A stretch of DNA of 57,245 nt, counting the filler, from Basidioascus undulatus (taxonomy: Eukaryota), in assembly GCA_000826855.1 (NCBI GenBank). It is 4 parts of 4 records of this genome, joined end to end, with 100 filler letters (N's around TTAATTAATTAA, not from the genome) between each part and the next. Parts side by side here need not be neighbours in the genome. Positions count along the whole stretch, not along the records: positions 18,553 to 47,974 come from JTLS01000129.1; 3 more parts are not named here. One strand, written 5' to 3'. The notes under the pieces were generated by a model that was not told where the DNA came from, searched no databases, and saw nothing but the letters and a program-made list of their open reading frames with translations. A program made the translations under genes and the position numbers. This document shows, one piece after another, positions 1 through 57,245 of this stretch. Within the stretch, counting starts at the first letter, position 1, and each line of letters begins with the position of its first letter.

Positions 1-143
1 CCCTCAATCCTCGAGCTGGTGAACTCGAGCAGCGACGTGGCCGCCTTCGACAGTGTTGTGGCAGCGAAGTGGCACGCAAGGGCGCTACTGCCCCCGGGGA
101 TGACTCCGGGTGAGCTGTGTAGGCTCGTCCTTGCCTGTGACGG

Positions 144-674
144 CTACTCGTTGAGGTCCTCCAACTTCCCTAAAGTAGACGACTCTGCGGTGGTGGCCGC
201 GTGGACGAAGATAGGGACACTCAGTAAGGTACTGGCATCGACAATCTTCTCCCTAATCACCGGCTTCTCCACCACCTTGTACACCGGCTTCTCGACGACT
301 TTCACGATCACCTTGGGCTTCTGCTGCAGTTTCTTTGAAGCTTCATTGGCCTGTGACTTCTTTATAAATTAAGGGGAAAAATCCAATGTACCTTGCGCTC
401 GATCTTTTTAGGCTTGTACTCAACCTTCTTGGGCTTGTGCTGGCCCTTCTTGACATAATGCTTCGGCATGTAGTGCTGATAATCGCAGAGGCGAATGTCA
501 GTCACTGTGTCTCCTGCAGATGAAACACAATATCACATCTTTCCTGTGGTGTTGGCCCTTATGCCCATCCCTAGGCGCAAGGTGCGCACCACCAGCCTGG
601 AAGCCAGGCAGCGCCGCGGCGAAGGCGGTGGTAGCGGAGAGGGAGAGGACAGTGAGGAGGAGGGTGGTACGCAT
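144..674 (-). CDS. Secreted Lys/His-rich repeat protein, copy 1 (3' end diverged or truncated relative to copy 2)
   Basis: ATG at 674 with signal peptide MRTTLLLTVLSLSATTAFAAAL. GT-AG introns at 476-536 and ~321-391. Spliced product ...PRDGHKGQHHRKD|HYMPKHYVKKGQHKPKKVEYKPKKIERK|KPKVIVKVVEKPVYKVVEKPVIREKIVD..., first in-frame TAG at 144-146. Clear paralog of 3493-4242. Confidence 0.7.
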
Positions 675-1289
675 TTCGGAGAGGATAAAGCGAAGTGGAA
701 GATGGGAAGTCAGAGGAGAAATGGTGAGTGTTGATCTGCTGGTACGTGCAAGAGGGTGTTTATGTACCGTGAGCGGGCTGCGCGGCGAACAGCAGCTGTT
801 GGCCGCTGCGCGAGGCTGCGCGATGTGGTGGGCACTTGCTGGTAGGAACCGGGATGCGCTGGCGTGGACATGGTAAGATTGAAAATTGAAGGTATGGTCC
901 ACTCTCTGGCTACCCGAGACTAGACGGGTGGCTGCGTGCCCTGCCGCCAGTAAAGGTCTGGTTCCTGGCGCCGTGGGCGAGGGCTACTGGGCAAAAGTGC
1001 CTGGAGTTGAAGTCGTCCAAGGCTGTTTGGTAACCTATATGTCAAGTTTTTCTGGGTACGTTCGGCGGATATAGCCGATGTTTCGAGCAGGCCCTTGGCC
1101 CGCAGCTCCACTTGTGACAAACGAATAAACGCGTCAAGGGAAGCCTGGAAGCACATGCCCGGATGGTTGTAAAATACATAAGCCCCATTCCAAGTGAAGG
1201 GGGAATACTGGAAACAAAGCTTCCGTTGTCTGTTCAGAGGCCCGTGAGCGACTCCTCGGCATTGCAGTTCTGTCGTCCAATGCCATCTT

Positions 1290-2536
1290 AGATTCCGCAC
1301 TTTGCTCGGCTCCCTCGACCTCAATCCTCTCAATCTCCCCGCAATATTTCTCTCATCCCAATCATCATCGATGCTCTTGTCAGGACTCCTTCGTCGCCAG
1401 CTCGCTTTCGGCGCTCCTCGTCGTCCGCTGTTGACACCTGGCTATATAGCCTGTCCGCGAGACCTTCGACTTCTCGGGCTTCACCCTTACTCTCGACCTT
1501 TGTTCTCCCTCTTCAAGCGTTTACTGTCGAGACTCTAGGCTGTGCGCATCAAGGTTACTCAACATCGGGCCATGACCGCGGGCTTTCGAATTCTCCAGAA
1601 ACAGAATTTGACTTGGACATTTATCTCGGCTACGGTGTCAACTCTGTGGAGGAACTGGCACCGTTTACCTCGGACCCGTCGCGGGGAGCAAAAGTGGGGA
1701 ACTTCAGTATAATTCAGTTCATTGATGCGTTCAGGCAATTCAGTTCTTCAGCTTCGGACTCGCCCTTGCCAGATGACGCGGAGAAAGCACACATAGTGAG
1801 CTGCACATTCCCCTCGAGTGTGTGTTGGATCCTGTTGAAATACTCGGTGCACCAACAGTTACATGAAGACAACACTTCTTGCTTTACGATTGATGCTCCG
1901 GGCTTTTCTCATATGACTGTCGCCACCCTGTCAACCCCAGCCGAGATCTCATTCCCGCCATGGCTTCTCTGTCGCACCTCGCTTCATTTCCTACCAACTT
2001 CAAGTCACTTTCGCCTTGGACCGAGAGTTTCGGGTTTTAACTTCCTAAGGAACTCACTCTGTGCACTTAGGAGGGGGACGACCTAACCTCGGCCGAGTCT
2101 CTCCAAAGCGCGCAGCAGTCGAACAAGATACTGTCGGCTGAGGGACAGTCAGTCGGGCGACTCGTTGTAGAGCTCGATGACCGAGGGAATCCCGAGGCCA
2201 ACTACTCGGGCGCGACCGCTCTTCTGCGGCCCATGCTCGATGCCCTCACGCTCCTGGCCCCGAGCGAGGTCGTCATTCACGTGCGAAGCATTGGCGATCC
2301 GTACCCGCTATTTATCATATTACTACGAATCTTTTTCAGTTGAAAGAGACCAGTGGCTTGAGGATCTCGTAGTGCAGGCTCTGGAGGATGGTGCCAGAGA
2401 AGACTGCGAGGAGGAGTACGACGCGGTCGCAGCGTTCCTGGGCGAGCGATTTCCTCGGAGCAAGGGATGGAAGGTCCAGGAGATGAACCAGGATTTGGAG
2501 GATGATTTGGAGATTTCTGTGAAGAGATCCGCTTAA
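1290..2536 (+). CDS. Possible hypothetical gene or relic; exon structure unresolved
   Basis: One frame is open from ~1330 through the 1613 ORF, with a GTGAG donor at ~1796 and a protein-like last segment (WLEDLVVQALEDGAREDCEEEYDAVAAFLGERFP) ending at TAA 2536. No family recognised. Confidence 0.25.
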
Positions 2537-3492
2537 ATCCGGCCTGCACCGAAATATATACATGCGTCTCTTCGACATTTCTGCAGGTTTGGCCGTCAGG
2601 GTCTTGAATCGTCGCATCCACATTACCTAGCAGTGCCACTTGAGCGTGGTACTGGAATCATTCGACGACGGTTATGTGCCAATGCTCCGAACAACTCGCA
2701 GAGAAGCTGCAGTCGCACCCAGCGCGTGTGCAATGCCCGTTGAATGGCTTGTCAGAAGCAGTTTGCACCAATGTCGAGAATATGAGCTCTATAGATTTAG
2801 AGGGGCACGACTTTGCATAACCACCATTTCTGTAAACAAGACACGGAAAGATTCAACGTAAAACAACTGATCCTGCCTTGTTCGTCCACAGTCGAGCGCC
2901 TTCGCCAGCAGCTACGCTCACTTTGTTCTCATCATGATGCCCGCAATTGCAATGCTCCCAGTTTTCTCTATGTACCTCTTCAAACATACTTCCTAGCCCA
3001 TTTTGCTCTCTCGGAGGGGAAGAGGAGGCAACCTCTTCCTCTCCTTCTCCTCCCCCGCGCCCATATCTCCTCTTGCCGCACCTTTCCTGGCCAGAGACAT
3101 GGCATAACAAAAGCCAGCACGCAACGGTACCGCTTGTTTATCGTTTGTGCAGGAGAGGCTAGGGTTTTCCGGCTGGGATTGGCGATTGGCAGCGAAAGGA
3201 CTCTGCTTTGTCGGGTCGCGATTCAGGCCGTGAAATGAACACGACAATGTAATGTGCTCTCGAGTTTATAACATGTCTTGAGACTTCAAACGCTTCTATT
3301 ATGAATCCTTAAGCTATTGGTTTGCATGAATGCCTTGACAATGTCCTTGCTCAGGGGAACACGCGCCAGGACATGTGCTCCAGACACGGAAGAATACCTT
3401 GCGGTGCCCGACACCAACCCATTAAACAATCGAATGCGGCTCCGGTACAGTTTAAAAAATGTATAAAGATAACAGAGAAGTCAGGAAAGCGA

Positions 3493-4242
3493 TCAGTTGT
3501 CGCCATCGTTGTTGTCGCTGTTCTCTTCCCCCCGTTGGCCATTGTTGCCCTCGTCGTCGTTGCTCTCCTTCTTGTCGCCCTCCTTGTCATCACCATTCTT
3601 CTTGTCTTTCTTCTTTTTATCGACCTTCTTCTTGCCATTGTTCTCGTCATCGTCCTGTTTGGCTCGAGTCAGGACCAACCCGAACTTCCCTATCAAGGAA
3701 GGGCCTCAACTGCACCTTCTTCTCGTCCTTCTTTTCCTCCTTCTTCTTCTTCGGCTTCTCAATGTACTTGATCACCTCCACCTGTTTCTCCACGATCTTC
3801 TCCTTGATCACCGGCTTCTCGACGATCTTGTACACCGGCTTTTCGACGATTTTCACGACCTCCTTGGGCTTCTTCTGCGAGTCGTCTCAGTTTACATCAG
3901 CCTATGAATAAGTAAGGGGACATGAAAATCCAACGTGCCTTGTGCTCGACCTTCTTAGGCTTGTGCTCGACCTTCTTACGCTTGTGCTCTATCTTCTTAC
4001 GCTTGTGCTCGACCTTCTTGACATGGTGCTTCGGCCGGTAGTGCTAAGAATTGCACCCACAATGTCAACCACTGTGCACACTTGCAGCTGCATCGCAAAC
4101 TTACCTCTTTTTTATGATGCTCGCCCTTATGTCCGTCCCTCGGCACCAGCTGCGCAGTCCCGGTGTGGAAGCCAGGCAGCGCAGCGGCGAGGGCGGTGCT
4201 GGCGGAGAGGGAGAGGACGGAGAGGACGAGGGCGGTACGCAT
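3493..4242 (-). CDS. Secreted Lys/His-rich repeat protein, copy 2 (187 aa, 4 exons)
   Basis: Exons 4105-4242, 3939-4043, 3716-3874 and 3493-3654, all phase 0. Signal peptide, then KKVEHK repeats, KIVEKPVYKIVEKPVIKEKIVEKQVEVIKYIEKP, and a D/E/K/N-rich tail. Intron 2 has a GC donor. Confidence 0.8.
3939..4022 (-). repeat. Four 21-bp coding tandem repeats (KKVEHK[R/P])
   Basis: Unit cttgtgctc(gac/tat)cttctta(g/c)g repeated on the + strand. Confidence 0.85.
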
Positions 4243-5261
4243 TGCTGAATAGTGTAAGTGAGAGGAGATAGGGGTCTGTGAAGGGGCTGATGCTGGTCTG
4301 TTGGGATGGAGAGCGGGGGTTATATCTCGCTTTCGAAGCAGTCCGCGCAGCGAGAGAGCAGCGAGCAGCGGCCGCTGCGCGGCATTACGCGTACTACTGG
4401 AGGATACTGCCAAGCACCCACAGCGCCTGTTGAAGTTTCAACTGGCAGGTAGTTTGCCTTTTCATGGCTTCCCGAGACCAATAAGTTCTGTTCGCGAGCG
4501 AAAGCATAGGCGCAGGGAAGCTGCAGCTGCGCAAAGTCCAAGGTCAAGCTGGGAGGCTCCCGTCCTCCTGCGATTCCACCATGCTTTGCAGCCGTAGTTT
4601 CAATCTAATACTGGGTGATCTACCTTCGAGTCTCCAAGCATACCAGCCATAGTCCTGCGCCAAGGTCCAATACCCCAGCCCCGACATCCACGATCGCTCA
4701 TCCCCTTCTCTATCCCTCATCCCCTCGGCGCCCCCCGTCCCGCCGTCAGCCTCTTCCCAGATGCGACAGACGCCTCCCTGAACGTCCACATCAAGCCAGC
4801 ACGCAGGTTTTGTGTGTGTGTAGGCGGTACATGCATATGCAGTAGCAGCGATGATATGACAATGAAGTGCGGATGGTACAGCAGCGTTGGAGCCAGAGCC
4901 AAAGAAAACAAGAAAAAGTGCGGAGCCACACGGGAAACGCGAAGAAAGGAAGAGAGAGATGTGTAGCGAGAGCAAATGCCCAACCAGAAGATTGGGGAAG
5001 GAGCGAAGGAGGGAGGGGTGCGGTTTGGGAAGAGAGGAGGGTGGGCGGTGAGGAGGGTGGAGAGGCAGGATGGGGATGAGGGAGGAGGATCGTATGAGGA
5101 GGTGGAAGGAGGGAATTAGACACAGGTTACGAAATGGAGGAGGGTATCGCTGGGTGTTATTATCTACGTGAATAAGGTCGGGCGTATTACGACTTGATAT
5201 GAGGAACACATAGTTTCGGAGCAGGGGATCGAGAAGAACGCAAGGTACACATCCGCTCATC

Positions 5262-6841
5262 CTAAAACCTCCCCTTATCCCCCTGCCCCTGGGCGCTCAA
5301 GCTCGGGCTCGTAGCGGGTGTCTCCCTGTCCGCCCTCTCTCTTCCCACGCCCAAGTCCCCCTCGTCCTCCTCATCGCTCCGTGCACTAACCGTCGTGCTC
5401 GGCGTGCTCCCCGCCGCAGGCGGCGGCGCAGCGAGCTGGGGCGGGGGGAAGACGAACGGTCTCGGGGGAGTCTTCGAGTCCTGTGCCGCGGCTGCCAGGC
5501 GGCTTTCCGTGTCGCCGCCCGGAGCCGTTCCGGACGTGCGGCGGAGGTTGTGCGGCGCGCGGGGGAGGAATGGAGCTCCCGGGTGTGCGTTCGCGGTCGT
5601 GGGGCTCTCGGGTGGGAGGTCGTCGAGCGCGAAGTCCGAGTCAGCCGCGGCGCTCCACACGCGTCTGTGCCCGAAGGACGCGGTGGCTGGTGTGGGGAGT
5701 TTCTCGCGTCCGAGGCTCGCGAGAGATGGGAGGGCGGAGGGGTCGCGGAGATGGGACGGGAGGAGGACGTAAAATGTGGCGGTCGCGAGGCACCCGCCCG
5801 CGACGGCGTCGACGAGGTAGTGGTGTGAGAGGTACATCGTCGCCCAGTAGAGCAAGGCGGTGTACCCCCAGTACAGCGCCCGGAAGCGCGGGAAGAAGTG
5901 CGAGAGGAACAAAGCCTCGATCGTTGCGCAGCCGGCGTGCAGGGAGGGGAAGGCACCGAAGACCATGGGAGAGGCACCGAAGGTAGAGGTGTACCCGTGC
6001 GAGTGGAAAAGCTCATCGATCCGCGCGAGACCGGCGGGGGAACCCGGGATCGAGTAGGACGCGGGCGTCAGGCCGTACAGGAGCTCGTACCCTGGAGGAG
6101 CGGAGGAGGGAGGATGAGCACACTGGGCGAGGACGCAAGGGAGAGGAGCGGGAGGGGAAGGAGGAAGTGGAGGAACTCACAAGGCGGAGCGCAAGGGAAC
6201 GCGATCTGAACAAGCACGCCGATGATGTTCATCCATCCAAAGCACCTCGCCCAGAACGCAAGCGCGCTCTCGCTCCTCCACTCGTTCGCGTCCCGCCCGC
6301 CCTTCGCGGGTGCCCACACCCACGCGGCGGCCGCAATCACGAACGGCACCACAAAGTGGACCAGTCCATACGGGAACCAGGCGAGGACGTCGAGGACCCA
6401 GTGCCGGTAGCGGGTGAGAATGTCCGAGATGTTGGCGCCGTACCAGACGCTCTCGAGCGTGGGGAGGATGGTGACGTTGATTGTGGGGCGGAGGGCAGTG
6501 GGGATGAAGCGGGAGGAGTAGAAGAGGAGGACCCAGGCGAGGATGGGTGTGCCCGGGAGGAAGAACTGGGACGTTGCGGGGAGGAGGAGGAGGAGCGTGT
6601 AGAGCGCGGGGAGCGCGAGCTTGAGCGGGAAAGGCGGTGCGGTCATGAAGTACAGGCACGGGAGAGCGATGAGCAGGAAACACAGGTACTGCGCGTCCCG
6701 CCGCCGCCAGCGATGTCGGCGCAGGCGGGAGAGGGACGCAGAGGAGGAGAGCGAGAGGTCGAGCGCGGAGAAGGCAGATTGCAGGTCGGCGGCGAGGGGA
6801 CGCAGGAAGGGAGGCACCCGCGGACCGAGTATTCGCACCAT
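5262..6841 (-). CDS. AUR1: Inositol phosphorylceramide synthase (aureobasidin A target, PAP2 superfamily)
   Basis: Two exons, intron 6092-6180. Motifs LPTLESVWYGANISDIL, WFPYGLVHF, FPCAPP|WYELLYG, GSPAGLARID, FGAFPSLH, YLSHHYLVD. Confidence 0.95.
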
Positions 6842-7739
6842 CGTAGAACGGCGCGGGGAGGGGAAGAAGGAGAGGAGGGAGGGTAAGGGAGCGGAAGGGG
6901 GAAGGGGGAAGGGGGAGATGGCGCGGTGGACGAGGGCAAGGAGGTGAGCGAGCAGAACAGGCGAGGCTGAGTAGGGAAGCCTGATGCACGCCGGCCGTAG
7001 CAATCAAGGGCGCGCCCGAAGACGCGGGCGCCGCTGACAGGCGATGCGAAACTGTCATGTTCAAAACGATCACTTTCTGTTCTTTTTTTTTTTTGCAGTG
7101 CACTTTGCGACATATTGGTACGTCGGTTTGAGGAGGAGGATGCATTGATAGGGGGCTGAGATTGGTGAGAGCTGCTGCGGACGGAGAGGCTCAGCGCGAC
7201 GCGACTGCACGTTCGCGTTTTCAGCTTCTGCGTGTGAACAATGCGTTTGAATGCACTTGCCTATTTTGCAGTGTATTTGCGTGGAATATAATTATCAGCT
7301 ACATCGCTCGCACAGGAAAGCTCGTGAAAGCTGCGGGAGTTGTCCTTGTAGCCTCAGCTTACAGCCTGCAGCAGGACCACGACCTCCCATGTCCACAGAC
7401 TAGCGAGCGCGTGTTCCTTACCCTTTCCAAGCCAGCAGAATGCGGCATCCTAAATATTGATGCAGAGCATCTCCTGATCTGGTTGTACGGCTCGGGTATT
7501 GAGAGTCGACCAGGTTAAGCTCAACGCTCAACACTGCACTGCGACAGCCTCGTCTGCTGGTCTGCCTAGAAACCCCTCGCCTTGTCCCAAAGTTCCTGTT
7601 ACCTATACCGCTGGTCATCTCTCAATCAGAAGAATATTTCTTTCCTGCCCAATTAAACGTGTTGGAGACGGTCGACCGCGAAAGTCGCACTCCCACCCCC
7701 TTTCTTAGGTTAGGTGCCCGCCCCTTAGAACTCCTTCCA

Positions 7740-9178
7740 ATGAAAACTCCCTCCTCCCACTCCCATCGCCCATCAGAATACACCAACGCCGCAATGGACT
7801 CCCCCTCCCACTCCTCCACCCACCCTCTCCCAACCACAACCACCGCCGCTTCCCCTTCTTCCCACCCTGCCCCCGCCCCCTGGCCCTCCCACATCGTCGA
7901 CCCCGCGCTCCAATCCCTCCCTCAGTTTCCAAGTGCGAAGCGCGCGCGCGCGGAGGACGAGGAGGACGACGAGGATGAGGAGGAGGACGAGGACGAGGAT
8001 GAGGAGGACGAGGAGGGGAGCCGGGCGGAGGAGGGAGGGGGTGTGCTGCCCTTCCCGTTGCCCACGCCCAGGTTCGTTGGAAGTGTGGAGAGCTGGTATG
8101 AGTTGCAGATGAGGGCGCTCCATCTGGCGGCGGAGTTTACGGAGGGGGTTGCGGAACTGCTGGTGAGCTTTCGGGTCTTCTCTCTTAGCTTCTCCTAGCT
8201 TGGAAAGCGTGCGACGTTGTAGCTGATTGCGGCGGGGCGGGAATAGAACGCGACGCCCAGCACGCTCCTCGCCGAGGGGGAGCAGACGGGCCTCGCGCCC
8301 CTGCGGTTCATCCAAGAAGTCGAGAACGCATGCCAGAACCTCGTCCGTCCCCCCTCCTCTCTCCCCACCATCCTCATCCCCATCCCCATCCCCCAATCCC
8401 CCCTCCTCCATCTCACTCCTCCCCCAAATCCCACAGGTAGCGACCCTCCAGAACCCGTCCATCCTCCCCGCGCCGCCCCCGCCCGGCCCGCCGAGGCAGT
8501 ACGACTTCTCTCCCTCCCCCTTCGTGGGGCACATCCCCTCGCTGCCAGGGTACGGCCTGTCGGGCATCAAGGCGAACACGGGGCAGTGGACGCCCGATGA
8601 GGAGGAGCGGCTGCGCGCGCTCGCGGACGCGAGCAGAGGGGAGGACCCCAGGAACGATGTGGATTGGGATTGGGTGGTGGCCACTTTTGGGCCGACGCGG
8701 ACGAGGTGCGTTGGGGTTGTGTGCTTCCTTCTCTAGGCTACTCTGGGATGGGAGACTGAGCGGGGACGGGGAACAGGCATCAGATCCTCGTGAAAGCGAC
8801 GTCCCTGAACCTGAAGCCCACCACGACTCACCCCAATCGCAAAGTGCGCCAATCCCTCGCCGCTGCCGCCGCCGCCGCAGCAGCCGTCTCCTCCGCGCCC
8901 ACCCACGCGCACCACCTCTCCTTCTCCCCCTCCCCCGCCGGCGACCTTGCGGACTTCCATGCCGCCCAGGCTCAGCTCATGGCGTTCGCGACGGCTGCGG
9001 CTGCTGCAGGCGGAGGACAGGCGGGCCAGCCCCCGCCCCAGTTTTTGCAATTGTTTGGGGGGATCGCGGGGGCGCTTACTGCTGGTGCCGGCGCGGGGAC
9101 AGGGGGGCAGGGCAGGGGGAAGGAGGTGGTGGGGGAGGAAGGGCGCCCACCTGAGCGATCAAGATCTGTCCCTGCAGC
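7740..9178 (+). CDS. Myb/SANT-like domain nuclear protein, 3' truncated by contig end
   Basis: Start at 7740 or 7794. NLS-like KRAR and an acidic run. Spliced GQWTPDEEERLRALA...DWDWVVATFGPTRTR|HQILVKATSLNLK matches Myb Trp spacing. Middle exon boundaries uncertain. Confidence 0.7.
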
Positions 9179-9278
9179 NNNNNNNNNNNNNNNNNNNNNN
9201 NNNNNNNNNNNNNNNNNNNNNNTTAATTAATTAANNNNNNNNNNNNNNNNNNNNNNNNNNNNNNNNNNNNNNNNNNNN
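9179..9278. other. Artificial contig spacer
   Basis: 44 N + TTAATTAATTAA (stops in all six frames, 9223-9234) + 44 N. Confidence 0.99.
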
Positions 9279-9655
9279 ACGATTGAAGTACTCCTGCGCA
9301 TCGTCGGGTCGGTCAAGCTGTTGGTAACGTTAATGCTGAGGGTGTCGCCCTTGTTGGCGGCTATCAGCGTCCCGGGGAAGATGCCGTTGACGACCGTGGC
9401 GGAACGGGGGAAGCCATCGGCAGAAATCACGGCATTGCCGATGTCGAGGCTGTATTCGCGGACCATGCCTGAGTGACTACCGGGAGGCGCTACATTTCCG
9501 CCGTTTGAGGGAACGCGTTTTGGGCCCTTGGGGTAAACTCTGCCGTCCACGTGGTCGTAGGGATGATGAGCGCCATGCCGGTGAGTTGAGCACGCGACGA
9601 TAGCGGAGAGTGCAAGGAGAGCAGAGAGCGTGAAGCTTGTATGTAAGAGGCGCAT
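9279..9655 (-). CDS. Laccase (AA1 multicopper oxidase), first exon only
   Basis: Signal peptide, then DGFPRSATVVNGIFPGTLIAANKGDTLSINVTNSLTDPTMRRSTSI followed by GT, immediately before the expected HWHG copper motif. Confidence 0.9.
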
Positions 9656-9733
9656 AGCTGGCTTGGAAAAGAGTGTGAAGCTCGAAGAGAACAGGGATGA
9701 CAGTTGGAGGAAAGCATGCTTGAAGACCAGACC

Positions 9734-9740
9734 TTTTATA
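9734..9740 (-). promoter_or_regulatory. Putative TATA box of the laccase gene
   Basis: TATAAAA on the minus strand about 80 bp upstream of the ATG. Confidence 0.55.
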
Positions 9741-10808
9741 TGTTGGCTGACCCACCAAACCTTTTATGACAACACAGCGGTTTCCCCTGGTCCCGCTTCA
9801 AAGAAATGTGAAATGGACCGGGCAGGCGTTGTGCGTATATCTCGCCAGTGCAGGGCTATTTAAAGGCAAAGGGAGTATGCAGGGGCGTCTTCTCCAGCAA
9901 TCAGGACCATGGGATGGGAGATACAATGGACCGTTGTCAATCACATGGCCCCGTCAACAGATAAAGCCAAAGTGGAAGGGCAGGAAAAAGCAGCCGCCAG
10001 TAGCTGAAGGCGCGCTCATGGACGCGCAGTAGCTCAGCTGGGCCATCCGCGGGTTTGAGGAAGAGTTCATGGGAATGTCGAGGGTGTGTTGGCTTTGAAT
10101 GTTATTTATCTGCGAAGTTTAGAGCATGCGATAGGGACACCTTAAGTTTGAAGCGCCTGCTCGCGTTGACAGCTGGGTTCGAGTTATCAAAACGACAGAT
10201 TGTGTGGGACCACCTACATACTGTGGAGGTTCGTTGTGTCCTTCGAAGCTCTATCTAGCCTTCAAGTCACTTTAAGGATGGGAGTGTGTTCCTGAGTCCA
10301 TGGACATGCGGCATGCGTACCAACAGTACTTCGAGAGGCAATAGATTGCACCGGCCGTCTGTTCGTTGGTTCCTGGTCCCCTCTTTCTTTTCCACTGTGA
10401 GATTGGATCTCCGCGTATATGTATCTTTTAAACTCAGAAGCTGCGTAGTTATCAAGGTGCTACGCTCCAAAAAGAGCCAAGTCCTATCTTCTCTGCCTGC
10501 CATCTCACTCTTGCGAAGAACCGCTCAGCTGCTCGTGGTGGACGGAAGACACTTCGTCCGCACAGAGTCCAGGATGGAGCACTTGCGTATAAGAGCTTAG
10601 AGCGAGAACATCGTGTATACCTAGTGTTGTTTGAAGACAGCATTACGCTCATAGAGTGTTATAGCAGATCCAGCATGCATCGTCAATGTGCGCGGGGTAC
10701 TGACGTGAGCCATAACGGGAAAAGGGAACAGACCCGGGGGCTTAAACTCTTTCAGAACGCCAGAAGAGAAGGAAGAATTTGCGATAAATATAGATTGCGA
10801 GGGTTTTA

Positions 10809-10836
10809 GTGTGTGTGTGTGTGTGTGTGCGTGTGT
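10809..10836. repeat. (GT)n microsatellite with one GC interruption
   Basis: Directly visible. Confidence 0.95.
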
Positions 10837-13624
10837 AAACCTGAATTTCGGATCTGTACGGACGTTTCGCGTCTTGAGATGGGACGCGATCGACAGCATT
10901 TTACGGATTTTGTAATGTTCGCGTGCAGCACGGTAAAAGTTTAGAAATTAGGTTTAAGAATTAGAGCTCTGCGACGCCGCTAGGCGGCTAGAAAAAGCAT
11001 TGCACCTACGAACGAAAGCTAGACATCACCAGGCGGGGGAAGGTCCCTTCGGCCATGCCGGAGGAAGGCATCGCGTGATGCGGCCCCTCAGGCTATGGCC
11101 AGCTTCATATAATTGCATGTTCAGGAAAAGCGCAAACCTTGAAATAAGAACCGACATTATGTCTACCCAGTCTAACAATAAAGTGGTCGTGCGACATTGA
11201 GTACCGCATGCGGAATGGCGTTTTGCTCTCCCGCAAGTAATCTCAATCAAGCACTGTTCCGCAGTCTGGAAATGCTGAAATCTCACGTTCACATCCGCCG
11301 AGGTTGTTTAGGTTGTCTAACTTCCGCCACATTCTGCCCAACTCGAGTGCCCAGGCGGCCGATGTATACGTCTGCTGCATCAGATTCTTCTCCTTTCCGT
11401 TGAACGGCAGGAGTTTTCGTAACTGGTCATAGACTTGGGGAATAACTCGCGTTTTTACTCTAGAAGCCAGGGTTACGCTTGCCCTTATCTGATCAGCGCC
11501 AAGAACTTCTTGCCGATGAGTGCGCCTTCTGCACACCGTACAATGCGTAAAGGAAGTCGATCGTTTTTGTATTTTTGTACAAATCACATTCAAACATCTT
11601 CTACACCCTTCTCAGAGATGTGGCAGTTAGGCTTCCTCTCAGCTTAAAGATCCAGATTATCGTTTTCCAGCGTGTTACCACGCTGTATGGGTGGTCCTGC
11701 CTGTCGGCAGATCGACAGCAAAGAAGACAACTGTGGATACATTTTCAGAGCTAGAGAAGGCAGGTTGCCGGACTAGCAGACCCACCTGTATACGCGACTA
11801 TTGAACGTATGAGCGAGACGGGCCACTCTCATCAGCTCGGTCGCAGGCGGCTCGCCTCGTGGTGCTTCGTTACGTACAGCTCATGAAAGCCTCATGAGTG
11901 GTTATCGCCTCATATAATGGTCTGAAATCTCGTACAAGACTTGAAACTGGAAATCCCTCCGGGAAAAGAGTATATAGTGTCGGCAGATGTGCATGCGTGC
12001 AACGTGCAGGCTGCCCAGCCAAGTTGCGACCTTCAACCTTCCGACCTACATATCAACAGTGATAATCTCTGCAGCCCCCATCCACCAAGAGGAACGCTGA
12101 AATATATTTCGCAGTGAAGCTGCTCACGCAGTCTGAAAGACAGCTTCGGTATGGTTGCACGCTGTCGGTTCGCCTGCGCACTGGAAGGCAGCACATGCAG
12201 CACATTCACTGTTGACCCAAGCATTACCTATAACCGACCGCTCGCCTTGGCCGGGCTATCTTCGCCTCCGACAGGCTTCTGAATGTTGAAGAGCTGGACA
12301 TCATGCAAAGAAGCAAGGCACGGTAGAGCGCAGCTTGACTGAGAGCGTGCATTGCGCGGTCAACCTGTGAGCAGATGCCAATGTCCGCTAGCAAACTGTC
12401 GGTTGCTGGCTTCATGTTGGATACTGCAAGTCTACAGTTTGTGGATGGTGATGGACTCGCAACTCCATTCTCAAGCACGGAATTAACAGCATGTAGCAGC
12501 ACCAGACGTGTCTCTGCGTGAGCATTTCCCTCGGCACGCCTTCTTGTCCTGTTCATCAAAGCTCCTTGATAGATTCGTGATAAATTGTCTGGGTCCCAGT
12601 ATTTTGTATCTTGTATGAAGGTCGCAATTGATTCGGTCGGCCGGTCGCAGCATGGTTGGGCAACCAAGTTTGCACCTCCGTCAGTATAGGCAGGACCTCC
12701 GGCCAATCACTTGCACTCTTTGCCAGGAGGGGGTGCTTCTCACCACACGTGACATAAAGGACTATTTTAAGGCTTCTTTGAGCGGAAAGCGACCAGGGAA
12801 CACGCTGCGAGCCAGCTGCCGCAGGGTCCTCTCCAAGTGCGGCCCGACCTCCTTCGCATGCTCGATGGTCACGGACGCTGGTGGGCCTTCTGCATAATTT
12901 TCCGACCCCTACCATATTAAATTTGAGGGCCAAAGAGGGTTGCGCATGCGTGGCAGTCCCACCCGGTTGCCGGCAATCTGGCGACAGAGATGAGCCATCC
13001 AAGTGCGTCTTTCGCTGAACTTCGCTTGCGCGCTCGCCTGGGACCTGCCACCGTCTGACCCTCAATATGCTCACCATACTTAAGAGCATCCTCCGTGGTC
13101 ATGAGGCACGGAAAACACGGTACGCTCGCTTCGTTCCTGGTTATTGGCCTCCACAGGAGGCTGCAGTTTAGTTTCCTTGCCGGATAGAATCACGGGAACC
13201 CATTCGCAGCAATCTGTCGTCTGTTTCTCACGCTGACAGAGTAAGGCATTTTGCCTCACTTAAACCTATTAAGGCGCTCCTTATCTTTCAAGCCTGGTCG
13301 TGACTCCTGAGTTCACCCTATCACCGTCACGTGTGCACGAAAAAGAGCAGCTGATCCGCGGGAATGCACCTTTTCCACCTGCCATGGGGAGTCGCGCTGG
13401 ACTGTCAAGCCTCCGCCATACCGAAATTGCGAGGCACAAGGCCGTCCTGCTCTTCGGCCTGATCGACTTGCCGGAGGCCGACCGCTGTGGAGGAGAGTAG
13501 ATAAAGAGTGCTGCAGGCACAAATGCAACTCTAGAGAACCTCCCCCATATTCCCCGTCCAGTAAACCATTATCAAAAACCATAACCAAGCCCTAACCCGA
13601 GCATCTCACATTTACTGATCAACC

Positions 13625-15721
13625 ATGTCCAACAAAGTCCCGGAAGTTGGCAAGGCTGCTGTCTGCGTTGTGAGCTTTTCGTCAAGCTCTGTCCGCGGTT
13701 CAACACCACGTTGCTCACCCGGTTGCCTGTGTATTCGCTTCAGAACCGTGGCCTCAACTACCACATCGAATGCAAGGAGGACTATCCCGTCCCCAAGCCG
13801 GGCCGCGGCGAGCTGCTGCTTCGACTGAACGTGACCGGCTTGTGCATGTCTGACGTTCGTGCGTGTCACTCCGCTACTTTCCGAACCGCGGGCACTTACA
13901 GACTCTAAGGTGGTACACAGACTTCATGAAGGGTGGGAACATGTGGGGTCAGTAAAACTGCTGGCTCTCTGTTCTGACGCCCCATTTCCATCTCTTTAGG
14001 CGACTGGGGCGTCGGCATGCAACCTGGTGTCGATTGTGCTGGACACGAAGGCGCGGGGGTGGTTGTTGCTTTGGGGGACGGCGTCGACTCAGAGAAGTGG
14101 AAGATCGGGGATCGTGCGGGTCTGAAGCCGCTTTACGACACCTGGTGCGTGACATCACGAATCCATTCAAATGCGGTCCATAATGATTGATTTTCATGTA
14201 TTCACAGTGGAGAATGCGACCTGTGCCGGGGTGGTGTACGCCGATCTGAAGCGGTTAGGTACAGAAGGCTCACGACGCTTGTCTTTCTATAGAAGGAAAC
14301 TCATTGTGACAAGGCGCCCTTCACCGGCGCTTTCGCACAAGGTAGGCAGAGCCCATTGCTCAAGCTTGTCAAGCCTGACCCATTCAGTCATGCTCATCAA
14401 GCTTTTCTATGAATGGTTTCAGGATCCTATTGTCAAGTGAAGAAATTCTAGCATCGAGATTAGACCCTGGGACACAGCTGAACATCCCAACACACAGTAT
14501 GTTCTTTCGCCGGCGCGCTACACCTCCCGCATCCCGGAAGGGGTGCCGGACGAGATCGCTGGTCCCATCAGTAATTTTTTGCCTACGATACTTTAACAAT
14601 TATTAAACTCACCCACTACTTGAGCAGTGTGCAGCGGTGCAACCACCTACGCCGCTCTGAAGGCTTCCGGCGCTCGTGCCGGTCAATGGTGAGCGGACAG
14701 ACGCTTTGCCACCATCATCGCCTTTCCGGCCGCTGAAAGCTAGCGACAGGGTCGTCATTCCGGGCGGCGGAGGTGGTGTCGGCCACATGGTAAATCCTTT
14801 CATCCTGGACGAAAAGACACGTTCCTCATGCTCTCTTTACAGGCCGTCCAATACGCCGCCGCGATGGGGATGCGCGTCATTGCTATCGATACGGGCGACA
14901 ACAAGAAGCAGATGTGCAAAGCGCTAGGTGCGTGTGTTATCGTCAAAGGTCATTTGAATGGATCCTAACAAGCCTCAACCGGGCCTAAAGGTGCCGAGGC
15001 CTTCGTGGACTTCGCGACCTCTGAAAACGTGCGCGACGAAATCATCAAGATTACCGGCGGTGGCGCACACGCAGTTGTTAGTATTATCTATTGTGTTATC
15101 TATACGCCAATTTCTCACCGTCGGGATGTGACTCCCCTGACCAGATTGTCACTGGTGGCACTGGGAAAGCATACGAAGGTGCGCATGCCCTGCTTCGGAA
15201 GGCGGGTACGATGGTCTGCGTTGGTCTGGTGCGTTCCTCTGAGCGTTTTTACCTATGGAAAAGACTTAAAAAAATCACGGTCAGCCGACCCGTGGGACCG
15301 CATTTGCCGGAGGCGACCCCTTCGATTTGTGCTTCTCGAACATCAAGATCGTCGGCTCCCTAGTTGGAGGCATGGACGACGTGGACGAGGCGCTGCGGTT
15401 CGCTGCGCGTGGACTGATCAAGCCCAAGTGAGGGTTTTTTTTTTTTCTTTCTATTTTCATGAACTCAACAAGCTCTGACCTAACTGTCAACTCCTAAACA
15501 GGATCACCACTGTAAGTTCGGGGTGAACTGGTGACAGACGCTGCCAATGCTGATTGACGCGGGTCTCGTGCCTCGCAGTACTCGTTCAAGGAGCTGCCCG
15601 ACGCTGTTAAGCTTCTCGTACGTCCGAAGACTGTTCATCTCTAACTTGTTTGCTGATGTCCCTGTTTTCCCAGACCGAGAGCAAGATTGCCGGGCGCGCC
15701 GTCGTGTACTTTGACAAGTGA
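13625..15721 (+). CDS. Zinc-dependent medium-chain alcohol dehydrogenase, about 17 exons
   Basis: Spliced motifs [17 protein letters not shown], structural-zinc C|GECDLC...[11 protein letters not shown] Rossmann loop, and C-terminal [11 protein letters not shown]. Confidence 0.93.
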
Positions 15722-16006
15722 AGGAACCGGCTTTGCATATAACAGGACAATGACAGGACAATATGACTGGGTTTGCTGGGGAGACCGTAGCTATTGATTG
15801 AACGACTGTACTTCTTGAATTCTGGAGGAATAGGCAATGAATGTGCGCTACTGAATATATCTACTGAGGTTGTTTGGGATCTTCAGAATCGGCTGGTCTG
15901 TGCATTACGAGAACTACTGATGTCTCCGTAAATAGGGCGCTTCACCGAGTCGGTTAGCCTTAATAATGCATGCATCATATTCCTCTTCATATTACAGCCC
16001 CTACGT

Positions 16007-16765
16007 TCACCTGCCTTCCATCAGCCCGTCCTTTCCGGTAGCCACTACTCCCTTCCCCACCCCCTCTCCGCTCGTCCGCTCCATGCCCAGCCACTCCCAC
16101 TCAGCGTTGCCCCACCCGCTGGAGTCCACCTCTCCATTCTTTACAAGCGCCTCAATCATCTCCAGCAGCTCCTTCCGGACTGCCATGTTCTCCCGCCGCG
16201 AAGCTTCCTGTTCCTCCCCGGACACTGCGGATTTGCATTCGATTCAGCGGTCCGCTTTGAGGGACTCGAAGGGACCACAAACTCACCTTGCGAATATTTA
16301 GTACCTTGAACGGGAGTCTTAGAGGCCGCCATGAATTCCTCCAGCGACCTCACGCCCAGCCCGACCCCTGCCATCTTGCAACGCCAGGTAAGCCCGTGGC
16401 AATGCATACAGCTCTTTCCCGCTCGACGCACGGTATCATGAAGTGTAGCTTCGCAATACACACCCGCATTTGCAGCGGTGTTCTGGGCGACGGGATTGCT
16501 GGGGTCGGGCTTGGATTTCCTCAACCGCGCCGGCCTCGGACGTTGCTGGAGCAGGCGCGCGGTTGAGGTGTCTCGTGTAAGGAAAGGAGGCTGAGATGCT
16601 TTGGCCCATTGAGGCAGTATAGGTGAAATTTAAGAGCGAGGAGGGGCTCTGAGTATACGTAGCAATGGCTGTGGACAAGAAGGCAGGGCTTACGACGATG
16701 CTGAGGAGCGTGTGTGGCGGAGGTATACGACTAAATCGACGCGTTCGCCGTTTGAATAGTTTCAT
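16007..16765 (-). CDS. Small hypothetical protein, 5' exons unresolved
   Basis: A clean GTGAG...CAG intron at ~16226-16287 joins ...TPVQGTKYSQ to VSGEEQEASRRENMAVRKELLEMIEAL...MEGR*. Further canonical donors lie upstream. Confidence 0.35.
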
Positions 16766-17627
16766 CGCTCCATCTGGAATCGCCCAATTTCATTCGAGCA
16801 GCATCTTGGAAATGTTTGGGTTTGAAAAAAACTAACACTGTGGAAAGCTCTACGTAAGCGCCGCGCCGATACGGTCTGTATCTGGGTGATAGTCGGGCTG
16901 AGACTCAAATATGCTCGAAGCCGGCAGCCGCGGTGAAATCTAGGGGAAGGCTGGGATAGAAATCAGATTTGCATCGTGCTGGTAAATATCTGGGGCGGAT
17001 GTGGAAGGCTTCGGATCTAACTGTTATGTCGCCGCGACCAATAAGCTGGGCACTTGGTTTACACACCTTCGACTGGCGTGGCGGTGTTAGATTTTGGACT
17101 TTTGTGGTAAGCCGGACACCAATGGAATAGCTTCGCACTAAAGAGGAGCAGGATATAATGCGAGTTTGACGCCCGCGAACTATTCACATCTTGTTTCTGT
17201 TCAGTTTGGTTATCGCCGGCCTGTCACCAAGAAGACCTTGAAAAAAAGTATTGCCGATGTTCATTTCTTTCATTCCTAGGATATTACGCTTCCTGCAAGG
17301 TTACGAAGGATCGACATGACCGTTGTGGCGGGTGCGCTTTGAATGCCGGCCCGCTCGATCGGAGTAAACAATAGTTCGACAGACAAGGTTGGAGGGAGCG
17401 CCTTCGGGCATATAAGTTGTTATTTAGAATGGAAGCTTGAATATGGCAACCACCTTGTTAGGTTGCAGTGTTAGCCAGCGCTACAACCAGCAGATACCCT
17501 TTCTGGCAGAAGTAGTTCGGCGCTCGTGCCAACCGCATTTGACCCGCTCACCGAACGACCTTTCCAACTCTGAGAAACTCAAGGGAAGCCCGTTGGCTTC
17601 TCGCTTCACCAACCGTTCCTCCCCACA

Positions 17628-18452
17628 ATGATACCACGTTCCGTGCTCTCATTAGCCCTGCGATCCTCCCTCTGGCGCGCATCCCTCCTTCGCGTCCCTC
17701 ACACCCCCCTCCCAGCTCCTGCCGTCGCCCGACCGGCCCCCGCCTCGCCCCTTCGAATTCGGAATGCGTCTTCAGCAGCCGCAGCGGCTTCGCTTGAGCA
17801 GCCCGCGCTCGAGCTGGGGTTCGAAGAGGATGCGCGCGTGATAACTCTTGTGCGGAGGATGGTGGTGGAGTGGGATCGATTGCTTGCGGAAGCGGTGCGT
17901 GCACTCCCGTCCCTGAGCAGTTCAAGCTGGCTGTGGGCTAATGGAAGGGGCTGCTTCGGGGAGGGAAGGCGGAGGAGGCGGAAATGAGTGATTCGTCCGT
18001 CGCGCGGGGGCGGAGGTTGAAAGAGTTAGAGCCGCTGTGCGAGGCGTGGGCGGCGTACGAGTCCCAGAAAGAGGTGCGTCTTCCCTTCCCCCTGCCTCCT
18101 TCCCTTTCTCCCCGTCTTTACCTAACACCCCCCCACCCCAGGCGCTCGAGTCCACCCTCTCCATAGCGCACTCAGATCCGGACCCGTCCATGCGTTCTCT
18201 AGCGGCCGACGACCTCCCCCACCTCCTCAGCACCCTCCCGCCGCTCTACTCCGCCCTCGCACCCCAGCTCCTCGCCCTCTCCCCCACGTCCTCTCTCTCC
18301 TCTCCGCCCGCGGGGGCGCTCCTCGAGCTCAAGGCGGGGGTCGGAGGAGCGGAGAGCGCGCTCTTCGTGGGCGATATGATGCGCATGTATGTAAAGTATG
18401 CGGGGCGCCGCGGGTGGAGCGCGAAGGAGATGGGGCTTGACGAGGCGTGGGC
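17628..18452 (+). CDS. MRF1: Mitochondrial peptide chain release factor 1, 3' truncated by contig end
   Basis: Arg/Ser/Leu-rich presequence. PCRF-domain motif ALLELKAGVGGAESALFVGDMMRMYVKYA..RGW. Confidence 0.85.
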
Positions 18453-18552
18453 NNNNNNNNNNNNNNNNNNNNNNNNNNNNNNNNNNNNNNNNNNNNTTAA
18501 TTAATTAANNNNNNNNNNNNNNNNNNNNNNNNNNNNNNNNNNNNNNNNNNNN
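18453..18552. other. Artificial contig spacer
   Basis: 44 N + TTAATTAATTAA (18497-18508) + 44 N. Confidence 0.99.
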
Positions 18553-20343
18553 GCCAGCTCTTCAAATCCCTCACATCCACCCCAGACCATTTCAATCTTT
18601 CCCTTCCCCGTGGACTAAGAAGCCCGGCGAAGACGCACCGGACAGAAACCATTCCCCCGTACGCGAACCCGCCCTCGCGTGCGATGCGCTCCTCAGGCCA
18701 GTCCTCCCTCGCCCGCGCGCTGAGCTGTGTCCACGCGAGGGCGTTGCGCGGGTGGGTCGACAGGCCCGGGTAGACGACATTCACTACCCACCCGCGCTGG
18801 ACGCCGATGGTTGAGAGGACGCGTGCGAGCCGGAGCGCGTTGAGGCCGTGCTCCCGTGCGCGGAGATCTGCTCACCACCACCGGTTGACATATGGTTAGA
18901 AACAGTTCGCCGGGCAGGGAAGGGGGAGAGGGACTGAAAGTGGAAGGGGAAAGGAAAGGGACGGACGCAGCGTCTTCGCACCCCGCTGGGCGAGCCAGCA
19001 GTCGAACGGGCTCGGGACAGCGCCGATCGCGTTCTGGAGGAAGCGGAGCTTGTCCGCGAGCGCGGGAGTGTTGGTTATCGCCGCGCCCATGATGACCTGC
19101 ATTCATCGCGCGCGTGGGTCAGTCGCCTGGCCGACACAGGGAGCGGGGCGAACGGAAGGGGCGCACGTCGGAATGCCCGTTGATGTATTTGGAGCTGCGA
19201 CGGAAAAGTTTGCGTGAGAGACAGAAGGCGTGAGTGGAGGATGCGGAGGTGCGAGGCGAGACCCACAGGGAGTGAACGACAATGTCCGCCCCGAGCAGGA
19301 GAGGGTTCTGGTAGTACGGCGAGAGGCTGACCAGTCGCCCTGGCACATCAGCAACAACCCTCTCATTTCTTCAAACTCTGTATCCAGACACGGACGCACA
19401 AGGTGTTGTCAACAACGACGACCGCCCCGCGCGCGTGCGCTGTGTCCGCGACGGCCTGGACGTCAATCAAACGCAGCGTCGGGTTCGTGGGTGTTTCTAT
19501 CCAAACGATCTGAACCGCGCCGGCCTTGAAGGTTCAGCTTTGAGAGAATGAGAAAGAAATAGGAAGGGAGTAGCGCACCTTCGTGTCCTTCTCCCAGTAC
19601 GAGTCGAGCTTCTCCATGCCCTCGAACACCCTCTCCAGATCAACAAACGTCGTCCGCACGCCCGCAACGGCCTCTGCGACCCTCTTGAGGTACCTGTGCG
19701 CACAATTCCAGCTTTTTATCAACTCAAAATCCTCCCCTGCAAGCGCAAGGGACGCCTACCTGTAGGTCCCGCCGTAAACGTCATTGACGCTGAGGACGTG
19801 CCCGCCCCCTTGAAGCGTGTTCAAGATGGTCGCCGTCGCAGCCGAGCCGCTCGAGAAGGCGAGCGCGTACGTCCCGCCTTCGAGGGACGCGAGCTGCGCC
19901 TCGAGCGCGGAGCGGTTGGGGTTGTCGGAGCGCGAGTACTCGAAGCCCTGTCCGTCCCGAAACCATCTTCAGCGCACACGAACAAGGGGCTGGAGGCGGA
20001 TGGTGCAGGAAGACCTTGTGGTTCCCCACCCCTGCCTGCGCGTACGTTGTCGAGAGCGAGATGGACGGGATGACGGCTGCGGTTTCGGTGCTCGGTTCGG
20101 AGCCCTGCGTGCGGCGGTCGGAGCAACGTGAGCGGCGACCCCTGCCATTAGCGGGAGCGAAGACGCACGACGTGAATCGCCCGGGTACCAAACCGCTGTT
20201 CATCCCAACGCCACGGCCCACCCTCAGTTCTCGCATCGGAGGTGGTGAGGAGCGAAAGCTGGTCTTACGTCCGATACCTGCTGCTTGGCCGCCTGCGCCC
20301 GGTCATTCGCAGCCGCAACGCCGTTAGTAGTCGGGATCGTCAT
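18553..20343 (-). CDS. CYS3: Cystathionine gamma-lyase (Cys/Met metabolism PLP enzyme), 3' truncated
   Basis: Spliced motifs FGTRAIHV|GSEP, ISLSTTY, FEYSRSDNPNR, AFSSGSAAT, DVYGGTY, WIETPTNP, VVDNT, PLP-lysine SSKYINGHSD, PFDCWLAQRG, YGGMVS. Confidence 0.93.
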
Positions 20344-21960
20344 CTGTGCGCTCTTGGTCTTCACGGATGGTCGTGGTCGTTGTGAAGAAAGAAAAGCGTC
20401 TGCGATTCCAACGAGTTCCTGGAGGACCGCGTGGATCATCGTCGCACGTGATTGCTATTGCGTGCTTGGCACGCCATGAGGGCGAGCGGGCGGGGAACAC
20501 GCAACGCGCCGAGTCAGCACGCTCGCGGAAGCGCTTTGGATATGATTTTTGGAAGATGAAGAAGGTTCGAGATATTTTGGAAGTTGAAATGTGCTAAAAG
20601 CACGTCAAGAGCACGCAAGGCAAGGCAGTCGGCGTGCACTGGAAGGGCGGCGGTATCATTCCACCGCTGGTGTCCTTCACATTGAAAGTCTCTAGCGTTT
20701 CGTTGTGCAGTATTCGGAGGGCTGTGTGATTTATTAAAATCCTTGTCAAACTTCCCGACGGTCTGAATTTCTGTCGTCCCTGCAGTCGAGAAGTTGAGAA
20801 GTCCCAGGAGTCGACAGGCTCTGAAGGCCAGCCAACGCCGAGTACACGTCCCGCTATGCCCCTCACATCGCTCTCACACTTTTGATGTTCTTCGAACACT
20901 TCAATTGCAGACTTAGGATTTTCAGACTCATAGAAAGAACAAGAAGCGTACTCTTGCAGAAGGCCACCTGTGACTCAGCTTCGGGACAATGGCGATATGT
21001 TCCGCGCCTCAGTTCAGAGCGTTGCATATACGCCTCACCCAGAATCCTGCCTGCTGGGCTTTCCATATGTAGCATAACATTGCACCCTGCCTTCACCATC
21101 TGACTCTGAAGAAAGACACGCAGGAAGCAGCACAGCACCGCTTCTTTCGCGTCCTCCGCCTGCTCGGTTTCTCCTATTTCCATACGGCTGCAGTCATGGA
21201 CAGGCCTGCGTTTCCTGAATCTCGGAAAGTGAACTTTCACAGTCAATATTGTGAGTTTCCTTAGCTGGACAAGGCGAAAGACCACATGCCCATGCCCATG
21301 TTCCCGGCGGTCATCCCGGTGCCGCACCGGGCCGGATGATCGTTGATGATCGACGTCGACCCTGCCACTCAGACCCGCCACCTCATTCGCGAAGTCCCTC
21401 ATCGTGGCATTCCTTGCACCCAATCTTGCTGCGCGCCAGTTGAACGGCTATTGACCCATGCTCGTCGCCGTCGTCCCTGCACGTTCTCGGGGCATTTCTC
21501 ACTCATCCCCGTCCTCAGGCATAGATAGACGGGCGCAAACGTTCGAATCCTGCAGCTGATCCAGTCCGCATCACATATTAACGCGTGCCTCGCATGGCCT
21601 CTCCGGACCTTCGGTTCCTTTTTCATGGCTCTCAATTGCTCATGCGGAGCGAGCGATTAACTCTACCCTTCGTCTTGCCTCGGATGCTGATCCCTGCTCC
21701 CGGTCCCTCTACTCGACCTCGAGCTCAAACCGAGTCCTTCATAACTATCATGCCTTGATTTGACCCGGAGGATTAATATATCATTCCTGATCAACGTACA
21801 ACTTAATTGAATGGGCAATGCTCCCTTGGCAACGTGCCTCTCCTAGCGCATCTGCTCCCCCTCAGCTTACAAGAAGCGACTCGCTTGTCCGGTCTCTGGC
21901 ATTCGCCCCGTCTATCTTGCCAACCTACAAAGTCTCTATTCCAGCGCTACCCTTATCGTG

Positions 21961-23153
21961 ATGCCCTTCGCCTTGACGCCGTCGAACGTTACCCGCGGCG
22001 GGCGTGGTCCTGTGGGTTTCACGTGTGTCTTGCGATTCTCGTATCTCCTTTGTTGGACCTCCAACTGACCTTCCTTGCATGTCCCGTTTGTACTCACAGA
22101 GGACCTAGTACCCCTCCTCCCTCTCCACCGCCATCGCCTTCTCCGAAGCCCAAGACTCGCTCAGCCCTCTCTAGTTCGCTCGCTCGTTTCCGCCAGAAGT
22201 CCACCCCATGGCTGCGCCGTCAATTCAGCTCCGACGCTCCTTCCCTCTCGCCCTCCCCGGTCCCCATCTCTCCCCGTTCATCTTCCCTCGTCGACACCGC
22301 CCCCACCAGTCCCGTGTGGGAGTGGTACGCTGCAACGGGCGACGAACCGACTTTCGAGGTTGTCCATCCTTCGAATGCTGCACCCCCTCCACTGCGCCTC
22401 AGCATCTCTCCTTTCGACACATCCTTTCTGGCCAATTCGCTACCCTCACCTCCACCCACACCTTCCTTCCCACCTCCGCTTCCCCTCCCTGCGCTGCCCG
22501 CCTCCTCCGCACCGCGCACGCCTGTCCGCCCCAGCAGGCACCTCGACCAGCCCTCGCTCCCTCCGCGACGCCCTTCGAAGCGCAGCCGCTCACCACATGT
22601 CACATTCGCAACCTCCTCCTCCCCAACGCTCCCTCCCACCGAGTGTTACGACCCGACCATGCACTTCCCTCCCCTGTCGCCGCTGGTCGACTCGGACTCG
22701 GATTCGGATCTCGACCCCGACATGCTCGATCTATCTGAGCTCTTCTTCTGCGACCCTGCGCTCCCTCCTTCCCGGCCGCTGTCGCCAGCTCGAGCCGAGT
22801 CGTTTATCTTCCCGCGCCCGCCGCCGCACTCGACGCTGTCGTCCCGCGCCTCTTCCTCCTCCCTCTCCTCCTCCTATTCCTCATCCACCTTCGACTGCTC
22901 CCGCTATACCAAAACCATCACCTCCTCTTGCGCGGAGCCCGGGATCCCCTCTCCGTCGCCCTCCCCGTCCTCCTCGCGCTTTCGCAATCGCTGCCAGCCG
23001 TCGCCGGTGCCTGTGCCTCCGCGGTCGAGCAGCTTGCAGGGCACGCGCGCACAGGCGGCGCTGGAGGAGCTGCAGAGGCGTCAGCGGATGGCGAACAGGT
23101 TCGCCAGCGCTGATGCAGCTGTGCACTATGTGGTGAACGGGGAACACATCTAG
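21961..23153 (+). CDS. Pro/Ser-rich low-complexity hypothetical protein
   Basis: ATG 21961, intron 22023-22099 (GT...CTGAC...CAG) splices in frame into the long 21807-23153 ORF. Confidence 0.7.
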
Positions 23154-23494
23154 ACTCGGGGAGGTGTAATTCCGAAAGGGCGAGGAAGAGAGCTTCGCTC
23201 GCTCGTTATCTCGGTTGTTGTCTGGAACTTAATATTGTCTGACCCCTCGAGGCTGTATTTTCTTATTCCCTTTCGACCCTGACTTGAATTGGTGCGCATC
23301 TCCTAGAGCGCTTCACAGTCCGTTGCGCTCTGGACGTTGCATCGCAGCTAAAAGTTTTCATCACGATGGAATGTTTTACACCTTCCTTGCAGCTAGAGAG
23401 GCGAATGGCTCTGAGTTAAAAAGGCTGCGCTTCGACATCCGGAATACACCATCTCCGAAAGGTCATGTATCCATCTTGGCTAAAATTATTTCCT

Positions 23495-24538
23495 CTAGTG
23501 GTCCGTGCGCCGGACAACGTCGCGGTTCAGGTCTTTTTTGGACACAAAGGGGATGCCGCTCAGCTGGAGGGTGAGGTCAAGCTCGCCGAGCAACGCTGCG
23601 GCTGTCTGGTCTGTCAGACCTTGACACGGCGCACGTGCAAGGATGGAAATGTCCAAGACTTACAGCGCAAGACATGCTTGGTTCCCCCGCCGCCAATAGC
23701 AAGACCGTACACATACGGACGGCCCACTAGTACAGCCTGCAGATGTGAATGGAAATCAGCAAGACAAGGGTTTCTGCCTTTGCGACGCACATCAGCTCCT
23801 AGGGCGAGCGCCTTGGCAATGTCGGAGCCATTACGGAATCCAGAATCAGATACTGGAAGATGAAAGTCAGTGTACGGTAGGTCTACCTGGAAACGCCAAA
23901 GGCACGGATGTCGAGCCTGCCGCCGACTGCGTCTGCGATATCTAGCAACATGTCAAGCGATGCAACCGAGCCATCAACTTGACGCCCGCCAACTGAAAGG
24001 GGAGACACATCTTTTCAGTGTAATTCTCAACAAAAGGCGACCTTGGCAACGTACGATTCGAGACGATGATTCCCTGTACGCCAATCTCCACTGCCTTCTT
24101 CGCTTCTGGCACGTTTTGAATGCCCTTCAGTACGATTGGGCCTGGGGTTGGGGGATCAGAAGCACATAACAAACAATTGTCAGGGTTCATGTTCCCGTAC
24201 CGTCCCAGTGCTTCTGTAAGAACGCGACCCCTCCCACGAGTGACCGAATCCTGCCAAACCTTGGTCAGCCAACGCCGACGTGCCAACATCGATCGGACGC
24301 ACCAGGGAAAATTGTGTGCGCCCACTCGGCTGCAGCTCGCCGAAGGTATTCTCCTACTTCTTTCCCGGTCTCACGCTTGAAGTTGAGGCAACGCAAGGCG
24401 TACTCCTCCTTGTGAAGTGAAGCGGGGCTTCACGCCCTTCTCCAAATCATTCTGATACACTTCATTCTGGTAGTCTGAAGGCTTCGTTCGTGTTGCTTGG
24501 TCTTCGTTTGGTAGTTTCAGCCAACTTCGGTGTCCCAT
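23495..24538 (-). pseudogene. FMN-dependent alpha-hydroxy acid oxidase, lactate 2-monooxygenase-like, degenerate
   Basis: Motifs YQNEVY, GHSWE, HWDG|PIVLKGIQ, IVSN[L]GGRQVDG, DSGFRNGSDIAKALALGA, GRPYVYGLA. Lesions: large internal deletion, -1 frameshift at ~24230, and catalytic His codon read as CTT (Leu). Confidence 0.85.
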
Positions 24539-25191
24539 GATGTAAAGCAATGGGACGCACTGACCGGAACAGTCATGACTGCTGTAGGTGATGGGCGAGC
24601 GCGGATGAGGTGAATGGACGTTCAACGCTGGAGCGGTTGCGAATGAGGCCTCGTTATGCAGATGGAAACCGTTCCGGTACAAGAAGTAGCATTTCTCGTG
24701 TGTGAGGTGGAGAGCGGTGGAGCCAGCTTCGTCCTCAAAAAAGCGATCGCCCTCGTCATCGGTCATCATGCAGCTCACGGCCGTCAGTGTCCACTGTCCT
24801 GAGATTATCGGTTTCGTCGGTACCGCATACATGTACTGAATGATACTCATTAATACAGCTTCTACACTGATACTGGCTGACAGCCAACACATACGCTGGC
24901 CAAAGTCTGACACGGTTGCGTACATGCAAAGAAAACGCAGTTCCCGTAACGCCCACGAGCATTGCAATTAGAACGTGCTCATGCTTCCGGATGCCAGGTG
25001 TGTCGTTGTTGGAAGGCAAAGAAAGACGCGAGTTGACATCTTTATAAAAAAATCCTATTCTTTCATCGCGACTGCTCCTCTTCCACAGGCAAGCGGTCAC
25101 AATTCACTGTTTGCGTGCGCGCTGCAGTGCAAGTTGTGCACCCTCGAAACATCACACAGTGAAAAGAATTGACGAAACGGTCTCAAAGTAC

Positions 25192-27422
25192 TCATGCAAT
25201 AATCTGTAATCCAGCCGTACGCCGCCGCTCTCCAGCACCATGCCGGCCCTGCCGTGCGTCCCCCCCTTCTCGAGCACGCTCGCGGGGTTGGAAACCCGCG
25301 GCACTGGGCTTGGTGTACATCTTGGCCTCTTCGTCGCCTTCCCAAATGACGTAAGGCTTCTCCTTCGGCGGCTTCGGGACAAGGAGTTTGTACGTGAGGC
25401 AATGGTGGACGGTCATCGCGCTGTTTATAAGCCAAGCGCAAAACACGAAGAAGAGCCCGATCATATGGATCACTCTAGGGCGACGGAACTAACTCAACAA
25501 TGACCCCAGCTTGGCCGTAAAGGGATTCGGAGTGCACTCACAAAAATGTTTTCGAGGGCAACATTTGACCAAGACGAGCGGACGCCATGAAGAATCCCGT
25601 GAGCTGAAGAAGAAACGCGCTCGGTTAGCGCTCACCCACGAAGCTGGAAGGCCGTTTTCTGGCGGGTTTCAAATACAGGGAATGTAAAACTCCACCAGCC
25701 CATTGACCACTCGATCTTTCGGTCCAGGGCGATAGACGTCACAAACAGTAGCAGCGGGGTGAACAGCAGCCAGACCGACATGCCCTACGGAATGCACCTG
25801 GGGTAGTTAACACATGTACTTGTCGTATTAGAACCTCGTGAATGATGACACGCACCCAGAGAATGAGAGCGAACCAAACGGAGACGTATTTGAAGACAGC
25901 TGCTCCTTGCTCGCCGCTCAGGATGCCCGCAGCAGGAAAAGCTCGTCCAGCCGCTGACCCAAGTCCAAGGAACGCGAACGCGGTAAACCCGGATGGACCG
26001 ACGGCCATCAGAAGACCGGGCAGCGAGCCTTGCGAAGGATTCGGATTGGTCATCAAGCGCCCCATCCAAACCGACAACCTGCGCAACCTGCGTAAGCGCT
26101 GTGAGATCAATAGGAGTCATGTCCGCACGTACTTTAATAGAGACATCATGAAGCCCATGCCCTGAGTAATGTACGAAAGGATTATCACGTAGCCCGCTTG
26201 CTGCGCGGGCAGCGTTGGAGCGAGCGCGGATCCTAGAGTCCCAGCAACTGTGGACCGGTGATTATACGGCATCGATACAACAGCGTCAGCTCCCATGGGA
26301 AACAGGTAAACAGTGTACAAGGGGATGACTCAACGCATCAAGGGGAAGACGGGTAGCAGGTCAGCAGGAGTTATAGTCGCGATGGAGCGGAGACGGCCGC
26401 GACTGAATAACCATGATGGGGTTGGTGAGCAATCGAACAGAGCTGAATTCAAAGAGATATATGGCTTCGTACACGGTCCATTGCAGAAGCATTCCGACAA
26501 CCAAGCCTGCTGCGATCTTTGGAATCAGGCGGCGTAAGCGAAAGCAATGCCAAGCGAGAAGAGAAGACCCTAAGCCACGAACGTCTGCATATTAAAAGCC
26601 ACGACCGATGTCCCTTTGGTTAATTAGAGTGCCCTTGATTGCGGTATCAATCAAGACGACGAACGTACAAATGAACCAGACGACATACATCGCCCGAGTG
26701 AGCCAAAAGCCGCAGTACGGCACGCCGTAATCGATCACGCCTGAGGGAGGATATATTATTTCAAATATGGGGAGGGACTGGTCCGGACTGCCGCTGTATA
26801 GGGGCTCGGTTGCACGCTTACAGACGAAAAGCGTAGCGAATGCCAGGTTCACGCACGGCAGCTGCGCAGTAATGAGTGAACGCGTCATTCTCGCGAAGCC
26901 GATAGACCTTGAAACATAACAACATACATAAATACCGTCCTCGTGATTAAAGAGGCTGGCTTTGAACGCCTGTGGATGGAAAACGGCCCGTGACAAAATG
27001 CCGCAGACGTTGACCTGCGGATGGCCGTCAGCCTGCTACCAAATCGCATGAAGTGGGAGGGGCTCACCACAAAGAGGACGAGGTCAATGAAGAAGAATAT
27101 TGTGCCCAGTTCCCGCTGTCCCTTGAACTTGAAGGGACACCCGCCGATAAGAATGCCGACCGCTCCGGTACCCATGTTCGCCGTGAAAAAGCTGGCCACG
27201 GCACCGGCAGTAGCCCATGATGAGCGGAAAGCGATGGGAAGGATGGTAGACGGCTTACTTCCACGTCCAATACTCGCTCCTGGCTATCCATCCGCGTGGT
27301 TGTCGCCCAGCATCCTGTTGTCCCTTCTCCGCACTCCCCTGCTTCTCCCTTTCGTGCTTCTGGGCCGCCTTTGATACTGGAGAACATGAGCGACTGCGCG
27401 TTTGATTGGAGCGCATAGTCAT
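25192..27422 (-). CDS. SLAC1/TDT-family C4-dicarboxylate (malate) transporter, similar to S. pombe Mae1
   Basis: Spliced WTWN|FFTANMGTGAVGILIGGCPFKFKG..LGTIFFFIDLVLF, HPQAFKASLFNHEDG, LLPVFPLM, QGMGF, PGLLMAVGPSGFTA, and multiple hydrophobic helices. Confidence 0.9.
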
Positions 27423-28050
27423 AATCGTGTGAAGTGAACGCTGTGCGGTGGGGGAAGGCTGCAGAAGCGCGACAATGGGAATGTCGTAGAACTCACTTCG
27501 AGGACCACGGCGCATCGATCGCGAACTTCTTGGCTACAGAAACGCTCCAATACCACCTTGTCGTTCCAACTCTACAGCATAATATTCAGTCGCTGAAAGA
27601 GTTCGGAACCGCTGACGTCGCTACCTTATCCACAGTCCGGGGCAGGGGTGGCCGCCACAACGCCGCCGCCTTTACTTCATTGCTCTGCCGCTCTCCGCCT
27701 GTCCTTCCGCTCTTCGCCGCGTCCTACGAGCTCTTTGGTCATATCCTTATGCAGTCTGTCAGTCAAGATAGAACAGTTCTGCCCGGGTACCTCGCGCCAC
27801 ACTCCTGGCGGCGGGCCTCGACCTCGAAGCGTCATTCATTCGCATATCTCTTCGCCATGCTGTGAGCGAGCGCTCCATCCGCTCCTTCATGGGCCGAGAT
27901 GTTCTCCTTTCCCTTTCGACATCATTACAAGCCCAAAATATTATTCACCACATCTGTTTGTTTGTTTTTCACCTACCACTGGCCACTCGACGTTGCTCAT
28001 TCGCATTGACTCAAACTAATTAGCCCTCGTTTCGATCGCGCTTCACATTC
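27423..28050. promoter_or_regulatory. Shared divergent promoter region between transporter and malic-family enzyme
   Basis: 628 bp between two outward-facing ATGs. Confidence 0.6.
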
Positions 28051-30896
28051 ATGCCTATCAAGCCTGAGCGTTCCTTCCGCTCAAACGAGCCCGTGAAGAC
28101 GCACCTCAAAGGCGCTGCACTTCTGCAAGACCCGATGGTAAACAAGGTGAGTATTGGCCGTCTACAACAACCTCTCGCACTTGGCTGAACCAGTCTCGCT
28201 CGCAGGGTTCGGCATTCACCCGCCAGGAGCGCAAGCAGTTCGACCTCGAAGCTCACCTTCCCTACGAGTAAAGGACGTTTGCTTTGTTGCGAGGGCGGTA
28301 CTGAATGTCGCTCAACCCAGGGTCCACCCCATCGAGTATCAACTCGAACGCGCCAAGGCACAACTGGACGATCAGGTAATACCAGCTCGCTTAGGCTTGA
28401 GATATTGTCTAGAATTACGAGCTTATATTCCGCGCGCCTGCAGCCCAACGATGTATTGAAGCACGCTTTCCTTGTGTCTCTGCGCGAGCAAAACCTCGTT
28501 CTGTTTTACCGCCTTGTGCTCGAAAATGTGGGTATTCTACCTTTCGCCCCCATCATATCACATCTCATTCTGCTAACCGCCGATTCCCCATTGCAGTTGA
28601 AGCAGCTTCTTCCCATCCTGTATACTCCCACAGTGAGCGCGGCTGTCAAGAAGTGGAGCCAGCTGTTCCGGCGTCCAGTTCGTTGCTTTTTCTAAACGCT
28701 TGCGCGGCAGATGCTTACCGGGGTTTTTTTGCACGGATGTCCAGGAGGGCGCATATATTTCGTATCCCCACTTTGAACCGTCAGACCCGAAGACTATTGA
28801 GCGCCTCCTCGCGACGCATGCTCCTCCGCCCGGGATCGAAGAGGGCAAGCGGCCGTTTGATCTGGTCGTCGTCACCGACGCGGAACAGATTCTGGGCATC
28901 GGAGACCAGGGTGTAGGAGGTGCGTATGCCATCAAATCTTCGAACATCTATGACTTACCCGTCGTCTAGGCATGTCAATCTCTGAGGGAAAAGCGGCATT
29001 GTATACGCTCGGCGCCGGTATTGTCAGCGAAGCGTTCTCTGATGAACCCGTTCCCAGAAGACATTTGTTGACATGAAGCTTCATGGATAGGATCCCGCTC
29101 GAATCCTGAGTGTTCAGCTGGACGTCGGCACCGACAACAAAGAGTGGGTCGACGATCGTTGTATTTCCACCATGCCTTTACCGACGCTCAGCTAATCCTT
29201 TCGTTGCAACAGTCACCTGAACAGTGCGTATTTCTCGTCTGCTCCGTGGATAAAATTACTTGCTAAACTTTAGATTGTAGACAAACTCTACCTCGGTTGG
29301 AAGCACGAGGTGAGAAGGCTTCCATCACGTTGAGCGAGCTCGGGCTGAGGACGACTCCTGGCGTGACAGTGTGTTCGAGGCGATGATTACGATGCATTTG
29401 TCGACGCGTTCGTCAAGGGGGCCCAATCGCTGTGGCCCGGTGTCCTCATTCATTTCGAAGAGTACATACGTTTACCACTACAAGTATCGGAGACATAAAG
29501 CTGACGCTTCCTACAGTTTCGGCCGCGAGAACGCTGCCCGCCTTCTCGTACGCTCATCAAGCTTCGCTTAAGAAACGCCGGTTTCGAGTCTGAATTATCC
29601 ACTCAACCCTTTCCAGGACAAGTACCGCAAGGACATCCCGGTCTTCAATGACGACGTCCAAGGCACGGGTTGCGTCGTCTTAGCGACGCTTCTTGCGGCA
29701 ATGGGCTCGCAGAAAAGCAAGCTCGCAGACCAGAAGTACCTCATCTACGGCGGCGGTACTGCCGGAACCGGTATCGCTGACTGGAGTGCGTAGTCTGTCA
29801 CAGCGTAGTGCACAGGATGCTGACAGTGGGAAATTTACAGTTACCCGTGCCATGGTTCAGCTGGACGGTGTCAAGGAGGAAGATGCCAAGAAGCAGATCT
29901 GGTACGTCGACGGCCAGACATACCGTATGTTGACGCTTTTATGGCTTCTGAACATATGGGTCGCGGACTTCAGGCTGGTCGATCAGCAGGGCCTGTTGAC
30001 GACCTCGACGCCCGATGTCGTCGAGCATCAGAAGCCTTACCTCCGCTCGGCCGACGAGGTCAAGGGCTGGTCTTCCAACGGCGACAAGATCGATCTGTTC
30101 GATGCGGTCAAAAGCGCGAAGCCAACCGTGCTCATCGGCACCAGCGGGCAAGCTTCCTCGTGGGACAAAAAGTTGGTGAAGACAGTGCTCGCAGGATTAG
30201 AGGTCGATCAGCGGCCGATTTTCGTGAGACTTGATTCCATATTCTTTATTACTCTGAATCAGTCGATTCCTAACTCGTCTTTGTTCTGTAGATGCCTCTG
30301 AGCAACCCGACGAAGCTGGAGGAGGCGACGCCGGGTAAGCTTCTGCCTTGCGTGTGATGATGCGAACTCAACTTGAACCCTGTATGACGGAACCTTTCAC
30401 AGACAATCTCATCGACTGGACCGACGGACGCGCTCTTGTTGCGACCGGTTCGCCCTTCCCGCCCGTCAAGCACCCGAAGTCGGGCAAAGAGATTGAGATT
30501 GGCGAGGCCAACGTGCGTACTTCCTGCATGCCTCATGCTTACCGTCCTCTATTCACATGTAGAAAATAACAGAACGCGATGGTCTTCCCTGCGCTTGGGT
30601 TTGGTACCATTCTGGCGGGCGCAGAACGGCTGTCCGACTCGCTCATGCTTGCCGGAATCCGAACGCTCGCGAATGTATCGCCCGCGCACAACGACCCCGG
30701 GAACGGCGCGCTTCTTCCCGACCTGAGCCAGGTCCGCGAGGTCAGCGTCAAGATCGCTTCGGCCGTCGTCGCGCAGGCTGTGAAGGACAAGGTCGCGCGG
30801 CGGAAAGACATTCCGGACAACGACGAGGAGCGGGAGGACTGGACAAGGCGGGCGATGTGGGTCCCGGAGTATCGTCCTCTCGAGTATCTCCAGTGA
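28051..30896 (+). CDS. Malic enzyme family oxidoreductase/decarboxylase (NAD-type, malolactic-like motifs), about 18 exons, no mitochondrial presequence
   Basis: Spliced NK|GSAFT, ILYTPTV (catalytic Tyr), VVTDAEQILGIGDQG, ISEGK (catalytic Lys), HFEDFG, FNDDVQGTG, YGGGTAG, PLSNPT, ATGSPF, EAN|NAMVFP, MWVPEY. Confidence 0.95.
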
Positions 30897-31394
30897 TTGC
30901 GGCGGGACACGCTTGAATAGTTTTGTAATGTTGGTCGGAGAACATTGATCCTGGCGTTTCGCCGCAAGTGATGAAGTTCCGCAGCGAGCACCCACCAAGT
31001 CGTCCGTTTCAACGCCAGAAAGCAATTTCACCAGCAAGCCGCGAATACAGGTACATCATGAATGGGTATCAATTTTCGCAGCGCAAGCAGGTCATAACGA
31101 TCGTCGTAAAGTGAGAAGCAACACGGAGAAGGGGGAATCGGAATGAAACAGCCAGATCGCGAAGTGCGGAAAGAATGGCGAGGAGTTGAATGCGAGCGAA
31201 TGAGAGAATGAGGACTCATGTGGGTGAAGGCGTGGGACGCAGTGAATGTGTGAGTGTGTGAAGAAGACGGTGAACGATGAACGATGTGCGATGCGCGAAC
31301 TTGGAAGATAAGAAGTGAAGCAGCACTAAGTGTCCAGAGCAATTTAACAAAAGAAGAAAAGGAACATGCGACTGGAGGGAAGAATGCGAAGAAC

Positions 31395-34079
31395 TCAGAA
31401 GCGGAGACTGCCGCTGTTGCCCGATGACGACGAGGACGTGGTCGTCTGGATCGTAGTCGAGCAGTGGTTGTTTGCGTTCGAGGGGATGCAGCTGAGGTAG
31501 ACACACCACGAGCAGCCGGAGGAAGGGTCTGCGTTTCACGAGATGCCACCGCCCATTGTTCGTCAGTACCCCACGGAACAACCGAGAGAGAGGATACCGA
31601 AGGAGAGGGCGGAAAAGGGGAAGAAAACCTACCGTCCTTTTCGAAGTTTTTGGCGAGGACGATGAAGAGCACGATGGACACTACGAGCGCGGCGATACGG
31701 CAGATCCAGAGGATCGTCGTGTGCCTGTTTAGTCCCCCGAGCCAGCGTCAGACCATGCGGGAGAGTAAGGGGAGGATAACAGGAAGAAGTAATCGCCGCG
31801 GGACAGGGAGAATGAGAACGAGCGACGCACCGCTTCGACTGCGTGATCACAGGGAGGAGCACGACGCTGAGCAAGAAGCCCTGGACCCATCCGCCGATGT
31901 GCGCAAAGTTGTCTGCGGACCCATTATCAAGTTCAGCTCCTCATTTTTTTCATTCTTCTTGAAGACGTTGTGCGTACCGAGGTAGGGGATGAGGCCCATG
32001 GCGAACTGAGAAAGGCAGCACGCGCGTCAGCGAGAAGGCCGGATGGGGCTGGGATGCCAAGGCGGGGTTGCGGGATAAAGAACGGGGCCGAATCAAGAAT
32101 CAAGAATACATGGGAAGGGGACCACGCACGATGAACACCAACTCGACGAGATGGATGATGAGCATCCTCCCCGGGTTGCGCTCGAGCCGCCAGTGCGCTA
32201 CGAGGTCGACGAGGTTGACGGCGATCGTGCCCACTGTGGGCGAGGGCCGGGAATTAGCGTTAATTGCGGTCAGTAGGCGAGGGAAGGACAGCAAGGAGGG
32301 GACGTAGAGGGGAACACGCACTGATAGCGCCCGACGCGCCCGTAGACGGTGTGTTCATAGCCGAGAAGTTACCGCCTGCACATCACACACCATCCCCAGG
32401 TCAGCCACCGCGCGGTGGCGAGAACAGAAGAGCGCAGCGCAACCGAGGATGTTCCCAAAGACCCCGGCGCAGGTGTACAAGACGGCCTGCGCAGTCATCG
32501 CGGTTTAAACATCAGCATTCGAAACCACTCCGAGCGGAGTTCTGGGGGACGCACGAATCCGAATGTGCCCATCATCTGCGACCACCGTCCGATCAAGGTC
32601 CACGACTTCGGGGAAGATAGACAGAAAAGATCTACGCACCCGTTCCGCTTGAGCGCTAACTACGAGCAGGCCAAGCATATTAAGGACGAGATGGAGAATC
32701 CCAGCATGCAAGACTGCGCTCCCCGAAGCCCACGGCCGTCCATCTCAGCCTCCAACCCTCTCGCTTGTTGTAAAGGAAAGAGAAGAGTGCGACCACTTAC
32801 AAACAGGCAAGATGAACCTCCACCTCTGCGCCGGCTTCTCGCCCTCCTGCATCCCGAACCCGCACACAGTCGCGAGCGTCGAGTTGCTCGCTGTACCGCG
32901 CGAGTCGTGGATGTCGGGCCAGATGGAGGCGGTCAGGGGCGAGGGGATGCCTTCGACTGGCACCGTCGTCATGCAGGGCCGGTACCGCGCGCCGGTGCGG
33001 ATTAGGTTGGCGGGTGTCTGGAGGGTGAAGGTAGGAGGTCAGTATTCGGGCTCGGGCAAGAGAGAGAAGGGATAAGACGGACCGGTCCGCCCATTGGGTT
33101 TAGGGAACCGGGTGCGAAGGGCGAGCCCGTGTTGTTCTTGTTTTGGACGATCTCGATGATGAGCGCTATGCAGCAGCCGACGGCGACTGGTGAGTCGGGG
33201 GTGACCGAAGGCGGTGCAAGGTGAGCAGGAGAGAACGGGAGTAATTGGTATTTAGGTGGGAAGGTACACACTGGCCCAGGTCAGAATCGGAAATCTCTGC
33301 CTAAAGATTCCCCGCCTGCTCTCCTACCACTTGCATCAGCTCCGCTCGCCGCCCTCTCCCTCTTCAACCCAAGCTTACCTCCGGTTCTCGATCTGCTGTT
33401 CGACCGGGTACTTCCCCTTGTCCGCCGTAAACGGGACCATACCCCTCCACCCCTGCTGGCCCCACGCATTCCCGAACGCGCGGTTCTCGTTGAACGGCTC
33501 CCCGCCATGGGGCGGCGGGAGGGGCGCGCCCGCCTCTGCGTAGTCGAGGTTCGCGCGCGGCTTGTGAGACGAGTAGTCATCGTACGCGGGGTAGGCTGAG
33601 GGCGTGGTCGCATCCCAGGGGTCGTGTGGGGTGTACGTCCCCGCGGGTGGGGCGGCGTAGGAGGTCAGGGGCGCGTCGTAGGCTGATGTGGGCGGGGAGT
33701 GGGAGGAGGGGTAGGGGTAGGTGTGGGCGTTAGGGGATGCAGATGTGTACGGCGCGTGCACGTTGGACGCCGAGTCGTGTGGAGCGAGCGTGCGCGAGTC
33801 GTCGTACAGGTCTGCGAATGTGGGGTGCTGCTGCTGGGGCTGCTGTGAACCCGCTCTTCAGCTTCCACCAAAGGAGAGGCACCATCGAAAGAATGGACGC
33901 ACATATCCGTATCCCCCGTATCCCGCATCTACGTCCCCGCCGCCTCCTGCTGCTGGCCCTGGAGGACCACCAAGATGGCTGCCTGCCGGCGGCGAGAATG
34001 GCGGGTCGTGCTGGCCGAGCGTGTCCTGCCTCTGCGGAAGCGAGTGGGCGCTGTACGGTGTGTAGGCCGGGTACGTCAT
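31395..34079 (-). CDS. Rhomboid-family intramembrane serine protease
   Basis: Pro/Tyr-rich N-terminus; NPMGGP, GARYRPCM, CGFG, QRWRFILP, HAGILH, catalytic GASG and DNFAHIGG; ends WCRYLSCIP...LRF*. Confidence 0.9.
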
Positions 34080-35898
34080 GGTTTTTTGTTCTCCTTTACT
34101 GCTTTTGACGTGCAGAAAGCAAGAAGAAGAAAGGCGATGATGGTTGTGATGGTCGAGATCGAAGAAAGCCGTGCTCCGGCGCAGCGGGAGGCAGTGCCTC
34201 CCTCCGCCGAGAGAGTCAGGGGCCCAACACGCGTCGACGAGGCGCACACTTGAAACGCATTCAATTTACGGTAACAACTTTATTATGGGAATAGTGACAC
34301 TATGGTAACACAACTCTACAATGACGTCGTTTGCAGCATCGCGCTCGCGCAGTCGACTGCGCTGGCTGAAAGCTGTTAACAAAAATGAAAATTTGCATGG
34401 AGTCTTGCGCGGCGCTGCGGTTGAATGGAAGAAGAGATTCCCAACCTGCACCGGTCCACGGTCGAAGTTGCAGCTCAGCGGAACCGGCTTGGACTACCCG
34501 CGTCGTAGTGTACGACTCGCTGTCCCTCAAGCTAAGCGTGGTCCAGGTGTCCGTCGGCCCGCCCGGGCAATGCCGTAGGGGCATAGCAGTTCTGTAGCCT
34601 TGAGAGTAATGACCAATGCTTGACCCATGGTAGACGCGCCCGGTTAAGCCTTCAGAAGCGCTGATGGTCACCGTCGACGCCTATGCGCATGTTGCAAGGC
34701 GAGCCCGCGCGGGAGAAGTGTTCCTCGCTGGTCCACTGACAAGCGCTTCGTTGAGAGGAACAAGTCTGGCCTTGATAGCACTGAGCGAGCATGGAACATA
34801 CGAAAGCAACGATGTGGGGCATTGCGCTGGCCAGTGTCGATGGTACGATACGACGCACACGGGACAAAAAGATAAAATCACAACAGTATTTCAATGAGAA
34901 GTCAGGCTCTAGTTAAAGAATGAGTATCATGATCTCCTGAGGTATGTGACTGTAACGACGGCGGGGTACGAGACGAGGAAAGGAAAGTGGGAGAGGCGGC
35001 AGTGGCACGGAAGGGGACTCCGAATGAAGAAGTGGTGCGCGGTCGTGAGGCGTAACAGTCGAAGAGGAGGGTTTCCTGCGATGAGAATTGGCAAGACCTT
35101 TAGAGAAGAGGTCCAGGAAGTCTAACGAGGAAAGAAACGATGGACGTGAACTCCCATCTTCGACCCCTCACTACCGACTGTTCGTACTTGCGGTGCTGTG
35201 TCCGGGCCATGCCGCCCTCACGATTCTGATTGACTGTCAAGGCTTGAATTCAGCGGTCCGAAAGCAAGTCTTCAGCAGGCTCTCAAGGAATCCGAGTGTT
35301 CATATGCGACCTTCTGCCAGCGAGCTCAACGCAAGCCCAGCTGCCCCCCGGCTGGCCCAGCCCCGCAGTGCACGCTCGGCTTTTTAATATCTGGCGACTT
35401 ACCCGCGTATTCGTGTACCACTTTGTTTAATAGGTCAGAACTTACGGTCCAACGAGACAAGAGGCAGACCTTCCCGTAAGCTTCAAGGTCTGCCGGGGTA
35501 CTGCACAATTTGGCTCCCGCGACATCATTCACATTAGAGAACCTAAACTGACCGAGTATAGAGACAATCACTCCAATCGACTCCCACTAGTTGGGGTACT
35601 CCTTGAAAGAGAGCCTCAAAGGGTAGTTGCCGCAGATTACTTCGCAGACTACGGCGCCGAGCTGCACCCTAACCAAATGTGAGAGACGTCTTCAACACAT
35701 CTGAGTTCCGATCCCAAAATATATTCCCTGAAGTCAATCTGTCATATATGCATGTACATGTCTGCTCTTAACCTCACTTGAGCAAGTTCGGATCCACCCT
35801 AAGCGGAACGGTGGCGCCTGCAAAGCTCTGTGGTCAGCTGTTGTGGAATGTGCAAATTCCGTCGCCATTTTTGTGGTTCAAAGTTGGGACTGGAAAGG

Positions 35899-37134
35899 TC
35901 ACTCACGGTCACCAGGCTTGGCAGGATGCTCATATTTGAGGTCCACGTACATCCGGGTACTGTCCAGTAGGATGTCGATGGGCTTGCCTGGTCGAAGCAA
36001 TGTTCAGTTTCCCACCTAGGAACCTCAAAAGACGATGGAAATGCCGTACTCAGAGCATCCGCAAGGACCTGTGCGGTCTTGCCCTCGTGCGGCTTGTCAG
36101 GGTGAGGGCGTGTAGGTGCAATGCGTCGCGACTGTCTCAACCCGCTATCAGCGAGTGATGTCGGAACCGCGACTGCAGAGAATCATGACCTTCAAAAACT
36201 CTGTTTATTTTGCACCCCCATTATTTACTCTGTCTCGCTCAGCGTCCGGACAGAGGAGGACGTACTTTCCGCTAGCCGATGATTCTCGCCTGGCGGCAGT
36301 CGCTCGAGCAGCGCGGGCAGCAACTTCTGCTCCTCAAACGTGGCGTGATCGATGAAGGTACGCATGGCTCTCTTGAGCACTGTTGATACTCGACTATGTG
36401 AGATAATCTGGCCACCGCGATCAAGTTAAGGGAGTATCCCGGCTTGCCTCGTTCAAAATCGACCTCCTTCGCAACAGGCTCGAAGTCGACCTCTTCCGAA
36501 GCCCGCTTCTCCAAAGCCTACCCAAACGGTGTGATGATGTAGAAACAGAAAGGGTAGTCATGCATCGAAAGAGAGAGCGACGTACCAGCCACAACTCCTC
36601 GACGTGCTTGTGCTCTTTCCTCGCTTGGTTCGCTTCCTTCGCCTTTCCGATCGTCTCCATGTAATCGTAAACCTGTTCTTCGTAAAGAGTTAACTACCTC
36701 CTTACTTTTCAGGGGTGAATGAGATAGGTAGCTGGCTCACCGATAGTTCCTCGGCCTCGACATGCACCGCCACCTGGTTGCATGCTGAGCCCGGCTGCTT
36801 TGGCCAGGGTACATGAGTAGGCATCTCAACGTACCTCCCGAATGAGGGTGTTCTTGATAGCAGTTTTAGACTCCTCAACATTCCCTTTTTTCCACCAACG
36901 GTTGTATAAATCTTTGATGTTGTTGTGGTCGATGACTACCTGGAATTGACTGTCATCGGTCTGGCCCTCCCCATAGCCCAGCGAACCTCGGCATGTACAA
37001 AAACCGTGCCGTACCTCGCGGTATGTGTCAAGTTGCGGAAAGGTTGCAACCGTGGCGCGGGCAGCGAATGCAGTGCGTGCGGCTGCTGTTTGAGGTATGG
37101 ATCGGAGTGAAGTTGAGCAGAGAATGCGGGACAT
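35899..37134 (-). CDS. Hemerythrin/HHE cation-binding domain protein with predicted mitochondrial presequence
   Basis: Spliced DHNNIKDL, LIRE|VAVHVEAEE, KEHKHVEE, DHATFEEQKLLP, APTRPHP, and YVDLKYEHP near the C-terminus. One GC-AG intron is required. Confidence 0.85.
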
Positions 37135-38602
37135 GATCTGCCGTAAAGTAGAGCTATTGGACGCCGAGTCTTAAGAGCAAGGGGGGGATATAACAAGGGG
37201 GGGAGAACGCACGCAGCACGCAGGCGAGGGAGGGAAGGGCAGAGTTAAAATGGATGAGGCCTTGAGATGCTCGCGGACATGGTTTGATTGGACCGTCCTT
37301 ATGTTCTTTCCTTAAGGTTCCACGTCTTACTTCTGATTTATTTGGATCCTAAACCATGGTTAGCTAAGTAGTGCAGTTTCGCGTTCCACCTCCCCGTTTC
37401 AAGCGGTAGAGGATTTCTGAAAACCATTCCAGCCTGCAGGCACGGCGGTATTTGCTCCAGATTTTTATACTTGGTAGCTGCTTGGATTCATTCCAGCCTG
37501 TTCGAAAATCGTAAGTAAAGATGTGGCTTGTGCAGCAAATGAGATCCAACAATACAGCTTCGACGAAAGTAATGACAAGCTGAAGAGTAATGTCCAAAAT
37601 CACAACATGATATCTCTTAAAGAAGGGACACTTGCCGTCAGATGAAAGCGGGACTCCGGAGGGGGGTCAAATGTGAGAGGAACGAGGGAGAGTAGTGCCA
37701 TTGGTGAAAATGAGTCCGCTCAGTCATCTGCTGGTCTCCCGTCAGAACATCACTTACATCTGCAAAGAGGACCTCGGTCTGATAAGAGATTTATGAAAAA
37801 CCTTGCGTTGGGCTGGAAAGATAAGATACCGCGCTGCGGTTCTCGTGATGGTTCGCTTGAGGGAGCGATCGCAGGCGGTTCCCGAGGGTACGTCCTAGCG
37901 TAAAAATGAAGGCTGATGCAGTCGTTCGCTGGGTACATAAAACGATGAATGTAGTAACTTGGTGTGTCATGCGCAACGACTCACGCAACATCCACGCCTA
38001 TGTCTCCTGGCGACTCAGCCTGGTCCCCGTAAAGAATATCGGGACGCGCACGTGGCCTGACAACTTCGTATTTCTGCGGTTGATTTGCTTGGGTCTTGCC
38101 CAATGACAAGCCTCAATTGACCAGTTGGACCCCTCCCTCCTCCATGACAGTGAGTTCTTGCTCAACGATAGCGCATTCAAAGCCAGTCCTTCCTTGCGCT
38201 TGCTGAAGGAAAGCTGATCAGATGCCTACGCTCAGATAATACGCTTGACATATTGATAATTGATATGCCGTAAGGATGGTATGGGAAAGCCGTAGATGTC
38301 CTGGTCGATGAGCTGATTAGTGGTGTGTGGAGCCAGTCTATGATGACTCTAACACCTTCAGCGATGACTCTAACAGCCCTAGCAGTAGATCTGTGTTGTT
38401 TATGGAATCTCTCCACCTATGATCAATTCATTTATGTATATCACCTGCTCTGTTCTTTCTCGACTCTCGCGGCCTCAACTCCTATTCCATCCCCAGCCCT
38501 CCTCTCCCTTTTCGCCCCTCTAGAATGCTATTGAATCACAAGCTCGGAACAATCTTCTTGGGGAACTTTCACTGTGTTCTCTTACTCCTCAGTCTCATGC
38601 TG

Positions 38603-39580
38603 ATGGCAATGCTCCCGTACCACATGGGCCTCGAGTGACCTGCAGAGCACCCAGCTAACCATCTCTAGATCTTCAGGCCCGGACCCGGTGTGCCCGACGT
38701 CGATCCGCATCCCGCGACTAACGCCCTGGCAGACCAGATGCGCGAGCATCGCGGCGAAGGGTGACTCCTGCCGCTGGACAAGACGCTGCTAAACGCGCCG
38801 GAGATGCGAAGGTGCGTTTTCGGATATCTCATTCTTTGGTGTCCATCGCTGATTAGACCTCCACTTCGGTGCTTTACGGATAGGGCTGGGGATCCATGTT
38901 TTGGGCAATCCGGGAAAAGAACTCCCTGCCGCCAGATCTGCGGGAATTGATGGTGCGTAGGCTGAGAAGACACCTCCCGGTTTGCATCTAACAGGATTGC
39001 CTCCCCAGATTCTGCGGTATGTCTTGCATTTAATCCACAGAAACTTCCTTAAATTGCTCACCTTGCTTTCCCGTACTTAAGAGTTTCCGTCCTTAACCGT
39101 GCCGCCTTCGAGTGGCAGCAGCACGAGCGCTATGCTCGCGACGCAGGCCTTACCATCTCTTGCTCATCCGCGATCCCGCTTTCTCCCCTTTCGTTATCGA
39201 AACTCCGCCCGCTGACTTCCCGCTCTCGCGGCTCCATGTTGCGGCTCTGAAGTTCACGGACAGGAGCACGCGGGACGCGCATGTTCCCAATGACGAGTTC
39301 CAGGAGCTCAAGGGGTTTTGGGGGAATCAGCAGCTTGTGGAAGCGGCTGCTACCGTTGGAGGGTGAGTATTGTGTGCTCCCCACGAGGATTATATTTAGA
39401 CTGGCAATGTCCCCCGGCAGAAGATACAACATGGTCTCGGTGTGCAAGCGTCCATTCGTTCAATCCGTCCGGACCGCATTGACTTCTTCTTTTCATCCTC
39501 TCCCCCTGTACAGCGCTTCCTGATAGCCCTGATTGTCGAGTGAGTCGCTCCTTTTTCCGTATTACTCCAGGTCCTGCTGA
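38603..39580 (+). pseudogene. AhpD/carboxymuconolactone decarboxylase-like pseudogene
   Basis: LADQMREHRGEG*LLPLDKTLLNAP, LPPDLRELM|ILR|VSVLNRAAFEWQQH, VEAAATVGG|YNMVS|RFL. In-frame TGA at 38762-38764 and a frameshift after AGLT (~39152). Confidence 0.8.
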
Positions 39581-40401
39581 CAACGAGACCTTTGCAGCGG
39601 CGAAGCCGAACTCGCTGTCCCCATCCCGAGCCGCAAATGAGGGCTCTTCCAAAAGCTCAACTGGAGACAAGTCCGAAGTCACATTTTAGATATGGCTGCA
39701 CCACGAGAGATATACTTGAAGTTTAAATCCCATTTAATGCTTTCTTGGAAACCCTGATGCTCTGTGTGAGACTGAGAACGGGCTGTGCACTAAGATTGCG
39801 ATGCGAAGGATTCGATACGGGGTACAGGCAGCGTGTATCTGTGCTTGCACGTAGGGACCCCGGTCCACCAGTAAAAAAAAATTACAGAAGAATATGGAGT
39901 AGATCTCATGATTATGACTGTGGTAGACCTTGGGTATACCATCATGGCTGTATGACTGCTGTCTGACTTGACCATCGAACATTATGAGCTTTGAAGGCCG
40001 CTGCATCTGTCCAAGTCTCACGTAACCCGGACTTTCGAAACAAAATTTGTGTGGTTGTCAGTATACTTATAGACCACAGTTCATTTAGGATACAGAATCT
40101 GGTAAAACTGAGTCAAAAATTGGCGAAGGGCCGTAGTCTTCCGGGCGTTAGGTTGCATGCCATGCTCCAACACTCCAGCTCAGAGATGCTGTACTTGTTC
40201 AATATGTACCCACAATCATTATCTGAAACGAATTTCACTTCACGAAAAGATATTGAAAGACGAAAAGAAAACGCTGATGGAGCGTGGGAATCGTTTCGTA
40301 CTGACGTCTCTTTGAGGAGCGTCTTCTTACCTGCTGTTCGCTCTGCCGTTCCATCACCTACATTTCGCTAGAAGAAGCTCACAAAATCACACACTGATAC
40401 G

Positions 40402-41600
40402 ATGTCTTTCGAAGTACGAACTTACACGCCCCGACAGCAAGCCTCGAGGCGTCGCATGGTTTCTTCGAAACCCAGCGCGAGTCGTTCAAGGGTTGGGACT
40501 CGGCCCCGTCAGCCCGCGCAGCCACTTCGGTGATACGCAGGCGGATGTCCGTCCTGCGCTCACGGCGGTCGCCGAGGCGTCGAAAGTAAAAGACGCGCCG
40601 GCATGGATGGCCCTCGTGAAGGCGGGTGTCGTGGAGGCACTCTGTAAGAACGTGCTTGAGATGTGCACGTTCGTCGCAACCTTACCGGGTATGCCAGAAG
40701 ACTTGAAAAAGCAGGCCCTGGACTCCGTGAGTACTGCATTCTGTTTGCGCTAATGAGGCCATTCCAGCCCGATTAGGTTGGCATCATTGCCGGCTTGTAG
40801 TGCCTACACACGAGTCGTTGCTCGGTAAGTAATCCAGTTACTGATGTGCCCGTACCGTTCGCTATGTTCCAGATTCGATCGCCCTACTACGCCCGGCTCG
40901 AAATTCTTGGCAACGCCTCGGTCAACTTCTCCCAGCGGCCTTCCCCGACGGACAAGACGGTTCTCGCGCGCTTCGGGCGAAATGGTCGGAGATGATGAAG
41001 CCTGTGCGTCCTTCTCATCTACAGTCCTGTGCGCCAGCCAAATCGAAGCTGACACCATTGGTTCAAAGCTGTGGGAGGAGCCTGAGAACACGCTCAAGGA
41101 AGGGCCTTCGCATGTTCTCAGCGCATCGTCGTACCGCAGATGCTGGCAGTGCCAGAAGAAGTACGTACAGTCTTTCACTGCTCCGCGGTCGTCTGTTCCG
41201 ACGTCGAAATTGACGATGTTTGATTTTCTTCCTACAGAGACTTGAAGGAGCACAAAATGGTCTGCGGGTTCGAGAGGAAGGAGGGAAAGGATGGCCAGAT
41301 GGGCACCCTGGCGATGCCGTTCGCATAGGCGGGTCTTCAGGATGCGACGGGATGGACGCATGCATTGATTTCTCATCTGTCTCTGGTTGAACTCGACAGG
41401 AGAAGTCGAGCGTAGCGCTCGTTGGCGTCCGAATGGTCGAAGCGGCACAGACGGGCGAACTTGTCAAGGGGTAAATAATGTTCCATATTAACAGTCTCTT
41501 CAGTATTCCTGATCATATTTCCAGAAAGATGTTTGTAAAGCGCTTTCGGAAAGCTGGCAAGCATGGAAGTGGCACATCAACGCGGCTGCGCACCAGTCCC
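40402..41600 (+). pseudogene. Degenerate gene resembling basidiomycete MYND-finger-associated proteins
   Basis: Protein-like blocks (GDTQADVRPALTAVAEASK..AWMALVKAGV, IRSPYY..LEILGNASVNF, WEEPENTL) fall in different frames. ATG 40402 is out of frame with the next block. MYND assignment is from recall only. Confidence 0.45.
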
Positions 41601-42761
41601 GTATGATTGAGCGGGTCTCATCCGAGAGAAAAGTCGGAATGTCCAATGCTCGTTCCAGGGGGAAAAAAAAAAAGTGACACCGTGTTTCGCATCTCGTCAA
41701 AACAGGAATGTCGTTGCTCGGATCTCCTCAGAAACACCACATGCTGTTTCGCAAGACTCGTAGGACGCGCATAGACAAGTCCACTATCCGATGAGAAGTA
41801 CGGAGCATGCCGGCTTACCAAAGACACGCTGGGTTGGTCTCTTGTACCAAACATCTCCCCCTGCACACCAACCACCTGGCCCAAGGGCCAGCACGACAAC
41901 GACAACGAGCGTATCTCAGACGAGTATGCGCGAGCACCGGGACCCGTTGCTGGGAGCCAAGCTGCTCTTCCTACTCTTCATCCTCCTGGGAACCCTCTGT
42001 TCAGACAGCTTAATCAGCGGTACTGGACTATGCGTACAGCTTGCACGAGTTGGCCTGCACGCGCTGATCTTCGCTTGCACGTACGTCTCCCAGCAATGCT
42101 TCTCTGGGTGGGGGTATCCGCGTATGCTCGTGTATAGTGCAGTAAGTTCTGTTTCTGGAAACGCTTGAAGGACATCCTAAAGATGCTAATTGTGGTCAGG
42201 TTTTCATCGCCACTACCACCGCTCGGCACGGAAGGTGTCGAGCAGCCGGGAACAGCGAGACTACTGGAATCTACCTCCTTGCTGACAGCTTGAGTACACA
42301 ACACTGACAAGACTGCCCGGTATGTAGCTGGCCAGTGAATTTAGACACTTGTCATGTGCACTCTTCATGTCTCTTCAATGCTTATACCCCACATAGTAAC
42401 AGCCCAACGACCAGCACTCGAACCCGTTCGTGCTTCCTGCTGGCTGGACTCGAGCGCGTGCCAGATGAATTACCTCAAGCCACCGAATATCTTCTTACCA
42501 AATTCTGCGATGTCCCTGAATAACTACCTAATACTGCCTGCTTCTTGGTTCTCGACAGCTTTCACACTTCCTGAACATGTGGAAAGCCGAGCCCATCTGC
42601 TTTGCGGCTCGATTCGACAGGCATCCCGGCGCTACGTCTCGTTCAATCCTTCAATACTTCAATCACAGCTCAAATGCTCACAACAATCAACAATGCGTTC
42701 CACTCCTCCTACAACAACACTCTCCCTCATCCGCTATCTCGCGCCCTCCACCTCTCCCCGC

Positions 42762-45700
42762 TCAGACGCCGAGCTCCCCCCTGACCTCCTCCAGCCGCTT
42801 CTTCCAGCCGTCCACCTTTGCTAGCTTCTCTTCGATGGCCGCAATCTCCGCATCGACGGACATGCGCTGCTCGGCACCGCCAATCGTCTGGAGCTCGAAG
42901 TCGCCGTCGTCCGTGAGGCGGAGCAGGCGCGCGTGGTACTTTGCCAGCGTGAGGCGGTGCGAAATGGTGATGAGGGCTGCGGAAGGATGAGGAGGCTGGT
43001 CAGAGGGGGAAAGAAAAGACCGTCGCGAGGGGGAGGGAAAACGCACTGATTCCCAGGTCCTTCGCAGCCTCGTACATGAGACCCTCCACATCCGTGCTCA
43101 CAGCGCTAGTGCACTCGTCGAGGACTGCGAAGCTGGGGACGTGGTAGAGCATGCGGGCCATGTTGATCTGTTTTTCCCAACCGCCTTGTTACATCTCGCC
43201 TCTTATGGATGAAATCAGGCTGGGGAGAAGCAAGCCACGCGGCGTACCCGCTGCTTTTCGCCCCCACTTAAGACGTCCTTCCACTCCTTGATCGTGTCCC
43301 AGCCACCCTCGCGTGAGGGGAGGTATGCGAGATGCACGCGCTCGAGAATCTCGAGCAGGTCGTCGTCCGTCTTGCCCGCCGCGGCCATCTGCGGGTACGC
43401 GTGGGGGTAGATAACCCTGCGGGAACGGCGGCGGTAAGAACAGGTGAGGAACGGCGGATGATGGTGGCCAAGTGGAAAAAGGAGAAGGCCAAACGCACTG
43501 GTCTCGCAAGCTCCCAATTGAGAGGTACGGCCGCTGCGGCATGAACATAATGCTCTCTGGGACGTCCAAGCTGCCCTTCCACGCGGGCCACAGGCGCGCC
43601 AAGATCCTCGCAACGCCCTATCCGTTCCCACCATCCATCAGCTCCCTGCCAAAACACCGCGCAAGAAGAAAAGGAGCTGGCACCCACCGTCTTCCCGACG
43701 CCGTTCGAGCCCGTAATAAGGACATGCTCCCCCTTCTTAACCTCCAGGCTGAGCGCTCGAATGAGCTCCTCCCCGCCACGCTGGGCAGCGAGACCACCGG
43801 GAGGGGCGACGACGGGGACGTCCTGGATCTTGATGTGGCCTGCGTTCGCGTTGACGCGCCCGCGAACGGTCGTCATCTGGTACCACGAGTCGTCGTTCTC
43901 GGAGATGTCGGAGGGGCGCTCGACGGCCGGGTACGAGTTGGTGTCGAGCGCGTGCAGCGTCGAGATGAGGCTGTAGACGCGCGAGGTATACCCCGCGAGC
44001 TCGGAGATCTCTTTGAATGAGTAGAGGAGGCGGCCTAGGGCGGGGGAGAAGGGACATCAGACAGTTCAGCTTCGGCTGCCTTAACTGTGACAGACAGAGT
44101 AAGGACTTACCGCCAGCGTCCGCAAGCGCCAGCAGCAGTCGGCGATTGGCGATGTAGTCTGAGATCCACCGCAGGTAAGTCATCTCCCCATGCCCCTTCA
44201 ACACCTAAAGGAACGAGCGAAACGCACCCTCCGTCCGCTCGGCCACAGCGCCCACGTCCTTCTCGTCCATGCCTTCCGCGTCGACGCCGTCCGCGGAGGC
44301 CTTCTGCGCATGCGCGAGAGCCTGCGCCTTGGCGCGAATCTTGGGGTTGAGGAGAACGGGGATGGAGATGAGGCAGTAGCCGGCTGCGGACCTGCGTGGG
44401 AGGTGAAAGTGGTCAGTGCGATCTGCGAGAGATAGGGGGAGGAAGCAGATAGGTGATGCGGAAGCGAATAGATGATGGAAAAGGTTGAAAGCAAGAAACT
44501 ACCTACCAAGCATACTTGATCACGAAGTCCTCGGTCATGCTGTACGCGATGCGAATCTGGTTCCCCCACAGCTCCTCATTAGCCTCTTGCCTTTCCCTCT
44601 CCGATTTCTCTCTCGGCATGCGGACGCACTTTGAAGATCGCATTGCAATGCTTGATCAGCCGCAGATACGCCCCGCGGAGGATCCCGTACTCGCGGCCCG
44701 AGCCATTGTAGAACCTTATCCGAATCGAACGACCCACACAAGCGATGTCAGTGACATGAAAATGGCCAAGATGGAAAAATAATGCGGAGGGGAATAGAGA
44801 AGGTGGGAAAAGACGCACGCGACCTCCTCCGAGTTCGCAATGAGTCGCGCGTGCGCCGCGCGGAACTCTCCCTCCAGGCGCGCCTGGACGGCGCTGAGCT
44901 TGCCAAACGCGGGGGACAGGGACTTGAGTACTGGTGGCGAAATATCAATGTAACACAGCCAAGAGGAGAAAAAGACCGGAGGAAGAGAAAGACGCACTGT
45001 ACGCGGTGACGAAGTAGTTCGCGAACAGGCCGACGACACCCTTCGTCCCGAGAGACGAAGCAAGTTGGACGTTGAAGATGATCTAGATTCCCGTCCCCCG
45101 CACACAGTGAGAAACGAAGACGCTGGGGAGAGTAAAGCGAACGGGAACGCACGAGGTCCAGCAGCGGCTTCGAGACGTTCGAGTACAGGCTCGAGAGGGT
45201 GTCGCAGCTGTCCGTCCCACCCTCACATCAGCCGTCCATCCTCTCCTGCCCCTCAAGCATCCTATCTAGGATTTCCCAACTCACAAGCTTGCCAAATCGC
45301 TCGTAATAAACTGGTCCGCCCCTCCGCCGCCCACCTCCGCCGCGCCCCCGGCTTCGTCCGGGCGGGTTTTTGCAGGCGGGCCGACGACGCCGAGGTTGAG
45401 GAGCTTGTAGTAGTTGGGCGAGTTGGGCGAGAGATAGAGGTCGTCGACGTAGCGCGTTAGACGCGTCCGGAAGGCGAGGGAGAGCTTGGATTGGAGGAAG
45501 CGGATCTGGGTTGGGGGTGGGAGGGTTTGAGGGGGGGATAGAGGTGAGGAAAAGGCTAGGAAGGGCACACCATCGCGTTCGTATATGTTGAGGGGATCGC
45601 GAGGAGGAACCAGTATGCGAGACCCTGGAGGAAACCCTTCCCGTTCGCCGAAACCTGCAGCACGGATACCATGAGCGCCAGCTTCTTTTATTCGAACACT

Positions 45701-46390
45701 CTAAAAGTCAACTCACTAAATCCCTAACGATCTTCCCATCAAGCCTCGCCACAATCAAGCTCAACACGGTCCTCAGCACGAGGAACGCCGAGTGCAGTGC
45801 AACCATGCCCGCTTCCTTGCTGTTCCACCGCGGGATGATGATGCGCAGCAGCGCGCGGAGCTGTCTGATAAAGTCGGCGTTGACGCCCACCGTCCCGGAG
45901 GCCGAGGACGCGAGCGGGAAGTGCGCGCGGTGCGCGGCGTACGTCGAGGCTTTAGTTGGGCGGATGCGGACTTTCGAGATCCGGCCACGGTGAGGGACGA
46001 GGAGGTCGCGGGTCCCGTCTGTACGCGATAGGGTGAGTTGACGAGGAGCAATGGAAGTTGTCGTTGGGATCAGGACGCACCTGGATTCGGAATGTACCCC
46101 TCCATCTGCGCCTTCTGCAAGAAAGGCGTCGGGAGCGGGCTGTCCCATCACCTACGCGCTCAGCATCCCTCCTCGCGCTCAACGAAGCCCAGACACACTC
46201 ACGTCAAACCCGTACTCTTCGGCGTCTTCGCGCCCCCCTCATCGCTCCCCAGCAGCCGATTGCGGGCAAGGACGAGCACGACAAGCGCCGCGAGGAGGAC
46301 ATTACCCCGCCCCCCGCCTGCGCCGCCGGCGAGGAGCTTGTCGAGCGGAGGGGGGAAGCGCGACGACACCCGCGACTGGGCGTTGGTCAT
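42762..46390 (-). CDS. PXA1: Peroxisomal ABCD half-transporter (fatty acyl-CoA import)
   Basis: [18 protein letters not shown]-like [57 protein letters not shown], Walker [39 protein letters not shown]. Confidence 0.93.
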
Positions 46391-47591
46391 AGCCTCTATA
46401 TAAGTTTATTGCGCGACGTGATTGGTTATTGGAAAATGTGATGATGGTGGGACGAGAGAGACAGAGGAGGAGTGAGAGACGGTCTCCGGCCCGGCGATCT
46501 TGGAGTGCGGAGGGAGAATCACGTGAAATCTTTGGGTGCGATCATGATGCAGTTCTTGAAATGCTGAAGAAGGAGTAGTACAGTAGTACAGACGTTTCAT
46601 GGTGAATTCTTGCGTGTCTGAAAGTTTAGTTGCATGAGCGTTTCGGCAGTAAGTGAGCCAGAGGTGAAAGGAAAAAGCGGGCGATCGTCTAAAGTCGCTA
46701 TTTCAAAGTTCCATCTGTAGATCCGTCGTGGTCAGCTGGAACCGTCGATGTGCTCACCGCCGTGGAATAAGTGAAGAAATGTAATCTGGATGAACCTTGG
46801 ACAGCCATGGACGCCTGGGGCAGAGAGGGCAGACGAGGTTTGAGCCGCAACCACAGTCACGAATCACAAGGGGTCGGCGCTGGTGAGCTTTGCGGTAGAC
46901 AGGAAATGCGGACAAGCTCTATTGCCAGCATGCGTTCTGGATAAAAGTCCAAGGCAGCGCGCGCCAACAGTTGCCCAATCTACTACCAGTTGGGTATGAT
47001 TAAGGCTCGTTTGACGTTTGAAGCCTCGAGGCTTGGACGGCCCTTGCGTGTTTTCCTTTGACGATCCACGCGTTGTTTTCTCTCTCTCTTGTCGACGCAG
47101 CTCTCTTCCCCCCCCCCACTATCACCCGTGCCGGTCCTCTCCAAAATTTTGGACCGGAAGAAGGGTCCTTCATGCTAGAAAACTGTAGGGTGAACGAACC
47201 TCCCATCTCGGCATCTTGGTGTGCACAGCCGACATAGTGCACTGTCGCAATGAATCCTATCTCCTTTCCTTGATGTATTTCAAACCCCCTTCAAAAGCCG
47301 CCGAAGAACTATGAGCAGTCCCATTCAGGTTCCATTGCTCGCGCTCAGGCGGCGAGGCGTCTTCGATGCCGACCCATGCTCTGAGACAAATGGCAGTGCG
47401 GCAGTGCGACTGAATGCGAGCTTCGCAGCGGTGCCTGATCGCAGTTCTTCGCTGTTATGCGATGCTCTTCGCTCGCAACTCACTCATCTCTCAATTCATC
47501 CCTCTGCCCTACAGTCTCCTCTTTCTCAGTACACCGGTGTTCGAACAGCCAACCGACTTACCCACTCTCACCCCATCCGACATCCCTGGTC

Positions 47592-47974
47592 ATGCTGCTC
47601 GACGCAGTCTCCTCCTGGGTGCCCGGGCTAAAAGTAGCCGCGACCATCGTGATAGAAATCTGGAACACCTACAATGCGTTCGAGGAGAACAAGCACCAAG
47701 CTCATCAAGTTGCTGATGGGTCGTTCTTCTGCTTGCCCAAATTCCGTTGGGACCGCTCATCTGAGCTTCGGCGGACGCTGGAAGGACGTCCTTCTGGAGG
47801 TGAGTGCAAATATTGGGAAGGGCACGCCGATGGACTGGCGGGAGAGGGTGAAGCGGGTGGAAGTGGGCTCGAGCATCAGGCGGTTCTGCTAGGCATTTCA
47901 CTTTTGGGGAGCGAGTTGACTTTGGTCAGCGCTGCTGGTGTGGTCGCTCAAGACAGCTCGTTGAGCTCGAGCGG
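47592..47974 (+). CDS. 5' fragment with possible MLKL/HeLo-like N-terminal helical domain
   Basis: MLLDAVSSWVPGLKVAATIVIEIWNTYNAFEENKHQAHQ resembles N-terminal four-helix domains of basidiomycete kinases and NLRs. Downstream frame is ambiguous and cut by the contig end. Confidence 0.4.
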
Positions 47975-48074
47975 NNNNNNNNNNNNNNNNNNNNNNNNNN
48001 NNNNNNNNNNNNNNNNNNTTAATTAATTAANNNNNNNNNNNNNNNNNNNNNNNNNNNNNNNNNNNNNNNNNNNN
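47975..48074. other. Artificial contig spacer
   Basis: 44 N + TTAATTAATTAA (48019-48030) + 44 N. Confidence 0.99.
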
Positions 48075-48384
48075 TCGGCGCCCGGCCTCCCACGCGCCAG
48101 CACCCGCGCCTTCACCCGCCCCCGCCCCCGCTCCGCCCACGCCCACGCCGAGCGCGAGCGTGGGCTGGGGCGCGAGCCCGACCGCCTGGACGCCCCACCA
48201 CGTCGCCCAGACGAGCCCGACCGCGTTCCCTCACTCGCCGGTCGGCTCCGCGGGCGCGGGCGGGTTCGGCCATACACCTAGCCCGGCTATCTCCCCGTTC
48301 TACCACTCCTTCGGTAGCGCCGCCCACCGTGTCCAGCAGCAGCAGAAGCGCGCTGGCGGCAATGACTCCGAGGAGGAGCTGTGA
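48075..48384 (+). CDS. 3' end of a GC-rich gene (low-complexity tail)
   Basis: High-GC3 frame ending ...HRVQQQQKRAGGNDSEEEL*, followed by pyrimidine-rich UTR-like sequence. Confidence 0.55.
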
Positions 48385-49035
48385 TCTGTGATCCCTTCTT
48401 TTGCCGCAGTCGTCTTCCATCTTTTATCTCCGGGTTTCTTTCGCGCATCATCACAATCATCCGCTTCTTGGACTTTCATCATTTCACGACACATTCACGA
48501 CCCTCATCCGTCTTCCACCCTTTTCCGTTGCTTTCCCAAACACGCCCTTCATCGCACTTCCCCATCACCGAGCATCTTCTCTGCATCATCTCGTTCCATC
48601 CACGATCAACATCGCCTGATCCCTTCCGTTCACGCGCCTTCACGTCACACTTTGCATTCTCAGCACGCACCCATCTCACGGATGTGTCGGTCTTCTTGTC
48701 CCCGCCCGTACCCTTCACACGCTGCTTTCATGTATTAGCTCGCATTAGGTAGTTATTCTCCCCATCGCACCACCGTTGTTTCCGCGCGCCTTTTTTGGTT
48801 TGGCTATACACGTTCGTGGTGGGTTGATCAGCAATTATGCCCTTTGCGTGGATGCGTCTGCCTCGTGAGCCGCAGTCCTGCTGCGTCACCACTGCATTGC
48901 ATCGCGCGTCTGGTGTACAGTCATTTGTGGTTTAAGTATGTCAAGTGTATGCCAGCTGGATCAAACGGGCTCTGCACATGGCGCATCATTGATATCAAGC
49001 GACGGGTTGTCCGCCATCGAGGATGTCGCGCGAAG

Positions 49036-49687
49036 TCAAAGGCCAACCTCGAGCTCGGGCTCGTCGCCTCCTTCAAGCTCAACGTCAGGCTGCGAAGGAA
49101 GTTTCTTTCAGCCACTGGTTTTCAAGGAGCGAGTAACAGCTGAACCTTTACCTCGACCCCAAGGCCGAGCACACCGCCCTGGCCCCTCTCCTCGCTGTCC
49201 TCGTTCTCGTCCTCGTCCTCGTCCTCGTCATCACGCTTGAGGCCAACTTCAAGCTCTGGCTCGTCGCCTCCCTCGAGCTCGACCTTGGGCTGCAGGTAGG
49301 TTGCTTTAGTTGTGTCCTGAGACTATGAAAATGGAGCTAGCTAACTCTGGGCTTACATTGACCCCGAGCCCAAGCACTCCACTCTGGCCCTCGCTCTCGC
49401 TGGCCGCGGCCCTACCGTTGTCAATGCAAGTCCACGAGGCAGATGCCCAGCGATTATTGAGTAAAATGTATCAGTAAGAGCGGCTCACCGGATGGAGAGG
49501 TCGCTCAGCTTGCCGAACGCGACCTTGGCTGCCTGTGCGGGGGCGATGGCGGACGCTGGGAGTTGGACAAGAATGGGTCAGAGGGGTTGAAATAACATTG
49601 ATCTGTTAATTTGGAAGGCATGGAAGTTGTACCCAGGATGACGAGCAGGCCGAGGCCAGCGGCGATGGTGGGGCGGGGGAAGAACAT
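49036..49687 (-). CDS. Secreted Kex2-processed repeat protein (KEP-like), 122 aa, 5 exons
   Basis: Exons 49633-49687, 49489-49555, 49357-49411, 49152-49289 and 49036-49089, all GT-AG and in phase. Product MFFPRPTIAAGLGLLVILASAIAPAQAAKVAFGKLSDLSIRAAASESEGQSGVLGLGVNPKVELEGGDEPELEVGLKRDDEDEDEDENEDSEERGQGGVLGLGVEPDVELEGGDEPELEVGL. Confidence 0.85.
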
Positions 49688-50295
49688 GGTGTATGATGGT
49701 GTCAAGTTATAAGCATGTGAAATCGAAAGAGCGTAGTGTTTGTGTTGCTTGTGAACAGTAGGTGTTGAACAGTTGGGATGGGGAAATGCAATGAAGATGC
49801 TCGCGCATCGCTCACCTTTATGCACATGCTCGCACAGACCTCGGCGTTGGCGGGCACTAAAAGGCTGCGGTGATGGACTGACGGTGGAGCTCACAATCGG
49901 TGGAAAGTGAACATGCTCGTCTGACCATTGCCTGGAAGTTGGCCAAATGAAGTATTTTGAAGTATAGGTGCTTTCTGTGTGAGGGCATAAAGCCACTAAG
50001 AGCCACCATATAAGACGCACTCAAAATCGGTGGCCATGGCAGGCAAGATCACTGGGCGGTAGAGCGTATTCAACGCATCGCGGCAAGTAGGGCAGGTTGA
50101 TTCGGAGCTCATAGTTTTTGGTCAAAGACGGCATGCAATCAATGTCATATACGGTGTGAGAGCTCAAAGACCAACACATGCGATTGCAACTGGCCCAAGC
50201 TTTCGTTGCGGAGGTGAGGGTCCGCTTACATTTGACTGGTAGAGGATCCGGTACAAGTGTCGCAACTCTGACGCAGAAGATGTGTACATTGAACT

Positions 50296-51391
50296 TTACC
50301 CGTGGAGCGCAAGTAATAAGGTAGCCTTGCCTCCAGAACAATGGTGCGTAGCCACGAGACCGACACAGCTGAGTCCGTTCCGCAAGTACAGCCGACAAAC
50401 ACACATGCTCTGCTCTTCGTATGTCTTTATGGTCATTGGATCTCCCCAAGTGCTCGACTGCCAGCTCCCCACCAGCGTCCCCTTCCGCCTGCGCTCAGGT
50501 ATCTGCTCCGCAAGTGTAAAGCAAAGCTGGTCCTGCACGTCCCATATCGTCCCTGCCATGATCTGCTTCCAGGTCCGTTTTGAGGCAGCGTCGATAGTTG
50601 CGGCCCAAAGCTCCACGCCCTCGTAGGGCCGTCCTTCGGTGTTCTGTAGTATGCGGACCGTAACAAGCTCGCGGCCCTCGGCTTTGGCGTGCTTAGCAAA
50701 GCTTTCTTCATCCTCCTCCAGTCGAGCTTGAGGTAGCATGCGCTATGGAATCACGAGGTCGAGACGCATATCCATAGGGAGCCGAGGCAACGCTGTTTCG
50801 AGAGCCCGATAGGTGAAACGGCTTGGGCAGCAGATGACTAGGTGAGTCAGGGAAGGCAGCCGAGAGGGCGTCCGTGCAGTCGGTGCTAGGCGAAAGAGCG
50901 TGAGCCGCTGTAGATTTATCCTTTGCCATAGAGGCGGCGCGCAAGCGAACGAGAAGCAATTCGAAGCCGGAAGGCAGCAAATCTCCTCCAACTTGGGCAG
51001 TTGCGAGAGCAAGTCCCAGAGAGACCCAGGATCGCTGGCACGAGGGTAGAAACAGCTGTAAGGAATCGTACGCAAAGCAAACGCTCGAGATTGGCGGTCG
51101 CGTTGGATAGAAATTGCACAACGTCCTTCGCCCGGAAGCCGGCATTGGCGGCGGAAGGACAAGCCTCCGTAACCGGAAAGACCTCCAAAGCGATGGCGCA
51201 GGTGTCTAGAGCGTACTGTCAAGGTATTTTCGGTAGAGCTCCGGTCTTGGAGATGTGCAGAGTCGATGCAGGTGTGGCAGAGCGAGCAAGCGGAGCAAGC
51301 GCGAGGTCAGGCTGAGCGCGAGCAAGACGTCCTGCACGTCGGGAGGGTGCCCGTACGCGAGAGGGTGTGCAGATGAGGTTAGCTCTGACAC
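50296..51391 (-). pseudogene. F-box/LRR-like relic
   Basis: LLALSLTSRLLRLLALPHLHR followed by a TAG at 51206. LRR-like pieces (LLSQLPKLEEI, NLQRLTL) lie in shifted frames. Confidence 0.35.
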
Positions 51392-53230
51392 GACGAGCTG
51401 AAGTATGTCAAACTAAAGCTTCATGCGATCGATGGCTGGAAAGCAAGGGGCGATCAGGGAGCACAAGTGCAGCTTGTACGCTTAATTTGCCGCTCGACCT
51501 GTCAGTAAGCCGGCCCTACATCAAGTCGAACTCTCGTCTTCCTTCCTCCTTCCCCAACATCTACCATCATCAATCCCGTTTTTGATCTCAATTCAATTTC
51601 ATCCAATACTCTGCGTACGAGGACCGTCGCGTTAGACTGGAAGCAGGGGCGCGGTTGTTGAGGTGAGTTCTCATCTTTCAAGCCCAGCGGAGCCAGGACG
51701 ACCAAATCAACTTTACCACATCTCGATCTTGCCTTTCTATGCGCCGATCCTCGGATTGTCCGCTGGAGGAGGGAAATGTGATACATTACTTGTCTGAGCT
51801 CCCCGCACCCGCTAGTCACACCCTGATCTGCTATGCTGCCGTTCGTCCGGGTACTGACAGCCAGCCCCGTCCGGACAGATTCGACACTTGTGTTTGGGCG
51901 CGGAGGTTGGGAAGAAGCAACGCGGGTTTTAGGGAGCATATGAATAGTGAGTCTCTACCAGATGGATTTGATCGAGCACGGGCGCGAGTGGCTGTGGGCA
52001 GGATTCAAGCATACCTATCGTCGAGCGGCGCATGAACTGACGCTGGCACGCGGTGATGCACGACGAATTATCTTCAACCCCATGACGCCCTTTCACTCGC
52101 GCCCTCCCTGCCCTTCCAACAGCGAACGCTGCGTGCTGAGTGTCCCCGGTCGGCCAGGCAGCCCCAGACTTGCCCTTCTCCGACCGCTGCATATCCCTTA
52201 TACAACCGGTGAGCCGCCATTTCATTTGTCTTCGAGCTCTGCGAGGGTGTATGCCTTATTTGCAGAGGTACAGCAGCAGAGATGAACTACAATTCAGAAT
52301 CGCTAAAACGACCCGCCTCGCTCCCGCACGGGCTCCTGTACGGCTGCCGGTCTTCGGATCGGCAGTTAGGGGGCTCGTGGCGGTCGGGGCGGATGAGATA
52401 TCTTTTCTTTCACTGAGCCGCGGTACCTGCAGATGGCGGACATTGCATCAAATCGAATTGAGGAACGGACGCTGACGCATAGCTGTTGGGGTACTCAGAT
52501 GGGAACACGCTGCACATGAGGTGGAGGAGCCGGACTACGGGAAAAGTCAGGTGCGTGTTTTTATCAGGGGGATAAAATCGGCTGCCAAACAGGGATTCAG
52601 GGAGATGGAATGGTTGTCTGTGCCGAATGCGCTCCCTCATACCGTCAATATATTCGTCCTTTATCCACCTCTTGCGTGCCTATTGTTTCTGTCAGAATTG
52701 ACGTGTCGATATCACCATCGTAAGAACGACCAAGAACGACGGCTGTGGGGGCCGACGCCGGATTGATGCTTTTCAAGCCAATGCCTCTGGTTATTGATAG
52801 GATTTGACGAGGTACATACTACTAGTATCGCTCGCTGCCAGCCTGTGAGCTGGGAAACCACGATCTAATTATAAAGCGTGCCAAAGCGTACTCTGCAAAA
52901 TGTGGTTGAACCCTGTTGATCACGTGATACCTCCCGAGCAGCCGCGACGAATCGGATAAGAAACTGCAAAGGCAAGCAAAGGCTGAAGGCGCCGGCGCCG
53001 GCTCGCCCTGAAGCTTCCAGCAGTGTGGCACGATCAGTCCCTCACAGCTTTACGTGTATGCTTTATTTGTTGCCAGAGCAGTAATTCCGTAACAGGGTCT
53101 ATAGGAAGCATGACCATAACAAGCTCGCGAGTTCGCATTGGGCTTACGTAACTCACGGTCCATCTCGAAGAGACCTCTTCAAATTCACCCCTTCCGTCAA
53201 CCTCCATCAACTTATCACCCTGCATCCATC

Positions 53231-53983
53231 ATGGCCACGTTTCCAAACGTAACTGAGCTGCATCAGCTTGTACTTCAATATCTCGGGTGCCCATCCTCCC
53301 TTCCCACACCGGCGGTACCGCCGACCTCGCTCGATGCGCACTCGTCTCCCGCTCTTTCCGCGCTTTCTCCACCCTGCTCCTTTACTCCTCGCCGGTCGTC
53401 AGTGGCCCGCGCTCGGTGGCGCTTTTTACCCAGACACTGTCCCCTCGTTCCGAACTCGCCCGACTCGTGCGAAACCTGCACATCTCGTCCTACACCGTCG
53501 GCGGCTGGGCGGTCTCCTCAAGCTCGTACCCGAGCTCAACGTGCTCAGGCTGGCCATGTTGAACGTGAGGTACAGCGAGTATGGTACGAATACGAGATAT
53601 GAGCTGATTACCTTCTTAGGCGGAAGGCTTTCTTCTTGCTGATCACGCCGGGGGAGGAGCAAATACTCTGTCCTGCGCTCAAAAAGCTCCGGCGTGGGCG
53701 TCTGCATCTCGAGCTGCAAGGCACTGACTACGACGGCGAAGTGTTCGAGCACTTCCGGGGGAGCATCTTCTCCCCCCGCGTTCTGTGCATCACGCGGCTC
53801 CGGCCCACGGTCTCTTCGAGCAGCTGCACCTACCTTCTCGGGGCATCGCTCACGACTTCCTCTCCGGGATGCCCGGCGTCGCGCTCGCCAGACTGGAGAC
53901 GGCGCCCGCGGAGGACAAATAATATGACCACTGGACGGAACCTGCGGTGGAGAGAATGGACCAGGGGCGGTCAACGGTGGTGA
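53231..53983 (+). pseudogene. F-box-like pseudogene
   Basis: MATFPNVTELHQLVLQYL / DLARCALVSRSFRAFSTLLLYSSPVV..LARLVRNLHI / LLKLVPELNVLRL are spread over three frames without intervening introns. Confidence 0.55.
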
Positions 53984-56477
53984 TGAAGGGAGAAGTGAGG
54001 GCGACGAACATGAGGTTCGAGGTGGTGGACCTGGACGAGGGGCGAGTAGTGAAGTGGTGGGTATGGAACAGGAGGTGAAGGATGAGGATGCAGTGGGGGC
54101 CAGGGCCGGAATAAGTCTACTTCACTACTTTCAGCTGAATCTGAGAGTTTCACTAAATCCACATTGTGCATCGATTCACATCTTCAGGTGCAGATCATTA
54201 CACCTGTTTCCGTTTTCCGTTCTCCCTTAACGTGCCCCTTGTCTATATCTGATCCGGCCCTCTCAGAAACTCCTGGAGGCCAGATCAAGGACGCAATTAA
54301 ACATGAAGAACGACAGACCGGGCTAGCAAGCGGCATGAAAATTTGGCTAGCGGGTTACGTTGCCGGTTGCGCACAAGACTGGACAGTAGCTCCTCATCCA
54401 GAGCCTTGTAGAAGGGAAAGCACATCTATGGTATTTTAGAACTACTATATACATGATTTATAAGGAAGAAGAAACATTGGTGCAGCGCTCCTGGGATGTA
54501 GGTTGTAGCCTGTTGCACGGGAAGGGGTTCAGCCATGGGTGTGAGTGTACTCAAAAGCTGGAGTTTTCAAGTCGGTATGGCCTGAAGCGCTGCTCAGTGT
54601 GGGCGCGGGTCCACGCCCTTGTTGCGGCCGGCGCAACAGTCTTCACTACCGTTTTCACCACATACTTCGCCGAGTTGACGGCTACCTTGCCTGCGACGGG
54701 GTACTCCATAAAAAACTCGACGGCCTGCATTGCTCTTTACTGGTGAGGTTTGGGAAGCATCCACTCCAAGTCCTTAGGGCTTTCACCTGGAGCCCCATTC
54801 ACAGCGCCCACGTTCAGCGTTTATTCAAGTGGACTCAAGAAACTTGCAGACGGAGATTTACCGTAGAACTTGGCCCTCTCTCTATGGGTCAAACCGCCCC
54901 CCACCCCCCTCCCTCCACACTGGGAAAATCATTGTACAGGTCAGAGAGGGCAGGGCATAATTCTCGAACTGTGCGATGTTTTCAGCGGCCATCTAGAGGG
55001 TCTGTTGAAGTTGGGGTCGGCGGGACATGGGTGGGGTGTCGGTTTGACTAGACTTAGCTCTTGAAGCCTTGAAGAGACCGGTTGGGTGGTCGGTGAGCTG
55101 GATGGGGAGAAGAGGAGTGAGGAATTGGGCGGTATTTATTTACTGGAGACTTCAACCGGTTGAGCCGCATCCAGAGTGCAAGACCCGCGAAAGCGACCAC
55201 AAGCGGCGAAGTTCTGCATCCGGCTTCCGGTCAAATCACACTGTAAACTTCCCTCCTTCCGAGCTCAGTCCCGACGCAGGGTTTGCTTTGGCTTATCTTC
55301 GTCGGTTGGGAGGACTCAGTGAGGATAAACCAGCCGCTCTCAAATCTCAAGGGGGCGGTGGCTAGCAAGGTATGGATGTTCAGTCAGCCCAGCGCATCTT
55401 TGCCGCATATGGGGTGTATGGGGTGTTGTGAGGATAATCTGGTCCTGTCTCATGTCACAGGCGCTTACTGACTTTCCTGACGGCTTGAGGATGGCATTGC
55501 TGTCATTGATGAATGCCAAGGAGTATGAAGGGCAAGACGAGAATCCCTCAGTGATCGCTACAAAATTGAGGGGTGATGTGCTCTTAAACTTTGTGAGAGG
55601 TGGTGTTGCATAACCATTGTCAACAAAGGAGAGATGCGATGGTAAATGAGTGCATCGTCAGGATAAAAGAGACCAGAGTCACTGTCTCCTGGCACGCAGG
55701 AGCCGGTAGGCAAAGGCGCAAGCAGACTTGAGTGATCTCGTACCTGATTATTATACGCTCTCATTTGTGCTAGATTAACGCCGAGAGATCTACAGCTTCT
55801 GTAAGGGGGACGAGCTGCGCCCTCGGAAACATTGCCTGCCAACATTGCCTGCCACCCCACTTTTTTGAAAGCGCCGCTGCGTCTTTTTAAGTCGCGTGGG
55901 AAACGCACAATCAGCGACGCGCCGTCTCGCTCCATCTCCTGCTCCTGCTCCCCAACACCCAATTGCCTACGATCCACAGCACGCCGGCTTCCCATACTTA
56001 TTCCTCGAGATACCGGCATACCAACCTCCTGAACCGCACCTGAAAACCACAGAGTGTGAGTTCCCCTCCCCCCGTGACGCCCGGCTACATGTGCCGTGCG
56101 CCCGAGGAAGATCCTCGCATCACATACTCGTATCAGACTTGGTCCTAGCGGGCCTGAACGTGACGAGACAGCGCGATATTAACCAGACTCTGAGGCGTGG
56201 TGGCGTCCGGTTTGTGGAGTTCTGGAGTTTCTAGGTGTGGGTCTGACTCTGGGAGGCGGGCTGGTCGGGCAGACTGGGATCCAGCGGAGCGACTTCTGGG
56301 CGTGAAGAGCGGATAGAAGGACAATGTCACATCGTGCGTACTCTCTCTCGTTGGAGGCTGTTCTTGGAGGCTTATGCGTCGGGGATTGTGCTTTGTCTGC
56401 GTCAGACGACTCGCGACACTCGTCGCTCGGGGCGTCCTCGCACCACACCCGTCAACGCGACGGGCCCATAACGATCC

Positions 56478-57245
56478 ATGCGCTCCTGTGCGTCCTTTCA
56501 CCGACCATTTACTCCATCCATCATCTCACTGCCCATCCCCGCAGCTCCCTCCCCTCCAACGACCAGCCCGAATGGTACACCCCCGGCCCGTCCTCGCCGC
56601 CCCAAAAGCCGCTCGAGAACCTCCTCACACCCGAGGGGCTCCCTGCGCTCCCCTCCGCCGCTGCCGCCGCCGCGCCCGGCACGGGCAACCGGGGGCGGAA
56701 GCTCGCGAGCCCTTCGACGCGCTTCCTGCGGCGGGGGAAGATGTGCGCGTGGTCGCCCGCGTCGCGGGAGTTCGCCCTCTCGCTCTCCGCGCGCCAGCGC
56801 CTCAAGTCCAAGCTGCAGCAGTTCCTCCCCTTCCCTCCCTTCTCGAGCACGCGCTCCCGCTCGCCCTCCCCGCCCACACTGCCGCACTTGCGGGACAGCG
56901 ACGCGACGGCCGCGGCGGCGGACGTCGGCGCGCCGACGACGACCGCGGACCTGTCGTACCTCCTCCGGCCGCCGGCGAGCCTCGCGGAGCTCGTGCAGAG
57001 CCCCGCGGTCCGGCACAGCTTCAAGAGCGGGCACCTGAACGAGCTGAGCAAGACGGCCGCGGAGATGGTCGAGGCGGAGAAGGACGTCAGCCGCGCGATC
57101 GGGAGGGTCATGGGCGAGCTGTATGGCGGGATGGGCGGGCGCGCGGTGCTGGAGGAGGCCAAGGCGGAGGAGGAGCGCGAGCGGGAAAAGGAGAAGGAGC
57201 AGGGCGCAGCCGCCGCCGCCGCCGCCGCTGAGCCGAAGGAGGGCG
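56478..57245 (+). CDS. RXT2: Rxt2-like protein (Rpd3L HDAC complex subunit family), partial; start uncertain
   Basis: A frame missing from the ORF track stays open to the window end: NDQPEWYTPG...GNRGRKLASPSTRFLRRGKMCAWSP...SPAVRHSFKSGHLNELSKTAAEMVEAEKDVSRAIGR. Resemblance to Rxt2 N-terminal NRGxKL motif is from recall. Confidence 0.55.

Follow-up and report, generated by a model that had tools for sequence, protein, structure and literature searches.

A SLAC1/TDT-family channel gene and a malic-family enzyme gene, both intact, lie head to head in the genome of Basidioascus undulatus (assembly GCA_000826855.1), with 628 bp between their start codons (ATG), and a decayed oxidase-like gene lies beside the channel gene. 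All three genes are real, and together they form a block (23495-30896) in the stretch of DNA that we analysed (57,245 nucleotides; hereafter the window). We interpret the block as a clustered unit of the S. pombe type, in which malate would enter and pyruvate, CO2 and NADH would be produced, and we consider the chances of this interpretation to be about even. It builds on the observed gene structures, the splicing, the family memberships, the exclusion of the enzyme from the malolactic clade and the decay of the third gene; malate as the substrate, import as the direction, a cytosolic location, a preference for NAD and co-regulation are predicted. The channel would admit L-malate or a similar C4 dicarboxylate to the cell, and the product of the divergent gene, a probably cytosolic malic enzyme of the NAD type, would convert malate to pyruvate, CO2 and NADH. 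Pyruvate and NADH would feed central metabolism and the acid would be removed. An alpha-hydroxy-acid oxidase gene, now dead, formerly lay downstream of the channel gene. The unit would be small and lineage-restricted, and would serve organic-acid utilisation in a Microbotryomycetes-like basidiomycete yeast.

Table 1. Features of the block, with positions counted along the window.
Feature	Position	Strand	Description and evidence
FMN-dependent alpha-hydroxy-acid oxidase pseudogene (LMO-like)	23495..24538 (about)	-	Pfam FMN_dh, tblastn, piece scores
Catalytic His codon, split by an intron	23991..24055	-	Read as Leu across a 62-nt intron
Frameshift of one base in a run of G (remnant)	24228..24231	-	Two frames hold halves of one exon
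LMO-like N-terminal motif (reference residues 6-16) and deletion junction	24390..24478	-	Shuffle test, piece scores
SLAC1/TDT-family channel gene	25192..27422	-	13 exons, 463 aa, intact; gene model, Pfam SLAC1, relatives, X3
2-nt microexon of the channel gene	26583..26584	-	Flanked by introns of 84 and 66 nt; X3 joint letters
Divergent intergenic region, 628 bp	27423..28050	.	From gene models; X3 leaders of 28 nt (upstream of the enzyme ATG) and 26 nt (channel)
Malic-family enzyme gene	28051..30896	+	18 exons, 592 aa, intact; gene model, Pfam, X3 joints
11-nt microexon of the enzyme gene	29213..29223	+	Predicted; letters between X3 joint sides 29143/29281

The gene models bear out the arrangement proposed in an earlier sequence-only reading of this DNA, namely a divergent pair of channel and malic-family genes 628 bp apart, a co-oriented decayed gene about 650 bp past the permease stop (the remnant, of the FMN_dh family, begins 653 bp beyond it) and densely spaced introns (8.6 and 9.6 per kb of coding sequence in the two intact genes). 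The enzyme coding sequence (1779 nt) has a single terminal stop and is interrupted by 17 GT-AG introns of 50-72 nt, of which 16 are matched by joints in contigs of the spliced run X3 and the seventeenth follows from piece lengths. The channel coding sequence is 1392 nt long, and its X3 contig of 1432 nt comprises a 26-nt leader upstream of the ATG, the 1392 nt and a further 14 nt. The 2-nt microexon is needed both for an open frame and for alignment to a Phenoliferia protein (P0001), and X3 carries exactly both letters between 26516 and 26669. Runs X1-X3 are not independent (the window may derive from X1 and X2, and X2 and X3 are of one sample), and X3 consists of assembled contigs, which yield no expression levels or ranking of genes by depth. 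The genome has a second malic-family gene outside the block (X1 record 5, X2 record 7), so the copy in the block would be free to specialise.

The block had also been described as low in GC, which holds against the flanking genes (0.639 at 22001-23000 and 0.611-0.634 at 32001-34000) but not against the window (0.543 for the block and 0.559 for the window, with 25 of 57 one-kb bins below the block). GC is lower only relative to the flanking genes, and the block is therefore not a compositional island. The neighbouring genes (a Cys/Met PLP enzyme, a rhomboid, a release factor, an ABCD transporter and RXT2) are unrelated housekeeping genes, and an insensitive scan of 214 exon-sized frames in the window revealed no transcription factor families. 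The substrates of all three adjoining families are 2-hydroxy or dicarboxylic acids. Adjacency by chance has a probability of ~0.002 assuming 3 malic and 4 TDT genes per ~10,000, a post hoc figure whose gene numbers are not taken from this genome.

The assignment of the channel to the SLAC1/TDT family was confirmed by the intact gene model and by Pfam SLAC1 (PF03595), which was found in three of the five frames scanned across the gene. A structural model of its relative P0173 (pLDDT 65.6) has the all-helical SLAC1/TehA fold and matches SLAC1 (7en0, E 3.3e-06) and SLAC1/TehA structures; a PDB sequence search gave 0 matches. The channel is 61% identical over 290 aa to P0001, has orthologs in two Phenoliferia proteomes and is a member of a small fungal clade with few close relatives. 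In the Atlas, the best named clusters for P0001 are ‘malic acid transport protein’ (score 0.90; TM 0.78 by structure), the top cluster has a generic name, and no sulfite pump appears among the names of the four rows shown. SpMae1 is a SLAC1-family C4-dicarboxylate channel whose closest S. cerevisiae homolog is ScSsu1 (passages of PMC6765260), and family alone therefore leaves the substrate of the channel unfixed. Malate would be the putative substrate and import the putative direction, with sulfite as the alternative.

The sequence-only reading took the enzyme to be malolactic-like, at the head of a route from malate through lactate to acetate. The label is unsupported: phylogeny (tree and AU test), NCBIfam scores and active-site residues alike place the enzyme with NAD malic enzymes and outside the malolactic clade, and the lactate and acetate steps of the route are unsupported with it. 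Pfam malic/Malic_M was found in five of the six frames scanned across the gene, and the best full-length match is the malic enzyme of Microbotryum saponariae (SCZ92463.1; 44.7% identity). In a tree of 17 rows (LG+G4) the enzyme, on an end branch of 0.69, grouped as sister to the Microbotryum malic enzyme (support 97/97) and outside the malolactic clade (100/100), and the AU test rejected its joining a clade of five malolactic rows (p 0.000225). A quick 27-row mixture-model tree likewise placed it outside the malolactic clade. Both trees contain few fungal rows; fragments and frameshifted rows were left out of the 17-row tree, for which an unrelated N-terminal part of P0132 was trimmed. All four exon pieces scored higher with NF010052, the MaeA-type model, than with NF041582, the malolactic enzyme model (70 vs 50.6, 75 vs 43.2, 71.7 vs 68.5 and 28 vs 21.2 bits; the whole-protein cut-off of 850 bits for NF041582 is inapplicable to exon pieces). 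A control, the Staphylococcus malolactic enzyme P0139, scored 871 with NF041582 and 783 with NF010052.

The enzyme has Tyr-Thr where all four malolactic rows have Tyr-Asp, the pair (Tyr85-Asp86) proposed to bind malate in O. oeni (passages of PMC7435853), and it has Gln where the malolactic rows have Trp. The Arg of the first dinucleotide motif of E. coli MaeA is absent from the enzyme, from the malolactic rows and from the Microbotryum malic enzyme. At the columns on which the aligned references agree, the enzyme keeps Tyr, Lys and the acidic metal-ligand motifs, and it also has a Gly-rich dinucleotide motif; we take the conserved Tyr and Lys to be catalytic and the acidic motifs to be metal ligands in the malic family.

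The enzyme is 38-45% identical to all full-length relatives found and 45-52% identical to the fragments P0002, P0003, P0152 and P0153 (alignment A5), with which it apparently forms a separate small fungal clade. The best representatives among its relatives reach 53-56% identity and are fragments only, and a word-index search with one enzyme piece, which is weak evidence, found no close full-length ortholog among 324 candidates. In prokaryote genomes, 36 matches resolved into nine loci, eight of which have a frame of >400 aa that is 38-44% identical to the enzyme (L007 is too short). These bacterial relatives are no closer than the fungal match, so nothing suggests that the gene was recently acquired from bacteria. 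None of 63 matches in viral contigs was confirmed.

Columns mapped by eye place Gln in the first and Ala in the second dinucleotide region of the enzyme. Gln/Ala is found in putative mitochondrial and Leu/Ser in putative cytosolic malic enzymes of Rhodotorula (passages of PMC8074367), and cofactor determinant positions have been described for human malic enzyme (PMC3183043). The best PDB matches of the enzyme are NAD malic enzymes, and a preference for NAD is predicted. Its alignment to the Microbotryum protein (P0049) starts at residue 10 of the enzyme and residue 45 of that protein, an N-terminus ~35 aa shorter, and an in-frame stop lies 30 nt upstream of the ATG, with no upstream in-frame start. 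The enzyme is therefore without a longer N-terminus; it has no evident mitochondrial presequence and is probably cytosolic.

The third gene is dead, having suffered an internal deletion, a frameshift and the change of the catalytic His to Leu, and therefore has no part in the unit today. What is left is a short N-terminal piece joined directly to the C-terminal half, with six introns kept (by eye); reference residues ~25-213 (~190) are deleted and the frame changes at the junction. In tblastn searches with four bacterial references only the C-terminal part matched, from about residue 256 of LMO, and nothing of the middle part was found anywhere in the window. All four references have His at the split-codon position, which is the active-site base of the oxidase family (passages of PMC10153336), and an intact FMN barrel with this residue is absent from the remnant. 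No letter differences among runs X1-X3 are listed at the frameshift, and X3 depth is present over the remnant bins. The earlier label, lactate-2-monooxygenase-like, comes from a short stretch near the N-terminus, for which an annotated LMO is the best match (score 34 at residues 6-16; 2 of 500 shuffles did as well). The C-terminal exons favour none of the four alpha-hydroxy-acid oxidase references, with roughly equal scores (five pieces: 34-71 against LMO and 41-81 against two others). The C-terminal barrel motifs are 43-61% identical to bacterial members. PDB matches of the remnant N-terminus were crystallin-like and due to chance only, and the Atlas returned nothing usable for a 39-aa piece.

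Among metagenome contigs, 137 pattern matches yielded one related locus (L006), where two channel genes of this clade lie in tandem; the contig extends ~1.5 kb upstream of them, and no malic-enzyme match was found. The lengths of the longest contigs of the malic-enzyme fragments did not coincide with those of the channel relatives. Neither the locus tags nor malic or malate occur in nine supplementary files of the paper on the P. psychrophenolica genome (PMC12279972).

Malate uptake followed by decarboxylation, as first proposed, fares best in its S. pombe-like form, shorn of the lactate and acetate steps; the missing shared motif and the absence of the enzyme at L006 count against it. The same observations suit three chance neighbours in a gene-dense genome with no functional link: a divergent malic paralog, a channel for sulfite or another inorganic anion, and a dead oxidase. 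Conserved linkage was not found (the one related locus, L006, lacks the enzyme), the surrounding genes are housekeeping genes, there is no GC island, and ScSsu1 is the nearest S. cerevisiae homolog of SpMae1 (passages of PMC6765260), but three adjoining genes all from organic-acid families, the mere 628 bp between the head-to-head pair, Atlas names that favour malic acid transporters over sulfite pumps, and the rarity of both clades argue for a link. We regard chance adjacency as unlikely, though it carries real weight. It is also conceivable that the channel imported another 2-hydroxy acid, that the intact oxidase made a keto acid of it and that the malic-family enzyme decarboxylates this acid or oxaloacetate. 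The divergence of the enzyme (identity to full-length relatives and end branch), the existence of malic-family proteins that are solely oxaloacetate decarboxylases (passages of PMC8100219) and oxidase pieces that place the remnant in no single subfamily fit such a two-step route, but the enzyme retains the residues of the catalytic and metal-binding columns and the other two genes are intact beside a dead oxidase, hence do not depend on it; we find this route improbable.

A malolactic route, in which the fungal enzyme would convert malate to L-lactate and CO2 and an LMO-like enzyme would formerly have turned the lactate into acetate and CO2, draws on the N-terminal match to an annotated lactate 2-monooxygenase, and a lactate-consuming neighbour suits a lactate-making better than a pyruvate-making enzyme. 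Among malic enzymes, those of yeast and E. coli are nearer than the others to malolactic enzymes (passages of PMC7555314), and the missing MaeA Arg is common to our enzyme and the malolactic rows, but the Microbotryum malic enzyme lacks it too. The AU test, Tyr-Thr and Gln in place of Tyr-Asp and Trp, and NCBIfam scores opposite to those of the Staphylococcus control make this route very unlikely. On the phylogeny, the enzyme does not descend from bacterial malolactic enzymes, but it could have converged on them; that a small uncharacterised fungal clade independently became lactate-forming, in what was once a three-gene deacidification cluster (malate to lactate to acetate) whose other members were a SLAC1 channel and a lactate monooxygenase, has in our view a similarly slight chance. 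Literature searches found no paper describing a eukaryotic malolactic pathway. The enzyme could also run in reverse, carboxylating pyruvate to malate for export through the channel, as acidification or a redox sink. SpMae1 and AcDct export C4 acids in S. cerevisiae (passages of PMC6765260) and the malic enzyme reaction is near equilibrium (passages of PMC8100219), but characterised yeast malic enzymes are decarboxylases in vivo (passages of PMC7555314) and the window shows no sign of malate overproduction; we consider reversal very improbable indeed.

For the preferred S. pombe-type unit, the closest known counterpart is the degradation of malate in S. pombe by the permease Mae1 and the cytosolic NAD(P) malic enzyme Mae2 (passages of PMC7555314), which are of the same two protein families; the enzyme of the window has no evident presequence, and the predicted chemistry is the same. 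The window differs in its basidiomycete host, its very intron-rich genes and the extra decayed oxidase gene, and its channel is likened to Mae1 at the level of the protein family. The window pair is head to head on a common 628-bp upstream region, whereas the S. pombe genes (SPAPB8E5.03 and SPCC794.12c) presumably, by naming convention, lie on different chromosomes. A further S. pombe gene near mae2, SPCC794.06, may be a TDT transporter, for which the passages gave no confirmation. In bacterial malolactic operons a malic-family decarboxylase gene likewise adjoins a transporter gene (L001 and L004, whose enzymes are 38.7-41.7% identical to that of the window), but those transporters are of the AEC or 2-hydroxycarboxylate family rather than SLAC1/TDT, and the window enzyme lies outside their clade, without the Tyr-Asp and Trp positions. 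Fungal Mae1-type NAD malic enzymes (SCZ92463.1 and two from Rhodotorula, of 633 and 613 aa) have the same Gln-containing first dinucleotide motif, but the window enzyme is ~35 residues shorter at the N-terminus and much more divergent. The remnant shares FMN_dh and barrel motifs with FMN-dependent alpha-hydroxy-acid oxidases, but with the middle half deleted, a frameshift and the His lost.

If this interpretation is correct, the genes of a malate channel and of a malic enzyme of cytosolic type would have come to share one short upstream region in a basidiomycete yeast, in a cluster caught in the loss of its third gene. Two groups of proteins, one an uncharacterised clade of SLAC1/TDT channels and the other a divergent clade of malic enzymes, would gain a testable substrate, and new parts would become available for wine yeasts that remove malate or for engineering dicarboxylate transport. 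A lactate-forming enzyme would be a much larger result, a eukaryotic malolactic enzyme, but the evidence is against it.

The 628-bp region is a probable bidirectional promoter, from which the channel and enzyme genes may be co-regulated. No motif shared by this region and the region upstream of the remnant was above chance: 35 of 295 random pairs matched as well as a 19-nt similarity between them (24705-24723 and 27682-27700), and their shared k-mers were below the null mean. Three of the four window copies of the 9-nt core of this similarity lie within 24717-27688, a pattern noticed post hoc.

The SLAC1/TDT channel gene and the malic-family enzyme gene are head-to-head, with 628 bp between their ATGs. 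This arrangement, proposed from the sequence alone, is borne out by gene models and by splice joints in X3, one of three sequence runs (X1, X2, and X3) compared with the window. The 17 introns of the enzyme gene are all GT-AG and 50-72 nt long, and Pfam domains malic and Malic_M were found on five of the six frames scanned. A 1866-nt X3 contig has 15 listed joints corresponding to 16 of these introns, including those around an 11-nt microexon, and the 17th was deduced from the lengths of the X3 pieces. None of the joints is present in X1 or X2. The channel gene is likewise represented by a 1432-nt X3 contig, equal to the model plus a 26-nt leader and a 14-nt trailer. X3, labelled 'DNA?', was made from the sample of X2, which may itself be where the window comes from. 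X3 is most simply read as a transcript assembly, which gives neither strand nor expression level.

Features of the block and its surroundings
Feature	Position	Strand	Basis or remark
Multicopper oxidase exons	9230-9763	-	Pfam; second low-GC stretch (9-17 kb)
Zinc alcohol dehydrogenase exons	13978-14965	+	Pfam; second low-GC stretch (9-17 kb)
Cys/Met metabolism PLP-dependent enzyme	19122-19968	-	Pfam; ~3.5 kb from block
Pro/Ser-rich open frame, 448 codons	21807-23150	+	Converges on pseudogene; X3 contigs over part
FMN_dh matches (oxidase remnant)	24370-23617	-	Pfam
SLAC1/TDT channel gene, 13 exons, 463 aa	27422-25192	-	Gene model
2-nt microexon of channel gene	26584-26583	-	Required by model; X3 shows both letters between joint sides
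Malic-family enzyme gene, 18 exons, 592 aa	28051-30896	+	1779-nt open frame
Rhomboid	~32.5 kb		Pfam scan
PAP2, peptide release factor, ABCD transporter, RXT2	Window, outside block		Pfam scan

The sequence-only reading had proposed a malolactic-like cluster, with lactate or pyruvate as the product; the malolactic part is not supported. In a careful 17-row tree the enzyme paired with the malic enzyme of Microbotryum saponariae as its sister (support 97/97) and outside the malolactic clade (100/100), and forcing it into that clade was rejected by the AU test (p 0.000225). A quick mixture-model tree of 27 rows also placed it outside. In the alignment the enzyme has Tyr-Thr and Gln where all four malolactic rows have Tyr-Asp and Trp; Tyr85-Asp86 of the Oenococcus oeni malolactic enzyme is a proposed malate-binding pair (PMC7435853). 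All four exon pieces scored higher on the MaeA-type NCBIfam model (NF010052) than on the malolactic model (NF041582), the reverse of a control malolactic enzyme. All four tests (tree, AU test, active-site residues, and NCBIfam models) speak against a malolactic enzyme. It shares 44.7% identity with the fungal enzyme, against 38.7-41.7% with two proteins annotated as malolactic. No prokaryotic protein compared was closer than 44%, so a recent bacterial transfer is not indicated. The enzyme is divergent, its closest relatives being unnamed fragments with 53-56% identity, in one of which similarity ends at the site of an intron in the window gene.

The N-terminus is ~35 residues shorter than that of the Microbotryum protein, and no in-frame start lies upstream of the ATG. 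The enzyme looks like an extra NAD-type paralog, probably cytosolic. Rhodotorula species are described as having two such enzymes, 633 and 613 aa long (PMC8074367). Short matches at 29611-29630 and 30444-30475 recur with similar spacing on a contig of X1 (record 5) and X2 (record 7), which points to a second malic-family gene, carried by a separate contig of this genome. On two bacterial plasmids (L002 1547-4345 and L005 1505-4182), an 'NAD-dependent malic enzyme' is followed by an AEC-family transporter; these enzymes also lie outside the malolactic clade, and thus malic enzyme and transporter pairs recur without being malolactic.

Relatives of the channel are rare: six proteins among 8000 candidates, of which the two named are both from Phenoliferia. 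With one Phenoliferia relative (P0001) the channel shares 61% identity across 290 aa, and the predicted model of another relative (P0173) has structural matches in plant SLAC1 and in TehA. For P0001 the Atlas, whose cluster names are assigned automatically, scored a generic SLAC1 cluster at 0.95 and two 'malic acid transport' clusters at 0.90; by structure it gave a C4-dicarboxylate transporter (TM 0.78). A metagenome contig, L006, carries two paralogs from this rare clade, in tandem and in one orientation (1487-3316 and 3671-5506, + strand), whose best segments are ~55-60% identical to the window channel. Several of their introns seem to sit at positions found in the window gene too, and by eye L006 seemingly lacks both introns flanking the 2-nt microexon. 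A short match of 27237-27254 to X1 record 2 may reflect a second channel paralog, or chance.

The S. pombe genes for Mae1 and Mae2 have the ids SPAPB8E5.03 and SPCC794.12c, which by the naming convention place them on different chromosomes. Mae1 and Mae2 work like the proposed window pair (PMC7555314). The block is best read as a clustered form of this known pairing for malate use, flanked by a pseudogene, and not as a malolactic system; of the earlier interpretation the pairing stands, while the malolactic part is not supported. We give roughly even chances to a mechanism in which malate would enter the cell via the channel and the cytosolic enzyme would turn it into pyruvate, CO2, and NADH, both genes being driven from the common 628-bp region. 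The now-dead oxidase may earlier have added to this pool by making pyruvate or acetate out of lactate or a different 2-hydroxy acid.

That the genes are chance neighbours, or that the channel carries sulfite, is unlikely though worth serious weight. Three adjoining genes all belong to organic-acid families, the divergent pair is tightly spaced, and both intact genes come from rare clades and are spliced in one sample, which favours a cluster. Against it, L006, the sole related locus (one of 137 pattern matches), has two tandem channels, and no malic-enzyme match was found there, ~1.5 kb of upstream sequence being present. Phenoliferia channel orthologs were found but no close full-length enzyme ortholog, in two enzyme searches that both had blind spots, and no upstream motif common to the genes of the block rose above chance. 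The channel's family includes SpMae1 as well as the sulfite pump Ssu1 (PMC6765260). The neighbouring Cys/Met enzyme would matter only if the channel proved to be a sulfite exporter. Another substrate is improbable; true malolactic activity reached by convergence is slightly more so, and export rather than uptake of malate is the least probable. A literature search with thin coverage of subscription journals returned no description, for any fungus, of a malic enzyme-SLAC1 cluster or of a malolactic enzyme.

The third gene is dead, as had been proposed. Only the C-terminal parts of four bacterial oxidase references match the remnant, and their middle matches nowhere in the window. A short motif at 24478 resembles a protein annotated as lactate 2-monooxygenase at its residues 6-16 (2 of 500 shuffles scored as high), and <100 nt past it the remnant resembles reference residue 214 onward; therefore ~190 residues have been deleted. 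A frameshift of one base lies near 24228-24231, and the codon of the catalytic His, whose role in the family is described in PMC10153336, reads Leu. X1-X3 list no letter differences among themselves, these runs not being independent of the window. Lactate 2-monooxygenase and other oxidases fit the C-terminal exons with nearly equal scores, so the proposed identity is a lead, not a subfamily assignment. X3, which also holds spliced contigs, covers 23406-24608, so transcription of this dead gene may continue.

The window is intron-rich fungal sequence. Among named organisms, Phenoliferia and Microbotryum have the nearest relatives of these genes, so the source is probably a basidiomycete yeast of Microbotryomycetes type. 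Outside the block, 214 chosen frames of the window were scanned with Pfam; the surrounding genes proved unrelated to it, and no Pfam family matched the Pro/Ser-rich frame. The low GC noted earlier holds relative to the flanking genes only: the block has 0.543 against 0.559 for the window, and 25 of 57 1-kb bins fall below it. Third-position GC is 0.65 (channel) and 0.72 (enzyme) vs 0.79-0.97 in five housekeeping exons, small samples compared at the most GC-rich codon position, two with unchecked frames. Another low-GC stretch, with the multicopper oxidase and zinc alcohol dehydrogenase exons, lies ~9-14 kb away from the block.
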